This document shows, piece after piece, positions 1 through 64,000 of a stretch of 64,000 nt of DNA. The stretch comes from Candidatus Bathyarchaeota archaeon (GTDB taxonomy: Archaea; Thermoproteota; Bathyarchaeia; Bathyarchaeales; Bathycorpusculaceae), in the NCBI GenBank assembly GCA_963826715.1, contig CAWGYA010000002.1, positions 128,001 to 192,000 of the forward strand, read 5' to 3'. Each line of letters starts with the position of its first letter. Within the stretch, counting starts at the first letter, position 1. The position numbers were made by a program, and so were the translations under genes. The notes under the pieces were generated by a model, which saw nothing but the letters and a program-made list of their open reading frames with translations, ran no database searches and had not been told where the DNA came from.

Positions 1-2711
1 TCAAGCACAGTGAAGAGCAAGCCTGCATACAACGCCGCGACGGCCCAGTCGATTAGTTCTGGAGTGTGGACATCGAAGATTTGCTGTATTCCTGGCGTGT
101 AGAGAACCACGAGTTGCAAGACGAAGGAGACAAGCACTGCTATCCATAGAAACTTGTTTTTGAAGGGTCCGACTTTGGCGATGGGGTACTTGAAAGACCG
201 CGCGGAAATCGCTATTGTCAGCTCCATAACTACCATGGCGGTGAATAGTTGAGTGCGTGCCTCCAAAAGCTGGAAGCTGCTTTCCCAAGGCATATGGGAG
301 AAGAACGCAATCAAGAGCAGCACTGTCATGAAGATGGGTACTGCAGTGAGGTAGACTTTGACGTCGTGTGTGAAGATACTTTCTTTCGGATGGCGGGGTT
401 TGCGTTCCATCAAGTCTGGGTCACCGGGGTCGACTCCTAAAGCAATAGCCGGTAACCCGTCAGTTACTAGGTTAATCCAGAGTATCTGGACCGCTGTTAA
501 GGCAATGGCAGCATCGTTTGCATATGGGTGAAACCCTGGTGATAACCAAGCAGCAAGATAAGGCACCGAGACCACAGCTATGAACATGACTAAGATTTCC
601 ATTATGTTACATTGCAACAGGTAAGTGAGATATTTTTTGATGTTATCGTAGATTTCTCTGCCTTCACGGACTGCTTTGACAATGCTGGCAAAGTTGTCGT
701 CGGCAAGAACCATGTCTGCGGCTTCCTTTGTGACTTCGGTGCCAGAGATGCCCATAGCTATGCCTATATCGCTCATCTTGAGCGCGGGCGCGTCATTGAC
801 GCCGTCTCCGGTCATGGCAACGACTTCGTCTTTCTTTTTCCAGGCTTTGACGATGCGGGATTTGTGTTCAGGCGCCACACGGGCGTAAATCACCACTTTC
901 TCCACCACCGCTTCGAGTTCTTCATCGCTCATCGCTTCAAGTTCTTCGCCTGTAAGCACCTGGTTTTCTTCAACGACTTCGCCGAGTAAGTTGAGTTCTT
1001 TGGCGACGGCGGTGGCGGTTAATTTGTGGTCGCCAGTTATCATGACGACACGGATGCCTGCGTTACGACAGATGCCGATGGCGTCTTTAACCTCACTTCG
1101 GGGTGGGTCAATCATGCTCATGATACCAACAAACACAAAGCCCTCTTCGTTGTCCTCTTTGAATTCGCCTGCGTCTTGAGAAAGCATTTTGTAAGCAAAA
1201 CCGAGGTTGCGTAGCGCCTGCAACGCCATGGCTTCGGTAACTTTATTGTGTTTAACACGAATTTGCTCAGTTAACGGTTGAACTTTGCCAGCAAGAAGAA
1301 TTTGACTGCATTTTTCTAGCACCACTTCAGGTGCACCTTTCATGTAAGCTACTTTTTGGTATCCTGCCATGTGAATTGTGGTCATGCGTTTGCGTTCCGA
1401 AGAAAAGGGCACTTCAGCAATTCGGGGTTCTTGGGCTTCCATCTCTGCTTTTTTGATGCCTGCTTTCTCTGCAGCTACAACAAGTGCGCCTTCAGTTGGG
1501 TCACCCTTCACGATCCACTTGTTCGTCTGCGGATCCTTTTCCAGTCCAGAATCGTTGCAAAGAACCGCAGCCTTTAGGAGTGCTTTGAGGTCTCCTTTTG
1601 GATCTATTTTTTTATCTTCAAATTGGAATTCACCCTCGGGTGCGTAGCCGATACCTGTGACTTTGACGGATTGGTCGTCCACGTAGATGCGTTGCACCGT
1701 CATTTCACCTTTGGTCATGGTGCCTGTTTTGTCGCTGCATATTACGCTGGTGCTGCCCAACGTTTCTACTGCGGGGAGGCGTTTGACGATTGTGTTAACT
1801 TTTGCCATGCGATACATGCCGATGGCGAGTGCACCAGTGATTATGGCTGGGAGTGCTTCGGGGACAGCTGCTACCGCGAGGCTGATTGCCCAAAGAGCCA
1901 TTGCGATGAGATCTCGTCCTTCTACGACAACGCCCACGACACCCACGCTAACGGCGATTATGACGGCTAAGATGCCGATCCATTTGCCTACGCTGCTCAT
2001 GCGGCGTTCAAGTGGAGTTTTCTCCTGTGGGGCAGATTGCACCATTTCGGCGATTTTGCCGAATTCTGTGGTCATGCCCGTGTTGGTTACGATGGCTTTG
2101 CCTCTGCCGTAGACCACGACGGTGCCTGTGAAGACCATGTTTGTGCGGTCGTTTAGTTGGGTCTGCGCTGGCAGGGCTTGGGTACTTTTTGCTACTGGGG
2201 CTGATTCGCCTGTTAAGGATGCCTCATCGGTTTTCATGGTGAAGGCTTCGATGAGGCGGGCGTCAGCGGGAATTTTATCACCGGTCGAGAGAACAACGAT
2301 GTCGCCGGGAACAAGTTGGGTAGCAGGAATTTTGATTTCTTTGCTGTCACGGATAACCTGAGCGGTGGGCGCGGTCATTTTTTTTAGGGCTTCCACTGCT
2401 TTTTCGCTGCGGTACTCCTGTGTGAAACCAAGAACTGCGCTGGCTATGACGATGGCTAAAATAATGAGTGCGTCAGCTACTTCCCCAACTATAATCGAGA
2501 GGGCTATGGCAAAAAGCAAGATTAGCATTAAGACATTGGTGAATTGCCCGATTAGCAGGCGAATTGATGATTTACCTTTTTCTTTTTTAAGTTCGTTGAG
2601 ACCATAGGTGGTTAAGCGCTGCTGGACTTCTTGCGCTGAAAGTCCAATGTCTTCAACTTTGAGTTCAGCCATAACGTCTTTGGTGTCTTCGGTGTGCCAG
2701 ATTTTAGCCAT
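1..2711 (-). CDS. Cation-transporting P-type ATPase (Ca2+/type IIA-like), 3' end runs off the window
   Basis: Not in the ORF track because there is no stop in the window. Manual translation from the ATG at 2711 gives MAKIWHTEDTKDVMAELKV...LTTYGLNEL; phosphorylation motif CSDKTGT near 1720-1740, plus LTGES, KGAPE, MITGD and TGDGVNDAPAL; last codons ELIDWAVAALYAGLLFTVL fit the final TM helix. Confidence 0.95.
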   Translation of the reverse strand, partial: MAKIWHTEDTKDVMAELKVEDIGLSAQEVQQRLTTYGLNELKKEKGKSSIRLLIGQFTNVLMLILLFAIALSIIVGEVADALIILAIVIASAVLGFTQEYRSEKAVEALKKMTAPTAQVIRDSKEIKIPATQLVPGDIVVLSTGDKIPADARLIEAFTMKTDEASLTGESAPVAKSTQALPAQTQLNDRTNMVFTGTVVVYGRGKAIVTNTGMTTEFGKIAEMVQSAPQEKTPLERRMSSVGKWIGILAVIIAVSVGVVGVVVEGRDLIAMALWAISLAVAAVPEALPAIITGALAIGMYRMAKVNTIVKRLPAVETLGSTSVICSDKTGTMTKGEMTVQRIYVDDQSVKVTGIGYAPEGEFQFEDKKIDPKGDLKALLKAAVLCNDSGLEKDPQTNKWIVKGDPTEGALVVAAEKAGIKKAEMEAQEPRIAEVPFSSERKRMTTIHMAGYQKVAYMKGAPEVVLEKCSQILLAGKVQPLTEQIRVKHNKVTEAMALQALRNLGFAYKMLSQDAGEFKEDNEEGFVFVGIMSMIDPPRSEVKDAIGICRNAGIRVVMITGDHKLTATAVAKELNLLGEVVEENQVLTGEELEAMSDEELEAVVEKVVIYARVAPEHKSRIVKAWKKKDEVVAMTGDGVNDAPALKMSDIGIAMGISGTEVTKEAADMVLADDNFASIVKAVREGREIYDNIKKYLTYLLQCNIMEILVMFIAVVSVPYLAAWLSPGFHPYANDAAIALTAVQILWINLVTDGLPAIALGVDPGDPDLMERKPRHPKESIFTHDVKVYLTAVPIFMTVLLLIAFFSHMPWESSFQLLEARTQLFTAMVVMELTIAISARSFKYPIAKVGPFKNKFLWIAVLVSFVLQLVVLYTPGIQQIFDVHTPELIDWAVAALYAGLLFTVL

Positions 2712-2907
2712 TCCCAGTTCCCAAGTATATGGTTTGAGTTTAGGTATTTAGGTATTCACAAATTATGATTTGCTCCTGACAAAACACCAGTTTTAGCCCA
2801 TTAAAATACAAAAATATCTAGCAAATAGGCAATATGCCTAACGAACCCAGGCTAAAGCGGTTGAGAAATGGACTAATGTAGAAGACCAAAAAAACATCTG
2901 AACAACT

Positions 2908-3453
2908 TTAAAAGCCATCAAAAAGCTCAGGATGCCTACCACGGGCACTACGGCTATACATAAACAACGAAAACGCACCCACAATCAACACGCCCCAGCA
3001 AAGCAACTCTAGCAACCAAACAAACGGCAACCCAAAACTGGCAATTTGCTTTTGCCACTCCCAAGCAAAATCAGCAGGCTTGGTCAGCGGCCACGTCCCG
3101 ACAACAAAGTAAAAAAAGCCAAAGGCTGTCAAAACCGTCGCCACCCTCTCGCCAACCCCGAGGTTTGCAGAGTGGAGTTGACGGAGGCTGTAATTGCAGA
3201 GTAAAACCGCGCCTACGAGGAGAGCGGGGAGGCTAGTTAGGAAGAAGAAGGGACTGATGTAGCTTCGTTGAATTATGGCGTTTGGGAAGGGTGGAATTGC
3301 GAAGACATCTTTACCCCAATCCGCAGGTGTCCAGTTACCTGCGATTACGGCGGCAAGGTAGAAGGCGCCGTAAGAGGCCAGTAGCACCCCAAAGGAGGCT
3401 TGGTGGCGCTGCAGGTAGTCTACAACACGCGAGATTGTGGGGGTATGGGTCAT
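2908..3453 (-). CDS. Hypothetical membrane protein (about 4 TM)
   Basis: 181-aa ORF with four hydrophobic segments; no recognised motif. Confidence 0.7.
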   Translation of the reverse strand: MTHTPTISRVVDYLQRHQASFGVLLASYGAFYLAAVIAGNWTPADWGKDVFAIPPFPNAIIQRSYISPFFFLTSLPALLVGAVLLCNYSLRQLHSANLGVGERVATVLTAFGFFYFVVGTWPLTKPADFAWEWQKQIASFGLPFVWLLELLCWGVLIVGAFSLFMYSRSARGRHPELFDGF

Positions 3454-3572
3454 CAGATGTCAGTTCTCTGCTACAGTTATGTGGATTGGGCATATATTTT
3501 TTTCAGCAGTACGTAGGCAAAACATTCTAAAAGCTAACTGTTCACTATACAGGATGTTTTAGGTGTGTGCTT

Positions 3573-4274
3573 ATGAAGTTTGAAACCACCATAACCGACA
3601 TAATCAAGCGGACCGCCTACGTCACCAGCTTCCGCTTTGGCAAACCCGACGATCTCAAATACAAACCAGGCCAGTTCTTTTATATCACCCTCAAACACCA
3701 CGGCGTAGAGCTTAACAAACACTTCAGCTTCAGCAGTAGCCCCACTGAAACAGACCACATCGAATTTACCAAAAAACTCAGCGACAGCCCATTCTCCAAC
3801 GCCCTACGCGCGGCCAAAGTGGGGGATTGGGCACGCATCGATGCGCCTTATGGGCAGTTCACATTTACAGGGGAATACCCTAAGATTGCGTTGCTGGGCG
3901 GTGGCATAGGCGTAACCCCCTTTATCAGCATCGCTAAATACGCCACTGACGGGGCATTGGATAATCAGATTACGCTTTTTTATGGCTGCAACACGCCAGA
4001 AGAGATTGTTTTCCGCGAGGAATTCTGGGCACTAGAGAAGAAAAACAATAACCTAAAAATCCACTTCACCGTCAACCAACCCTCACCGGATTGGAAAGGC
4101 GCCACAGGCAGAATCACCGAGGAGATGATTCGCAAAGAGCTGACTGCCTTTAAGGACTATGTATTCTACGCTTGCGGTCCCCCGCCAATGGTGAAAGCCA
4201 TGCAGAAGTTGGTGCAGAACTTGGGGTTGCCTAAAGAAAAGCTTAAGCTCGAGTATTTCACGGGCTACCAATAG
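3573..4274 (+). CDS. FAD/NAD(P)-binding oxidoreductase (ferredoxin-NADP reductase family)
   Basis: KPGQF, HFSFSSSP, APYGQF, GGGIGVTPF, YACGPPPM motifs; ATG start at 3573 preferred. Confidence 0.9.
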   Translation: MKFETTITDIIKRTAYVTSFRFGKPDDLKYKPGQFFYITLKHHGVELNKHFSFSSSPTETDHIEFTKKLSDSPFSNALRAAKVGDWARIDAPYGQFTFTGEYPKIALLGGGIGVTPFISIAKYATDGALDNQITLFYGCNTPEEIVFREEFWALEKKNNNLKIHFTVNQPSPDWKGATGRITEEMIRKELTAFKDYVFYACGPPPMVKAMQKLVQNLGLPKEKLKLEYFTGYQ

Positions 4275-4447
4275 CTAAAGTCCAAGATCATAAAATCGCT
4301 TGAGTACAACCAGCCAAACCCAAGTAGCAACCTAAAACACATTCCAGCCACAAAACACGTTGTTCATCTAAACTTCTAAGAAGATGAAGTATAAAACAGC
4401 AACTTTCTTCTCATGCTAAACCAAAAACAAACCCTCAAAAAAGAGGT

Positions 4448-5731
4448 TTAAGGGTAGAATCTGCGGGTGGTCCGCGGGAACGGGATCGCATCAATAACAT
4501 TATCCAAATCAAGCATCCAAACCAGCAAACGCTCCAAACCCATGCCGAAGCCCACATGCGGCACCGTGCCGTAGCGTCGTAGGTCAAGGTACCATTCGTA
4601 GTCCTCGGGTTTTAGTCCCTGTGCTTTCATGCGCTCGATTAAAGTGTCTTTGGTTTCTTCCCTTGCGCCACCCGTGCTAATTTCGCCAATGCGTGGAACC
4701 ATCATATCCACTGACATGGCGATTTCGGGGTGTCCGGGGTAGGTTTTGCAGTAGAATGCTTTGATTTCAGTTGGGTAATCGTAGACAAAGAAGGGTTTGC
4801 CAAAGTCCTCTGCGAGCACTTTCTCGTCTTCGTAGCCAAGATCTGCACCCCAGTCGAGTGTGGGGTTTTTGGGTTTTAGGCGCTCGATGGCTTCTTTGTA
4901 GGTGATGCGTGGGAAGGGCGTTTTGACGGCTTTGAGTTTTTCGATGTCTGCACCGAGTTCCTTGAATTCGGCTTGGCAATTCTGAGCTACGATTTGGCAG
5001 ATGTGCTCCATTAAGCCCTCCTCGAACTTCAGGAGGTCAGTCATGTCTGCGAAGGGCCACTCGCCTTCTATGTGCCAGTACTCGGTGAGGTGACGGATTG
5101 TGCGGCTTTTCTCTGCACGGAACGAAGGCGCAATACAGTATACATTCTCCAACGAGAACATGAGGATTTCAAGGTAGAGTTGGCTGCTCTGGGTGAGATA
5201 GAGGTCCTGGTCAAAATAGCGCAGTTTAAAGAGAGTGCTTCCGCCTTCTACCGCCGCGGAGATGAACATGGGCGGGGAAACCTCAGTAAACTTTTGCGTC
5301 TTGAAGTATTCTCGTGCTGCGTCTAGAACTTCGCCGCGAACCTTCATGACAAGGTTCATTTTGCGGCTACGCAGCCAAAGGTGGCGCATATCACGGATGA
5401 ATTCTTCGCTTTTATCTTTGCTGATGGGGAAGTTTTCTGCTAAACCAACGATTTGAAGGTTTTCGCCGCTGATTTCAAAGCCGCCCGGTGCCCGTTTGTC
5501 CTCTTTGGCGGTGCCGCTGAGGGTAAGTGAGGATTCGATTGTGAGTTTTTGGGCTTCGCTCCAGCAGACGCAGGTTTTTTTAATAGTGGATTGGATTACG
5601 CCTGTGGAGTCGCGGACTACGAGGAATATGAGTTCTTTTCCTTCGCGTTTTCGGTAAACCCAACCGCGGACAGTCACGGGTTGGTTTGTGCATTTGCCTT
5701 CTAATATTTCGCTGATTTTAACCAGAGACAT
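4448..5731 (-). CDS. asnS: Asparagine--tRNA ligase
   Basis: OB-fold N-terminus (VRGWV, VVRDSTG), YLTQSSQLYLE, FRAEKSRTIRHLTEYW, LRRYGTVPHVGFGMGLERL. Confidence 0.9.
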   Translation of the reverse strand: MSLVKISEILEGKCTNQPVTVRGWVYRKREGKELIFLVVRDSTGVIQSTIKKTCVCWSEAQKLTIESSLTLSGTAKEDKRAPGGFEISGENLQIVGLAENFPISKDKSEEFIRDMRHLWLRSRKMNLVMKVRGEVLDAAREYFKTQKFTEVSPPMFISAAVEGGSTLFKLRYFDQDLYLTQSSQLYLEILMFSLENVYCIAPSFRAEKSRTIRHLTEYWHIEGEWPFADMTDLLKFEEGLMEHICQIVAQNCQAEFKELGADIEKLKAVKTPFPRITYKEAIERLKPKNPTLDWGADLGYEDEKVLAEDFGKPFFVYDYPTEIKAFYCKTYPGHPEIAMSVDMMVPRIGEISTGGAREETKDTLIERMKAQGLKPEDYEWYLDLRRYGTVPHVGFGMGLERLLVWMLDLDNVIDAIPFPRTTRRFYP

Positions 5732-5768
5732 CGTGCATCAACTTCTGGCAGATATACCAATTTCACGC

Positions 5769-7051
5769 CTAAATGCATATCGGAATGCAGCAGAGGCGGA
5801 GGCGGCACTTTAGTTCTCTTACTTTAGGCTCAGAAACCCGCAGAAAAACAAACAACGAGAGCGGAATCATCGCGGCGGCAAAAAGCAAAAACGGCAACGA
5901 AGGCGACACAAACACGTAAAGAAAGCCCACTAAAAGCTGAAGCCCCCCTGAACAATAAACATGAAAAATTGGGTGCATCCCGTGGCGGTTCCGCGCAGAT
6001 TTCTGGGAACCAAGTCGCTCATTAGAACCAGGTAGCTATTTAGCTGTAGCAAGTTACCTAATCCAAAGAAGAAAAAAGCAAAAAACAACATATTGAAGTC
6101 GGCGTTGACAAAAAGCATCATACCTGGAATAAACAGTAAGTAGCCAAGTATTAGGAAGCGTTTTCTACCAAATCTATCCATGCTTAAGCCTGCGAGTATG
6201 GCGGGTAATGCGATGCTGATATAGCGGAAAGCCACCACCAGCGCCCACTGCTCCAAGGTGACTTCGAGGACTGTTGTGGCGTATACAACAAAGTATATTT
6301 GGCAACTTACCACTAATCCATTGACGACAATGACAGAGATGAAGAGGTTAAAGGCAGATTTGGGAACTTTACGCCACACAAAGATGCCTTCCTTGACCGC
6401 TTGTGGGTACTCACGCAGCATGCTTTGCAGACTGGGTCTATCTACGTCCTCGTTTGGAGGCAAGGTTTCTTTGAGCCTAAACCGAAGTACAGCAATACTA
6501 AAGTACGCAATGGTTGTGAGGCTATAGGCGACGCGCATGCCCAAATCGAAGTTAAAAGTAAACACTAAATACTGGGCGATTAGGGGGGCGGGCAGAAGAA
6601 CCAATGTGGTAATGGCAGATTGGAAACTAAAGCCTGCGGCGCGATTCTTTGGGGGCAACGAATCCATGACCATTGCCATTAAGGCGGGTCCATAGATTGA
6701 GCAAACGTTTTGGATCAGCAGCCCAAGCAATATAAAGGGCCATGAGGGTGCGAAGATGAAAAATAAGCTGCCAATGCCTATGCCAAACGTCATGGAGATT
6801 ATGAGCCAGCGTCTGCCATGTTTGTCGGCGAGGTAGCCGCCGGGGAATTGCACCAGTGCCACGACGATTGAGCCTGCAAAACCCATCACGGAGAGGAGCA
6901 GTTCACTGGCGCCCAAGTGAAGGTAGAAGAGGCTAGCGTAAGTATCGGGGATGGGTTGGGCGGAGAACATGATTATCCAAGTGATGGTTATGAGTAGAAA
7001 GTTTCCTCTAAGTATGGCTTGGTCTCCGCGGAAAAGCGTTGAGAACCGCAT
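5769..7051 (-). pseudogene. MFS transporter, frameshifted near the 3' end (or sequencing error)
   Basis: MFS motif A in both halves (GYLADKHGRR, GLSMDRFGRKR). ORF 5930-7051 stops before the last TM helices, which continue in another frame (LQLLVGFLYVFVSPSLPFLL...VSEPK). The break is at a C6/G6 run, 5943-5948. Confidence 0.8.
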
Positions 7052-7182
7052 TTGAGAATAATTTGTTCAAGATTTATTTAAATTAAAGTGTGACTTACCT
7101 AATTTTAGTTACGTCAAAGGGTAATTTGTTTCCACAATTCTTAAATCGCCCATGCAAAAGACCTTATTTATATTGAAAAATA

Positions 7183-8547
7183 ATGCAAAACAAAATTGAA
7201 GGGCAAACAAAACTAAAAGTTCTGAAAATTTCAGCTTTAGCCATATTCAGCGTTGTACTGGTTGAAATTACAGTGGGCTCAATTGTTAACAGTTTAGCCA
7301 TAATCAGTGACGGCTTGCACGCCTTGCTAGATGCCCTTTCAACAGTTATTCTGTTTTTTGCAGTTCGTGCCTCAATTAAGCCACCAGACGAAGAACATAC
7401 GTATGGGCATGAAAAATTTGAAACAATCGGTGGATTAATTGGGGGAGTGGTTTTGATTGCCGTGGCGCTATTGATTTTTTATGAAGCAGCAATTCGGCTT
7501 ATATCGGGAATACAACTTACTGAAGGTTTTGAAAGCGCTGGGTTCATCGGAATTGGTTATGCCCTTTTTATCGCATCCTTGAGGGTTAGCGTTTTTCGAC
7601 GCTGGCAACACACTGAGAGTCAATCGATGAAAGCAGGTTTGTATGATGCGGTTTCAGATTTAGGTTCAACGGTTATTGCCCTGTTGGGCTTTGGTTTGTC
7701 AATTTTAGGTTTTGCGTCGGGTGATGCCTTTGCTTCGATTTTTCTCGGTTTAATGCTGACGTATCTAAGTATTAAGCTGGTTAGAGGAAGCGTTTCGGAA
7801 CTTAGCGACACTGCCTCAAAGGAACTAGTTTGGAAAACCCGAAAAGTCATTTTAGCCTGTAATGGAGTTGTTAAAATTGAAAACCTCAAAATACGCAAAG
7901 TCAGCACGAAGATTTTCGTTGAAGCGTCTGTTCAGGTCCCCCATGTCATGAGCCTTGAGGCAGCTCATTCACTAGCATCTAAAATTGAATGCTGTCTTAA
8001 AGATGCATTCGGAACAGTTGACGCAACCATTCATATTGAACCAGCTGATGAAGAATATAGAATCAACGAACATGTAACGCAATTGGCATCTGTTGAGGGG
8101 GTAAATGAAGTTCACGAAGTCAACATCAATTACTTAGATGGAAAACTCTACATTACCCTGCACGCTTATGTTGACCCAGAATTGTCCGTGGAGCAAGCCC
8201 ATAAAATCGCATCAACCATTGAACAACGAATTTACGGAGATATTAAACCTCTGGAAAACGTAACAGTACATGTTGAGCCAACTAGCCCATCGTTTTCAAC
8301 GTCTAATTGCAGCGAGGCTCAGATTAAACAAGTTGTTCTCAATGTTACACATAACATATCTAAAGATTTACAGATTAAACGTATTTTGACTTATTCTTCT
8401 GATGGTAAGCAATATGTTAACATTGATTGCTGCTTTAGCAAAAATATCCGCCTCAAAGAGGCGCATCGACTATCATCACTTCTTGAAAAAGAAACTAAAG
8501 AGAACTTCGCCAACATGGTAGTCACAGTGCACATTGAGCCAATGTGA
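7183..8547 (+). CDS. Cation diffusion facilitator (CDF) transporter with three tandem C-terminal dimerisation domains
   Basis: SLAIISDGLHALLD, PPDEEHTYGHEKFE; three repeats ending HIEP/HVEP/HIEP. Confidence 0.9.
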   Translation: MQNKIEGQTKLKVLKISALAIFSVVLVEITVGSIVNSLAIISDGLHALLDALSTVILFFAVRASIKPPDEEHTYGHEKFETIGGLIGGVVLIAVALLIFYEAAIRLISGIQLTEGFESAGFIGIGYALFIASLRVSVFRRWQHTESQSMKAGLYDAVSDLGSTVIALLGFGLSILGFASGDAFASIFLGLMLTYLSIKLVRGSVSELSDTASKELVWKTRKVILACNGVVKIENLKIRKVSTKIFVEASVQVPHVMSLEAAHSLASKIECCLKDAFGTVDATIHIEPADEEYRINEHVTQLASVEGVNEVHEVNINYLDGKLYITLHAYVDPELSVEQAHKIASTIEQRIYGDIKPLENVTVHVEPTSPSFSTSNCSEAQIKQVVLNVTHNISKDLQIKRILTYSSDGKQYVNIDCCFSKNIRLKEAHRLSSLLEKETKENFANMVVTVHIEPM

Positions 8548-8794
8548 CAAAGTAGCTTTAGTAATATTTTTCACGATATCTCAACCCAACCCTCAAACTT
8601 GCAAAAAAGTAGTTGTAGAACTATTTCGAGAGCCATTTTCAATGAATTTTACAATTCAGTAGAAAATAGAAGGATATACTATAGTAATTTTGGCTGGTTG
8701 ATGAAAGAAAATGGTTGTGACCCAGGCAAAAAGTTACACGAAAGACGTCTGAACCTGACAATGGGATTTTATGAAAACGTTCTAAGAATTATTA

Positions 8795-8945
8795 TGTTAG
8801 TGTGGTTGGAGGGACGGTTAAGTGTGTTGACCTGCCACTACGCCATCCGCAGTCGAGGAGAAAGGAGAAGGCTTCGAAAACGGAAAAGGTTAGCATAGCT
8901 TAGTGGCTTGCCTTCAACCTTAACCAGTCTCTCCAATCACTAACA
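8795..8945 (+). ncRNA. Candidate structured non-coding RNA (long imperfect hairpin)
   Basis: Arms 8795-8840 and 8901-8945 are imperfect reverse complements with nested inner stems; substitutions give G-U pairs only on the + strand. Confidence 0.55.
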
Positions 8946-9024
8946 AGACTTAAGATATATTAAAAGTAATTTAAAGTTTATGAAAAAGAAATAAACATCA
9001 AAAATATGAATCCAGCCTAATGAA

Positions 9025-9606
9025 TTACCGAAGACTCAAAATACCTTCAAGAATACAACGCTCAGAAACATTAAGCTGCTTTGCTAAAAAAGCCTTCATA
9101 ATTATTGAAAAACGAGGCAACGGACCGCTATAACTAATAACCTGGTTAGCTTTGAGTGCATATGTCTGAAAAATTTTTTCGTCTTCTTTATAATTAAAAG
9201 AAATAGTCTGTGCTCCTGCAGCTAATTCTTGGAAATCTTCCCATAACTTGCAATTCAAAATCACAGAAGGACCATTTGATGTCAAAGTTGATACGGCTTC
9301 AATACCAGAACCCACTATTACTGGAGCCATTGCAGGGACATTCTGGGCAACCAAGGCAGGAGCCGCAATTTTAGAGCCGCATGAAATGTTACCGATTAAA
9401 GTTGTAACTTCTTTTTGTAAATTGATGATTTTTTCCTCAACCTTTTCAACTTTTCCTGTTAACTCTCCTGTGTCACCCATCTGCTCAGTAACCGTTGCCA
9501 ACTCATTAATGAGCTTGTCTAGATCATGTTCATGTTCTTTAAGAACATTAACTATGAAATCAAGTGCCTCGAGAGCTTCATCTTTTTGCTGTGGATTTTT
9601 TGCCAA
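9025..9606 (-). CDS. Hypothetical protein with N-terminal coiled coil
   Basis: 193 aa; heptad-like N-terminus (EALDFIVNVLKEHEHDLDKLINEL); GAGGT RBS upstream. Confidence 0.75.
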   Translation of the reverse strand: MAKNPQQKDEALEALDFIVNVLKEHEHDLDKLINELATVTEQMGDTGELTGKVEKVEEKIINLQKEVTTLIGNISCGSKIAAPALVAQNVPAMAPVIVGSGIEAVSTLTSNGPSVILNCKLWEDFQELAAGAQTISFNYKEDEKIFQTYALKANQVISYSGPLPRFSIIMKAFLAKQLNVSERCILEGILSLR

Positions 9607-9759
9607 TGTGATTTAACCTCGCGTATCTGACAACTCACTACACGCATTTTTTATATATAGTTAGCGAATTGGCAAATAGTATCCTTGTAACTACATTAAT
9701 ATACTTATTAAAAATTCTGTACAACAAGAAAACACTAGAAAAATGGAAATAGAAAACTC

Positions 9760-10554
9760 TTATTTCGATGTTTTTCGACGTTTAAAAGCCATTAGAATCA
9801 TAACAAAAAATAGCAACATAACACCCAAAACTGCGACGTATACCAACTCAACAGGGGAAGATACTGCTTGATTTTCGGTTGCGTTCGGAGTGGTGGGAAT
9901 GGCATTTTTAAGTGGTGCCTGAGGCTCAATGGGAATCACGTCTGTAGGGACAGGAGTCGGTTTAATTGTTTTTTGGTCCTGAACAGCCTCTTTGTTTTCG
10001 TCAATTGACAAACTCTGAGAATAGCTTCCTGGATCAGCAAAATCCCAAGACGGAAGCTTGCTTGTTGCAGGGGATGGATCCAAAACTGAATTACTACTTA
10101 AACTCATGGTTACTATTCCAGATATCCAAGATTCACCGTTTGAGAATGGAATAACTAACCTTACGACTTCAGGGAGAAGAATATCATTTATTTTATAGGC
10201 TATGATCACGTCGGTTCGGAGAGCAAAATCGATAGGTATGCTTACTTCGTAACTATCTGATGCTGTAAATTCTATGGACTGAACAGATAGAGAATTAATG
10301 CCTAAAGTATTTAGCAGGTCAATTAGTGTTACTCCGACCCAATCTCCTTCCGCTATAAGATCACCAAAACATCTGAGCTCTGCATTGACTGTTGTTTGAG
10401 GCATCGCCATAAGTTGGTCGTAGGAAACTGTAACTAATGTTCCGGAAAGATCGCTTACTTGTATATTCCATTGTATTGTGCTATCTGATGCGCCCGTGGG
10501 AACTGTGAGCAAAATGACTAAGGTTGCAAGGAAAATTATTACGGGTTTTATCAT
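9760..10554 (-). CDS. Exported molybdopterin-dependent oxidoreductase-domain protein with C-terminal membrane anchor
   Basis: Signal peptide; YDQLMAMP, LRC, WVGVTLIDLL, ASDSY, IIAYKIND...VRLVIP pattern of the sulfite-oxidase Moco domain; P/T linker; TM + KRRK tail. Confidence 0.75.
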   Translation of the reverse strand: MIKPVIIFLATLVILLTVPTGASDSTIQWNIQVSDLSGTLVTVSYDQLMAMPQTTVNAELRCFGDLIAEGDWVGVTLIDLLNTLGINSLSVQSIEFTASDSYEVSIPIDFALRTDVIIAYKINDILLPEVVRLVIPFSNGESWISGIVTMSLSSNSVLDPSPATSKLPSWDFADPGSYSQSLSIDENKEAVQDQKTIKPTPVPTDVIPIEPQAPLKNAIPTTPNATENQAVSSPVELVYVAVLGVMLLFFVMILMAFKRRKTSK

Positions 10555-10562
10555 ACTAATAT

Positions 10563-10578
10563 TATGACAAGTGTCATA
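10563..10578. promoter_or_regulatory. Perfect palindrome TATGACA-AG-TGTCATA, candidate operator
   Basis: 7-2-7 inverted repeat between a TTTAAA TATA-like box and the ATG at 10554. Confidence 0.5.
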
Positions 10579-11012
10579 CTTTTAAATGCTTTGCAAATAA
10601 CCGATATACAATAAGTCAAAAAAATTAAATACGATTCAGTTTCACGTAAACACACGTGAAAAATACAAAACGAGCTCCTTTCAACCTCAACAGATAAATT
10701 TCCAAAAAGCGTCAAAGACTATATGCAAGTATAAAACTGTTTTAAGCACATTTCAAAAATTGAACCACTTTAAATTAGAGAATCCTCGTCCCACTAAACT
10801 GATTTCGATGTTTGATTTAGGTTAGATAACAACCACGGTTGGGATGTTTCATTCTTCTTTCCGCCAATTTTTTTCAAAAGAAGGTGACTTCTTATCAATA
10901 TTTGTGCATATAAGTTTGATACCAGTATCTCAAATGTACCAGGTTTACATTAATAACGCGGAAATATACATTTGAGAAAATTATAAATATAAAATTAAGG
11001 AATGTAGGGAGT

Positions 11013-11639
11013 ATGAAAATAAGACAATCGTATATAGCAATCATCGCGTTAGCGCTATTGATTGGCGCCAGTTTATTTTCTTCCGCTCAAAGCCAAGCTA
11101 TTAATGAACCTCAATCAATACAAGTTACTCTTAACACTCCAGTAACAAACGCAACCATAACTGACAATTTCAACGTAACATTTACGTTTACACCAATAAT
11201 TTCAGGTAATGATACACTCAAACTTGCATTATTAAAAATTGATGATAAAGTTATAACCACAGCCACCAACAAAACTAACTTAGTGACCAATATAACTAAC
11301 GTAATCGAGTACACTTTTACACAAAATGGAACCTACCTATGGAATATACAGTTACAAAACAGCACGGGCTTTGTTTATGCTGCTGAGCCCTTCAACATAA
11401 CCATTTCAATATATACTCCAGAGCCTACTCCAACACCTTCGCCCACTCCATTACCTGTAACACCCACTCCTGCACCTGTAACACCGTCTCCAACTTTAAT
11501 GCCAACGCTTACTCCAACGCCTACTCCAACACCTGAGTTTGAACCAGGCATAGACACTTGGACAATCGTTATTATAGCTGTTATAGCAATAATTGCTATC
11601 GGCGCAGCTGTATTGTTATTTCTTGGGCGAAAAAAGTAA
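11013..11639 (+). CDS. Secreted/surface protein with Pro-Thr linker and C-terminal TM anchor
   Basis: Signal peptide, many NxT sequons, (PT)n repeat, TM + GRKK. Confidence 0.85.
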   Translation: MKIRQSYIAIIALALLIGASLFSSAQSQAINEPQSIQVTLNTPVTNATITDNFNVTFTFTPIISGNDTLKLALLKIDDKVITTATNKTNLVTNITNVIEYTFTQNGTYLWNIQLQNSTGFVYAAEPFNITISIYTPEPTPTPSPTPLPVTPTPAPVTPSPTLMPTLTPTPTPTPEFEPGIDTWTIVIIAVIAIIAIGAAVLLFLGRKK

Positions 11640-11666
11640 AGCGTTCCTTTTTTTATTTTTTTAAAA

Positions 11667-11954
11667 TTAGTGAGAAATCCACACGCACTTGATGGCTTTA
11701 GAGGAGCAGACTAAAACGCATGGATTCTGACCTGTTTCGGGTTTACAACAGGCGCATGTGTATCTTATTTTTTTGCGATTCTCGTCCTTGATTGAGGCAA
11801 CTGTTTTATCTTCTAAATCAATAAATTCCGTTTCAAGCGATAGTGCATTTTGAGGGCAGATTTGAACACATTTACCACACCCACTACATTTGTCGGAGTC
11901 TATAATAATGTAGTATTCACCTGACCCATCAGTGTAGCCATAATGCGTTATCAT
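11667..11954 (-). CDS. 4Fe-4S ferredoxin (type associated with bzd benzoyl-CoA reductase clusters)
   Basis: YGYTDGSGEYYIIIDSDKCSGCGKCVQICP plus a C-terminal Cys cluster; last gene of the activase operon. Confidence 0.85.
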   Translation of the reverse strand: MITHYGYTDGSGEYYIIIDSDKCSGCGKCVQICPQNALSLETEFIDLEDKTVASIKDENRKKIRYTCACCKPETGQNPCVLVCSSKAIKCVWISH

Positions 11955-11963
11955 GTCTATTCA

Positions 11964-12860
11964 CTAAGTTTTTTGTTCCTTCTCATAAAGTGCTTTAGCA
12001 AAGGATGCAGCCCCCAAAGCGCCTGCAACCATCGGGTCTAAGCCGCCCTCTCTCCAAAGCGGCATGGGCAGACACTTAACGCCTAAAATAGCCTCAATTC
12101 GACTAACAATACCAATGTTCTTTGATTGCCCGCCGGTAACCACAAGTTCTGGTTCTAAACCGACGCGATTTATGAGGTTAGCCATGCGCACAGCCATTGC
12201 ACGTGTGTATGCTGCCAATACCTTCTCTTTAGACCAGCCCTTACGAAGAAGCCCCATGGCCTCGGTTTTTGCAAAAGATACACAGGTGCAACTTACAGGC
12301 TCTGGTTCCTTCTCCACCTTCAAGGATATGTCACCAATTTCTTCAATAGGAATCTGCAAAAGATCTGCAAAAACCTCCATGCCTCTTCCAGTGCCTGCTG
12401 CGCATTTATCGTTCATCAAAAAGGAGACAACTCTGCCAGTTTCATCGATTTTAATTGCCTTGATGTCCTGTCCGCCTACGTCTAAAACTGTTCGAACCTT
12501 GGGTCCCCAGATGTAATTTGCTCCCCTAGCATGGCATGCGATTTCAGTTATGGCTTTGTTTGCCATAGGGACGTTGACTCGCCCGTAACCTGTACCTACA
12601 ATGAACTTTATGTCACCAACGGGCATTCCAGTATCTTTTAGAGCAAAAGCAAGGGCTTTTGTGGCGCTTTCTGGGCTGTTGCTACCAGTGCGGGTAATTC
12701 CCCAACTGAAGGCTTGCCCATTTACCATAACTGCAGCTTTGGAGCCCACTGACCCCACATCTACGCCAGCGGTTATAATGTCTTTGCTACTCCACTTAAT
12801 ATTGGGCATTATTCGGTGATATTCTTGCCAACGCCAGAACTCATCTTTAATTGCGCTCAC
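11964..12860 (-). CDS. bzdQ: ATP-dependent reductase activase, BzdQ-like (BadF/BadG/BcrA/BcrD family)
   Basis: EFWRW N-terminus, GVDVGS, GTGYGR, TEIACHARGA, LDVGGQDIK, MNDKCAAGTGR. Confidence 0.8.
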   Translation of the reverse strand: MSAIKDEFWRWQEYHRIMPNIKWSSKDIITAGVDVGSVGSKAAVMVNGQAFSWGITRTGSNSPESATKALAFALKDTGMPVGDIKFIVGTGYGRVNVPMANKAITEIACHARGANYIWGPKVRTVLDVGGQDIKAIKIDETGRVVSFLMNDKCAAGTGRGMEVFADLLQIPIEEIGDISLKVEKEPEPVSCTCVSFAKTEAMGLLRKGWSKEKVLAAYTRAMAVRMANLINRVGLEPELVVTGGQSKNIGIVSRIEAILGVKCLPMPLWREGGLDPMVAGALGAASFAKALYEKEQKT

Positions 12861-13642
12861 TTAGATACCTCCTTAAACCGTGTTGCGGCAATCAATCCAG
12901 CGCCCAGTGCTCCGACATAATCGGGATACTCTGGAAGCTGCACAGTCAAACCAAGTTTTCGATTAAGAGAAGCCACAAATCCCACGTCTTTAGCAACACC
13001 ACCCACCAATACCACCTCAAGGTTTACGCCGAGTCGATGAATCATCGAGGATACACGATCAGCCATCGCATCAAAAACTGCACGAGCAATTTCAGGTTTT
13101 GATTCTTGGCGGTGAATAAGCGAAACAACGTCGGATTCGCCAAAAATGACGCAGGAAGCATTAATGGGGCTTGCGCGTTCAGCTTTTAATGACAGTGGTC
13201 CCATATCTTCAAGCTTGACTTCAAGAGCTCTTGCCATAGCTTCGATGAAGGCTCCTGAACCCGCAGCACAACGCTCGTTTACAACGAAATCAACCATGAT
13301 ACCTCGGTCGTCACATTTTATCGCGCGTGCCTCTTCTGCTCCGACGTCGATGATTGTTCGGGCGTTAGGCAAAAGGTAGACAACTGCTTTAGCGTCCGCA
13401 CCCATCATGCTAACTGTACTATTGCTATATGGCGCCATATCCGCAGCGGATCCCGTGGATGAAAAATGTTTTACGTCCGAGAGTTCCAGATTTGCGGCTT
13501 TTAGGGCTTCGCCGACGGCTTGTTCAGTGGTTTTGGTGGGATCAAACCCTGCGAAGGTCTGAGATCTTCCAACGACTTTGCCGTCAGCTAAAACTACAAC
13601 TTTAATGCGCTGTGTGCCAAGATCCATTCCAACAGTTATCAT
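12857..13642 (-). CDS. Second activase ATPase subunit (BzdP/HgdC-like)
   Basis: GMDLGT, IDVGAEEAR, VNERCAAGSGAF, NASCVIFGESDVVSL, GGVAKD, GALGAGL. Confidence 0.85.
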   Translation of the reverse strand: MITVGMDLGTQRIKVVVLADGKVVGRSQTFAGFDPTKTTEQAVGEALKAANLELSDVKHFSSTGSAADMAPYSNSTVSMMGADAKAVVYLLPNARTIIDVGAEEARAIKCDDRGIMVDFVVNERCAAGSGAFIEAMARALEVKLEDMGPLSLKAERASPINASCVIFGESDVVSLIHRQESKPEIARAVFDAMADRVSSMIHRLGVNLEVVLVGGVAKDVGFVASLNRKLGLTVQLPEYPDYVGALGAGLIAATRFKEVSK

Positions 13643-13654
13643 TTATTCATTCAC

Positions 13655-14986
13655 CTATATGTCGACTCTTGCAGTTAACATTTCGAGGAAAGCTTCCACG
13701 CGAGTTTTCATCTGACCTACGTCTTCTCTAGTGTATTCTGTATCCAAATAGTAGACTGGAACATTAATTTTGTCCAATGCCTTCTTAACGCGGGTGTACT
13801 CCATGGCATACAGCATGCATCCACGGACCACGTAATAGATTACGCCTTGTACATTCCAATCTTTAACTTTGTTTAACAACCAATTGATACGATCTTCGTT
13901 TCCATCTTTGCTTGTAAAACAAGGACATGTTGAAGCCATTAAGTAACGATCACTGATTGCCTTTAGCATGTCATCCATTGACCATTCGTCTACGCCAACA
14001 GGGTCGTTTAAAATACGCTCGCCGCTGCACTGCTCGTCCGCGACGATGATGCCTTGTGGGTTAGATTCTTCAACGAGAGTAGGAAGTTTCCAGTTGTCAG
14101 GCCAAAACATTGGGGTTCCGGTTACCATCACACGGGGTGTATCAGGACTACATACCCAATCTTTAGCCTGGACCCTTGTCTCTAGTTCATCACAAAGCGC
14201 CTCAGTTTTCTCTGTCCAGCGTTTCTTATCGTCCCAACTATATGACTGATTAACAAGCATGGCATCTCTTCCCATGATTACGGGGTTTCCTTTACGGAGA
14301 TCTTGAAGACGGCGAAAAGCTTTGGTTGCGCGGTGGCTGATTTCGATGGCCTCTTTTAGGTTTTTGCGTGTGATTTTGTTACCTGTAAACGCTTCAATCT
14401 GTGTTTTCATGTTTTTTATTTCATCATTCCAGAATCGCAAAGAATGCGCTGAATCTTTTATTCGTGGGACATTCATTCCCCAGACAACTTTTTGATCGCT
14501 AAGAATTTCGCTCAATTTAGTCATTCCGTCGCAGGTCAAAACGCTAATTAAGGCGTCACTTTGCTCAAGAAACGGTGAAAGTTCGATCATTTGTGCACCT
14601 ATTGTTGAGCGGAGAACTGGACAAACCTCTACTGGCACCACGCGGTCACCCAGCTTTGAGGTGTCATACCAACCGGAATTAACACGCAACGGGATAGCAC
14701 CAGCGGCCATAATTAATTCAGTAGGCGCGAAGAGGCAAAGGTATCCAATAACTTTTTTGCCTTTTTCTTTCTCGGCTTGAATTTCGGCTTGGCGCTGCCC
14801 AAAAAGGTTTGATAAGTCATCAAAGTACTTCATAGAAACTGGACGATGGGGGTCAGCTTTCTTCATTCGTTCGATATTGTCAGCTATTATTTTTTGGGAT
14901 GCTGCCTTTATTGTGTTTTTGAGTTCATCCTTTTCTTTTTGAGATATTTCAGGCATATATTTTCGTTCATTGGGTTCAGTTTTCAT
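13655..14986 (-). CDS. 2-hydroxyacyl-CoA dehydratase family / double-cubane-cluster-type anaerobic reductase
   Basis: VIGYLCLFAPTELIMAAGA, VCPV, TCDG, PRVMVTGTP, EQCSGER, TCPCF, GCMLY, DTEY...GQMKTRVEAFLEML; ATG at 14986 overlaps the upstream stop. Confidence 0.85.
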   Translation of the reverse strand: MKTEPNERKYMPEISQKEKDELKNTIKAASQKIIADNIERMKKADPHRPVSMKYFDDLSNLFGQRQAEIQAEKEKGKKVIGYLCLFAPTELIMAAGAIPLRVNSGWYDTSKLGDRVVPVEVCPVLRSTIGAQMIELSPFLEQSDALISVLTCDGMTKLSEILSDQKVVWGMNVPRIKDSAHSLRFWNDEIKNMKTQIEAFTGNKITRKNLKEAIEISHRATKAFRRLQDLRKGNPVIMGRDAMLVNQSYSWDDKKRWTEKTEALCDELETRVQAKDWVCSPDTPRVMVTGTPMFWPDNWKLPTLVEESNPQGIIVADEQCSGERILNDPVGVDEWSMDDMLKAISDRYLMASTCPCFTSKDGNEDRINWLLNKVKDWNVQGVIYYVVRGCMLYAMEYTRVKKALDKINVPVYYLDTEYTREDVGQMKTRVEAFLEMLTARVDI

Positions 14987-15977
14987 GTTTCTCACTCACT
15001 TTGGGGGGCTCTAACCAATTCCTTGACTCAAACAGGGTTTTTTTGCCCAACTTTATTTCTAATGCATCTTCATAGGGACACATTTCAACACATCGAACAC
15101 AGATCATACATTGGGAAGTTCCGATTTTCCCACCTTTCTGCTCGTACACCTCATTAACCTGAACGGGACAAACGCGTTTACATACGCCACATTTGGTGCA
15201 TTTTTCTTCGTTCTTGTTAACATAAAGCAGCGGGACTCTTTTAAAATATTTAAATCTGTTAACAGCGGCGATTGAGGCACCAGTGGGGCAGAAACGGCAC
15301 CAAACGCGTCTAATAGCAAAGCCCCCAATCAAAGTCAATGCCACGAAAACAACAGATATTATCTGTCCAAGTTGAGTTCCAGCAAACATTATGATATTCT
15401 GCGTGTAGGGATAACTAAAATACATTCCCCCAAGACCCAATGGAGCTGTTGTCCAAGACACAATAGGGGTAATCATGGGGTCAATCAAAAAAGCATAAGC
15501 GCGGAAAGGTCCAGCTAGAACCTGCACCATAACAATCGCATAAGTCAGATTTTGAGGAGGCTCCAAAATCCAAAGAATAATTGGTAAAAAGAGGAGGAAA
15601 AAAAGCAATATAACATATCTTGATTTGTGAAGAGCAATATTGAGTTTATCAGGAACAAGGCGATGCCCTTTTTTGAGAACTTTCCTTACAAAAATCTCTA
15701 AATCCATTATTAAGCCGAAAGGACAAAGCCAACCACAAAAGAAACGACCCAAAAACAATGTTAATCCAAAAAGAGCAATAACAACATAAAGCAAAGGTAC
15801 CGCATATGAAAATAAGTAGAAAATAGCTGCTGCCGACATTAATTGAACAATAAGCCGAACATAGGTCACTCGCATAGCGAGATTTGTTTTCCAGATAAGA
15901 ACCGCAAGTATTCCTGCTGCACCAAGCCCAGCTAGCACCGTAAGTCTCAACACATCCCCGACTATTTGAAACGACAT
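14976..15977 (-). CDS. Membrane 4Fe-4S-binding protein (NapH/MauN/RdxA family)
   Basis: GRFFCGWLCPFG and RVWCRFCPTG motifs, several TMs, two CxxCxxCxxxCP clusters. Confidence 0.9.
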   Translation of the reverse strand: MSFQIVGDVLRLTVLAGLGAAGILAVLIWKTNLAMRVTYVRLIVQLMSAAAIFYLFSYAVPLLYVVIALFGLTLFLGRFFCGWLCPFGLIMDLEIFVRKVLKKGHRLVPDKLNIALHKSRYVILLFFLLFLPIILWILEPPQNLTYAIVMVQVLAGPFRAYAFLIDPMITPIVSWTTAPLGLGGMYFSYPYTQNIIMFAGTQLGQIISVVFVALTLIGGFAIRRVWCRFCPTGASIAAVNRFKYFKRVPLLYVNKNEEKCTKCGVCKRVCPVQVNEVYEQKGGKIGTSQCMICVRCVEMCPYEDALEIKLGKKTLFESRNWLEPPKVSEKHEN

Positions 15978-15987
15978 TTTCTCCCCT

Positions 15988-16689
15988 CTATGTTAACTGA
16001 ATCCCTGAATTTAACATTGTAAATAAGCCAAGAGCAATCAATACTCCTCCGCCAGTAAGAGATATCCATCTTCTGAACAGGGGTGCTTTGTTGAGCAACC
16101 ACCCAGTAACTCCGCCTAAAAGCAGCATTGGTGAAAGAGCTGTTCCCAATCCAAAGAGCACAGCTATACTCACGCTACCAAGCGGACTCGCAAACGGTAA
16201 GGAATAAACAAGTAGCGCGATTAGGGGAGGACAAACGATTAAGCCTCGGGTCAAACCAAGTGAAAAAGCACCAAAATTCACACCGAAACGCCCCCTTCCA
16301 CGGTTACCTAATGTTAAAGCAGTAGCTTTACCAGGACAATCACAATTTTTTCTGGCTTTAAATATTACCATCACACCGATAATAATTGTAACTGCGCCAA
16401 AACCAATGGAGGAGTAAACTTGAAAGGGCGAAATCGTCGCATCTGAAATAAAAAACCGCAATAGTCCGCTGAATAATCCGATTAAACCCCCAATTAAGGT
16501 GTAGGCTAAAACTCTGCCAGAGTTGAAGATCATAGTAATTTTTACACTTTTTGCAAAACCTGCGCCGACACCTGCAATGTACCCAGCTACAACGGGCAAG
16601 CATGAAGCGGTGCATACCGCTAAACCATATAACAATCCTCCTGCAAACGCCCCAACATATGGATTGGTGATTTCAGGTATCAACGACAT
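15988..16689 (-). CDS. DsbD/CcdA-like (TauE/SafE-annotated) membrane protein
   Basis: About 6 TM; CTASCLP and GLIVCPPL Cys motifs; FNSGRVLAYTLIG. Confidence 0.8.
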   Translation of the reverse strand: MSLIPEITNPYVGAFAGGLLYGLAVCTASCLPVVAGYIAGVGAGFAKSVKITMIFNSGRVLAYTLIGGLIGLFSGLLRFFISDATISPFQVYSSIGFGAVTIIIGVMVIFKARKNCDCPGKATALTLGNRGRGRFGVNFGAFSLGLTRGLIVCPPLIALLVYSLPFASPLGSVSIAVLFGLGTALSPMLLLGGVTGWLLNKAPLFRRWISLTGGGVLIALGLFTMLNSGIQLT

Positions 16690-16803
16690 GCGGATGTTCT
16701 CGTCGAAGGTTTAATACAGCATAATGGATTGAAAGCCATTTAAATCTTACATATACCAACGCATTTAAGCCAGTTTGGATTTTTGAGCTAAAAAAAGAAA
16801 AAG

Positions 16804-19020
16804 TTAGTTGATTATGCGTGTATTATATTCCTGGATATAGGCCAAGTGTAAAGCATCGAACGGGTAAGTTTCAGCGTTTGTATATGGAAAGCCAGTCATG
16901 TTAAGGAACGGAAGAGGATTTACAGTGAAGTCAAAGCCGTAGCCCCATTCACCTAATGGATCCTTAAACCAACATGCAACAACGAAGAAGTAATCCCGAA
17001 CCATGCCCTCTGCGGGTGGAGATAGGTTATCAGTTGAGAATCCCATGTTAACTTGGTCACCTTGTCGTCCAATCACGTACATGTCGTCGGTTTCCTGAAT
17101 TAAAGGAGTCACATCACCATAACGTGTAAAAGCTCCTGTAGAGACCGAGTTGGTTTCCCACCACTGGCTCATCGTTGCATAGGAGGGTTTTATCGTCGAG
17201 ATTATTGTGCTCTGTTGAGAGGTTGTGTCTATTCCAATGTAGTCGAAGGTTACATTCCAGAAATTAGTTAGCCTGACCTTAAAGTCAGAAACATCTGGGG
17301 GAAACATTCCTGTTAAATCAACGGTGAATGTTCGTGCATTGTAGTCAGAGGGGAGAGGTATTTGTCGGTCCTGAGGTGCGCGTATCCAGGTTCCATTAGC
17401 AGTCATCAATTCCATGTATGGCGCTGGCATAATTGATGTACCATCGGGAACAAGCCCCTGGGCTGCAGCGGTCTTAAACATATCAAGGTAATCGTAGTAT
17501 GTGCTTGCTAACCCCCAGTCCACCATACCTGTTATAACTAGTTTTACACCAGAGGCATTAGAAAGATCACCTAAATCAAGGGTTAACTGGTTTAACTTGA
17601 TATTATTCCATGAAGTGCTTTCCGTACCACTAATTCCCGGAGAGAATACCCCATCTTTAGTGAGGATTTGCTCTAAGACATTTTCTCCCTTCTCATTTGT
17701 TGCGCTAATAGGAGAAAGTAATCCCCCGGCAGTCACCGTATAAATCTGTCCTGTTGAGCCCTTATTGAGATAATTAGTCATTGAAGTGTATACATCGGTA
17801 CCTATGGGGTGATCAACCACAAGCAGATACGCCGAATCCAAATAGTAAAGTTCATCCCATTGTTGAGATAGAGTCAAGTCGAACATACCATTTTTGGAAG
17901 CTAATAAAGTATTATCCAGTTTGACATAGTCATAGGGGTTTCCTCCACCGAAAACGATGTTTCCGTCATGGTTAATGTAGCTAATGTAACCAAGCCACCC
18001 AGGGTTTGAAACATCGGTAACATAGCTATAGCCTGTACCGTTCCAAACGTAGAGAGAGGGACAAGAGGCATAGCCGCTGATGACAGTATAGGTGCAGATT
18101 AAAGCCATTTTGTCACTAAGCGTAAAGGTTCTCGATGGGTTTTTTATGCCATCGCTCCAATAAGAGAATTCGAGTACACCTGTCCCCACGTTAAAGGGTG
18201 AAGGAACAGAAACACTATATTCTCCAACGGGCATTAACTGGTTAAAAGGAGTATTTTGAGTCTCACCATTAAGGGTAATTGGTAGAGTTTTAGAGCCCCC
18301 ACCCGAGCGGTTAATGATAAGCGTATGGTAACCAGTCTTAACAACGCTATATGATCCACTTAATGTGTTCAATTTAACTGGATGTCTCCCTTCTGTGGTT
18401 GCATTAAACACGATTGCAACAGTTTTGCTTTCACCTGCCTCTAAGTTTACCGTTTGAGTGCCCAGAAAAGTGTCATCAACAAATAGTCTAATCAATAACT
18501 TGTCAGATTCAGTAGTTGGATTATAGGCAGTAGCGGTTGCTGTTACATTATTACCAGTCCAAGCTTCAATCGGAGAAATTTTTAGGTCAGAAAGCACTAT
18601 TTTACTTGCATCAGGCGGGGGAGTTTTTACGGTGAAAGAAGAAGTCAAATTCTCCACCATAACATTATAAATACCTTCCATGAATTCAAGGTCGGCAAAC
18701 TCTATGGTCTGATTTGTATGACCTGCTATAGTTATATTTTGAGAGTTTTTGATTTCTTCGTTTATGTAAAATTCTATTGTTTTATTACCTTCTAAATCGC
18801 CGTAGTTAGTTAGATTCACTGATAGTTGCACACCTTCCCCAGCGTAAACTTCAGGAGGGTCAATAGTTAAATCGGTTACCAGAAAAGCAGCAGGTTTCTC
18901 AGCTCCTGCTATGAACCCTTGATCCTGCAGATAAAAGTAGGCACCTGCAGCCGCAGCTATAATTATTAAGTCAATGATCAAAATTGCTTTAAGTTTTACA
19001 ATTGCTGAACTTGACAGCAT
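16804..19020 (-). CDS. Large membrane-anchored extracellular protein with CARDB-like Ig domains
   Basis: N-terminal TM; CARDB-like repeats (DLTIDPPEVYAGEGVQLSVNLTNYG); C-terminal domain from SCPSLYVWNG to TRYGDV...WFKD...PLPF...EYNTR. Confidence 0.85.
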   Translation of the reverse strand: MLSSSAIVKLKAILIIDLIIIAAAAGAYFYLQDQGFIAGAEKPAAFLVTDLTIDPPEVYAGEGVQLSVNLTNYGDLEGNKTIEFYINEEIKNSQNITIAGHTNQTIEFADLEFMEGIYNVMVENLTSSFTVKTPPPDASKIVLSDLKISPIEAWTGNNVTATATAYNPTTESDKLLIRLFVDDTFLGTQTVNLEAGESKTVAIVFNATTEGRHPVKLNTLSGSYSVVKTGYHTLIINRSGGGSKTLPITLNGETQNTPFNQLMPVGEYSVSVPSPFNVGTGVLEFSYWSDGIKNPSRTFTLSDKMALICTYTVISGYASCPSLYVWNGTGYSYVTDVSNPGWLGYISYINHDGNIVFGGGNPYDYVKLDNTLLASKNGMFDLTLSQQWDELYYLDSAYLLVVDHPIGTDVYTSMTNYLNKGSTGQIYTVTAGGLLSPISATNEKGENVLEQILTKDGVFSPGISGTESTSWNNIKLNQLTLDLGDLSNASGVKLVITGMVDWGLASTYYDYLDMFKTAAAQGLVPDGTSIMPAPYMELMTANGTWIRAPQDRQIPLPSDYNARTFTVDLTGMFPPDVSDFKVRLTNFWNVTFDYIGIDTTSQQSTIISTIKPSYATMSQWWETNSVSTGAFTRYGDVTPLIQETDDMYVIGRQGDQVNMGFSTDNLSPPAEGMVRDYFFVVACWFKDPLGEWGYGFDFTVNPLPFLNMTGFPYTNAETYPFDALHLAYIQEYNTRIIN

Positions 19021-19302
19021 ACTCCAACACCAATACTCGGCTGAGTGTAAAATAACACGTTGACAATTAAAGCTTTATGTGATTTCATTTTTTGAGAGCC
19101 AAGATTAAAAGGGGCAGTTTCAAAAAGATTGGAAGTTCAATGGTATTCATATTAAGAAGAAAAGCGAAACATCAATTTCCGTTTAATGTTTAATCGATTA
19201 AGACAAAAGAAGAAGCAACCCCCCACCACACTTCTTCTTCTTTTAAAAGAGAAAGGGGAAAACATTCAATTTTCTTTGGGCAACAAAAAATGCACTAACA
19301 GA

Positions 19303-19986
19303 TTACGGTGAATTATAGAAATAGGGGTTTTCAACTAGGTTTGCCATGGCATATCTCTCAGCTAACACTTCATCTACCCACGAAATATTTTTCTTCATCC
19401 GCTTGACTTCTAAAAAAATTCCCCGTTTCAGCTGTTCCTGCGATATTTTTGTTTCTGGACTAGGAAAACCTATTGACATCATTTTTAGCGGGTCAAGATG
19501 AGTTCTAATCGAGACATTCTTGTACCAGTTTTCCGCAGCATTTCTAGGTTTAGCTTTTGCCCAGGCTATCTTTTCATGCTGAATCTCTTCTTCGAATTCA
19601 GGGAAGTCGGGAGAATTTTCATCAAAGATATGACCTAATTCATGTCGGATAATCAGTTTTGTTGTATCGGTTAATTTTCCAGCGTCAATATCACGTTTGG
19701 CAGCTATCTTAATGTGCTGTTCGGTAGCTTCTGATACCCCACCAGAATCATAATTCTCAACCGCAATTATTTGAATGGTTTCGAGAACCTCTACTGCTTT
19801 TTCTTTGCCGTATTGGCTTGTAAGAAAAGCCTCCACATATTCTTTCATCTGTTTTTCTATCTGCTTGATAGTTGAACCCAAGAGCCTTCTCCTCGCTTCT
19901 TGAGTCAAAATACGGCAGATTTGATTTAATACCTTGTTTCGATAGTTGTAATATTTCCAAAATCGGAATATCTTCAATCTGCCCAA
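19303..19986 (-). CDS. Hypothetical protein with HExxH zinc-metallopeptidase-like motif
   Basis: IIRHELGHIF followed by HEKIAW; start codon uncertain. Confidence 0.65.
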   Translation of the reverse strand: MGRLKIFRFWKYYNYRNKVLNQICRILTQEARRRLLGSTIKQIEKQMKEYVEAFLTSQYGKEKAVEVLETIQIIAVENYDSGGVSEATEQHIKIAAKRDIDAGKLTDTTKLIIRHELGHIFDENSPDFPEFEEEIQHEKIAWAKAKPRNAAENWYKNVSIRTHLDPLKMMSIGFPSPETKISQEQLKRGIFLEVKRMKKNISWVDEVLAERYAMANLVENPYFYNSP

Positions 19987-20209
19987 GTGGGGGGAACAAT
20001 ATCTGACAGGAAGATCACTGAGAAAGCAAGAAACTCTTTTTCACGTTATTTAAAGTCCAAATATAAAAAAAATAGGTACAAAGAGAATATCACTTAATTT
20101 ACTCAGGTAAAAAAAATGGTAGTAGAGACGCAGACTAGTACCTAACCTTTAAAAATAAACAACATTAAAAATCTTAAAAAAAATAAAAACAAAAGGAAAA
20201 AATAGACGC

Positions 20210-21286
20210 CTAAAGTCTAAACTTTAGACGACCGAGGTGTTTTTCATTCTTTTTCAAGAATGCACTTTCAACACCAGTAACAACTGCCATTACTGAAACT
20301 GCGCCTTTTAATTCTGAATCAACTCTGGCACCCCAAATAATTTTCACATTGGGTGGCAATGAGCGCTTCATGATTTCAGCTGCTCTGTTGACTTCAGTAA
20401 GTGTTAGGTCATCTCCTCCTGAGACATGAATGAGTAAACCCTTAGCTTTTGTTACGTCTTCAATGTCAAGTAGCCGTCCATTTAATGCTTTATCAACTGC
20501 TGTTTCAATTCGACTTTCACCGTTTCCTTCACCAATACCAATTGATGCTAATCCTGCACCTGTCATAATTGCTTTGAGATCTGCATAATCCATGTTGATT
20601 AAGCTAGCAGTGGTAATGGTTTCTGTAACACCCTTCACGAATTTACCCACAGTTGTGTTAGCAACTCCTAAAGCTTCTCTAAAGGGCAAGTTTCCAGCAA
20701 CTTTAACCAGCCGGTTATTGTCAATGACAACTACTGTATCGCATACAGATTTCAACCTAGTTAGACCCTTTTTTGCCGCTTCCATTCTGGCTGTTTCAAC
20801 TTCAAACGGAAGAGTGACTACACCCACGATTAACGGAGACATCGGTTGATCTGCAAATTTCTTGCGCAGCGCATCGGCTAAACCAACGATTGACCCTGTA
20901 CCGGTACCTCCACCTAGACCAGCTACCAGAAATATTATATTTGATTTAGAGAGTTCATGAATAACTTCGTTTGCTGATTCATAGAGCGCTTTCTCGCCGA
21001 TATCTGGATAGCCACCAGCCCCCATGCCGTGTGTGAGCTTCTCGCCGATGAGAATTCTTTTGTCAGCTTTGGTAATTTTTAGATGAGTCGCATCTGTGTT
21101 TACCGCAATCAATTTACTGCCAGTGACGCCCTTTTCCTTAGTCCAAGTGATGACGTTGCACCCGGCACCGCCGAGCCCAACGGCAGCTACTGTAGGTATG
21201 GCCATTCTGGCAAATTTTTCGATTTTTTCTTCTTGTGTTTCCACAAAAGGTTGTTCTTGATACGGATATAATTCTTGTTCATTCAT
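20210..21286 (-). CDS. ftsZ: Cell division protein FtsZ (FtsZ2-like)
   Basis: GLGGAGCN, VNTD, GLGGGTGTG, TLPFEVE, IDNNRL, T7 loop LINMDYAD, IIWGARVD. Confidence 0.95.
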   Translation of the reverse strand: MNEQELYPYQEQPFVETQEEKIEKFARMAIPTVAAVGLGGAGCNVITWTKEKGVTGSKLIAVNTDATHLKITKADKRILIGEKLTHGMGAGGYPDIGEKALYESANEVIHELSKSNIIFLVAGLGGGTGTGSIVGLADALRKKFADQPMSPLIVGVVTLPFEVETARMEAAKKGLTRLKSVCDTVVVIDNNRLVKVAGNLPFREALGVANTTVGKFVKGVTETITTASLINMDYADLKAIMTGAGLASIGIGEGNGESRIETAVDKALNGRLLDIEDVTKAKGLLIHVSGGDDLTLTEVNRAAEIMKRSLPPNVKIIWGARVDSELKGAVSVMAVVTGVESAFLKKNEKHLGRLKFRL

Positions 21287-21452
21287 GATGTTCTTACCCC
21301 AATTCCATGTTTCTTAAGACTTAATACAATGATATAAGTATTGTGAATCAATATTTACGACATAGATTTGTTGTACACGACTACGACTACCCCATCTCGC
21401 AATATACCTTATATACAACAAATGTTAAACATCAATCCAGGAGCCTGGCAAA

Positions 21453-21851
21453 ATGAAAAAACTCACGTTAATGAAAAAATTCATGAATGATTTCGTCGGA
21501 AAAGGCTTACACCTTACAATTCAAGAGAAAGAAGGAAGTTTTAATGTGCATACTATCGAAATAATGCAGAAAACCGATGATGACTGTCCAGTGGAGGATT
21601 TACCTATCGGCGACTATTTCCTCCATTTAGTGGCCAGAAATCCTCAGGGAAGTGAAGCCTCAATAGTCTGTGACTGGTCAGATGATTTACTAAAGAGCCT
21701 TTTATCAAATTACAAAGAGATCAAAGACGCACAATATTCCCAAGTAACGATGTTTCGAGACCCCCTTTCTAAGAAATCAAACAAGTGGTTACTTACATGG
21801 GCCAATGAAAAACGTAAACCCAAAAAAGATCCTATACAATACATAAGCTAA
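21453..21851 (+). CDS. Hypothetical protein
   Basis: 132-aa ORF with GGAG RBS and upstream TATA-like TTATATA. Confidence 0.7.
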   Translation: MKKLTLMKKFMNDFVGKGLHLTIQEKEGSFNVHTIEIMQKTDDDCPVEDLPIGDYFLHLVARNPQGSEASIVCDWSDDLLKSLLSNYKEIKDAQYSQVTMFRDPLSKKSNKWLLTWANEKRKPKKDPIQYIS

Positions 21852-22170
21852 ACTATCATTTTATCAAGTTTCTTTTCACTTTTTTGGATTTTATTCTCAG
21901 TTCAACTGCCGTATTTCTTTTTGACCAAATTTGAAATTTTAATATGATCAGGATCGAATGCAATCTTAGCAGGATTCCACTATTTGTGATTCAACCAAGC
22001 CAATTTTTTAAGAGCATTGGGAAAAAGCGAAAAAGCATCTTTGTACAATTAAAAAACAAGCTGAAAAAAATCTAACCAACTCTTATTTGATTTGAATTTC
22101 CTTAACAATAATAAATTGTCGCCCACAAAGAACCAATACCACAGCAGAAGATAATAAGATATTTCTGATT

Positions 22171-23346
22171 TTAACTTATAGTTTGGTTCCAAAAATATAC
22201 CGCACCATAACTTGGCAACAAAACCGAAGCTTGGGGACTATCGTAGAGAATGTCAAAACGTTCACCATAGCGACCAATCAATAAATCAACATCGTTAAAA
22301 ATTTTCGGTGACAATCCATCAGGCGGGAACAACCCCCAGATGTTATCTTTGGCTGAGCGGAAACCAAAACCATAATCAGAAGGGACCACATACGCCGCCT
22401 CCACATTATTTTTGCCAAGACTCTGAGGATCTTTGTGAATTATGTTCCAAAATTCGCGCATTTTTTCAAAATGCTGTTCGGTTATTGTACCGTAGTTGGT
22501 TGTGTTTGGGTAACTGAAAACCACCAAATATTTAGCACCGGACCTATAGGCTAACGTTAGATCACTATAGAGTTCCTCAGGACTTCCGAGATATGGAGCG
22601 TGATCATATTTCCACGTAACAATAACGCCCCAATCTTTTCCGAAGGCTTCAGCCGCACCCCTGCAAAGGGCGATGTGACGTTCACGACTTTCATTACCCA
22701 CAAATTCACCGAAAATAGTTGTATAATTTGCTTTATAATCAAACCAATATAACCCATAATCAGAGGTATAGATTTTAGGGCTGTATTGAAGGTAATACGC
22801 CGGAAAATAGGATAAATTGCCAGTATAAACTTCAGATAATTGAGCATATGAGGGGTTGGAGGCTAAATCATAGCTATGAATGAGCTGGGATGGTCCGTTG
22901 TCGAGTTGGTTTCCACCTGGCTCGTCATAACGGTAAATGCCTAAAAAGCGCTCTCCGTACTTAACCGAGGCATCTGTCATCCATGTTGTGATGTTGTAGT
23001 CATATTTTTCAAGTCCCGTAAATAAGACAATAAAATTTAGATTTGCCTTAAAGATTTTATCGCAGGCCTCATTCAAAGAAGACTGGTTCAAGGTCAATTC
23101 AAGAGAACCCAAAACCACCAAATTAGTATAGCCTCTAACCTTATCAACCAAAGCTTGTACCTGAATGGGTTGATCACCGTATGCGAATTCAACACCAAAG
23201 TAAAATTCCGTATTAGCTTGATGATTGCTAAAACTGTTCAAGGCCACAAAAAGGGACAGAATAACAACAGCAACTAATGCTATAGCAATTATTGAAACCT
23301 TTTTTCGGTTCAAATCTGCCCAACCGTAAATTATCCTAAACTGCAA
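22171..23346 (-). CDS. Membrane-anchored exported protein, possibly glycoside-hydrolase-like TIM barrel
   Basis: N-terminal TM; GIYRYDEPGG, TSDYGLYWFDY, WGVIVTW; aromatic-rich. Confidence 0.7.
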   Translation of the reverse strand: MQFRIIYGWADLNRKKVSIIAIALVAVVILSLFVALNSFSNHQANTEFYFGVEFAYGDQPIQVQALVDKVRGYTNLVVLGSLELTLNQSSLNEACDKIFKANLNFIVLFTGLEKYDYNITTWMTDASVKYGERFLGIYRYDEPGGNQLDNGPSQLIHSYDLASNPSYAQLSEVYTGNLSYFPAYYLQYSPKIYTSDYGLYWFDYKANYTTIFGEFVGNESRERHIALCRGAAEAFGKDWGVIVTWKYDHAPYLGSPEELYSDLTLAYRSGAKYLVVFSYPNTTNYGTITEQHFEKMREFWNIIHKDPQSLGKNNVEAAYVVPSDYGFGFRSAKDNIWGLFPPDGLSPKIFNDVDLLIGRYGERFDILYDSPQASVLLPSYGAVYFWNQTIS

Positions 23347-23382
23347 ACCTATCTATTATAGATTTAAGACTTCTTCAAGTTC

Positions 23383-23820
23383 TTATCTGCTGAACAAGCC
23401 TATCAACTTACCCTCGGCAAGAACATGACTTTCCATAGCTTGCTCGAGATCTCTCTTGTCACTTTTAGAGTTTAGCTGTAGTAGACTATCCAAGGCGTAA
23501 ACCTTAAAAAAGTACCTGTGCTGCTTTCCCAACGGTGGACAGGGCCCTATGTAAGAGTTTTCTCTATTGCTGTTTAAGCCTTCTAAACCTGGAACTGTGT
23601 CCTCCATTATTTTGGTTATTGAGGGAGGAATATTCCAAACTATCCAGTGATCGAAGGTCCCGTGGGGGGCATCAGGGTCTTCAAGAATCAAAACGAGACT
23701 TTGAGTTTCTTGAGGGATTCCATCTATGAATATCGGCGGATTGGGTCCTTCACAACTGTATTTTTTGGGGATTATCTGGTTTGATTCAAAGGCTGGGCTA
23801 GTCACATGAAGTTCCTTCAT
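23383..23820 (-). CDS. YbhB/YbcL (PEBP/RKIP) family protein
   Basis: EDPDAP..FDHWIVWNIP, YIGPCPP..HRYFFKVYALD. Confidence 0.95.
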   Translation of the reverse strand: MKELHVTSPAFESNQIIPKKYSCEGPNPPIFIDGIPQETQSLVLILEDPDAPHGTFDHWIVWNIPPSITKIMEDTVPGLEGLNSNRENSYIGPCPPLGKQHRYFFKVYALDSLLQLNSKSDKRDLEQAMESHVLAEGKLIGLFSR

Positions 23821-24112
23821 AAATTGTCCCTATATCCATGTTCCTCGTTGCTAAATAAAAAGTTAATGAATTGGATGATGGAAAAAATCATATCAGTAAA
23901 AAACCTCTTCACACATTGTTTTGATCATAAGGCATGAAAAAATGTTGCTATTTTGGTCTTAAGTTAGAAAACACTTCTCATCCAAAATGTTTAAAAATTT
24001 TCTTTAAAAAAATTTACGTAGATATAGATTACAAGATCCTCGCCATATAATGAAAAAAATAACAGAAGCAACAATATTTTTAGCTACAGACTTTTATGTT
24101 CAACGTTTAGTG

Positions 24113-25816
24113 TTAGATTTCTGCTTTACGTATCAACTCTTTTGCTAAGCCAATATTAATTCTATAGAACATCATGGCGAAAACTGAGGCAATAACGCAA
24201 CTCATTATCAGTGCGATAACTATTGTGAGGGGCCCCAGTGATCCAATTGGAACGTACGATGATAGAAATAGCGAAATAGCGTATGGCACAAATGGCGCCA
24301 AAACAGCAAAACCCGCTAGTGCACAAGAAAGTAGACTGATTATCGCCCACTCCTGTCGAATCATCCTTGCACGTCGAGTCACAGAGAAGTCAGCGCCTTT
24401 AAAGCCGTTTGTTAAGCCGATTGAGCCTAAAGCAAAAATAAGAAATAGTCCCTCAACGAAAGCAACTATAATCATTAAGATGGATGGTTGGAAATAGATT
24501 ATTCCTACAGTGGTAGTAAGAATTTGGATGATTATAGAGAAGAAAACCAGGAAGGAGTACTTGCTTTTGACCAAATTTTTGGGTGAAACTGGTGAGGCGT
24601 AAATTCTCCAGACCGATTGTCCTTCTTCACCAATCAGCATGTTACCTAACTGCATAGACATGATTGCCCCGGGTATGAGGAAGATCATAACTTCCCAGAA
24701 GAAATTTAGAGCGGGCGGTGAACCAGAATTAGCTGTATTGAGGGAATTAAAGATGGGCACTATTACGAATACAATGGGAATGATGAATATTCCCAGCAAT
24801 TCTCTGCGTCGAGTAAAAGCTCGTATATCCTTGCGGATAATAGCTGCTTCTAGGCTTGAGAAGCCTAGTTTGCCCAATAATCCAGCTTTAGGTACATAAA
24901 TACCGTTTGTCTGAATCCTAATTGCTGGTGGTTCGTAGAGACCGAATCTTTGGTTAAGTAGGATAGCAATGTAGTAGAGGGCTACAATGAATAGTGCAGA
25001 GCTACCCACAAAAGCAATTGCAAGCAGGTTACTACTAAATATGAAGTAGAGAGTTATTCCCAGCCATAAGAAAGGAATAAACCATAATGAATTCTGAAAA
25101 GTCGCTAAAGTTTGTACAAAAGTAAGGGCACCTGTACCAGTAAATATAGCAAAGTAGACCAAGTACAGGATGATGAAGAAAAACAATGAACCGATAAGGC
25201 GAACCCAAATTGCTGCACGACCACTTGACTTGTAGACTGCACCAGTGAACCGTACTTGGAGAATCCTTAAAATTTCTGTAGTAGCGCTACCCATGAAAGC
25301 GGCGGCAAGCATCGCTATAACAGTTATTAGAGCAGTTGCAATTAAGCCGTTAAAGATTGCGAAAACAATAATCCCAGCTGCAAATCCAATAACTAATGCA
25401 ATTGGGAGACCCAACAAATTGGAAAGGATTGATGCTAAAGTATGTTCCTGCCAGGTTACTGGCAGCCAATACATGACTTGAGAGGTTTTCTTTAACCCAG
25501 CAAGCTGAATTTGTTGAAACATTGTGAAAATTAAAGCCATGATTAGAATAATCGTTGGCAATGACACGAAGAAGCTATTTGCCGCTTCCGCTAACAAGGG
25601 CAGACCTCCTGGTATATCAGTTGAGGGTACTGAATACAAGGATTGAATTATTAGGTTTGACAACAACCCTCCTACAATTCCAATTATTCCAGCTAACCAA
25701 TACGGCCAGTATGCCAGTATACGATGTTCCCTGTAATGCGTAGCTTTAATACCTCTTAGGAGCCTGCTTGATTTGCGTTCTACTCGAAGCAGATAGAGGA
25801 CGTTTTTCCAATTCAT
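24113..25816 (-). CDS. ABC exporter permease (large multi-TM)
   Basis: Many TMs; overlaps the stop of the adjacent ABC ATPase by 4 nt. Confidence 0.85.
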   Translation of the reverse strand: MNWKNVLYLLRVERKSSRLLRGIKATHYREHRILAYWPYWLAGIIGIVGGLLSNLIIQSLYSVPSTDIPGGLPLLAEAANSFFVSLPTIILIMALIFTMFQQIQLAGLKKTSQVMYWLPVTWQEHTLASILSNLLGLPIALVIGFAAGIIVFAIFNGLIATALITVIAMLAAAFMGSATTEILRILQVRFTGAVYKSSGRAAIWVRLIGSLFFFIILYLVYFAIFTGTGALTFVQTLATFQNSLWFIPFLWLGITLYFIFSSNLLAIAFVGSSALFIVALYYIAILLNQRFGLYEPPAIRIQTNGIYVPKAGLLGKLGFSSLEAAIIRKDIRAFTRRRELLGIFIIPIVFVIVPIFNSLNTANSGSPPALNFFWEVMIFLIPGAIMSMQLGNMLIGEEGQSVWRIYASPVSPKNLVKSKYSFLVFFSIIIQILTTTVGIIYFQPSILMIIVAFVEGLFLIFALGSIGLTNGFKGADFSVTRRARMIRQEWAIISLLSCALAGFAVLAPFVPYAISLFLSSYVPIGSLGPLTIVIALIMSCVIASVFAMMFYRINIGLAKELIRKAEI

Positions 25817-26586
25817 TTCAAAAGTTCCTCAACAACAGCTTTCAAATCGCCTGTGCCTGTTAACTTGAGGAAAATATCTTCTAAACCTGAGCCTGGAAGG
25901 CTTGCGCGTTCTCTTAGCTCATTCATAGTACCAAGCGCTAGGATATTTCCCTGGTACATGATGCCTATTCGGTCACATACCGCCTCAGCAATTTCCAAAA
26001 CATGTGTTGAAAGGATCGTGGTTACTCCTTGAGATTTAAGCTCATACAGGAAATCTTTGACGATACGAGCACTTCGGGGGTCCAAAGCGGTGAGTGGTTC
26101 ATCAAGGATCAAAAGTTTGGGTTTATGAAGAAATGCCGATATGAGGCTTAGTTTCTTTCTCATTCCATCTGAGTAACTGTTTATCATGTCCCCCTCTCTG
26201 CCCTTAAGCTCTAGAGCTTTGAGGTATTCGGTGATACGTTGTTGTTTATCTGTAGTTGAGACATTGTAGATGTCACCGATAAAATCAAGATATTCGATCC
26301 CGGTTAAAAACTCGTACACATTTGGAGATTCAGGAACGTAACCAACCTGCCGCTTAATACCGACTGGGTCCTTTTGTACATCCAACCCCAGAACGTTGAT
26401 TTCACCAGCGCTTGGAGTAACGAGCCCAAGCAACATTTTGAGAGTGGTGGATTTCCCTGATCCGTTGGGACCTAAAAGGGCAAAAATCTCGCCAGTTGGA
26501 ATTGCTAAGCTGATGTTATTTACCGCGACTATTTCATTGTAACGTTTAGTCACACCACGAAGTTCAACTGCATATGAGCTACTCAT
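25813..26586 (-). CDS. ABC transporter ATP-binding protein
   Basis: GPNGSGKST, YSDGM, ILDEP, STH. Confidence 0.95.
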   Translation of the reverse strand: MSSSYAVELRGVTKRYNEIVAVNNISLAIPTGEIFALLGPNGSGKSTTLKMLLGLVTPSAGEINVLGLDVQKDPVGIKRQVGYVPESPNVYEFLTGIEYLDFIGDIYNVSTTDKQQRITEYLKALELKGREGDMINSYSDGMRKKLSLISAFLHKPKLLILDEPLTALDPRSARIVKDFLYELKSQGVTTILSTHVLEIAEAVCDRIGIMYQGNILALGTMNELRERASLPGSGLEDIFLKLTGTGDLKAVVEELLK

Positions 26587-26674
26587 TATGGGTCCACCGA
26601 TTGCAAATAGGATATTTTATATATTTAAGCAATATGTAAAAGAAACAAGCTAACAAAAGAAAGGTTAAAAAAAC

Positions 26675-27121
26675 TCAGATAAAGCTGAGTTCAAAACTTA
26701 TCGGAACATCCTCGCCCCAAGACTGTCTAATTGGGCAAATTTTCTGAGCCATTCCATAAACCATAGTTGCTTTCTTGCGTTCACGCTCAGTATCGTTTGC
26801 TAAACCTACATTCATCGCGAAGTGGACATCAGTGAAAATCAGCTTCTCCATACCTTCTACGTTCATTTTAACCGTTGCTTTGGTCTCTAGATTTTTTAGG
26901 TCAAGTTGGCTGTTTTTAGCAATTAAAAGGAACAGCGTGTTGATACAAGAGGCTAAGGCAGCTGCAAAAATGTCTTCTGGTGTACAGTAGCCTTCTTTTC
27001 CTCCAAAAGAGGGCGGAGGGCTAACTGAAACTATTTGTTTACCTTTAACGAATAATCCACATTCTGTTCCGCCACTCCATGTGGCGACACCTTCAAAATT
27101 CATTTCGGGCATAAAAATCAC
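26675..27121 (-). CDS. OsmC family protein
   Basis: PPSFGG..TPEDIFAAALASC and KICPI. Confidence 0.9.
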   Translation of the reverse strand: MIFMPEMNFEGVATWSGGTECGLFVKGKQIVSVSPPPSFGGKEGYCTPEDIFAAALASCINTLFLLIAKNSQLDLKNLETKATVKMNVEGMEKLIFTDVHFAMNVGLANDTERERKKATMVYGMAQKICPIRQSWGEDVPISFELSFI

Positions 27122-27436
27122 AATTCACCCTATAAGCTTCGGTAAATTTAATTTTTATGGTAACAAAAACGTACAGCTAAGATTCATTCAGTTCTCATTT
27201 TATAAGCTCTGACCCAGTTTATCGTCTACCTCTTCCTGCAATCAGGCGATCCAAACATCCTTTTTTACCCTTCATTCACCCCCCAAGTTAAAAATTGGAA
27301 AACAGAAAACAATATCTAACAAAGTTGATATCAAGATCTAAAATTTTAGTGGTTCAAGCAATGGCACTATCATATTGATTATTCTTGTATGTGATAAACT
27401 TAAATTCCGCAATCGTTCAATGCTAAAAGACGCTTT

Positions 27437-28426
27437 ATGCATAATGCAATTGAAACCCATCAGTTAACTAAAACTTATAAATCCTTCAAAGCGGTCGACA
27501 ATCTCGACATAATTGTGGAAACAGGAGAAATCTTTGGATTACTAGGTCCAAATGGTGCCGGCAAAACTACTACAGTATCAATGCTATGCACCATCCTCAA
27601 ACCTTCCTCGGGTACAGCCTCGATAAACGGTTTTGATCTTTTACGAGAACCAAATAAAGTCCGAAAATCTATCGGCATCGTCTTTCAGGATCCAAGTATT
27701 GACGACCGATTAACAGGAAGAGAAAACCTCTATATGCACGCCAACCTCTACGGGGTACCTGCTTCTAACCAGAAAGAACGAGTAAACCGCATCCTAAAAC
27801 TCGTTGAACTTGAGGATCGCGCGGATGATTTGCTTAGAACCTATTCTGGAGGTATGCGGCGCAGGCTTGAGTTAGGACGTGGATTAATCCATTACCCCAA
27901 AATCCTCTTTTTGGATGAGCCCACCGTAGGTTTGGACCCACAGACCCGAGACCATATATGGAAATACATCCTCGAACTTAAAAAAACACATGACATAACA
28001 GTCGTCTTAACAACGCACTACATGGACGAAGCAGATCGCCTTTCAGATCGCATAGCAATTATGGACCATGGAAAAATTGTGGTTTTAGACACTCCGGGAA
28101 ATCTTAAAGAAACTCTTGAGGGGGACGTAATAATTGTCAGGGCAAACGATCTAGAAGGATTATCTTCTTTAGTGTCTAAATGGCTGGGATTTAGCCAGAC
28201 ACATTTAGTAGATGGAGCATTAGAGATTACTGTTCATAACGGAAAAGCCGCGATGCCAAGAGTCATGGAAATAGCAGCTCAGAACAACATCTATGTCGAA
28301 TCCTTGCTTTTGCGCGAACCCAACCTCGAAGACGTTTTTTTACATTACACTGGAAGGACAATTCGGTATGACACTACCAAAGAACTCCATGGTATGGCAG
28401 CTATTCACCGGAGAGCGATAAAATGA
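27437..28426 (+). CDS. ABC exporter ATP-binding protein (DrrA-like)
   Basis: GPNGAGKTT, YSGGMRRRLE, LDEPTVGLDP, TTHYMDEAD. Confidence 0.95.
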   Translation: MHNAIETHQLTKTYKSFKAVDNLDIIVETGEIFGLLGPNGAGKTTTVSMLCTILKPSSGTASINGFDLLREPNKVRKSIGIVFQDPSIDDRLTGRENLYMHANLYGVPASNQKERVNRILKLVELEDRADDLLRTYSGGMRRRLELGRGLIHYPKILFLDEPTVGLDPQTRDHIWKYILELKKTHDITVVLTTHYMDEADRLSDRIAIMDHGKIVVLDTPGNLKETLEGDVIIVRANDLEGLSSLVSKWLGFSQTHLVDGALEITVHNGKAAMPRVMEIAAQNNIYVESLLLREPNLEDVFLHYTGRTIRYDTTKELHGMAAIHRRAIK

Positions 28427-29184
28427 CCGAGATTCGCGGACTTTATACACTCTGGCTTAGAGAGCTTAAGCGTTTTATAAGAGACAGGGCAAGAGTCATT
28501 ATTAGTTTCGTTCAACCGCTTCTGTGGCTTGTAGTTTTCGCCGGCGGTTTCGGATCACGTCTACTAATCCCAGGCATAGGGTACCAACAATATCTCTTTC
28601 CAGGTATTATTGGGCAAACTTTGCTTTTCACTTCTATGTTCATGGGAATTAGCTTAATTTGGGACAAAGAATTTGGGTTTATGAAGGAAATTCTGGTATC
28701 GCCAGTATCGCGTTTTACAATTTTTATGGGCAAAATGTTAGGGGACAGCACAGCGGCCATGCTTCAGGGTGTAATTGTTTTTGCTTTCGGGTTCATTTTA
28801 GGTGTTCCCTTTGACCCTATAACTTTGGTTGCAGCATTACCAATTATGCTCCTGATTACTTTTGGAGTGGTTAGCTTGGGCCTAATTATCGCTAGCTTCA
28901 TAGGCAGTCTTGAAAACTTTGGTGCAATTCAAACCTTCATCAATTTACCAATGTTCTTTTTAAGCGGAGCCCTTTTCCCTGTTTCAGGTCCAGGTACTCC
29001 TGAATGGTTGCATGTAGCTTCAGCATTTAATCCTCTAACATACGGAGTCGATGCATTGCGAACAGTGATTTTAGGCTCCGCTTGGACCCCAATACAGCCA
29101 CTATCCCTTAATCTTGGAGTTGTTGTCATCTTTGATGTAATCATGATCGGGGTTGGCACCTGGGCATTTAGCAAAATGAAATAA
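28423..29184 (+). CDS. ABC-2 type permease (DrrB-like)
   Basis: WDKEFGFMKEILVSP, PMFFLSGALFP, NPLTYGVDALR; coupled to the ATPase. Confidence 0.95.
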   Translation: MTEIRGLYTLWLRELKRFIRDRARVIISFVQPLLWLVVFAGGFGSRLLIPGIGYQQYLFPGIIGQTLLFTSMFMGISLIWDKEFGFMKEILVSPVSRFTIFMGKMLGDSTAAMLQGVIVFAFGFILGVPFDPITLVAALPIMLLITFGVVSLGLIIASFIGSLENFGAIQTFINLPMFFLSGALFPVSGPGTPEWLHVASAFNPLTYGVDALRTVILGSAWTPIQPLSLNLGVVVIFDVIMIGVGTWAFSKMK

Positions 29185-29216
29185 AAACAAGAAAAAGAAG
29201 ATAAAAGCAAAAAAAT

Positions 29217-29504
29217 TTACTGCTTGTTGGTCATTTCGTTGATTTGTTCTTCCATCGCATGACCACGACAATAAACAATTGCTTTTGTTACTCCAGGAAC
29301 GGCTTTGGCTGCATCTCGGATATCCACAGCTAACTTAAATGCTATTGGGCAAAAAGGGCTTGTTGGCACAAATTCAACTTCAACTGATCCGGGTTCGCTT
29401 TCCTTTACGCTTTGGATCATCTGCATTTCCTCAAAAGATTGCCCCGTCTCGGGATCTTGCACTTTGCCGACTTCAATACGCACTTTATCTTCGAGTTCGG
29501 TCAT
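29217..29504 (-). CDS. DUF59 / Fe-S cluster assembly factor (SufT/PaaD-like)
   Basis: VQDPETG, PTSPFCPIA; ATG at 29504 follows a GGTGA RBS. Confidence 0.9.
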   Translation of the reverse strand: MTELEDKVRIEVGKVQDPETGQSFEEMQMIQSVKESEPGSVEVEFVPTSPFCPIAFKLAVDIRDAAKAVPGVTKAIVYCRGHAMEEQINEMTNKQ

Positions 29505-29609
29505 TAATTTCACCTTTTTTGGTAAAGATAATATTAAAGTAAATAAAATATAAAGTTTGATTGATCATAAAGACCTGTGTAGGGTTTATCGATTGTTGAG
29601 GTAGATAAA

Positions 29610-30029
29610 TTGGCATACGACGAGAATTGTATATTTTGTAAAATAGTACTTAAGCTGGCGCCCTCAAGCGTACTCTTTGAAAACGAGACAACTATGGCAT
29701 TTCTTGATATTCGACCATTAAATTTGGGGCACACGTTGGTTATTCCTAAAGCCCACTATGTAGACATCTTTAATATCCCAAAAAAAGAGATTGCTCAAGT
29801 TCACATTATCGCGAAACAACTTGCTTCAGCCATAAAAAAAGCCACTGGAGCCGATGGTATCAGTATAATTCAGCAGAACGGCAAAGCTGCTGGTCAAGAA
29901 ATCTTCCACTTACACACACATATAGTGCCTCGATTTTTGGGGGAGACTCTACCAAGGTTCAGTGATCTCAAAGAAGTTGATCGAGTAAGGTTGGAAGAGA
30001 CAGCTGAGAAGATAAAGCAACTCATATGA
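29610..30029 (+). CDS. HIT family hydrolase
   Basis: CIFCKI, GHTLVIPK, HLHTHIVPR. Confidence 0.95.
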   Translation: MAYDENCIFCKIVLKLAPSSVLFENETTMAFLDIRPLNLGHTLVIPKAHYVDIFNIPKKEIAQVHIIAKQLASAIKKATGADGISIIQQNGKAAGQEIFHLHTHIVPRFLGETLPRFSDLKEVDRVRLEETAEKIKQLI

Positions 30030-30116
30030 CGCGAGTTAGACCAAGTTCAGAATTTAAACAGATAAAACAAATAATCATCATATAGTTAAATCAGTTTTAA
30101 CTGAAGTCTCTAAAGC

Positions 30117-31796
30117 CTAAAGATATGCTTCAGTAACATATCGGCGCATCATACGGTGACTGTTAAAGTAGTAAGCTATCTTACCAATTGAGTTCTTCAT
30201 CATTCTAATCCACTCATCATGACGATCATAGAACATGGGCGTTATCACGTATTCTAGTTTGTTGTATAGGTCTTCACTTTCTTTCACCGCATGGTTTTCT
30301 TCATCAATGGTCTGTGTCGAATGTGGTCCAATTGCCCATCCGGTTAGATTCTCTATCCAACCCTCTATCCACCAACCGTCAAGTACACTGAAGTTTATAA
30401 CCCCATTATGCGCGGCTTTCATGCCGCTTGTTCCTGACGCTTCCATTGGTCGCAAGGGAGTATTAAGCCAAACATCCACGCCTGCAACCATTTTAGCAGC
30501 TATATCCATGTCATAATTTTCCAGGTAAACAACTTCCAAATCCCCTTTGAGTTGCTTGCCATAATTATAAATTTGCTCTATGAGTCGTTTCCCGCCCTCA
30601 TCTCGCGGATGTGCTTTTCCGGCAAAAATAGCTTGTATCTTTCCCTTTTGACTAATTGACCGTAAACGTTCAATATTTGAAAATAGTAAAGTCGCCCGCT
30701 TGTATTCCGTGGCACGTCGGGCAAACCCGAAAGTAAACATATCTGGGTTTAAGGACCGATTTGTCTTTTGATTGACGAAGTCTATAAGCGTCTTTTTCTG
30801 ATCTTTATGTGCCTGCCAGATTTCGCAATCAGGAATTATGTCTACCTTAGCGAGTAATTCAGGTTCAATCGCCCAACCTGGCAGATAGGTATCATATATT
30901 TTTCGGTAACTGGGACCTGTCCAAGTAAACGAGTGAACGCCGTTGGTTATCGCATGGATTTCGTAACCTGAGAACATTTGGCTGGAAACCTGTTGATGCC
31001 GCTTGGCAACACCATTAACATAGTTGCTGAGCTTGAGAGCCAACCTTGTCATGTTTAGGCGTTCTTCGCCGCCATATTTTTTAAGCAATGAGAGGTCCAA
31101 ATTTTCAAGGACTTCACTAATTAGACCGTAGTTAAACTGGTCATGTCCAGCTTCTACAGGTGTGTGGGTAGTGAAAACACAAAGTTCACGCACTTTCTCA
31201 ATATCCATGTCGTATTTTCGTAAGAGCTCATATGATAAAAAGCTAGAGTGCCCCTCATTCATGTGAAATTTGCGTACCTTAAAACCCAATGCTTCAAGCA
31301 TCCGCACGCCACCAAAACCAAGTATTGCTTCCTGCTTTAGGCGGTACCGCTCATTTCCTCCGTAGAGGTAATAAGTGATTTCCCTGTCTTGGGGAGAGTT
31401 AGCTTCAAAATCTGTGTCCAAGAACAAAACAGGCACAGCCCCCCCAGTAACGCTATGATATGTGTAGAGCCAAGCCTTAACCTTAACTGGGCGTCCCTCT
31501 ATTTGCACTTGAACCTCGTTGGGTAAAAGAGTCATTAGTTTAGAGGGATCCCATTCATTTTGTAACTCAGATTGTTTGCCATTTTCATCGAGTCTTTGGG
31601 TAAAATAGTTTCTTTTGCTGATTAATGTGACTGCAATAAGGGGAAGCTTCAAATCAGCACTTGAACGAATAGCGTCGCCTGCCAAAGTACCCAAACCGCC
31701 GGCGTATGTTGGGATTTCGTTGGTTAAACCTATCTCCATTGAGAAGTAAGCAATTTTTTGTCCCTTCAGCACACCTTGAATATTGTTTTCCTGCAT
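30117..31796 (-). CDS. glgP: Alpha-glucan phosphorylase
   Basis: AYFSMEIG, YAGGLGTLAGD, HMNEGH, FARRATEYKR, EASGTSGMKA (PLP lysine). Confidence 0.95.
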   Translation of the reverse strand: MQENNIQGVLKGQKIAYFSMEIGLTNEIPTYAGGLGTLAGDAIRSSADLKLPLIAVTLISKRNYFTQRLDENGKQSELQNEWDPSKLMTLLPNEVQVQIEGRPVKVKAWLYTYHSVTGGAVPVLFLDTDFEANSPQDREITYYLYGGNERYRLKQEAILGFGGVRMLEALGFKVRKFHMNEGHSSFLSYELLRKYDMDIEKVRELCVFTTHTPVEAGHDQFNYGLISEVLENLDLSLLKKYGGEERLNMTRLALKLSNYVNGVAKRHQQVSSQMFSGYEIHAITNGVHSFTWTGPSYRKIYDTYLPGWAIEPELLAKVDIIPDCEIWQAHKDQKKTLIDFVNQKTNRSLNPDMFTFGFARRATEYKRATLLFSNIERLRSISQKGKIQAIFAGKAHPRDEGGKRLIEQIYNYGKQLKGDLEVVYLENYDMDIAAKMVAGVDVWLNTPLRPMEASGTSGMKAAHNGVINFSVLDGWWIEGWIENLTGWAIGPHSTQTIDEENHAVKESEDLYNKLEYVITPMFYDRHDEWIRMMKNSIGKIAYYFNSHRMMRRYVTEAYL

Positions 31797-31935
31797 TTTC
31801 CCCTCTCATCAGTTTGACTTAATCTGGAACACAAAGTCCACGCGTGGATACTGCATAGACTTTGTTTTTAATATCTATTGTCACTATCCCAGCAGCAATT
31901 TATCCTACCTTAAAACCATTAATCAATAAAAAAAA

Positions 31936-33072
31936 TTATTTTGCCGGATCCGGTCTTATCCCTAAAGTCACCGAAACAGTGAATGGGGAACCGTTTCTAT
32001 AGAATGATAAATTTAGAATGTCACCTGGGAATGTATTTTGCTCAAGATAACTTGCTAAATCGTCGTTATTTTTGATAGTTTGGTTGTTCATAGCGACAAT
32101 TATGTCGTCAACAGTTAGTTTACCGTCGCAGGGTCCTCCCCGGACAACTGAGTTGATTCGCCAACCGTATGTAACGGTTGCACCTGTTTCCTGCGCCAAA
32201 CTGTAGCTCATATCTGTCCCTGTTATACCGAGATATGAATGCCCTTTGTAGCTACCCGTATTTACGAGTGAAGCGACTTCTCTTAGAATCGTGTTTGAAG
32301 GTATCGCAAAGCCCAACCCCTGCGAATCAGAAACAATCGCGGTGGTTATTCCAACAACATTACCAAGCGAGTTGAGCAACAAACCGCCTGAGTTGCCTGG
32401 GTTAATGGGGGTGCTGGTTTGGATTACGTTTGCGATTGCATAACCGCCCGCGGTGTCTTCAGTTATACTTCGCCCCGTGGCGCTCACAACGCCTGTGGTT
32501 AAAGAACCCACAAGTCCATATGGGTTACCGATGGCTATGACTGGTTCGCCTACACGCAAAGGTGAAGAACTCACAATATTTACTGGTTTAAACTGCGAAG
32601 AGGGGGCATTTACAGAAAGTACCGCTAAATCTACATATTGGTCTTCGCCAAGGACATTTGCAGAATACCCTTTGCCGTCTGCAAAAGTCACGCTTAAGGT
32701 GGAGGTGTCCTCTACAACATGATAATTAGTTATTACGACGTTTCGACCGTTAAATGAGTAAACAAACCCTGATGCCTGTACACCTCCATTGCTTGTTTCG
32801 CCTTGAATTAGAACAACCGAGTTATGTACGCTATCGTACAGGTCAGCTAAAGATGTGCCGTTCTGAAGGAGGGTGATGTATTGATAGGTAATATTTTGGG
32901 AACCCTCAATATTAGAAACGGAATTATGTAGATCGCTGATTTGACTGTTGATGGTTGTTACCTGCCGATAAGTAACATAGTACATCAACAATCCACCAAC
33001 CAACAATCCAGCAATAAAAAGTATCACGATTGTGCTGGTGGAGGCTTTATTGAAACCCTTAATCGTAAACAT
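31936..33072 (-). CDS. HtrA/DegP-like membrane-anchored serine protease with PDZ domain
   Basis: TNYHVV, DLAVL, INPGNSGG triad; C-terminal PDZ. Confidence 0.95.
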   Translation of the reverse strand: MFTIKGFNKASTSTIVILFIAGLLVGGLLMYYVTYRQVTTINSQISDLHNSVSNIEGSQNITYQYITLLQNGTSLADLYDSVHNSVVLIQGETSNGGVQASGFVYSFNGRNVVITNYHVVEDTSTLSVTFADGKGYSANVLGEDQYVDLAVLSVNAPSSQFKPVNIVSSSPLRVGEPVIAIGNPYGLVGSLTTGVVSATGRSITEDTAGGYAIANVIQTSTPINPGNSGGLLLNSLGNVVGITTAIVSDSQGLGFAIPSNTILREVASLVNTGSYKGHSYLGITGTDMSYSLAQETGATVTYGWRINSVVRGGPCDGKLTVDDIIVAMNNQTIKNNDDLASYLEQNTFPGDILNLSFYRNGSPFTVSVTLGIRPDPAK

Positions 33073-33120
33073 GTACCCTATGCCTCCAATCAGGATTGCC
33101 GAAAGGGGAAATAAAAGTTC

Positions 33121-34125
33121 CTATGTTCGACGATCAATGAGATCCATAGCTTCTGGGCCAGTTCCAATCAGCGTTACAGGCACACCAGTTTGATTTTCTA
33201 CTTCCTTTATGAAGTCTTTGGCTTCCTTGGATAAATCGTCGTATTTCCGTGCACCTCGACAACCTGGATAGATAACATCAAGTTTAGTCATGGCTGCCTG
33301 TGTAGCACCGTTTATCTTGGCGTTTTTCTTGGCTAATTCAAAGTTAAACGGAGCTGCACGACGGTCTCTGCCTGTGCCCGCAGCAACTTCAAACCAACCC
33401 CGCTTTTGAGCTTCCTCCTTGCTGATTTCGCCGGGTAACGGTCCAGCACCAACGCGGGTTATAAAGGACTTATAAACTATAATGACGTCGTCAACTCTTG
33501 TGGGCCCGACACCGGCTTCCGAAGCGATTGCTGATGCACCAGTATCTCGGCTCGTTACATATGGGTAACCACCGCCTAGGAAAAGCGAAAGCATAAAACC
33601 CTGTGTGCCCTCCAAGAGCACCTTTTTGCCTTCATCTAAACCATCGTTGACTTCGCTAATTTGGTCGCACATATAGGGCTTAAGTTCAGGAATGTCTTTG
33701 ACCAACTTGGCGGTGCGCCTAACTCTTTCTTCAAGAGCTGGTCCAACACCCCAACCTGTAGTACCAATGCCTTTGTTAACGGCTGAGGCTTTGTCTTGGT
33801 CGCTGTGCTTTTGCTCAATTACAGAAGCGTTCTGATCAATGCCGATGCATTTTGGATCCACATGGGTTAGTTCGAGTTCTTTGAAAAACTGGGCAACGTG
33901 CACATTGGATCCTGCCGCAATGAGAAGGCGAGTTTTCGGATTTATAAATGCAGCGGGAACCATGTGGAGTGCATATTTTTTGTTTTCGTACCAAACAGTA
34001 TGGGCTGCGTTAACAGAACCGGTTCGAACACAGAAATCAAGGTTATCTTTAAGGGCTAAATAAGAAATTATTTTTCCTTTGCCTTCATCTCCCCAGAAGG
34101 CTCCGACGATTACTTGGCAAGGCAT
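33121..34125 (-). CDS. purA: Adenylosuccinate synthetase (short archaeal type)
   Basis: WGDEGKGK, NAAHT, EGTQG, YPYVTSRD, TRVGAGP, TKLD. Confidence 0.95.
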   Translation of the reverse strand: MPCQVIVGAFWGDEGKGKIISYLALKDNLDFCVRTGSVNAAHTVWYENKKYALHMVPAAFINPKTRLLIAAGSNVHVAQFFKELELTHVDPKCIGIDQNASVIEQKHSDQDKASAVNKGIGTTGWGVGPALEERVRRTAKLVKDIPELKPYMCDQISEVNDGLDEGKKVLLEGTQGFMLSLFLGGGYPYVTSRDTGASAIASEAGVGPTRVDDVIIVYKSFITRVGAGPLPGEISKEEAQKRGWFEVAAGTGRDRRAAPFNFELAKKNAKINGATQAAMTKLDVIYPGCRGARKYDDLSKEAKDFIKEVENQTGVPVTLIGTGPEAMDLIDRRT

Positions 34126-34250
34126 AACTATTACCCTTTGAAAAGTTGTTGTGTAGCTATTTAAAGCTTGTAGGATCTCTTGAGGATTTACTGTTGTGAA
34201 TTTTTTATAGGATATTGGCGCTAATACATGTAATCCTATTTAACCAAACA

Positions 34251-34631
34251 TTATAAATGCCGTTTGGCTGCTTCAGAATCAATAATTTCCAAAAGCCTCA
34301 CTACAATTTTACCTTTTAGAGTTTTTTCCCGCTCAGAAATTGTATTCCTTGATTCACAAATAGAATCCAAAATTATTCTCTGAGTTTCATCAACAATCAC
34401 AGGATAAACTCTGCAGCCTGATGGACGAGATAAATATACGTTACAACAATGTTTTTCCCTGTTATAAAATACACAATACCCTTCACGATTCTTGAGAGTG
34501 AAATAACCGTGCCTATCTTTGTGGGCAAAATGTTTTTTCAAGTAGCCTAACTTTTCTAGCCGTTTTATATCTCTTTTTGAAAGCAGCATTTCGGTCTCGG
34601 TACAACAAACACCGCAGTTTGAACAACGCAT
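34251..34631 (-). CDS. YkgJ family cysteine-cluster protein
   Basis: CxxCGxCC, CVFY, C.VY..RP..CRVYP. Confidence 0.9.
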   Translation of the reverse strand: MRCSNCGVCCTETEMLLSKRDIKRLEKLGYLKKHFAHKDRHGYFTLKNREGYCVFYNREKHCCNVYLSRPSGCRVYPVIVDETQRIILDSICESRNTISEREKTLKGKIVVRLLEIIDSEAAKRHL

Positions 34632-34681
34632 AAATGCTGAATGAATTCTATTGTATTTGTGTTTTTAGTATGCTTTGCAAT

Positions 34682-34921
34682 TTAGCCAGTGGTTTTCATT
34701 AAATTAATGTTTATCATTTCTGCGTAGGCAATATTTTTAAGAGGCAGGCGGTTTGCTTTGCGATTTCTTCGGGGGGCATACTCTATTTGGTTGTTGTTTT
34801 TTCCTTGAATCTTATGCAGTTTTGTTAGGTGAACATTTACTATGACTGCCCCATCTTTTAGATGAAGATTCACGTTTTTCCCAATGTATGATTTTGCGCT
34901 GTTCCCACTGAAACTCTCCAA
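34682..34921 (-). CDS. Small hypothetical protein, possibly Sm-like fold
   Basis: YIGKNVNLHLKDG resembles Sm motif 1; GGTGA RBS before the TTG. Confidence 0.6.
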   Translation of the reverse strand: MESFSGNSAKSYIGKNVNLHLKDGAVIVNVHLTKLHKIQGKNNNQIEYAPRRNRKANRLPLKNIAYAEMININLMKTTG

Positions 34922-35181
34922 TTCACCAATCCGCCTCTTGCTCAGCTATTTTGCTCCAGCATTGATTACATATTGGAAGGTTTTCACCATTCATTTGGAT
35001 ATAGAGTTTAATGTTTTCGCAAGCACAATTATCTATCCAGGGGTTTTTACAATGTTCCATGTTTAGTCCTCGCGGGAGAGTTATCGATTTTTGCTTTTAA
35101 GGAAGATGCAGAACCAACTCTCACATGACGTGGAGGGGTTGGTGAAAGTGAAAGTTTAATACAGCTCAAATCAACAACTAT

Positions 35182-35640
35182 TTGTTGAAACATATGGTTT
35201 CAGTGGACGTGGTAATTCTTGCAACGGGTTCTCTTTTCTTGCAGTTCTTCGTTCTTTTTTTGTTAGTTTACGCTTTCAACTTAAAACGTAAACTCAAATT
35301 CGCCTTGCATGGAATCGTCATGACCATCGCAGTTTTAACTCATGCAGCTTCGATTTTTCTTGTCATGATTCCCTCACTATCTGCGATGAACTCCCCTGCC
35401 TTTGTTTTGCCAGCCTTCAAAGAATTCGCATATATGGGAAGCTTAATTCACGGGATTGTTGGAGGAACCGCTTTCGCACTTGGAATTTGGCTAGTAGCAG
35501 CTTGGCGCTTCAGAAAAAACGTTAAAGGATGCTTCTTGCGAAAAAAATTCATGATAGTCACATTTGTTCTTTGGACTACATCGTTGATCATGGGAATTCT
35601 AATCTTCGGAGTTCTTTATGGACCCACTCTTATCAATTAA
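35182..35640 (+). CDS. 4-TM membrane protein (DUF420-like)
   Basis: Four hydrophobic helices with His residues (HGIVM, HAASI, HGIVG). Confidence 0.7.
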   Translation: MLKHMVSVDVVILATGSLFLQFFVLFLLVYAFNLKRKLKFALHGIVMTIAVLTHAASIFLVMIPSLSAMNSPAFVLPAFKEFAYMGSLIHGIVGGTAFALGIWLVAAWRFRKNVKGCFLRKKFMIVTFVLWTTSLIMGILIFGVLYGPTLIN

Positions 35641-36180
35641 AGCTCGATTATTTGTGGATCAATGGTTTTTTTTGAGATTTTGAGTAAACCTACAGAAAGT
35701 TTACCAGTGATTGAAGCTGGAACGGTTGGGCTGCCGGGATTTATGTAGAGTATCTTGCTTTCCCAATTAATGCTGGGGACATGAGTATGCCCATAGACAA
35801 AAACGTTAAAGTCGTTTGCCATGATCAACTCACGCATACGGTTAAAACCAAATTCAATATCAGGATCATGCATCACGCCGATTTTCCAATCAAAAATTTT
35901 AAGGGAATTAAGGCTCGGAAAGGTGTTTTTAATTTTTAAATCATCCATGTTGCCTTGGACTGCCAAAACAGGAGCAATCTGCTCTAATTCATCTAAAACT
36001 TCGAGTTCGAACTAAATCACCTGCATGGATGATGTAGTCGGTTTTTTCGAAAATTTCAAGAACCTTTTTTGGAAGATAGTGAGCTTTTTTAGGCACATGG
36101 GTATCTGAGATTAAACCCACTGTTTTGGTAACTTCAGTGAGTGGGGGTTCCTTTGATATGAGTGCGGTTCCATTCATCAT
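35637..36180 (-). pseudogene. YfcE/MJ0936 metallophosphoesterase split by a 1-nt insertion (or sequencing error)
   Basis: ISDTH and HAGDL in ORF 35989-36180; GNMD, GHTH and NPGS in ORF 35637-35966. Removing one base near 36009 gives GDLVELEVLDELEQIAPVLAVQGNMD. Confidence 0.85.
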
Positions 36181-36272
36181 GACGTTATTTCCTCTCAGTC
36201 ATACGAGCGCTAAGTATTATGTTGCATTAGCAATACAAAAACTGTATGTAAAAAGAAGAAAGGAAAAGTGCA

Positions 36273-37631
36273 TTATGTCATGAATCGTCTAACCGCTTCA
36301 TAGAAGACGCTGACTCCAAATACCAAATTCTCTATGGTTATGCGCTCATCTATCCCGTGCATCCGTTTCTCTAATTCATTGTTGGGTTCATCAGGTCTCA
36401 TAGGATGAAAACCATAGCAAACGCTGCCAGTTTCCCTAAAGAAACGTGAATCGGTTCCACCAGTTGTTAATGTAGGTGTTACACCGCAGTTCGGTTCGAG
36501 TTCCAGAAGCGTACTGGCAATTGCGTCATAGAGCGGAGTCTGTGTGATTGATTCTGAACCGTCATGCATCTGAATAATTTCGTAGCTGAGTTTGCCATTG
36601 CTTACATCAGTTAGCATGTATTTAATTTGGGATAGGGTTTCATCAACGCTTTGCCCGGGCAAAACACGGCAGTCAAAAGTGACTTCACATTCTGAAGGTA
36701 TAATGTTTTCTTTTATGCCACCACTAATTATGGTAGGGGTTATTGTGGTACGGATTCGGGGCCAGATTTCCTCAGCAAGCACTTTGTCTTTCTCGGCTAA
36801 TTCTTTCAATATTTGATCGCTTTCCTGGGGATTACTTAACAACCGAGAGATTATTTCTTCCATGTCCGGGTTACTTTTTGAAACCTGAGTCAAAATCTCT
36901 TTTAACGTATTAACATAAACAATGGGGGGACTATACTGACCGAGTTTCTCAATTACTTTATTAATGCGTAAAATAGCGTTATCTGCCGTGTTCGGGGTAG
37001 AGCCATGCCCTGGGATCCCTTGAGCTTTAATTTTAAACCATAAAATCCCTTTCTCTGCCGTCTGTATGGGGTAAACATTTCCGTTTTTCTGAGGCAAAGC
37101 CAAGCCGCCACCCTCGTTTAAAACGTATGGGCACCAAATTTTTTCTTTATGGTTCCGAAGCAAGTAGCCCGCCCCTTGTTCACCGCCCCTTTCCTCGTCA
37201 GCCGTTGCCGCTAACACTACATCTCCTTTTAATGGAACGTTGTTTTTCTTTAGAAGTTTTAGCGTTAAAACTTCGACAGCGGTCATACCCTTCATGTCTA
37301 TCGCACCTCTACCATAGACGTAGCCATCCTTAACAGTCCCGGCGAAAGGCTCAACGGTCCACTCAGCTCGATTTGCCGCTACTACATCGAGGTGTGAGAG
37401 CAAAAGCAGATTTGGTTTTTCACCTGTACCTTTGAGTCTTGTAATTAGGCTACCCCTTCCTTCGGTAGACTCTATAATTTCACTGTTAATTCCTTCTTTG
37501 CTGAGATACTCTACGATGAATTTAGCCGCTTGGGTTTCGTTTCCCGGTGGGTTGGTTGTGTTTATGCTAATTAAATCTGAGAGGAAACATGTTATATCGG
37601 TTTCAATTGCGTTAAAAAATTTAATAGGCAT
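36273..37631 (-). CDS. M20/M25/M40 family metallo-hydrolase
   Basis: SHLDVV, GRGAIDMKG, ADEERGG, GHGS, GGTDSRF, HGIDERI. Confidence 0.95.
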   Translation of the reverse strand: MPIKFFNAIETDITCFLSDLISINTTNPPGNETQAAKFIVEYLSKEGINSEIIESTEGRGSLITRLKGTGEKPNLLLLSHLDVVAANRAEWTVEPFAGTVKDGYVYGRGAIDMKGMTAVEVLTLKLLKKNNVPLKGDVVLAATADEERGGEQGAGYLLRNHKEKIWCPYVLNEGGGLALPQKNGNVYPIQTAEKGILWFKIKAQGIPGHGSTPNTADNAILRINKVIEKLGQYSPPIVYVNTLKEILTQVSKSNPDMEEIISRLLSNPQESDQILKELAEKDKVLAEEIWPRIRTTITPTIISGGIKENIIPSECEVTFDCRVLPGQSVDETLSQIKYMLTDVSNGKLSYEIIQMHDGSESITQTPLYDAIASTLLELEPNCGVTPTLTTGGTDSRFFRETGSVCYGFHPMRPDEPNNELEKRMHGIDERITIENLVFGVSVFYEAVRRFMT

Positions 37632-37789
37632 TATTTCTTTTGCTCCTACATCCTTGAATATGGTTTATCTCTTAAGTATTTTTGTTGATTTCAGCTAAAG
37701 GTTTTGAGAAGAAAATTTCTATTCTGAAACAATGATGTTTATATATGATGTGAAAAAGCCTATTCACTAGAAAAAATTATTTGAGTTGA

Positions 37790-38305
37790 ATGCAAATGAA
37801 AGATCTTAAACCAATAGACTACAAAATTTTATTCGAGCTCATGAAAGATTCCCATAGAAGCGATCGCCAACTAGCTAAAGCATTGGGTGTTTCGCAGCCA
37901 ACAGTAACCCGTAGGAGAGCTATGCTCGAAGAAAATTATATTGAAGGGTACACCGTTATTCCAAAGTTTGGTCAAATTGGGTTTGAGATTGCAGCGATTA
38001 CTTTTTTGAAAAGCAAACTAAAGTATGCAGCAGGCGAAGAAAAGACCAACGCATTACAGAAAATGAAAGAATGGTATATGAAGCAAACAAACGTCATCCT
38101 CGCCTTAGACGGCAGAGGAATGGGTTGGGACGCCGTCTGCATTTCACTTCACGAGAACTTTGCAAGCTTTGCAGAATTCCTGAGAGCTCACGATTCAGAA
38201 TTGTCCGAGTGGGTGGTTGAAAGCCAAACATTCAACGCTGATTTAAAAGGCGGAATTGTGATCAAGCCGTTCCACCTCAAATACCTCGCTTCGCTGAAAC
38301 AATAG
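37790..38305 (+). CDS. Lrp/AsnC family transcriptional regulator
   Basis: IDYKILFELMKDSHRSDRQLAKALGVSQPTVTRR HTH. Confidence 0.9.
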   Translation: MQMKDLKPIDYKILFELMKDSHRSDRQLAKALGVSQPTVTRRRAMLEENYIEGYTVIPKFGQIGFEIAAITFLKSKLKYAAGEEKTNALQKMKEWYMKQTNVILALDGRGMGWDAVCISLHENFASFAEFLRAHDSELSEWVVESQTFNADLKGGIVIKPFHLKYLASLKQ

Positions 38306-38544
38306 TAAAATTTTCTAAACTTTTTAATTTTTAATCCTTTTTTCTTATTTTTAAGTGGATCGTTGTCGACCACTGTAGAAGAGCGGGCTTAACGATACCT
38401 ATTGGCGATTTATTTTTTTTAGCAGTCGCTTCTTGGGTAACTTGGGTTTTTTAACCCTGTTTACATCAGCAGTCAAAATAATCAACCTGCAATTAACTAT
38501 TGTTATTGATCTATATAAAAGAGCAATAAAGAAGAAAAAGGGAG

Positions 38545-40551
38545 TTAGTTCAGGCTGATTATTGCTATCTGCGAGAGGTCTGTTAAGCTGTTTAGTTTTA
38601 CCTGCGAGTTCGAAAACGTGTAGAGGACATTGTTGATATAGAGGGAGCGGTTTATCCAGTCGTTTTGGGTGCTGTAGTAATCGTTGAGGTTACTTAGGTG
38701 TCCTTGGCTGTCGAGTAGTGTTTCGTTTAGGTGAGTTATGGTGCCTTTGAGAGTGAAGCCTCCATCTAAACTAACGCTAAACACGTAGGTGCCTTGCCAG
38801 ACTGTGTTGCCGTATGCTGAGTCACCGTATTGCTTGTTTTCCTCGCTTACCAACGCTAAACTCACGGGGATAACCAGTAACCCCTTGCTTTTGTCAAAGA
38901 GAAACGCCTTGGGTTCATAGAGCGATGGTGAGTCGGTTCCGCGGTCTCCGATGACATAGTTTGCGAGTTGTGTAGGATTGTTTACGTTTCCAACATCAAA
39001 GAGGGCCAACTTTAGTCCCTGATACCATGCGAAGTTTTCCTGCGCAGTTGTCTCCACTGCCTCTTTGCCGACACCGATTAAGTGAGTTTGGTCGTAGGGG
39101 TGGAGGTAGTCGGAATAGCCGGGGATTTTAAGTTCGCCAAGCACCGTAGGATTGCTGGGAACGCTAAGGTCAACAACGAAGAGGGGGTCAGTTTGCTTAA
39201 AGGTAACCAAGTAGCCTTTGTCGCCCATAAAGCGGACGGCGTGGAGGTTCTCGTTTTCTGCGAGTCCCTCAAGTTTGCCGGTGACTTGCAAGTTGGGGTT
39301 GAGTATGTAGACGTTGTTGGTTTGGGCTTCTGTGCCGTACCAGTTTGTGGCGATGCGGAAGTAGCCGTTGTATTCGTCCATGGAGTACTGGTTGATTGTG
39401 TTGCCGGGTACGCTGCCCTGTGCTTGGAGGCTGAGGGTTAAACCGTTTATGGAGACGCGATAGATGGAGGTGTAAGTGCCACTGTTCATTTGCCAGTTGG
39501 GGTAGGTGATGTAGATGTTGTCTGATGAGACGTACATCGTGGATGCTCCGCCCATCATAACTGTCATGTTCGTTGGCGTTAGGCTGTCATCGGCAAGGCT
39601 GATACCGTAGAAGCTGGTAAAGCTGTAGCTGGTGTCGCTCATGTCCGCGTAGTATATACTGCTTGGGGAGGCGTCATAAGCGATGTTGCCCTCGTAGACT
39701 GCGGGCAGCGGTACTATGCCATTATAGAACCATGCGTTTTGGCTTACGATAGTGTAGAGGTTGTTGCCTATTAGACGTGAGTTAAAGTATTGACCTGTCA
39801 TGGTGAAATTACGGGTTAACGTGGGGGAAGATTTGTCAGTGACATCGTAGACGTTAACAAATGTGTAGCTGTCACTTTGGTAGAAAGGCATAATTCTGGG
39901 TTCGGATTTTGTGTCGCTCCCTTCAGTGTAGTCACTGAAGTTGATGTAGTTGTATTTGCCTGCGATAACTATCAGCTTGTTTCCGTCTGGGCTGAGGAAT
40001 AACCCTGTAGGATTTGTGTTGTTGCCCAGGTTGATTTTTGATACGACATGGGGGTTTTGAGGGTCTGCGCTTATTATGTCAACTGCGTTGGTGACACCTA
40101 AGCTACTGTAGCCATAATAGTCATAGAAAACAGTCGGTTGGATCGTCGATATTGTGTAGATGTATTGGCCATCGGTTTTTACGGTGTCCGCTTCATCTAC
40201 GCCAGCCACTTGAATGTTGGTTGTGGAATAATCCATCGTATATGATCCACCAGCAGTAAGTGAGTTACTTCCATCTTCCATGATTATGTGTGCAGGAACT
40301 GGCATGTCACCGGTTCCTAAGGATTTGTCCCCAAATGAGTTTCCCCGGGTGACTTGAGAGTTTGTATTTAGGTAGTCGGCAATTTCCTGAACAGACGAGA
40401 AGGTTTTGAGCCCCGACGCCGAAGGCGCCTGTGCCGGAAAAATCATGGGGGCTGCGCCGAACACGTAAACTGTTGATATGAGTACGATTGCGCAAAGCAC
40501 TGCTGCTGTGCCGTAGATTTTGGTTTTTTTGTGGATTTCTTTCTGTACCAT
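38545..40551 (-). CDS. Secreted beta-propeller domain protein
   Basis: N-terminal TM; YSTTNIQVAGVDEADTVKTDG, NQYSMDEY, TDPLFVVDLS, GELKIPGYSDYLHP. Confidence 0.9.
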   Translation of the reverse strand: MVQKEIHKKTKIYGTAAVLCAIVLISTVYVFGAAPMIFPAQAPSASGLKTFSSVQEIADYLNTNSQVTRGNSFGDKSLGTGDMPVPAHIIMEDGSNSLTAGGSYTMDYSTTNIQVAGVDEADTVKTDGQYIYTISTIQPTVFYDYYGYSSLGVTNAVDIISADPQNPHVVSKINLGNNTNPTGLFLSPDGNKLIVIAGKYNYINFSDYTEGSDTKSEPRIMPFYQSDSYTFVNVYDVTDKSSPTLTRNFTMTGQYFNSRLIGNNLYTIVSQNAWFYNGIVPLPAVYEGNIAYDASPSSIYYADMSDTSYSFTSFYGISLADDSLTPTNMTVMMGGASTMYVSSDNIYITYPNWQMNSGTYTSIYRVSINGLTLSLQAQGSVPGNTINQYSMDEYNGYFRIATNWYGTEAQTNNVYILNPNLQVTGKLEGLAENENLHAVRFMGDKGYLVTFKQTDPLFVVDLSVPSNPTVLGELKIPGYSDYLHPYDQTHLIGVGKEAVETTAQENFAWYQGLKLALFDVGNVNNPTQLANYVIGDRGTDSPSLYEPKAFLFDKSKGLLVIPVSLALVSEENKQYGDSAYGNTVWQGTYVFSVSLDGGFTLKGTITHLNETLLDSQGHLSNLNDYYSTQNDWINRSLYINNVLYTFSNSQVKLNSLTDLSQIAIISLN

Positions 40552-40626
40552 ATTCTTTTTTCTCCTGACCTTTGCTAATTGGACTTTTTATATTATGCTA
40601 ATCCCACGAACATGCTGTACTAATAT

Positions 40627-41073
40627 TTAGAATGGTCTCATGCCCCAAATGCGGTAAGCTTCATACCAAAAAATGCTGCAGACTATAGCGCCAAAGAGGA
40701 TGATGAAGACGTTGTCACGTGTGAAACTGTGAACCATCAACCCCAAATAGAGGGCATAAAACATCGTAGAGAATAGGGCGTAGAAGAAGTACCGTGGAAA
40801 CAGTAACTTTCCTAATTTGACATAGTGCCGAAGTACGCCGATTTTAACTTCGCCAACTAGCACATAATGCCCCCCGATATCTTGTTTCTCAACCAATCCT
40901 AATTCACGTAGTTGCTCAAGATGGTGGAAAGCAATGCTTGGACTGCTGAAATGAAGGGCTCGTTGGACTTCGCGAACACCTGCGGGGGCACCGTTTTTTA
41001 AAAGATACCAATATACTTTCCAAGCCTTACCGCGTAGAGCATATTCGAGTTCAGTTTCAGTGTTCCGGTTCAA
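40627..41073 (-). CDS. Winged-helix DNA-binding protein with two C-terminal TM helices
   Basis: GVREVQRALHFSSPSIAFHHLEQLRELGLVEK; two hydrophobic helices at the C-terminus. Confidence 0.85.
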   Translation of the reverse strand: MNRNTETELEYALRGKAWKVYWYLLKNGAPAGVREVQRALHFSSPSIAFHHLEQLRELGLVEKQDIGGHYVLVGEVKIGVLRHYVKLGKLLFPRYFFYALFSTMFYALYLGLMVHSFTRDNVFIILFGAIVCSIFWYEAYRIWGMRPF

Positions 41074-41253
41074 GCTGCGTGTGCCTCAGGTTAGATAATC
41101 TATTTAGGGACCATATAAGTCCAATTGTTAGAACAGTTTGTTCGTATAACATTTCAGTAAAGGATAAAATAATCTAAGCAAACAAAATCAACATATCTAA
41201 AATACAATACTTATAAGTAATAAGCTATACTATATTAGCTTGAGTTAATTATT

Positions 41254-41868
41254 ATGACTGAGCGAAAAGAACCAACTGTAAAGACTGAATCCACAAACAG
41301 TGATGAACTAAGAAAATTCGGAAATGAAATGTATGAAGAATCAGCAAGTGCAGTAAGACATGTAGGCGCACGTGTAGTGCTCTCTATTGGAGCTGCTATA
41401 CTCATATGGCTTGCAGGAAGGCTAATCTTTGTTCCAATGGCTCAAGGACTAACACAGGAACTATTAGGTTACCCGATAGCGCAAATAATTAGTGCAATAA
41501 TTGCAGTGGCTTTGGCAGTCATTATCTTTGGTGTTTTCATTGATATACGAAGACTGACAAGTGGTTTATCTGGAATTTTAGCGTATCACTTCGGTAAAGC
41601 CAGTGGTGAAGTACAAAAGGCAGAAGTAAGTAACTACCGAGTAGCCATCGAAGGCGTCTTATACGTAATTGTTGTGTCAGTGACATATCTGCTATTCGTG
41701 GATTATCTTGCGACGATCCATCCTGCAATTCCAGCAGTTCTGTTGATACTTATTGTGATTTGGGCAATATTTGCTCTCTATAGAAGCACCAGAGCTTTGG
41801 CAAATATTATTGGTAAATACACCTCTAAAGCCGCTGATGAACTTGGGAAACAGTCTAAAAAACAATAA
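41254..41868 (+). CDS. Hypothetical 4-TM membrane protein (paralog A)
   Basis: Four TMs; similar to the downstream ORF. Confidence 0.75.
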   Translation: MTERKEPTVKTESTNSDELRKFGNEMYEESASAVRHVGARVVLSIGAAILIWLAGRLIFVPMAQGLTQELLGYPIAQIISAIIAVALAVIIFGVFIDIRRLTSGLSGILAYHFGKASGEVQKAEVSNYRVAIEGVLYVIVVSVTYLLFVDYLATIHPAIPAVLLILIVIWAIFALYRSTRALANIIGKYTSKAADELGKQSKKQ

Positions 41869-41917
41869 ATCCCTTTATTTTTTTATAATCAAAAGAATCC
41901 TTTAGGAGCATACTTTA

Positions 41918-42412
41918 ATGGTGACAGTTGAAGAAATAACAAATATTAAACAAACCCTCAAAGAACAGGGTCCGAAGACATTTTCTTCGCTGTTATCTGC
42001 TATAATTATTTGGTTATTTAGTGTACTTGTTTTCATACCAATAGCTTCATCAATAGGAAAGAACGTTGAATTAGTGATTGTTTTGATAACTCTTAGTGCT
42101 TTTTCAGCTATTATTTTGATTAGTTTGAGGGGGGTTAAGAATTTGCTTGATGTAGTCTCAGTAATTCCTGCGAGAAAATACTTTGTCAATAAAGGACTTT
42201 CATTAGAATCTGCGATTTCCGTTTCAAAACTATTTTTGTATGTACCGTGGATTTTATTGGTCTATTTGCTTTATTTTCCCTACTTGGCACTTCTACACCC
42301 TGCAATTAAAGGTATAGTCCTAATCTTTGTGATCATATCACTATTTCTAATAGCACTAAATATTGCAAGTATATCAAAGAATATAATAACTGACTGGATC
42401 TATTCCGCATAA
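41918..42412 (+). CDS. Hypothetical 4-TM membrane protein (paralog B)
   Basis: AIIIWLFSVLVFIP and YLALLHPAI match the upstream ORF's AILIWLAGRLIFVP and YLATIHPAI. Confidence 0.75.
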   Translation: MVTVEEITNIKQTLKEQGPKTFSSLLSAIIIWLFSVLVFIPIASSIGKNVELVIVLITLSAFSAIILISLRGVKNLLDVVSVIPARKYFVNKGLSLESAISVSKLFLYVPWILLVYLLYFPYLALLHPAIKGIVLIFVIISLFLIALNIASISKNIITDWIYSA

Positions 42413-42660
42413 ATCTCAGTGAATTCAACATTGCTATAAGAATATGGAATTTTAAAATTTTAAAGTTTAATATTTTAGTAAACTATTAAAGACGTTATTA
42501 GAGTTTCAAGGCTGATATTCGCCCCAAGGCTAAACATAATATTGCTTTGTCTAACCCGCGCGTGATAACTTAATCTGCACATACGCACCCATTTTCTAAA
42601 CGCCCTTCCTCTATGGAAGGGAGGGGGATGGCATACGATTAAAACGACTTTTCGCCTTCA

Positions 42661-43230
42661 TCAGAGGGCGGTCGGAAGCCCTTTGCCGATGGCGTAAACC
42701 TGCTGGTTGTAGGTGTCTTGAGTTGCGATGATACTGTCTCTGAGAATTGCGCGTCCACCCCAGCGTGACTGTCGGAATGCACCATCAATCCTCCAGACTA
42801 CTTCGCCTGAAGTTGCGTTTAGACATATAAACAGTGCACCTCGTGGTCGTGGGTTGTTGGCTGAGTGTTCAAGGTGTCCAAAGTATGTATAGTCGTCAGT
42901 GACAAACACTGGGCGTAGCCACCAGTTATTTGAGAATTGTTCTTCAGTATATGGGTCTTCTGCAGCGTAGGACCAAAAGCTTTTGCCGTCTGTAACGTCA
43001 TAGCAGTTGATTATTCCGCTGATGCTTGTTGAGTAGAATTTGCCGTTGGCAATAATTCTTGCAACGCTTAAGCTGTCAGCCCATGCGTTTAAGTAAGGTT
43101 CAGGTGCTGTTTCCCATAAGAATTTACCTACCTGTTTCAAGACTAAAGCCGTAATGTACGCGGTTTTCTTTGCCGAAAAGAACTGCAACGTTGTCTTGTT
43201 CAAAATATAAAACCTTGCAAATAAAAACAT
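42661..43230 (-). pseudogene. Fragment of a PQQ-like beta-propeller repeat surface protein
   Basis: INCYDVTDGKSFW, ICLNATSGEVVW, VYAIGKG repeats; no signal peptide or anchor, and the N-terminal ~35 codons look non-homologous. Confidence 0.7.
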
Positions 43231-43467
43231 ATCAAACTAATTTCTTTACAAACAGAAATAAACTTCCTACAATAATAATTGCAAACCAATCTAAATAATA
43301 ATATTTTAAATTAAACATTATTTAACTATTTTAGTTATAAAAATACAAAATCAATTCAGTAATATGAATTAATATTAACCATTATCCCATCACATTAGGT
43401 AAAACCAATACTTTAAAAAGAATATTTGATTCCTTTCAAGAACTAATCAAGAGTCAAAAAACTGAGT

Positions 43468-43599
43468 TTAGTGTCCTGAATGGGTGAAGAGGATAAGCAT
43501 GCCACATTTGGGACATTTATGGTACAATATTTTGCCGTTACTTTCGCAGTGAGGTTTCATTTCAACGTAGCATTCCGGACAAAGACGTTTTGGATCCAT
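43468..43599 (-). CDS. CPxCG-type zinc-finger microprotein (43 aa), not in ORF track
   Basis: Manual translation: MDPKRLCPECYVEMKPHCESNGKILYHKCPKCGMLILFTHSGH*. Confidence 0.75.
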   Translation of the reverse strand: MDPKRLCPECYVEMKPHCESNGKILYHKCPKCGMLILFTHSGH

Positions 43600-43967
43600 T
43601 CTTCTTCAAGAAATCATTCTTTTTCTGCCGATATAACCCTTACTGGAAAAACAAGCAAAATGCAGCACTTTCTAGCACGTTCAACTAGTTATCTAAAGTC
43701 ATAATTAGCATGTTGAAGTCAAATGGCAGAATCTTACTATCGGCTAAAATTGAGCTTTTGACGGTGGTTGGCAAATGAGAGTTAGTTCATTAAAATAAGA
43801 ACGGTTAATAATGTCTATAAAAGCACAGGTAACAAGAAAACCAAATGAGGAGAGAAACCTTATTTGGCTCTCAATAACCGATTCCTTGGATACATTTTTC
43901 AATAAAGCAGTTTTTAACAAGAAACAAACACAAAATAAATCTTCAAAAGAAAAAGAAGAGGGGAAGT

Positions 43968-44612
43968 TTAGGTTTTGGTTTTTGAATTGCCTGGCATCCC
44001 TGGAGGTAGGTCTGGGAAGTTAGCACTAACACGTTGTTCTGCAATTGTTGCTGCTTCTGAAAGAATTTTTGATGCATCTTCGTTTACATTGTCGAAGTTA
44101 AGTGACATACCGCTTGTAGTACCTGCTTCAAACATCATGCCGCTTAGCATGTTTCCAATATCGCCAAGTTCACCCTCTGCCTCTGGCATAACTCCACCCA
44201 ATCCGCTGCTAACGCTGCGTAAAACACCTATACATGGTCCCAGCATAGCACAGACATCTCCGAGTTCAGAAACAGTTCGTATTCTAAGTGAAACCTGATC
44301 CAGGGCTAGTCGTGCGTTCATTATCAGTCGACTCATTTTTCGGAGTTCAGCAAGTTCAGTAGCGTAGATGTTCGCGTGCGCTTGGTCGTGCTCTGTGTAA
44401 GCTTTGACAAGTTTGGCGAAGAGTTCTTTATCTTTTTGTGTAAAACGTTCGTTTGATTGATCAAGTTTGTTGATTTGCAGATCAAGTTGTCTAACTGCAA
44501 AATCTAAGCGTGGTTTAAGTGGTGCAGGCGATTGAATTGTATTTTTTAAGGCGCCCAGCATTGATTCGCCTTGTTTTGGGGCTTCCCATTTTTTAGCAAA
44601 ACGTTCAGACAT
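43968..44612 (-). CDS. ESCRT-III / Snf7 family protein (CdvB-like)
   Basis: Helical Snf7 pattern (ANIYATELAELRK, ARLALDQVSLRIRTVSELGD, EDASKILSEA); MIM2-like FPDLP at the C-terminus; ATG 44612 follows GAGG. Confidence 0.9.
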   Translation of the reverse strand: MSERFAKKWEAPKQGESMLGALKNTIQSPAPLKPRLDFAVRQLDLQINKLDQSNERFTQKDKELFAKLVKAYTEHDQAHANIYATELAELRKMSRLIMNARLALDQVSLRIRTVSELGDVCAMLGPCIGVLRSVSSGLGGVMPEAEGELGDIGNMLSGMMFEAGTTSGMSLNFDNVNEDASKILSEAATIAEQRVSANFPDLPPGMPGNSKTKT

Positions 44613-44722
44613 GTTAACATCCTCTTGAGAAGCGATACGTTGGCTGAGGCTTTTAATTGTTGCTAACATGCAGATATATACATAAAAATTTCAAAACCAA
44701 AAATTGACTTACACCCTCAACG

Positions 44723-45589
44723 TTAAAGGATTCCTCCGACTATGAAAGCAATTAAAGCAATCATCATCCCATATTTCCAAACACGACGTGCTTTCTTAGG
44801 GCTTTTAAAAAGCAGCGGTAACGAACTCAAGAAAACCGCATCAGCCACAAGAACTACTACAAAATAGCCTAAACCTAACAACTGCAATGGCCAATACGCA
44901 ATAATGCTTAAGACAACGGCTATCAGCAACAACACCAATGCAATGGCATTAGCGTTTTTGACACCGATTATTTTTGGCAGACTCTTCTGATTTGAATCTC
45001 CCCGAATATCCTCGACATCTTTTACAACTTCACGTGCAGTTATCGACAGGAATGCCGCTGCGGACATAAACAAAACAGGACCAATGTTGCCGACAATTAC
45101 TCCACCGTAGATAAACGCTAAAACCGCCTGAAGCCCTATGAAAATATTTCCAAAAACCTTGACTTTCTTCTTAAGGGTCAAATCATAAATTAACTCCAAT
45201 AGCAAAGCTGCCAAAACCACAATGAATGAGAGATAGCCAACCAACAAAGCCGCCATCAACCCCAAAACCAATGAAACGGCAAAAAGTAATCCTGAATAAA
45301 CCAAAGCGCCTTGAGAGCTTATTCTACCAGAAGGAATTGGACGCTCGGGATGATTAATTTGGTCTGTTTCGCTATCGAAGTAGTCATTTAATGTGTTGCT
45401 AGCACTAGTAAAGAGGAATCCAACGGCGAACGCTAGAACAGCAGAAAACCAAAAATCTGTTATGCCATTTCCTGAAGCGACGAAGATTGCAGCGAAAATC
45501 GCGACTGCACCTAGCATAGAGGTGAATGGTCGACCTAAAGAAAACAATGCATGCGCTTTAGCGACTGGGTTGTTTTTATTAGAACTCAT
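44723..45589 (-). CDS. UbiA family prenyltransferase, DGGGP synthase-like
   Basis: NTLNDYFDSETDQINHPERPIPSG and REVVKDVEDIRGD Asp-rich motifs; about 8 TM. Confidence 0.9.
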   Translation of the reverse strand: MSSNKNNPVAKAHALFSLGRPFTSMLGAVAIFAAIFVASGNGITDFWFSAVLAFAVGFLFTSASNTLNDYFDSETDQINHPERPIPSGRISSQGALVYSGLLFAVSLVLGLMAALLVGYLSFIVVLAALLLELIYDLTLKKKVKVFGNIFIGLQAVLAFIYGGVIVGNIGPVLFMSAAAFLSITAREVVKDVEDIRGDSNQKSLPKIIGVKNANAIALVLLLIAVVLSIIAYWPLQLLGLGYFVVVLVADAVFLSSLPLLFKSPKKARRVWKYGMMIALIAFIVGGIL

Positions 45590-46556
45590 AGGTTTCGGGT
45601 CCAGACGTACCTGCAATCACGGCTCTCTTGGATTTTAGAGGATACTTGGATCCCTCTATGAGTTGGTTTTTCTTGAATAGTTGTCTGTGAACAAAATAGA
45701 GGTCTTCTTCACGTTGTTTCCTAATTTGCTCTTTTTCGCCTGTTCCATAGCATTTAAGGTACTGTGTGCCAGAATTCAATGCCTTTGACCTCACTGCAAG
45801 TGCGATAAGAGTTAGCAACTGTTGATTTGACCATGTGGTTCCTGCGGAGCCCTGTTGGATATACATTAAGCTACTGAAATCAGAGCGGCAAGGCGGCAGC
45901 ATCATACCAGTGGGAAACTGAAATTTTGTGTGCCTAACAGTTACATCTATGTTGGGTAATTCACTGAAAATTTTAGGGTGCTTAATTGCCCAATCCAAGG
46001 AATAATTGATGAGAAAAACAGCGCAGAAAGATGTATTTTGCTCTGTTTTCTTTTCCAACTCTTTAAGCTGTTTTGCAAAGTTTCCTATGTGACCCGATGG
46101 CTCAAGGCTCTCCCCTAAATCACCTAAAAAGCGGAGTCTTATTTTGTATTGGTCTGCGTATTTTTCATAGATGGGAAAGAGATTTTTGAGACCAAAAAAG
46201 ATATCAGCATAATTTTCTCGATTTTTATGCTTCTCTTCGATGACGTTGATATAGCAGGCTGGCATGCCCAAGACCCGAAGCATATGTATTATTCTTAGGC
46301 AAAAAATGCCACCATCGAAGTAGGCATCTTGACCCTTCTGAGCTGTGGAGGTACGCATGCCATCAGTCATTTCATAGATGACTGTGCGGAATGTTTCGTC
46401 GTTAACGTTATTTAAGTCAAGAGAACTGCAGAGTTCACGAAAACTGCTTTTGATTGTTTTCTCGGACGGCAAATCGAATTCAGGTTGCAATAGATTCCCT
46501 CTTGAGATGCTAGTAAGGGATAATATGCGCTTAAATATAATACTTGCTTTGAACAT
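45579..46556 (-). CDS. Divergent cis-prenyltransferase-fold protein (Rv3378c-like)
   Basis: VIYEMTDGMRT (cf. IMDGNRR), IRLRFLGDL, LEKKTEQNTSF..FLINYS, PNIDVTVRHT (cf. PDLLIRTS). Confidence 0.65.
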   Translation of the reverse strand: MFKASIIFKRILSLTSISRGNLLQPEFDLPSEKTIKSSFRELCSSLDLNNVNDETFRTVIYEMTDGMRTSTAQKGQDAYFDGGIFCLRIIHMLRVLGMPACYINVIEEKHKNRENYADIFFGLKNLFPIYEKYADQYKIRLRFLGDLGESLEPSGHIGNFAKQLKELEKKTEQNTSFCAVFLINYSLDWAIKHPKIFSELPNIDVTVRHTKFQFPTGMMLPPCRSDFSSLMYIQQGSAGTTWSNQQLLTLIALAVRSKALNSGTQYLKCYGTGEKEQIRKQREEDLYFVHRQLFKKNQLIEGSKYPLKSKRAVIAGTSGPETYEF

Positions 46557-46693
46557 GGCCTTGTTAGCCGCTGATACAATTCAAAAGAACATTTCTCAAA
46601 AAATAAAACTGCTAACGTAACAGATTTAGAGCACGCCTACTAGACAGCAAATGATTTTTATTAACTATTAAATGTTAATTAAGCGAGAGCAAA

Positions 46694-47116
46694 ATGACAA
46701 GCAAACCCATTCCAAATTCATCAAAACTGAAAAAACAAAAAGCAGTTCGGGCTCTATTGATGGTTTCAGGAACAATCGCACTTATACTGGGCGCCATCGG
46801 AATTTTTCTGCCCATCCTGCCTACGACGCCTTTTTTGCTGCTTGCCGCCGCTTGCTATTTAAGAAGTTCAGAGCGCATGCACAAGTGGCTTCTTAGAAAC
46901 CGTTGGTTTGGGGAATACATAAAAAATTATCAGGCTGGTCGAGGGATTCCAATGAAAAGCAAGATTATAGCTTTGACTACGCTCTGGCTTGCGATACTTT
47001 ACTCGACATTTTTTGTGATCGATGAGGTTTTTATTGCTCAAATTGTGCTCTTGATTATCGCGGCTGGAGTTAGCGTTCATTTGATTAGGTTGCCAACTTT
47101 TAGGAAGAAAATATAG
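46694..47116 (+). CDS. YbaN (DUF454) family membrane protein
   Basis: GIFLPILPTTPFLLLAAACYLRSSER. Confidence 0.95.
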   Translation: MTSKPIPNSSKLKKQKAVRALLMVSGTIALILGAIGIFLPILPTTPFLLLAAACYLRSSERMHKWLLRNRWFGEYIKNYQAGRGIPMKSKIIALTTLWLAILYSTFFVIDEVFIAQIVLLIIAAGVSVHLIRLPTFRKKI

Positions 47117-47193
47117 AAAACTCTTTTGTTACACAAAAAGACCTATGAGAAACATTAAAAGCATTAGCACACAACCTATCAACACATTAAAAG

Positions 47194-48504
47194 TTGTTGG
47201 TGAAATGCTTGAGTGATAATTACGCTCCTCTCGTTGGCGACAATTATGCTCCAGATAAAATCCGAGTTATCATTCCTGTCGGTGGAAAAGCCACGCGACT
47301 TCTACCGTTAACAGCGGAAACCAGCAAAGCCTGCCTTCGTCTGCTTAACAGACCTCTGGTAGAATTTTCACTTCTTTCTCTAGCAAACCAAGGGATACGT
47401 AACTTTATTTTTGGGGTTAAAGGCTACACAAACTATCGAGACCTCTATGATTATTTTGAGTCAGGATACGGATTCTCAGCACGCTACAACATTAAACCAC
47501 GTATTCATATCAAGTATCAACCCAACTTCCCTGATTTAGGCAGCGCAGATTCCGCACGTATAAACATGGAATACTACGAAGTTAATAACCCAGTTCTTGC
47601 GGTTCAGGGCGACAACATATTCGACTTAAAAATCAAAAATTTATTAGACTTCCATAAAGAAAAATGCGCCTGTTTAACAATCGTGCTACGTGAAGTAGAT
47701 AACGTAGAGGGGTTAGGCATAGCAGATATCGATAAGAGTAACCGCATTCAACGTTTCGTTGAAAAACCCCTCCCTGAGGATGCCCCCAGCAACCTGGCCA
47801 ATACGGGGTTGTATGTTGTTTCACCTGAAGTGAAAAAGATTTTCAAGGAAAAAGGTGTGCAACAGATCATTAAAGAGAAAAAGAGATTAGATTTTGGATA
47901 TGACTTCATCCCCTACGTCATTGAGACGGGACGCCCTGTGTATGGTTATACACTTAAAGGTAGCTGGTTTGATGTGGGGACACCTAAGAGTTATTTGGAA
48001 GCTATGAAAAACCTGCTACATGGTGGCTTCTCAACCCTAGACGATTTCGGTGGCAGGTTAAGTGGCGATAGCCTGATTTGGGTACAAGGTGACAGCAATG
48101 ATTCTGAGAAACGGCGGCAAGAGATTATCTGCAAGATTAAACAAAAAAAAATAGAGATAGAGGGTGCGGTATTAATTGGTCGTCACTGCGAGATTGAGGA
48201 TGGCGCGCGCATCGCAAACAGCTGTATTGACAATTTCACGCGGATAGGGAAAAATGCTGTCATCAGTAACTCGGCAATCATGGATCGGGTAATCGTGGAC
48301 GAGAATGCGGAGGTACATGACAGCATCATTGGGCGACATGTTACTGTGAAGTCCAGCAGCCATAAACCGACTAAAATCTCGGCTGTAAGCGTTATAGCAG
48401 ACGATGTAACGCTTGAAGAAGGCTGCTCACTCGTGGCCTCAAAAGTATATCCACATCAGCGCATTCAAGGCGATTTTCAAAACCAAACAATAATTGCAAA
48501 CTAA
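47194..48504 (+). CDS. NDP-sugar pyrophosphorylase (nucleotidyltransferase with left-handed beta-helix)
   Basis: GGKATRLLPLT, FVEKP, ANTGLY, WFDVGTP, hexapeptide-like repeats. Confidence 0.9.
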   Translation: MLVKCLSDNYAPLVGDNYAPDKIRVIIPVGGKATRLLPLTAETSKACLRLLNRPLVEFSLLSLANQGIRNFIFGVKGYTNYRDLYDYFESGYGFSARYNIKPRIHIKYQPNFPDLGSADSARINMEYYEVNNPVLAVQGDNIFDLKIKNLLDFHKEKCACLTIVLREVDNVEGLGIADIDKSNRIQRFVEKPLPEDAPSNLANTGLYVVSPEVKKIFKEKGVQQIIKEKKRLDFGYDFIPYVIETGRPVYGYTLKGSWFDVGTPKSYLEAMKNLLHGGFSTLDDFGGRLSGDSLIWVQGDSNDSEKRRQEIICKIKQKKIEIEGAVLIGRHCEIEDGARIANSCIDNFTRIGKNAVISNSAIMDRVIVDENAEVHDSIIGRHVTVKSSSHKPTKISAVSVIADDVTLEEGCSLVASKVYPHQRIQGDFQNQTIIAN

Positions 48505-49055
48505 GCCTTAAACCACTTGAACATCATATACTGAATTTTCTTTGTCTTCAAATCAGGCACCGCGATTATAAACCGCTTGCGCACAGTCGTTGCTAACCGC
48601 CCGTTCTTCACTATTTCCGTGGCGGAGATGTCGCTACCTGCTCTTTTGACGGTAACCATATAGGGAGCATGCTCCATACCGGGACCGTACTTGTAGACAG
48701 CAAAATCACAGCCGAATTTTATGCCCGGTGTAACAATCAACCCGCTATCACGCAGGTTATGGTAAACCAAATATTTCTCTTCAAATTCATCATAGAGTTG
48801 CATGGCTTTATGCCTTAACTCTTTGAGGCTAACTTTAGCATCGTTAGATGTTTTGCATATTTCGATTTTATCTATTTCGGCTAAGTAAAGCCCTTCCATC
48901 AGATCTAACACCAGCGGCACATCAAACTCGGGTATTTTGGGTTTTGGAATACCGACAGGTTTACCGTAGTATGCGTTTTTGTAAAGTTCAGAGCCTTCAC
49001 TGGAGTTCCAAACAATGAGAAAGTTTTCGATAAGTTCAACTTTAATTTTAACCAT
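48501..49055 (-). CDS. endA: tRNA-intron endonuclease, catalytic subunit
   Basis: GIKFGCDFAVY, GPGMEHAPY, RLATTVRK (Y/H/K triad); YGKPVGIPKPK loop like crenarchaeal (alpha-beta)2 enzymes. Confidence 0.92.
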   Translation of the reverse strand: MVKIKVELIENFLIVWNSSEGSELYKNAYYGKPVGIPKPKIPEFDVPLVLDLMEGLYLAEIDKIEICKTSNDAKVSLKELRHKAMQLYDEFEEKYLVYHNLRDSGLIVTPGIKFGCDFAVYKYGPGMEHAPYMVTVKRAGSDISATEIVKNGRLATTVRKRFIIAVPDLKTKKIQYMMFKWFKA

Positions 49056-49064
49056 TCATGGCGC

Positions 49065-49745
49065 CTACATGATGAATGAAAGCATCCGTGCGGCGTCTGC
49101 AGCGTCCTCTGCTTTGTCTGCTGAATTTTCCAATAGCTGCAAAACATCGCGTAGCAGCAACATAGCAGGAACGTCGATTTTACTGGCTAAGGTTTTTATG
49201 GTTAAGGCTCGATATTGGTCGTCAACTATGCGTTCCGCGATTTCAACGTCTTTTGCACGCTCAAGTGTTTTTTGGGAACCGTAGTTGAGAACCATCATTG
49301 TTTCGCGGAGTTTAAGAACTGAATCCAGAACCGCTAATGACAACTTGAGTAGATCTTTTTTTATGTCAGGGGGAACAGTCCAGTTGTGCTCCATTATTTC
49401 AACAAGATAGTATGCGATGCCCTCTGAGAAATCAGCGATTTCGCTTGAAAGATTCGTGAACCGAAGGAAGTCCTCTCTGGAGTAAAGGATAGCACCGATT
49501 TCAGCTAGTTCCTGGCTGACCATGCGTCGAGCTTTTACGACTTCTTCCTCCCCTGCTTTAATTTCGCTGAAGAGCTTCTGCACGTTGTCTTTATCTCCAC
49601 TTCCAAAGAATTCAACGAGTTGAGGGATTTTTCTAGTCACGTCAACTACTTTTCGCAGGTTATCTTGGCAAGCGTCTAGTGCTCTACGTTTCACGCGCTC
49701 TTCTGTTTCTGATGGAAGTACCAAATATTTCCCCCGCTTTAACAT
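49065..49745 (-). CDS. DUF47 / PhoU-like protein
   Basis: All-helical; REDFLRF...IAD, ERIVDDQYR, LENSADKAEDAAD. Confidence 0.85.
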   Translation of the reverse strand: MLKRGKYLVLPSETEERVKRRALDACQDNLRKVVDVTRKIPQLVEFFGSGDKDNVQKLFSEIKAGEEEVVKARRMVSQELAEIGAILYSREDFLRFTNLSSEIADFSEGIAYYLVEIMEHNWTVPPDIKKDLLKLSLAVLDSVLKLRETMMVLNYGSQKTLERAKDVEIAERIVDDQYRALTIKTLASKIDVPAMLLLRDVLQLLENSADKAEDAADAARMLSFIM

Positions 49746-49798
49746 TCCCTGATTTATATTAATTAGTTTAACACGTGTCTATTAAAAAAGGTAGCTAC

Positions 49799-51556
49799 TC
49801 AACTTTTGATTTGGCTCCCTAACTCTTCAAAATTGGCTTTACACTCAAAGTATCTGTGGAGAAGTTGGGGAAGGTCACTAATGGCAGTTCGGACTTGCTG
49901 CCAGCTATCGCGGTCACGTATAGTGACTGTTTCCTCCGATAGGGTATCGTAGTCAATTGTTATACCAAGCTGAACACCTGCTTCGTCTGCTCGAGCATAG
50001 CGTCTACCTATTGAACCTGTTTCGTCGAAGTCTGTCATGAAACCCTCACATGCTAGCAACCTCTGTACTTCACGGGCTTTGGTGTCTAAACCGTCTTTGT
50101 TCATAAGGGGGTAGATATTGACTTGGATAGGCGCAATAGTGCGCGGGAAACTTAACACTACACGGTCCTCTTTTATGCCATAAGCATATTCGAGTGCAAT
50201 GTAGAAAAGACGATCGCAACCAAAACTAGGTTCCACCACATGGGGAACAAAGCGTTTTCCGCGCACCGTGGTTTTCTGTTTGCCAATTTCCACTTGCTCG
50301 GAGAAAATTTGGTAGCCATCAACCATTATGCTGCCCTTTTGCTGCAACTCATCAACTATTTGCTGAGCAGGGACTTTGGCAAGAGCGATTGCAACTTTAC
50401 CTGCGTCACCCTTGTACACAGGTCCCAGCTTTGCCATAATAGGTTTCACTGTGAGTTCCTCCGTTTCTATGGGATTTTTGTATTCTTTGTACACAGTCAT
50501 ATCTACGCCACTAGCTTGCATATGGCACTTAAGATCAAAATCAGTGCGGTATGCATGCCCTGAAACTTCCACCCAACCCCAACGATCCACTAGTACTTCC
50601 TGATCGAAGCTTTGGCTACTATAGTGGGCTTTCTCCCAGGTAAGTTTTTCGAGGAACCGTTGTCGCTCTGTGGGCACACCTATTTCAGTGAGAAGTCGTT
50701 TTGCCTGCGCCATAAAGAAGGCTTGCCATTCACTTCGGATTATACCTTTGTCGAGGGCTTCGCGTACGGTGAAGGAGGTAACATCTTCGCATTCTTTGAT
50801 TCGAGTGCTACACAGTAGAATTGGCAATATCTCGTTTTCCACTTCGCTTAGGCGGTCACAGGTTGGTTCGTCCGGGTCAAAGAAAAACTCTAAATCTGCA
50901 ATCGTGAATTCCCGCAGGCGAATTAAACCTTGACGTGGAGAAATCTCGTTGCGCAGGGCTTTGCCAATGTTTATACAACCAAACGGAAGACGTTCGCGTG
51001 CGACATTATATAATCGATTAAATTCAACAAAAATGTTCTGCGCTGCTTCTGGTCTGCCATAACCAACTGAACCTATGTAAGGTCCAATTGTGGTTTCAAA
51101 CATGGTTAAGTAACGTATAGGATCGTCGAAACCTCCACCGCAGTCTGGACAGATCACTCCGTGGCGCTGCAATTCAATTTTAATGTCATTAAGACTCATT
51201 TTTTCCGCTTCAGCATTGCTAATGCCTTTTTCCTCAAGTAGATGATCAGCGCGGAATCTTGTATGACATTTCTGGCATTCCACCATGGGTTCCTTGAAAT
51301 GAGACACGTGACCCGATGCTTCAAATACCTTGCCCGGGGCAATGACTGATGATTCCATTTCGTAAACGCCGATTTTTTTAACCATAAGATCCCGCAGTTT
51401 CGCCTCTATGTTCTGTTTAAGACGCGCACCGAGGGGACCGTAAGTGACGAAACCTCCGCTTCCACCGTAAATTTCAAAGCTATTCCAAAAGAAGCCACGA
51501 CGCTTAGCAAGTTCGTTAACTGCAACGAATTTATCGCATTGAGGTTTGTTGCTCAA
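49799..51556 (-). CDS. glyS: Glycine--tRNA ligase (archaeal/eukaryotic alpha2 type)
   Basis: LAKRRGF, ASGHV, RPEAAQ, RNEISPRQGLIRLREF, HVVEPSFG, SIGRRYARADEAG; TTG at 51556 preferred over 51649. Confidence 0.95.
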   Translation of the reverse strand: MSNKPQCDKFVAVNELAKRRGFFWNSFEIYGGSGGFVTYGPLGARLKQNIEAKLRDLMVKKIGVYEMESSVIAPGKVFEASGHVSHFKEPMVECQKCHTRFRADHLLEEKGISNAEAEKMSLNDIKIELQRHGVICPDCGGGFDDPIRYLTMFETTIGPYIGSVGYGRPEAAQNIFVEFNRLYNVARERLPFGCINIGKALRNEISPRQGLIRLREFTIADLEFFFDPDEPTCDRLSEVENEILPILLCSTRIKECEDVTSFTVREALDKGIIRSEWQAFFMAQAKRLLTEIGVPTERQRFLEKLTWEKAHYSSQSFDQEVLVDRWGWVEVSGHAYRTDFDLKCHMQASGVDMTVYKEYKNPIETEELTVKPIMAKLGPVYKGDAGKVAIALAKVPAQQIVDELQQKGSIMVDGYQIFSEQVEIGKQKTTVRGKRFVPHVVEPSFGCDRLFYIALEYAYGIKEDRVVLSFPRTIAPIQVNIYPLMNKDGLDTKAREVQRLLACEGFMTDFDETGSIGRRYARADEAGVQLGITIDYDTLSEETVTIRDRDSWQQVRTAISDLPQLLHRYFECKANFEELGSQIKS

Positions 51557-52346
51557 TTGTAATCCCTTTTTAGTGCTTAGAGGACACAGAGAATTAAAAC
51601 ATTCCCATAACTGAAAAGGTTTTTTTGAAGATTCGCGAAGTAAAATCATTTTTTTAATTTAAATAATGCACAGAAGTAACTAAAAAAATAAGCTCTGTAA
51701 GCAATAAGGGATGTTGCTGCAGTCAGTTCAATAATTGCCTAAACAAAAAACCTGTAATTCAATTGGGCAATCAGTTTTACTTAACTTTTATTTTTAGGCT
51801 CCTGATTGGTTAGCATTTTTTATCATATTACCTTTTTATTGAATTCGCAGATTTACTTCGCAAAAACAAAGGCGATCCCGTTTTTCATCTCAATCCTAGT
51901 TAGCAAGGGGAAAAGTGTAGAATTTCTTTTTCATATTAGCACACTTCATATTGGTTCCATGAGCAATTATATTGGTTTTCATAAGCCTTTGAATTAAGAA
52001 AATAACCAACCCCCAGTTTTAATAAAGTTAATAAGAAAGTCTAATTCACTCTAAAAATACAACTTACAATCGGCTAATAATTAACTGAATTCAAAGACAA
52101 ACAACCAGCATCCAAGTGATTTACGCTACACATACACTCTACCCCCGCAATAATCACAGCAAACGTTCACTATAAATACTAAGTCTAGAGAAAAAATCCC
52201 AAAATAAAGGGGGATTTTAAAACTTTAAATGTTAGAAAGAAAGTTTCCTCAGGCAATATTTATAGGATAAGGTCTACAATCAAACAGCATTAAAAATATC
52301 CCTCGTTAAGCGTAGTAGTTGATTTAAACCACGCAAAAACGTTACG

Positions 52347-53297
52347 GTGAATAATAACATGCCGTTTAAAATATCAAAAAAAGATGCGGCAAACACTTTA
52401 TGTTTAGAGTGGGTTTTGCAAGTTAAAGATTACAAGTTAACTCTGGACAAAACTCGATGTGTTGGCTGCCAAATATGCACCTTAGCCTGCCCCAAACAAG
52501 CTATAACCAGCAAAAAACAGGCCAAACTTATGGGTGAACCAGCAAAAAAAAGTGTAGTAGATATCGATCAAACAAAATGTAACTTCTGCGGCATATGCGA
52601 CATCACTTGCCCCTATGGCGCAGTTAAAATCACCCAAAACGGAAAACATGCTCTCTCAGTTATAGCCAAAGACAGCTATCCTGAGCTTATCCGAAAAATC
52701 GAAGTAGATACTCACAAATGCGAAAAAATTTGTGAGGAATGCGAAAAATCATGTCCGTTAAATCTGATAAAAATCTCAAAAGTGGGCTATGACGGCAAGC
52801 CCGTTGAGGATGTTTCGTCTCTCTCACCAATGGGACAAAAAAGAGTACAAATAACCGTTGACATTGACAAGGAACATTGTCCAACATGTCGAGCATGTGA
52901 ATTCAAATGTTCCCCTGGTGCAATCCGAGTCAAAAAAGCTTTTGAAGGCAAAATAGGTATTAATCAAGAAAAATGCCCTCCAAACTGCCAAAATTGTCTT
53001 GATGTTTGCCCAATCAAGGGGACTTTGGTGCTTGACAATGAGAAGAAAGTTTACGTTAATGAATTAACATGCACCTACTGTGGAGCATGTAAAAACGTTT
53101 GCCCTGTTGACGAAGCTCTTTGTATTAAACGCACAAAAATTAATCATACAGATGTTCATTCCGGTGCATGGAACAAAACCTTGGAACGTTTAACTAGCCC
53201 TACAGACGCAATAAAAGAATTCAAGGCACATGCGGGTAAACATCGGCGAGAACTTGTTGAAAACCGCTTTGCGGTTGAAGAGATGAAAAAGAAATGA
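52347..53297 (+). CDS. Polyferredoxin (FwdF-like)
   Basis: About six CxxCxxCxxxCP-type motifs. Confidence 0.9.
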   Translation: MNNNMPFKISKKDAANTLCLEWVLQVKDYKLTLDKTRCVGCQICTLACPKQAITSKKQAKLMGEPAKKSVVDIDQTKCNFCGICDITCPYGAVKITQNGKHALSVIAKDSYPELIRKIEVDTHKCEKICEECEKSCPLNLIKISKVGYDGKPVEDVSSLSPMGQKRVQITVDIDKEHCPTCRACEFKCSPGAIRVKKAFEGKIGINQEKCPPNCQNCLDVCPIKGTLVLDNEKKVYVNELTCTYCGACKNVCPVDEALCIKRTKINHTDVHSGAWNKTLERLTSPTDAIKEFKAHAGKHRRELVENRFAVEEMKKK

Positions 53298-55723
53298 GCA
53301 CACCTTTATCTCCGCCAAAACCTGAAGAACTCCGTGTCGGGGTTTTCGTTTGCCATTGCGGTTTAAACATTGCTGGAACCGTAGATGTCCATGCAGTAGC
53401 AGAATACGCTAAAACCATTCCTAACGTAGTGTACGTTAAAGAGAACCGTTACACCTGTGCTGACCCTGGACAAGATGAGATCCGAAAAGCCATCCGCCAA
53501 AAAAACTTAAACCGAGTTGTCATTGCCGCTTGCAGCCCCAGAATGCATGAACCCACTTTCCGCCGAACAGTCGCCGAAGCTGGTCTAAACAGCTACCTTT
53601 ATGAAATGGCAAATATACGCGAATTTGCTTCTTGGTGCCATCAAAGTGATCCGGCTGCAGCAACGGAACGCGCCAAAGACTCTGTACGCATGGCAGTTGC
53701 CAAGGTTCGCTTAATGCAACCGCTTCAAACTATTGAAGTCCCAGTCACTAATAAAGCACTTATTATCGGCGGCGGAATCGCAGGCATGAACGCAGCTTTG
53801 GACCTTGCTGAACAAGGCTTTAAAGTATACATGGTTGAGAACACTCAGAGCATCGGCGGACACATGGCTACACTCGATAAAACGTTCCCTACACTAGATT
53901 GCAGTATCTGTATCGAGGGGCCAAAGATGGTGGATTGTGCTCGTCACCCAAATATTACGATCTTTGCTAACAGCGAACTCCTCAAATGTGAAGGATACAT
54001 CGGTAATTTCAAAGTAAAAATACGCAAGAATCCACGATATGTCCTACCTGAGAAGTGCACAGGATGCGGAGAATGTAAAGATTCCTGCCCTATAGAGTAC
54101 CCTAACGAATGGGACATGAACCTTGGCACTCGCAAGGCAATATCAGTTCCTTTTGATCAGACGGTTCCTCTAATTTACAGCATCAATCGCGACTACTGCA
54201 TTGAATGCTTCAAATGCACTGATGCATGCGGTGCCCGCGACGCTATCGACTTTGACCAGAAACCTGAGGAAGTCGAAATCGATGTGGGAGCTATCATTGT
54301 CTCCACAGGTTTTGATGTTTACTTGCCATACGACATGCCGCTTTTGGGCTATGGCAAATATCCCAACGTAGTCACCAGCATGGAGTTTGAACGTCTTATA
54401 TTGGCGGCCGGACCAACAGGCGGCAAAGTGATTCGCCAATCTGACGGTAAAAAACCACATCGCATTGTCTTCATTCAATGTGTGGGTAGTCGCGACAAAC
54501 AGCATTACCCTTATTGTTGCAACTTCGGTTGTATGTATACGTTAAAACATGTTGTTCAGCTAAAAGAGAAGTACAAAGAAGACATAGAAGTTTATGTTTT
54601 CTACATGGACATCCGCAGTTCAGGTAAAGGCTATGAGGAATTCTATGACCGCGCACGCGAACGTGGGGTGAACTTTATCCGTGGCAGAGTCAGTCGAATC
54701 GACGAAGACCCCACAACGCACAATTTAACAGTCCACTCCGAAGACTCACTGCTAGGCCAACCCATCGAAGTTGATGCAGACATGGTGGTCCTTGCAACAG
54801 CCGCCATACCCAAAAAAGGCTCAGATGAAGTCGCACGCATCCTCAATCTTAGCAGAGACGCCAACGGTTTCTTCATGGAAGCACACCCCAAACTAAAACC
54901 GATGGACGCACCTACCGACGGAGTATTCTATGCCGGCGCATGCGCAGGCCTCAAAGACATACCCTACAGTGTTTCACAAGGGAGCGGTGCTGCTTCTCGA
55001 GCGGCAACTGTAATTAGCAAACCTAAGTGGAAAATTGAGCCTATTATTAGTATGGTAGATGAAAATAAATGCAAAAAATGTGGCATATGCGTCGAAAAAT
55101 GCCCTTACGGAGCAATCCGCCAAGAAAAAGGTCAAACCGCCCAAATCATAACAGCTAGCTGTCACGGTTGTGGAACCTGTGTCGCGGAATGCCCACAACA
55201 CGCCATCACCCAGATGCACTTTACCAACGCCCAAATTCTCGCGCAAATCCATGCAGCTCTCGAAAACAAACCGGAGGAGAAAATTCTTGCGATCCTCTGC
55301 AATTGGTGCAGTTACGCTGGCGCTGATCTCGCTGGCATTAGCCGATGTGATTATCCGGCAAGTGTCCGCGCTATCCGAGTAATGTGTAGTGGCAGAGTAG
55401 CTAGAGAATTCGTTTTGGAAGCACTAAGACTTGGTGCAGGCATGGTGCTCATCGGTGCATGCCACTTACCCTACGACTGTCATTATATTAGCGGAAACTA
55501 CAAGATGAAGGAACGCACGGATGCCCTGAAAGGCATGCTCGTTAAATTGGGCATGAGTCCTGAGCGGTTCCGCGTCGAATATGTTTCCGCAGCAGAAGGT
55601 ATTCACTATGCTGAGGTTATTCGAGAAATCGATAATCAACGCAAAGCTTTGGGTGAAGAGAAGATTCAAGCTGAAAATGCAAAGCTAAAGCCTATTATTG
55701 AGAACATGCTTAAACGCAAATAG
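53294..55723 (+). CDS. hdrA: Heterodisulfide reductase subunit A fused to MvhD
   Basis: VFVCHCGLNIAG, ACSPRMHEPTFR, GGGIAG, DKTFPTLDCS, QCVGSRD; C-terminal MvhD CNWCSYAGADLAG, RVMCSGRV, DCHYISGN. Confidence 0.95.
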   Translation: MSTPLSPPKPEELRVGVFVCHCGLNIAGTVDVHAVAEYAKTIPNVVYVKENRYTCADPGQDEIRKAIRQKNLNRVVIAACSPRMHEPTFRRTVAEAGLNSYLYEMANIREFASWCHQSDPAAATERAKDSVRMAVAKVRLMQPLQTIEVPVTNKALIIGGGIAGMNAALDLAEQGFKVYMVENTQSIGGHMATLDKTFPTLDCSICIEGPKMVDCARHPNITIFANSELLKCEGYIGNFKVKIRKNPRYVLPEKCTGCGECKDSCPIEYPNEWDMNLGTRKAISVPFDQTVPLIYSINRDYCIECFKCTDACGARDAIDFDQKPEEVEIDVGAIIVSTGFDVYLPYDMPLLGYGKYPNVVTSMEFERLILAAGPTGGKVIRQSDGKKPHRIVFIQCVGSRDKQHYPYCCNFGCMYTLKHVVQLKEKYKEDIEVYVFYMDIRSSGKGYEEFYDRARERGVNFIRGRVSRIDEDPTTHNLTVHSEDSLLGQPIEVDADMVVLATAAIPKKGSDEVARILNLSRDANGFFMEAHPKLKPMDAPTDGVFYAGACAGLKDIPYSVSQGSGAASRAATVISKPKWKIEPIISMVDENKCKKCGICVEKCPYGAIRQEKGQTAQIITASCHGCGTCVAECPQHAITQMHFTNAQILAQIHAALENKPEEKILAILCNWCSYAGADLAGISRCDYPASVRAIRVMCSGRVAREFVLEALRLGAGMVLIGACHLPYDCHYISGNYKMKERTDALKGMLVKLGMSPERFRVEYVSAAEGIHYAEVIREIDNQRKALGEEKIQAENAKLKPIIENMLKRK

Positions 55724-55943
55724 CTACAGTTCCTTTTTCTTTTGTTTTCTTCCATAAAAATTTTTATGTAAAACTACAAATTTGAAAGAGAAACAAAAGT
55801 TGGACTATATTAATAAAAAATGAAATAAACTGAAATATCGCTGTTTCTTCCCCGATTGTTCGAGCTTGACACTTTTTTTAACCGATTTAGCTTCAATGAT
55901 GTTAGTGAATCTTAAAATGATCTATGGTTTTTACCGGAGAATT

Positions 55944-56120
55944 TTAGGAGACCGTTTTCTTGAACCACATAATGCCGACTACAGCCACTATTGCAGCGCT
56001 TAAAGCAGCCATAGGATTAATAGCATGGAGAAAAGAATGGAAGCTAGAAGAAAAAGAAAATACAGTGATTAAGGAAATCAACAACATAATGCTGCCAATT
56101 ACCAGGTTTTTGTTGCGCAC
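55944..56120 (-). CDS. Small 2-TM membrane protein (58 aa), not in ORF track
   Basis: GTG start after GAGGT; MRNKNLVIGSIMLLISLITVFSFSSSFHSFLHAINPMAALSAAIVAVVGIMWFKKTVS*. Confidence 0.6.
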   Translation of the reverse strand: MRNKNLVIGSIMLLISLITVFSFSSSFHSFLHAINPMAALSAAIVAVVGIMWFKKTVS

Positions 56121-56281
56121 GTTTTAAACCTCATATACCCGTTTTTCACAGGTACTGTTTAGGGACCTTTTTGATTTAATTCTAAGCATGCGAACAATCT
56201 GTTCAGAAAATAGGACAATTAAAACCTGTTATAAAATGTAATAGAAAATGGAAAAGTTACTTAAATTTAAAGAAGAAGGGA

Positions 56282-56560
56282 TTAATCTTCCTCTGCGAAC
56301 TTACGTTCCTTAACTTTAAGGGCTTCCTCATCACCAATTACCTTGAAGTAGTCAGTTAGCTCGTGTTTATGCAGGAATTTTTTAACAATTATCCTTACAT
56401 ATTTTTTGCTGAGCGCTTCGCCTTCTCCTTTGACTATGACTATTTTACCTTCGGTAGTTACTTCTCCACCTGTTTTCTCTTTGAGGAAATCAGCTAGTTT
56501 CTCAACTAGTTTTGATTCTTCAGCTTTGAGTTCGGAAGCGTTAACCTTCATTTCAACCAT
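56282..56560 (-). CDS. rpl22e: Ribosomal protein eL22 (L22e)
   Basis: LADFLKEK and LSKKYVRIIVKKFLHKHELTDYFKV resemble eL22 SKRYLKYLTKKYLKK..LRDWLRV; GAGGTGA RBS. Confidence 0.8.
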   Translation of the reverse strand: MVEMKVNASELKAEESKLVEKLADFLKEKTGGEVTTEGKIVIVKGEGEALSKKYVRIIVKKFLHKHELTDYFKVIGDEEALKVKERKFAEED

Positions 56561-56649
56561 GTTGTGTTCACCTCGATTATGCTACGCAAATTTGCAGTAT
56601 GTGTGTTTTCTTCACCACTGCTGCATTGATAAGTTTTCCGCTTACACTT

Positions 56650-56711
56650 TTGTCAGTTCGCCCGTCGAGCCGATTCATCGCAAATGCTCTGACTCTAGTG
56701 CTCATCATCCA
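56650..56711 (-). ncRNA. Box C/D guide sRNA
   Basis: Minus strand: box C AUGAUGA (56708-56702), probable D' CAGA and C' GCGAUGA, box D CUGA (56656-56653); D guide CGACGGGCG is complementary to 16S CGCCCGUCG. Confidence 0.8.
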
Positions 56712-57093
56712 AAGCTAATTTCACAAAAGAAACATAAGACTCTTCCGATTGCGCCCGTTACCTAAAACCGCTTTTCACTACTCAAGAATGTTTACTGTAG
56801 AAATAGCATCAATTGATAGCATAAGTAAGAGCTGGAAGTATACAGACATAAAAAATCTTAGAGTGCCAAAAGAATACAGCAACAAACCCATTTGAACTGT
56901 TTGTTTATAACTGTCTTCCTGAACGAGAAAGCAAATAGATTTTAATTGGGAATTTAACAACAGTTCTCAACATTTGTAAAAAAGTTTTGATTATTAGTTT
57001 AGGCGAAAAACTACTCAATTGCCTAGTCGATCTCACATTTTAAAACATAGCAAAGTATAAAAGAGCCAACATTATATATAATAAACTTTACCA

Positions 57094-57150
57094 TTGGCAA
57101 TCAGCACATATGCGAATCAGTAGGAAGCTGATCCCGACAGTGACTGCCAA
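57094..57150 (+). promoter_or_regulatory. Candidate three-way-junction 5' leader RNA
   Basis: P1 TTGGCAATCA/TGACTGCCAA, P2 GCA/TGC, P3 ATCAGT/GCTGAT; just downstream of a TATA-like TTATATA. Confidence 0.4.
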
Positions 57151-57179
57151 AATCATAATAACAGGAGGAAAAGAATGAA

Positions 57180-57305
57180 ATGTTATCGCGTGATTGCGAC
57201 GGATGCTCCCAAATGAAAACATGCAGCAGACGCTTTGTCATAACAGCAAAAGGCGAAAAAGTCTACTGCCCAGACGGAACCGCCCATCTAGTTGATGGCG
57301 CATAA
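57180..57305 (+). CDS. Cys/His-rich microprotein (41 aa), not in ORF track
   Basis: GGAGG RBS; MLSRDCDGCSQMKTCSRRFVITAKGEKVYCPDGTAHLVDGA*. Confidence 0.7.
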   Translation: MLSRDCDGCSQMKTCSRRFVITAKGEKVYCPDGTAHLVDGA

Positions 57306-57345
57306 ATAGAAAAAACTTATTTTGGTAGACTATTTCGTCCCTTTT

Positions 57346-57759
57346 TTATGTTAATTTCTCAATTACCCCTTTTACTTCAGCTATGATTTTTGTAAATTCA
57401 GCTGGCGCTGTGGGTTTCATGCCTTTCTTGGAAAGCTTTGAAACTGTCTGGTAACCCTTGCCAGATAGAAGCTTCTCAATGGCTTTCAAGGTTCGATCAT
57501 TTCCAAATAAGCGATACGTGCAGAAGATAATGACTTTTTTGTTTTCGACTGGAACCATGTTAGCGACGAAAGAGACTGCTTCTTTGGAGGGGCTAGCGCC
57601 TTCAACTGGAGTACCAAAAATTAGCAAATCAAAGTTTGAGAGGGCGTCTGGGGATATTTGAGCTATATCGAAGATTTCCGCATTTGTTGCGTGCCCGATG
57701 GCTTGCGCAAGTCGTTTAGTGTTTCCGGTCCTAGAAAAATATACAACACAAATATTCAT
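57346..57759 (-). CDS. Flavodoxin family protein
   Basis: VVYFSRTGNTKRLAQAI, DLLIFGTPV. Confidence 0.92.
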   Translation of the reverse strand: MNICVVYFSRTGNTKRLAQAIGHATNAEIFDIAQISPDALSNFDLLIFGTPVEGASPSKEAVSFVANMVPVENKKVIIFCTYRLFGNDRTLKAIEKLLSGKGYQTVSKLSKKGMKPTAPAEFTKIIAEVKGVIEKLT

Positions 57760-57766
57760 ACTACAC

Positions 57767-57799
57767 CGATAGAAGAACTTAATTATTAATCTTCTATCG
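57767..57799. promoter_or_regulatory. 10-bp perfect inverted repeat upstream of the flavodoxin gene
   Basis: CGATAGAAGA-13 nt (ACTTAATTATTAA)-TCTTCTATCG. Confidence 0.45.
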
Positions 57800-58048
57800 C
57801 GATGATGGGCAGACTTTTAGTATTTTTTTCTTTTCAGCCTCAAGCTCTTTAATTTTAGGCGCTATCCCATCTTTTATTATGCGAATTCCCCGAAAGCTAA
57901 GCATGATAGTGAGCAGTAGTTGAAGATAAGTCAGGTTTGTAATGCACTATTTTTTGGGCTTGCTGTAATTTGATTCCTAGCCAACCTAAATATTGTAGGC
58001 AAAAAGAAATGCTTATTAAACGAGGTAAGATAGATTTCAGAAGCCGCA

Positions 58049-58294
58049 TCATTGGGCGAGTAGATCAGTTTGGTATGATCGCCACGTTGGCATCGTGGAG
58101 GTCGCGGGTTCAAATCCCGCCTCGTCCACCAAACTTTTATTCATGTTTATGCCTTGCAGGCGTTTTATAGCCAATTTCAAGGCGTTTTCACAGATTTTAG
58201 ACGGATTTAAACCGATTTCACAAGCTAAATTTGCCAATTCAGGATTTAATTCAATTATTGTGTTTATTTCTGCAACCCTTTTTCTAACCTCCAC
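58049..58294 (-). CDS. CcdA/ribbon-helix-helix-like small ORF reading antisense into the tRNA; possible int(N) fragment
   Basis: IELNPELANLACEIGLNPSKICENALKLAIKRL, then no stop before entering the tRNA antisense. Confidence 0.5.
   Translation of the reverse strand: MEVRKRVAEINTIIELNPELANLACEIGLNPSKICENALKLAIKRLQGINMNKSLVDEAGFEPATSTMPTWRSYQTDLLAQ
58054..58131 (+). tRNA. tRNA-Ala(GGC), intron-less, CCA encoded
   Basis: Acceptor GGGCGAG/CTCGTCC with G3-U70; anticodon arm CCACG-TTGGCAT-CGTGG; T arm GCGGG-TTCAAAT-CCCGC; ends ACCA. Confidence 0.97.
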
Positions 58295-58450
58295 GTTTCA
58301 CACGTTTCTGTTGTCCAGATGGGACTTTATAGGAATAATGGCAAAACTGATAGAGCGAATTTATAAAGTCATAATAAAATAATAAGCAAGCGAAAAAGTA
58401 ATGGAAAAGCTTATCCCTTAATTCAGTTAATACATGTTTTCGGATGGAAT

Positions 58451-59224
58451 ATGTCAGACCAAACAGCGGAAGAACAGAAAGAGCGTAAAGCTCGTGAGTC
58501 ATCGGCTTATCCAAAACGCAGCTTAATAGATGCGCTGCAACTTGCCACTGCACTAAAAGAGCATAATGCAGGCAATCCTTATGATAGACTCGACTTAGCT
58601 AAAGCGGTTAACAGGTCTCCGGGAAGCAGCGAGTTTAGAATGTTAATAACCTCTTCCGGTCAGTTTGGTCTTACGGAAGGCGGATATGTTGCAAAAACCA
58701 TAAGCCTCACATCATTAGGTCGCTCGATAGTCTATCCACAAAGCGCAGACGAAAGGTCACAAGGTCTTAAGACAGCCCTTTTCAATATACCGTTTTTCAA
58801 GAAATTCTTTGAAGATTATGACAAGAACAAACTCCCTTCAATCGAATATCTCGAGGGTACGTTAAATAGAACTTATGGAATTCCAGTTACAGATTCAAAG
58901 AATTGTTACTCATTGATAGTTAAGAATGGTGAAGAACTTGGAGTCATATACGAGCAAAGCGGCTCAAAATGGATTAACTTAAACAAACTTGGGCAACAAA
59001 CTACGAAAGAGGAAGTGCACAACCCTCCGCCGACGCCCAGAGTAACCACAATGCAAGCCCCCTTGCCCCAAATCGAAGTTCCCGCACTTGGAACATCAAA
59101 CGGAGTTAATGTTACTGTTAACATAAGGTTCGAGCTACCTATAACCACTGAAATTGATGTTTATGACAAAATCTTTGAGTCCCTCAAAAAACACCTACTC
59201 ACCCCAAACACAAAAGCAAATTGA
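58451..59224 (+). CDS. Putative defence protein with winged-helix N-terminus (DUF5343-like)
   Basis: YPKRSL...SSGQFGLTEGG...LTSLGRSIV; C-terminal VNIRFELPITTEIDVYDKIFESLKKHL. Confidence 0.65.
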   Translation: MSDQTAEEQKERKARESSAYPKRSLIDALQLATALKEHNAGNPYDRLDLAKAVNRSPGSSEFRMLITSSGQFGLTEGGYVAKTISLTSLGRSIVYPQSADERSQGLKTALFNIPFFKKFFEDYDKNKLPSIEYLEGTLNRTYGIPVTDSKNCYSLIVKNGEELGVIYEQSGSKWINLNKLGQQTTKEEVHNPPPTPRVTTMQAPLPQIEVPALGTSNGVNVTVNIRFELPITTEIDVYDKIFESLKKHLLTPNTKAN

Positions 59225-59765
59225 AAATATACTCGTTGCAGCCGGACAATTCAAGAATGACGTTGAGGGTATTCTAAGACCTTATCAAAAAGCACCTTTC
59301 ACGATATCAAGTACGGCAACAACGATTGATCTCTTATTTAGCAGATTTCATGCAGTGGCTAAACAATTGCAAAAAAGGCAGAGACAAAGGCAATTTGAAG
59401 TAATCGATGAATATGATGTCCAAGATGTGCTTCATTCTTTGCTCAAAATTTACTTTGCTGATATCAGAGCTGAAGAATATTGCCCGAGTTATGCGGGTAC
59501 ATGCGCCAGACTTGATTTTTTCTTACGTGTAGAGGGTTTAGCGATTGAAGCAAAAATGGCAGGTAGGAAGCATAACGCCCAAAAAATACGAGAAGAGCTG
59601 ATTTTGGACAAAGCGTATTACAGCAAGAGACATGACATTAAAACCTTATACTGCTTAGTTTACGACCCAAACGAAATTATCCCGAATGCACCCGGCTTTG
59701 AATATGATTTAGGCGAAAAAACTGCACGCTATGAAGTAAAGGTGTACATAGTACCAAAGAGATAA
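59154..59765 (+). CDS. PD-(D/E)XK nuclease, REase DpnII-MboI-like domain
   Basis: RFHAVAKQL, DEYDVQDVLHSLL, EEYCPSYAG..RLDF, IEAK, CLVYDP; start uncertain because it overlaps the upstream gene. Confidence 0.8.
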   Translation: MMFMTKSLSPSKNTYSPQTQKQIENILVAAGQFKNDVEGILRPYQKAPFTISSTATTIDLLFSRFHAVAKQLQKRQRQRQFEVIDEYDVQDVLHSLLKIYFADIRAEEYCPSYAGTCARLDFFLRVEGLAIEAKMAGRKHNAQKIREELILDKAYYSKRHDIKTLYCLVYDPNEIIPNAPGFEYDLGEKTARYEVKVYIVPKR

Positions 59766-59826
59766 TCTATTTCAGGTAACAATATGCGGTTCAATCAGTA
59801 GACTTACACCGCTTGCTATCCGGAAT

Positions 59827-60412
59827 TCAAATCAACCGATGTTCTTTTAGGGCTTCAAGAAATTTAACGGTTTTACGAATACAACGATAAAAAGTCCTGA
59901 AGTGGCAATTCTGTTTTTTACTTTGTCTGGAATGCTCTCTTTAGAATAGCGGTCACCCGTTTCAAATTTGATCTTCAATGCTTCTAAAATACCCGTTACA
60001 TAATCGTTAATTTCCTTATCCGCCTGCTCAAAGCTCATTGAAATAAAAGGAGTAGGAGCGGAATTTGTGGCAGATATTGGTATTTCAGGGCTATCATCCC
60101 AGAAATTAATAATGCGCTCCTCAGAAACTTGTAACTGCGAAATTATCTTCTTGATTTTATTCGATAATCATTTAATCTCTCTTGACGGTCTATGCTTCCT
60201 CCACCGAGAAAAAACCCTATATTTACTGCATTGCTAAATTGTTGAACTTCTTTTTCAGAAAATAGCTCTTGAATTAACGACTTAGTGCCATAGTACGCAC
60301 GATTATATCGCTCATCATTTCTATTTTCATAAGTTGCATGCTCCAATACGCTTTCGAACTCGCGGATTTTTTCCCTTATAAGTGCAAGAGCTTTTTCTTT
60401 CGAAACCGTCAT
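59827..60412 (-). pseudogene. Degraded gene with TIR-like/nucleotide-binding C-terminal domain
   Basis: ORFs 60143-60412 and 59847-60038 join through one frameshift near 60161; PFISMSF...KVKNRIATSGLFIVVF is TIR-like and then truncated. Confidence 0.6.
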
Positions 60413-60480
60413 TAGTACTTAACCCTATCATCCAAGCGTTGAGGTTGATATATTTATAATTTTCAGGTAGTGCCTTTCTT

Positions 60481-60635
60481 GCTTATAAGTAACAAGCGCT
60501 TAAATGTCGTACATGGAACTCGTAATAAAGAATTCTCGAGTTACCCCAGACGTTGTTGGAAAAACCGGTGAATTTCCAAAGTACACAACCCAGATTATGA
60601 ATCTTGCAAATCAAAATGCTCAAGGTACAGATTAA
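60481..60635 (+). repeat. Diverged copy of the promoter and first 39 codons of the MjaI-family REase gene
   Basis: ORF 60513-60635 MELVIKNSRVTPDVVGKTGEFPKYTTQIMNLANQNAQGTD* vs 61702 MEFVIKNSRVTADVIGKTLEFPKYTTQIMNLANQNAQGTR; shared GCTTATAAG-AACA-GCGCTTA upstream. Confidence 0.9.
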
Positions 60636-60650
60636 CAGTAAAGTTTGTTC

Positions 60651-60857
60651 TTAGTCTCTAAAACATTTGAAACATTGGCGAACATTTCGTTTTTGTGTTT
60701 TCTTAGCGAAGTCCTCAGCGTCCTTCGTTGTTTCAAATTCCTTACTCCAATAACCGCTTGCATCATATTCCTCCCGACCGACATACCAACCGCAAGAGCT
60801 TGAGTGAATGAAAGCCTTATTGTTTGGATGATTCACATAAACGACGTATTGCCCCAA
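60651..60857 (-). CDS. Small putative metal-binding protein (HxxxC...CxxC)
   Basis: IHSSSC...RQCFKC in 68 aa. Confidence 0.65.
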   Translation of the reverse strand: MGQYVVYVNHPNNKAFIHSSSCGWYVGREEYDASGYWSKEFETTKDAEDFAKKTQKRNVRQCFKCFRD

Positions 60858-61083
60858 TCGAAGACCCCAACGAGTCTTTTCTCCTAATTTGCTTTAAACC
60901 TTTTCGAACATTTGCTCCCTTAGTCGCATAACTCATAGTAATTTAATACAATTCAGCCGTTGTTTCTTCTTAGAAAGTGTTAAATACAATTTAAGTCCAA
61001 AGGGCTTACCGCTAAGAAGGCGAATATACCTGTCAGCGCAACGTGTTCAAGCAGAGCATGGTTTTGAGGAAACAAGACGATGC

Positions 61084-61620
61084 ATGTTAAAAGTTTATGC
61101 AAGCCACATACAAACACATGCAGGCTTGTTAATAGCAATAATCATTGGTACTTTTACACTGGTTTCGAGGTTTTCTGATTTCTATGTGCTAAGAAACAAT
61201 ACTATAACATTTGGTTTATTGCTGAGTTTTCTTGTTGGAGCAAGCGCTTTTTTACTACTGAGAATTCTCTATTGGGCTTTTTGTGATAACTGTGCCGTTA
61301 TTGTACGTTACAGTTCAATCTAAACTATTCAAAGTCAAAGTCAAAACTTGAGAGAAATCAAGTATGGCAAATCTAAGAAATCAGAAGCTGGGAAAGAACT
61401 AAACGAGTTCGAAAAAGAACCTATAACACAAACCAATGCCTTGGCATTTTTCATAAAAGAATACCTGAATGATCCAACTCAGTTTGATAGTAACGCCAAA
61501 TTAACTTTTTATCATAAGTTAGCACGTTTGAATAATTTAGGACGAATAGCAGCCGTTGCTATTACGACTTTGTTGTCGTTTTTTGTGTTTTTGCTTCTGA
61601 ATGGATTCTTATGGCAATAG
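61084..61620 (+). pseudogene. Membrane protein interrupted by an in-frame TAA (61321-61323)
   Basis: ORFs 61084-61323 and 61348-61620 are in the same frame with a single stop between them; three TM segments in total. Confidence 0.55.
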
Positions 61621-61701
61621 CATCATAAGCATATAGTTTGAACTTTTTACTGATAAAATCCTTTTTGTGTGCTTATAAGCAACACGCGCTTACTTTGAGC
61701 T

Positions 61702-62280
61702 ATGGAATTCGTAATTAAAAACTCGAGAGTTACCGCCGATGTTATCGGGAAAACTTTGGAATTCCCGAAATATACAACTCAAATTATGAATCTCGCCAAC
61801 CAGAATGCGCAAGGCACAAGACCTAAGGTAGTGGGTCAAATGTCAGAATTGATTGAAGAGTGCCCAAAAGGTCCTTACGATCAATGGGTCAAATGGTATT
61901 CCAATCGAATGCCTGAAGGTGTTGATGCTGCTACGGAGAGGGTTTATAGCATGATTCAAAACCTTGCTGAAGCATTCAAGCTTATTGATAAAGAGCTTGT
62001 ACATATATGGGTTGAAGATTTAGTTCTAACCAAAACATTTACTGGGTTTTGTTTTCAAGAAAGCATTCTGAAAACTATTGCGCAGAAAAAGTGGACTACT
62101 TACAGAAGGTCAACACCTGAAGAAGAATCACAATTTATCGATGGCTACATCGGTGAAACGCCAGTTTCAATCAAACCTGTGACCTATAAAACCAAAAACA
62201 TGCTTCATGAAAACATTAACATTAAACTAATTTATTATGAGAAGTTAAAGGATGGCATAAAAATAGAGTATGATTTTTAG
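61702..62280 (+). CDS. Type II restriction endonuclease, MjaI family
   Basis: FPKYTTQIMNLANQNAQGTRPKVVGQMSELI, DLVLTKTF.G, STPEEES..IDGYIG..PVSIKP.TY. Confidence 0.9.
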   Translation: MEFVIKNSRVTADVIGKTLEFPKYTTQIMNLANQNAQGTRPKVVGQMSELIEECPKGPYDQWVKWYSNRMPEGVDAATERVYSMIQNLAEAFKLIDKELVHIWVEDLVLTKTFTGFCFQESILKTIAQKKWTTYRRSTPEEESQFIDGYIGETPVSIKPVTYKTKNMLHENINIKLIYYEKLKDGIKIEYDF

Positions 62281-63389
62281 TTCTGTTTTATCCAATTCTT
62301 CAATGACTTTCCTTTTTGAATTAAACTATTATCTTCAATCTTGAAAGTAGGCTTTTCTTTGTATTCAATCTCAAATGCTCTATCTTTATTAACGATTTTC
62401 TTTAGCTCTGCAAATTCAATTTCAGTTTCTTGGCTTGTCATCACAGGAAAGCCATAAACGTTGCTAATATGACGTAATTCGCCTTTTTCGCCTGTACGTT
62501 TTTTGACAAACTCCAGATGAGCGTTGATTCTGGTTTCAATCAATTGGTTGGAAAAGTCAACAATCCCTTCAAAACGTGAAGATAAATGGTCTTCAAAGTT
62601 TGGGTCAATTTCAAAGCCTATACTGTTTCGTCCTGTTGACATTGCCGCCATCGTAGTTGTTCCAGTTCCTAAGAAGGGGTCTAAAACTTTATCTTCTCTT
62701 AGTGATAACATGTTTATGAGACGGTAAGCCAACTCGAACGGGTATGCACCACTTCTTTCGCGTATGTTTTTATCGATGTTATTTTGTTTTGTGCCCTTGA
62801 GGTCTTCCCACAAATCGGAAAACCACAGGTTACGCTCTTCCCAAAAGAATGCACTTTTTTGTCTTCTCAATTTTTCTTCTGGTGTTTTAAAATTGCGTTT
62901 GTTACCTTTTCTAAGAACCAAAATATGTTCATGCTCTAAGGTGACATACGCTCCTGCGGGGAGCATTCCAGAACCCATGAATTTGTTTGGAGCGTTGGTT
63001 TGTTTTCTCCACAAAATTTCAGGCAAGGAACTGAAACCTAAACTAACGCAATATTCGAGTATTCGTGAGTGATTGGAATATAGTTTGAATTCGTCACCAA
63101 TTTTTCTTGTGGCGTTGCCTATGTTTATGCATGCAAATCCGCCTTCTTTGAGAACTCTGAAAACTTCAGACCAGACTTTATCGAGCTCTTTATTCATTAA
63201 TTCAAAAGCTTGATTCCCATCTTTATTCGCTAAAGCTTCTCCGATTGATAGATTTTGTTTAGTAAAAATTTCGTCCCACATTTCAATCATTGGATAAGGA
63301 GGCGAAGTAATCATCAGATCGATTGAACGATCTTCTATCTCTTTCATGTTGTTGGCATTGCCGAAAGCTATCTTGTGAATAGTTTTCAT
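62277..63389 (-). CDS. Site-specific DNA methyltransferase (beta class, probably N4-cytosine)
   Basis: ITSPPY before VLDPFLGTGTT; convergent with and overlapping the REase stop. Confidence 0.93.
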   Translation of the reverse strand: MKTIHKIAFGNANNMKEIEDRSIDLMITSPPYPMIEMWDEIFTKQNLSIGEALANKDGNQAFELMNKELDKVWSEVFRVLKEGGFACINIGNATRKIGDEFKLYSNHSRILEYCVSLGFSSLPEILWRKQTNAPNKFMGSGMLPAGAYVTLEHEHILVLRKGNKRNFKTPEEKLRRQKSAFFWEERNLWFSDLWEDLKGTKQNNIDKNIRERSGAYPFELAYRLINMLSLREDKVLDPFLGTGTTTMAAMSTGRNSIGFEIDPNFEDHLSSRFEGIVDFSNQLIETRINAHLEFVKKRTGEKGELRHISNVYGFPVMTSQETEIEFAELKKIVNKDRAFEIEYKEKPTFKIEDNSLIQKGKSLKNWIKQN

Positions 63390-64000
63390 TGCATCATCGT
63401 GTGAGTATCTAATAATAAATGCTTTTGGCTGGCACTCAAGAAATGAAAAATCTCTTTGATAAGTGAAAGTATGTTATTAGTTAGACTATTGGAATAAACA
63501 AAAAAAAAGTATCATTGCCTGCATATTCAGGATTTTTAGGTTATTATTTTCTTGAAAAATAATTAAAATTTCTCTGTAAACTCGAAACAAGGTCAAACTT
63601 ACCTTAATTCATCGAATAACGCAATATTTCAAGGTATATGTGCTGAATCTTTGATTATATAAAACATTCCTCCACAATATTTACGTGGTGAACATCTCAG
63701 CGCGAATTTGTTCTAAGAATAATAAAATATGCCTCAGAGCACCACAGATTTTAGCTTTCCATATTGAAATTTTCAAGTGAGTTATCAATTGGATTAACTA
63801 CGGAACTACATAAAAGAGTTGTATAAATAAACGCTCTCATTTCATAACTCGGACAATATTTAATTGTAAAGCAAGGGCTAAATATTTTTTTTGCGATCCA
63901 TCTTCTTTGTGCCTTTTATTATTAGTTTATTTCTTAGGAAAAACACGACATCAGGAGTAAAAATAGATAAAGATGCCAAAAAGAAATTCAATGGAAACAC

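Follow-up and report, generated by a model that had tools for sequence, protein, structure and literature searches.

A cis-prenyltransferase-related gene coupled to a UbiA prenyltransferase is a candidate replacement for geranylgeranylglyceryl phosphate synthase in some archaea

Archaeal membrane lipids are made by a pathway whose first committed step is carried out by geranylgeranylglyceryl phosphate synthase (GGGPS). Regarded as a hallmark of nearly all archaea, this enzyme serves as a marker both in work on the 'lipid divide' and when the lipid potential of uncultured archaea is surveyed. The closest chemical precedent for the gene described here comes from an archaeal cis-prenyltransferase (cis-PT), MM_0014 of Methanosarcina mazei (PDB 7caq), which has been shown to produce farnesyl-sn-glycerol (Okada et al., 2021; PMC8131916). 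According to that report, MM_0014 lacks an RXG motif, and its O-prenylation of alcohols was deemed unphysiological by the authors, M. mazei having normal GGGPS and DGGGPS genes; the roles of the RTSGExRxS and C-terminal RXG motifs are discussed there as well. A search of openly accessible papers found nothing that joins a cis-PT with archaeal geranylgeranylglyceryl phosphate synthesis, and nothing on GGGPS replacement in Bathyarchaeota or Bathyarchaeia. The papers on Bathycorpusculum that were found are, judging by titles and abstracts, not concerned with lipids.

The gene of interest lies in a 64,000 nt stretch of DNA (the window) from a Candidatus Bathyarchaeota archaeon. This stretch is present in four DNA runs from one soil-metagenome study, and no RNA run is listed. 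On its minus strand, an ORF at 45579..46556 encodes 325 amino acids when read from the ATG at 46556, and we use 'NEW' as a working name for its protein. The TTG at 46490 is most likely the true start, since a database copy that is 100% identical to the window protein was called at 303 aa; the first 22 residues of the longer ORF are probably untranslated. NEW so defined spans 45579..46490 (minus strand) and terminates at a TAA codon (45581-45579), although residue numbers given below follow the 325-aa ORF. It is a real gene, with 59 homologues at E ≤ 0.001. Compared with its closest relative it has a dN/dS of 0.067, another pair gives 0.051, and both NEW and the adjoining UbiA are under strong purifying selection. 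No transmembrane-like segments were found in NEW, which appears to be a soluble protein from a very divergent branch of the cis-PT superfamily.

Placing NEW in this superfamily required sensitive profile comparisons. No Pfam family matches the protein at E ≤ 0.1, single-sequence phmmer against solved structures returned no matches, and TIGR00055 (uppS) gives 12.7 bits (E 0.061), well short of the curated cut-off of 109.55. A search of solved structures with the protein's own narrow profile (A1) returned only ribosomal protein L7 (E 0.0058, over a short helical stretch) and UPPS (E 0.63-0.75), and was superseded by a search with a wider profile (A2). Against 177,635 solved-structure sequences, the best match of A2 is UPPS 3ugs (E 1.9e-5), and its top 21 matches are all cis-PTs (UPPS, lavandulyl-type synthases, MM_0014 and plant enzymes). 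Alignment by hhalign to UPPS yielded E values of 1.3e-8 with 82 sequences and 7.3e-8 with a distant subfamily, and 6.2e-5 (probability 64.6%) with A1, as against E values of at least 0.027 for the controls (reversed, shuffled in five runs, and GGGPS); A2 against the single UPPS sequence of the same genome gave a weaker result (E 0.0029, probability 10.8%). Also, PF01255 is matched at E ≤ 0.1 by 10 of 27 NEW family members. The ESM Atlas contains no model for NEW itself; a feature search of it, treated as a lead only, returned clusters of archaeal proteins at the top, with PF01255 in 13% of the members of the cluster at rank 9 (score 0.79).

The hhalign, A2 and PF01255 results uphold the proposal of a preliminary description, made from the window's letters, that NEW is a cis-PT homologue without the chain-elongation motifs, and support its placement on a very distant branch of the superfamily. 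The label 'Rv3378c-like' given there found no support, in that none of 30 solved-structure matches (E ≤ 10) carries the name tuberculosinol or Rv3378c. The motifs it listed (YEMTDGMRTST, KIRLRFLGDL, LEKKTEQNT...INYSLDW and NIDVTVRHTK) are all present in the ORF translation.

Among the residues of NEW, D65-G66-x-R68 is invariant in both A1 and the wide A2 and aligns with the DGNRR motif of UPPS, so that the Mg2+-binding Asp motif is present; within this loop, Met stands where UPPS has Asn, and Thr takes the place of the second Arg. The counterpart of FSTENF.R reads VIEEKH..R, with Val105 in place of Ser, and the position equivalent to Asn (108) varies within the family (E, A, D, Q or S). Where UPPS has RTSGExRxS, NEW reads RHTKFQFPTG, which keeps only the first Arg (R208) and replaces the second Arg and the Ser. 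The C-terminus is a strictly conserved KRAxxAGxxGPExYEF rather than RXG. Across the family the Asp-Gly-x-Arg loop, the Arg and Lys of RHTK and the C-terminal KR vary little or not at all; A1 has 40 invariant columns and the wide family 10. In canonical enzymes, the Ser and Asn of FSxEN act on isopentenyl diphosphate (IPP) and RTSGExRxS binds the IPP diphosphate; the lost residues are those that serve the IPP/DMAPP acceptor.

These replacements bear on the idea that NEW is a C-C-bond-forming cis-PT, of short-chain or head-to-middle type, that feeds an unusual prenyl diphosphate to UbiA. Remote homology to UPPS would agree with such a function, as would the occurrence of cyclolavandulyl and isosesquilavandulyl diphosphate synthases among the remote homologues recovered when the family profile was compared with solved structures. 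However, the loss of the FSxEN Ser and Asn and of the second Arg of RTSGExR argues against IPP condensation by NEW, the Ser of RTSGExRxS is replaced as well, the Asn-aligned position is not conserved in the family, and the missing GGGPS described below would stay unexplained. We consider C-C bond formation highly improbable.

The gene directly 3′ of NEW encodes a membrane prenyltransferase. Its ORF (44723..45616, minus strand) gives 297 aa from a TTG, whereas an internal ATG at 45589 gives a 288-aa polytopic, DGGGPS-like UbiA protein (44723..45589, minus strand) that matches PF01040 with 121.3 bits (cut-off 34.2). The reading frames of NEW and UbiA overlap by 11 nt (ATGAGTTCTAA, 45579..45589, minus strand), with the minus-strand junction reading ...cct ATG agt tcT AAt..., and the UbiA ATG (45589-45587) sits within the codons for Tyr and Glu in the YEF that NEW conserves at its C-terminus. 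Direct reading of the junction confirms the overlap that had been reported for it, and an overlap of this kind suggests that the two genes are translationally coupled. The tight association with a DGGGPS-like UbiA that had been proposed also extends beyond the window, since UbiA lies directly 3′ of NEW in all 10 family f1-type loci of Bathyarchaeia whose downstream flank could be read, a linkage not attributable to chance. Comparison of neighbourhoods across archaea sets a boundary to this association, which holds for the f1 loci of Bathyarchaeia and not for one Hecatella locus, five Aenigmatarchaeota loci and nine Thermoplasmatota loci, where NEW is unlinked to UbiA. Phylogenetic trees built for NEW and for its UbiA agree with each other.

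UbiA proteins encoded beside NEW (cassette UbiAs) differ from the classic UbiAs of genus-mates. The best NCBIfam model for the window UbiA is NF009521 (DGGGPS) at 209.2 bits, under the cut-off of 296; cassette UbiAs score 197-212 bits on this model, and the classic UbiAs of genus-mates likewise fall under the DGGGPS equivalog cut-offs. In a phylogenetic tree, eight cassette UbiAs form a clade of their own (support 94/96) that is found only adjoining NEW, and they are 32-39% identical to the classic proteins. When a classic UbiA was used as query, six of six genomes carrying NEW (carriers) returned the cassette UbiA only (32-37% identity), as compared with 58-82% for four non-carriers; the classic clade is absent from all six carriers tested. 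Hecatella has four UbiAs, each at most 30% identical to either clade over longer alignments.

In the genome, the cassette stands where genus-mates have the classic gene. In genus-mates that carry GGGPS, the gene order is CdvB, classic UbiA, (DUF454), NTP-transferase, EndA, PhoU-like and aaRS, and in the carriers G000, G157 and G217 the cassette UbiA and NEW stand in the position of the classic UbiA between flanks with 72-92% protein identity; the cassette and classic UbiAs themselves share about 36% identity. Nucleotide similarity (blastn) to GGGPS-carrying genus-mates ends at 44688 and resumes at 46730-47144, whereas it is unbroken in carrier G157; together with gene order, this places the swapped segment at approximately 44689..46729. 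The conserved left flank is a CdvB1/B2-like ESCRT-III gene (43968..44669, minus strand; NF041005, 175.9 bits, under the cut-off of 350) that is 78-85% identical and in the same position in G349 and G157. To the right lies a gene for a DUF454 membrane protein (46694..47116, plus strand; PF04304, 138 bits), which is 74-75% identical in G358, G193 and G157, with none at this position in G349. It is followed by a gene for a sugar-1-phosphate nucleotidyltransferase with a hexapeptide-repeat C-terminal part (47194..48504, plus strand; PF00483, 136.7 bits), 78-88% identical across all five compared loci, and by the gene for the tRNA-splicing endonuclease EndA (48501..49055, minus strand; PF01974 and PF02778). 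EndA, found in eight of eight genomes at 73-85% identity, served as the single-copy anchor for locating the syntenic locus.

The genome from which the window derives (96% complete, 8 contigs, 2.6 Mb) encodes much of an archaeal lipid pathway. It has a G1P dehydrogenase (NF002022, 468.4 bits; cut-off 413), two PF00348 prenyl-diphosphate synthases of GGPP type and CarS (152.1 bits). In contrast to this pathway content, no PF01884 (GGGPS) protein was found in it, an HMM built from seven Bathyarchaeia GGGPS sequences detected nothing (best E 2 with --max), and the best tblastn match for GGGPS has an E value of 0.11. The gene order in G193 shows where the gene is missing. In this genus-mate GGGPS lies between genes for an 87-aa and a 1027-aa protein, and in the window's genome just 127 bp, free of any N, separate the orthologues of these two genes (92% and 85% identity). 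GGGPS has been cleanly deleted from the syntenic locus.

A separate canonical uppS and a separate DGGGPS were also sought. The former is present (264 bits, with DGNRRWA and a C-terminal RXG in the form RRYGS), and NEW is not the organism's sole ordinary polyprenyl diphosphate synthase; the latter is not, in that the classic-clade DGGGPS is missing from the genome along with GGGPS. UPPS of canonical type occurs in all 31 sampled genomes of the phylum, nearly all of them without NEW.

We consider it very unlikely that NEW is a non-catalytic subunit like Nus1/NgBR, serving to activate or anchor the canonical UPPS or, alternatively, the cassette UbiA, with UbiA by itself carrying out both prenyl transfers. 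An accessory subunit of the Nus1/NgBR type would be expected to have a catalytic partner that lacks RXG and depends on it, and here the UPPS has RRYGS; its DGNRRWA and C-terminal RXG are typical of homodimeric enzymes, and canonical UPPS is also present in genus-mates without NEW. Several catalytic motifs are indeed missing from NEW, the gene overlap suggests 1:1 synthesis with UbiA, and catalytically altered cis-PT homologues are described as parts of heteromeric cis-PTs, archaeal ones included (PMC8131916). Yet NEW keeps the Asp-Gly-x-Arg loop for Mg2+ and diphosphate and many invariant polar residues, and four tested Aenigmatarchaeota carriers have NEW and no UbiA to be assisted.

The occurrence of NEW and GGGPS is mutually exclusive within the genus. 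Among 101 genomes, NEW is found in 5, PF01884 in 92, and both in none; the nine genomes without PF01884 comprise the five carriers and four others that are 65, 68, 80 and 91% complete. Across 301 genomes of the class, PF01884 is present in 271, and a real GGGPS is found in none of five high-quality carriers. A 22.9-bit PF01884 match in G064 was rejected as a GGGPS, the protein scoring 251.6 bits as His_biosynth. Overall, PF01884 over the cut-off is absent from 14 of 17 distinct carrier genomes examined. Against replacement, carrier G297 (a 66% complete bin of 330 contigs) also has PF01884 at 220.6 bits, as does the Aenigmatarchaeon carrier G312 at 90.5 bits; in carrier G307, a partial PF01884 match of 20.5 bits was flagged as over the cut-off. 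Three high-quality Bathyarchaeia genomes have neither PF01884 nor NEW, a double absence that fits incompleteness and also shows that absence calls are noisy, and more distant relatives of NEW were not found in 10 genomes without PF01884. Related genomes are not independent, and the exclusivity pattern represents perhaps four or five separate events.

Carriers among the Aenigmatarchaeota present a different arrangement. In three of five loci a G1PDH-like gene (NF002022, 173 bits, under the cut-off) is found two genes away from NEW, a fourth locus contains part of such a gene at its cut end, and in all five NEW adjoins a protein with a class-I isoprenoid-synthase fold. The 340-aa partner family has no profile similarity to UbiA, NEW or UPPS, and a word-based search gave only two homologues. 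No UbiA was found in the four carriers tested and no CarS in any of the five, and PF01884 is absent from four of the five; without CarS and UbiA, a complete canonical pathway is not evident in these organisms. In the order as a whole (81 genomes), NEW is present in 7 and PF01884 in 5, and with an expected overlap of 0.43 genomes exclusivity is uninformative here.

A sister subfamily in Thermoplasmatota, 25-31% identical to NEW, coexists with GGGPS in six of six tested genomes. Loss of GGGPS therefore does not go with the superfamily branch in its entirety. No GGGPS was found near these sister-subfamily loci, and their neighbourhoods (DUF835, 7TM and FAD-type oxidoreductase genes, with most ORFs lacking a Pfam match) gave no functional hint. 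A link to butanetriol tetraethers had been entertained on the ground that Bathyarchaeia and Methanomassiliicoccales both have NEW-family members; it was dropped, as the Thermoplasmatota members belong to another subfamily.

The same coexistence implies that some members of the branch must do something other than replace GGGPS, and it lends weight to the view that NEW is a hydrolase or transferase of the Rv3378c/kolavelool-synthase type, or another O- or N-prenyltransferase, which makes a secondary metabolite with UbiA while GGGPS loss is unrelated and covered by another enzyme or by lipid uptake. The cis-PT ancestry of NEW without elongation motifs fits this view too, and hydrolysis or transfer of prenyl groups by cis-PT homologues has been described (PMC8131916). 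A secondary role nevertheless leaves unexplained the strict exclusivity with GGGPS in 101 genus genomes, the position of the cassette in the classic DGGGPS slot with the classic gene then missing, and the G1PDH-like neighbour in Aenigmatarchaeota. Moreover, with 2.6 Mb and with G1PDH, GGPP-type synthases and CarS all retained, the genome is not that of an organism equipped to scavenge lipids, and no entry named for Rv3378c is among the 30 solved-structure matches. On balance, a secondary-metabolite function seems quite unlikely.

The absence of a separate GGGPS and classic DGGGPS, the occupation of the classic locus and the exclusivity with GGGPS lead us to read NEW and UbiA as most likely the organism's core ether-lipid machinery. 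The G1PDH-like gene and the isoprenoid-synthase-fold protein near NEW in Aenigmatarchaeota speak for this reading from a separate context. Specifically, we propose from genome comparison, with a probability of roughly 0.6, that a mobile two-gene cassette replaces GGGPS and DGGGPS, and that NEW is an analogous GGGP synthase with a cis-PT fold. NEW would be soluble, descended from the cis-PT fold and probably dimeric like its relatives. Its retained Asp-Gly-x-Arg loop, with Mg2+, would bind geranylgeranyl diphosphate, and the prenyl group would pass to a hydroxyl of sn-glycerol-1-phosphate in place of condensation with IPP. The product would be geranylgeranylglyceryl phosphate, which is normally made by the TIM-barrel GGGPS. 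The coupled UbiA would then attach the second geranylgeranyl group, which is the DGGGPS step, and CarS and later enzymes would proceed as usual. What the enzyme acts on, what it makes and how its conserved residues take part in catalysis are inferred. The preliminary description is retained as to cis-PT ancestry and the coupling to UbiA, and not supported as to the Rv3378c label; the side pathway to an unusual lipid or prenylated metabolite that it envisaged is revised, since the two genes lie where the classic DGGGPS would be and do not occur together with GGGPS in the genus.

One observation that a simple like-for-like replacement does not account for is that UbiA was swapped along with NEW. 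The core pathway may instead have been replaced with different chemistry, NEW making another first intermediate (for example one prenylated first on the other hydroxyl, one of different chain length or one based on a different phosphorylated polyol), and both genes would then have been exchanged together because only a co-adapted prenyltransferase accepts the altered compound. In six of six carriers tested, GGGPS and the classic UbiA were lost together while NEW and the cassette UbiA were gained together; the congruent trees, and the pairing of NEW with a class-I isoprenoid-synthase-fold protein where the cassette UbiA is absent, point the same way. We nonetheless regard this as unlikely, given that physical linkage in one transferred fragment or protein-protein contact could also explain the joint exchange and that the cassette UbiA scores best on NF009521, an ordinary DGGGPS model.

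A broader proposal, which we put forward tentatively and hold to be rather unlikely, is that the cassette represents a second, evolutionarily independent archaeal route to the diether core. A cis-PT-fold enzyme would make the first ether bond and a co-adapted partner the second, and the cassette would move between lineages and overwrite the canonical genes in place. The partner would be the distinct UbiA clade in Bathyarchaeia and, in the UbiA-less Aenigmatarchaeota, the soluble class-I isoprenoid-synthase-fold protein beside the G1PDH-like gene. The intermediate may have a regiochemistry other than that of canonical GGGP, and the joint loss of both canonical enzymes would then be explained.

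If the replacement of GGGPS by NEW is correct, a genome entered as 'lacking GGGPS' need not belong to a lipid auxotroph, a caveat that would cover some Bathyarchaeia (including termite-gut Bathycorpusculum) and some DPANN, the carriers being some soil and gut archaea. A horizontally acquired analogue could then displace an essential core step even inside one genus. The cis-PT fold would also gain a physiological role in O-prenylation, represented previously, as far as the account of MM_0014 indicates, only by a side reaction of that enzyme.

Among described systems, NEW is related by descent to UPPS and other cis-PTs (PF01255; PDB 3ugs, 1jp3), with which it shares a colinear DG-x-R loop, VRLxFLGD strand, NY..W segment and R-x-T/S motif, solubility and a presumably retained site for allylic diphosphate and Mg2+. 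In contrast to these enzymes, NEW has no Pfam match, ends in KR...GPExYEF instead of RXG, is linked to UbiA, is exclusive with GGGPS and occurs in a genome with an ordinary uppS. MM_0014 is likewise an archaeal cis-PT and is matched by the NEW family profile (E 0.0055), but it is an ordinary PF01255 protein and has kept its chain elongation, and NEW is far more divergent. By analogy, MM_0014 as described is a chemical precedent for the proposed reaction, since it indicates that a cis-PT can make a prenyl-glycerol ether; the genomic pattern of NEW points to O-prenylation as its main job. Rv3378c (tuberculosinyl adenosine transferase) shares the idea of a non-elongating cis-PT fold that passes a prenyl or terpenyl group to a non-isoprenoid acceptor or water (PMC8131916). 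By entry names, however, no specific similarity to it emerged in the 30 solved-structure matches or in narrower searches at E ≤ 10, and the contexts differ, with NEW beside core lipid genes and Rv3378c beside a diterpene cyclase.

With GGGPS (PcrB, PF01884) NEW would share the reaction and the place in the pathway before a DGGGPS-type UbiA. The two have no sequence relationship (hhalign probability 0.1-0.6%, E 0.49), and the presumed cis-PT alpha/beta fold of NEW differs from the TIM barrel; if its function is right, NEW would be an analogue of GGGPS and not a homologue. The cassette UbiA shares with DGGGPS the PF01040 domain, best scores on DGGGPS-type NCBIfam models and the classic DGGGPS slot, and is set apart by its separate clade, its scores under the equivalog cut-offs and, in family f1 Bathyarchaeia, its constant occurrence in an operon with NEW.

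NEW, the upstream protein of the gene pair, is encoded on the reverse strand of the window by a 325 aa ORF at 45579-46556 (ORF listing; residue numbers below refer to this ORF). Its downstream partner lies in a reverse-strand ORF at 44723-45616, wherein an internal ATG at 45589 yields a 288 aa UbiA-family protein (the cassette UbiA). The two genes share ATGAGTTCTAA, an overlap of 11 nt, as proposed in the preliminary description: the UbiA ATG falls within the codons for Tyr and Glu in ...PETYEF, the conserved C-terminal end of NEW, and the TAA stop of NEW comes next. All motifs that description had quoted for NEW are likewise present in the ORF translation. Because the identical database copy (P0001) is 303 aa long and homologues start near residue 23-27, the real start of NEW is most likely TTG 46490. 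No TM-like segments were found in NEW, and UbiA is polytopic. Compared with the closest relative, NEW has a dN/dS of 0.067 and UbiA one of 0.055, with dS near saturation; a second NEW pair gives 0.051. Both are real genes under constraint.

Several other features of the window were recorded. The reverse-strand ORF at 38545-40551 encodes a 668 aa protein that looks secreted and carries a Beta_propel domain (PF09826, 494 bits). It lies upstream of the gene for a small winged-helix regulator (40627-41073), and the two are conserved in G349, a GGGPS-carrying genus-mate, at 58% and 84% identity respectively. GC content is 0.48-0.50 at positions 1-6000 against 0.34-0.47 in the remainder. The only Rfam or tRNA match in the window is a tRNA-Ala(GGC) at 58054-58131, and no rRNA was found in it.

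Single-sequence searches place NEW poorly. It matched no Pfam family at E ≤ 0.1, its sole NCBIfam match was uppS (12.7 bits, E 0.061), and phmmer returned no match among solved structures. A word search of 5.8 billion proteins gave 59 homologues at E ≤ 0.001, all annotated ‘hypothetical’; among 1.84 billion proteins, 46 representatives reached E ≤ 0.001, 21 of them below 1e-30. With hhalign, the 36-sequence NEW alignment (A1) matched 28 archaeal UPPS sequences over 161 colinear columns (E 6.2e-5, probability 64.6%), pairing DGMRT with DGNRR, YINVIEEKH..R with YAFSTENF.R, VRLxFLGD with VRVKxIGR, INYSLDW with IAYGGR and VRHTK with IRTSGE. All 82 NEW-family sequences together gave E 1.3e-8 (95.6%), and a distant NEW subfamily alone E 7.3e-8 (94.6%). 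In control runs, with UPPS reversed, with columns shuffled (five times) and with an alignment of GGGPS, the probability remained ≤ 1.8% and E ≥ 0.027. Against the single UPPS sequence of the own genome the family gave a weak signal (E 0.0029, probability 10.8%; GGGPS control, E 0.49).

When the profile of a wider family alignment (A2) was compared with all 177,635 distinct solved-structure sequences, cis-prenyltransferases (cis-PTs) took the top 21 places, including the UPPS entries 3ugs (E 1.9e-5) and 3wyi (E 3e-4), cyclolavandulyl-PP synthase (E 5.3e-4), E. coli UPPS 1jp3 (E 9.6e-4) and MM_0014 (E 0.0055). The cis-PT family PF01255 was also the only Pfam family to recur among NEW relatives (matched at E ≤ 0.1 by 10 of 27, with a best E of 7.4e-7). 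Because of these hhalign, solved-structure-sequence and PF01255 profile matches, NEW is best regarded as a far-diverged protein of the cis-PT superfamily. Of the label ‘Rv3378c-like’ attached to NEW earlier, the superfamily ancestry is supported; for its more specific part, none of the 30 solved-structure matches of A2 carried an Rv3378c or tuberculosinol name. In a separate observation, A1 matches the helix at the N-terminus of ribosomal protein L7/uL30 of eukaryotes (E 0.0058) at about residues 256-287, NSGTQYLKCYGTGEKEQIRKQREEDL, and PF08079 is matched by two of 27 family members; most likely a charged helix here merely resembles another in composition.

Invariant residues of NEW include the Asp-Gly-x-Arg loop, H110, R113, N115, R208 and K211 of RHTK, and, near the C-terminus, K310-R311 and G319. 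In FSxEN the Ser and Asn are replaced, and in RTSGExRxS the Ser and the second Arg; in cis-PTs these residues have roles in IPP binding and condensation. Residual C-C condensing activity of NEW and a role as a non-catalytic accessory subunit both seem very improbable. We infer that a kept allylic-diphosphate/Mg2+ site and a remodelled acceptor site would fit a phosphate-monoester acceptor.

The own genome (2.64 Mb, 8 contigs, 96% complete) encodes a G1P dehydrogenase (G1PDH; 468.4 bits, above the curated cut-off of 413), two PF00348 prenyl-diphosphate synthases, CarS and three UbiA genes. The preliminary description had raised the question of a separate canonical uppS, and one is present (264 bits, with DGNRRWA and a C-terminal RRYGS). 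For GGGPS, a PF01884 search of this genome gave no match, an HMM of seven GGGPS sequences from Bathyarchaeia, run with filters off on the six-frame ORFs, reached E 2 at best, and tblastn E 0.11. In the genus-mate G193, GGGPS sits between genes for 87 aa and 1027 aa proteins. The own genome has orthologues of both flanks (92% and 85% identity) with their order unchanged and 127 bp, free of N, between them, so the absence of GGGPS is not an assembly gap.

Across 301 genomes of the class, strong NEW matches occur in six: the own genome (G000), G127, G157, G217, G064 and G297. One more match, at 18.3 bits, was taken as noise. PF01884 was found in 271 of the 301 and in 145 of 152 high-quality genomes; it is missing from the carriers G000, G127, G157 and G217. 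A 22.9-bit partial match in G064 was rejected as GGGPS, being a His_biosynth protein (251.6 bits) adjoining HisG. NEW and PF01884 occur together in G297, a bin of 330 contigs at 66% completeness. Among 101 genomes of the genus, five have NEW, 92 have PF01884 and none has both; the nine lacking PF01884 are the five carriers and four genomes that are 65, 68, 80 and 91% complete. The last percentage is also that of the genus-mate G394, which has no PF01884 match, no NEW and two classic (DGGGPS-type) UbiA copies (G394:C14:10165-11001 and G394:C139:523-1356), which share 65% and 64% identity with the query. One copy contains an in-frame TAA, and the bin is probably mixed or fragmented.

Among carriers from GenBank contigs, five further Bathyarchaeia have no PF01884 over the cut-off, while G307 has a partial match of 20.5 bits flagged as above it; of five Aenigmatarchaeota, four are without PF01884 (G312 matches at 90.5 bits). 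Overall, 14 of 17 distinct carrier genomes have no PF01884 over the cut-off. In 81 genomes of the Aenigmatarchaeota order, NEW (seven) and PF01884 (five) do not overlap, which adds little since only 0.43 would be expected to by chance. Related genomes being non-independent, the pattern perhaps amounts to four or five events. Two observations count against it: three high-quality Bathyarchaeia have neither PF01884 nor NEW, and a Thermoplasmatota sister subfamily (25-31% identical, on a very long branch) coexists with GGGPS in six of six genomes. An unrelated prenyl transfer or hydrolysis by NEW, as first proposed from the sequence, is unlikely. The function of the distant Thermoplasmatota subfamily probably differs from that of NEW. 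Its ORFs of about 360 aa, with motifs ILDGHRS ... RFTKG, lie on Thermoplasmatota and Methanomassiliicoccales contigs (L038-L046), with DUF835/7TM proteins as neighbours in one locus.

In 12 genus-mates, the UbiA closest to that of the window shares only 32-39% identity with it. A tree of 33 UbiA sequences has three clades: a ‘classic’ clade found only in GGGPS-carrying genus-mates (eight rows, support 100/99), a ‘cassette’ clade found only adjoining NEW (eight rows, 94/96), and a third present in carriers and non-carriers alike. The best NCBIfam models for classic and cassette UbiAs are DGGGPS-type, all below cut-offs. The third-clade gene of the own genome (G000:C8:938670-939341; L003:1348-2250), with orthologues in G157, G217, G358, G349 and G193, matches models of the DGGGPS-like kind (NF009523, 164 bits). 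It stands behind a gene for an NAD-dependent epimerase/dehydratase, which it overlaps by 4 nt, and may encode a prenyl-phosphate sugar-related transferase.

With EndA as anchor, the locus in GGGPS-carrying G349, G358 and G193 reads CdvB, classic UbiA, (DUF454), NTP-transferase, EndA, PhoU-like, aaRS; in G353 the classic UbiA lies about 2 kb from EndA. In the carriers G000, G157 and G217 the neighbours are as in non-carriers (72-92% identity) and the slot holds cassette UbiA plus NEW. Nucleotide similarity of the window to non-carriers stops at 44688 and restarts at 46730-47144, and that to carrier G157 is continuous. A classic UbiA query retrieved only cassette UbiA (32-37% identity) from six carriers, and sequences of 58-82% identity from four non-carriers. 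The NEW and partner UbiA trees are congruent. More than one acquisition of the cassette is suggested, because in the termite-gut carrier G127 it lies on a different contig while the EndA locus is without UbiA, and because NEW of G000 and G157 clusters with genus g6, apart from the Bathycorpusculum carriers of their own genus. In G193 the classic DGGGPS gene (L112:6657-7518; G193:C6:213716-214454) is split in two frames (residues 1-115 and 129-287), as is the adjoining NTP-transferase gene; these could be frameshifts or assembly sequencing errors.

The simplest account of these sequence data, to which we give a probability of about 60%, is non-orthologous displacement, in which NEW would perform the GGGPS step and its partner the DGGGPS step. 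The pair would move as a cassette that can take the place of the classic DGGGPS gene, with the loss of GGGPS following. A replacement of GGGPS and DGGGPS that proceeds through a chemically different intermediate would explain why UbiA is swapped together with NEW, and is judged fairly unlikely.

In Hecatella and all five Aenigmatarchaeota loci NEW does not adjoin UbiA. In these six loci it adjoins a conserved 340-351 aa protein (33% identity between phyla, E 7e-64), encoded at L030:6957-7973 (forward strand) in Hecatella and, in Aenigmatarchaeota, at L032:6936-7991 (reverse strand) and likewise in L031, L033, L034 and L035. This protein has no Pfam or NCBIfam match, is absent from the own genome and contains two acidic motifs separated by about 150 residues. 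A class-I isoprenoid-synthase fold is predicted because its ESM Atlas model (pTM 0.82) aligns over 280 residues with a cluster of polyprenyl synthetases (TM 0.71/0.76). The protein may thereby represent another new enzyme of prenyl transfer, besides NEW. Just past it, two genes from NEW, is a G1PDH-like gene (L032:8033-9187, reverse strand; NF002022, 173 bits, below cut-off), complete in three of five Aenigmatarchaeota loci (also L031 and L034) and truncated where locus L035 ends. All five Aenigmatarchaeota carriers have a PF00348 synthase. A full canonical lipid pathway is not evident in them, since UbiA was found in none of four tested and CarS in none of five; their lipid gene set is odd and partial for DPANN archaea.

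A search of the full-text literature, with subscription journals and supplements outside its scope, yielded nothing linking a cis-PT-like protein to GGGP synthesis and no mention of GGGPS-less Bathyarchaeia. In the passages covered, a 2026 review of cis-PTs presents MM_0014 only as a chain-forming enzyme. According to Okada et al. 2021 (PMC8131916), this M. mazei cis-PT forms farnesyl-sn-glycerol and prenylates small alcohols, an O-prenylation that those authors hold to be unphysiological and for which they state that no cPT-family enzyme was known. MM_0014 is a precedent for the cis-PT prenyl-glycerol chemistry proposed for NEW. The reaction and the fold superfamily are known; their proposed combination, the gene family and its mobile arrangement are new.
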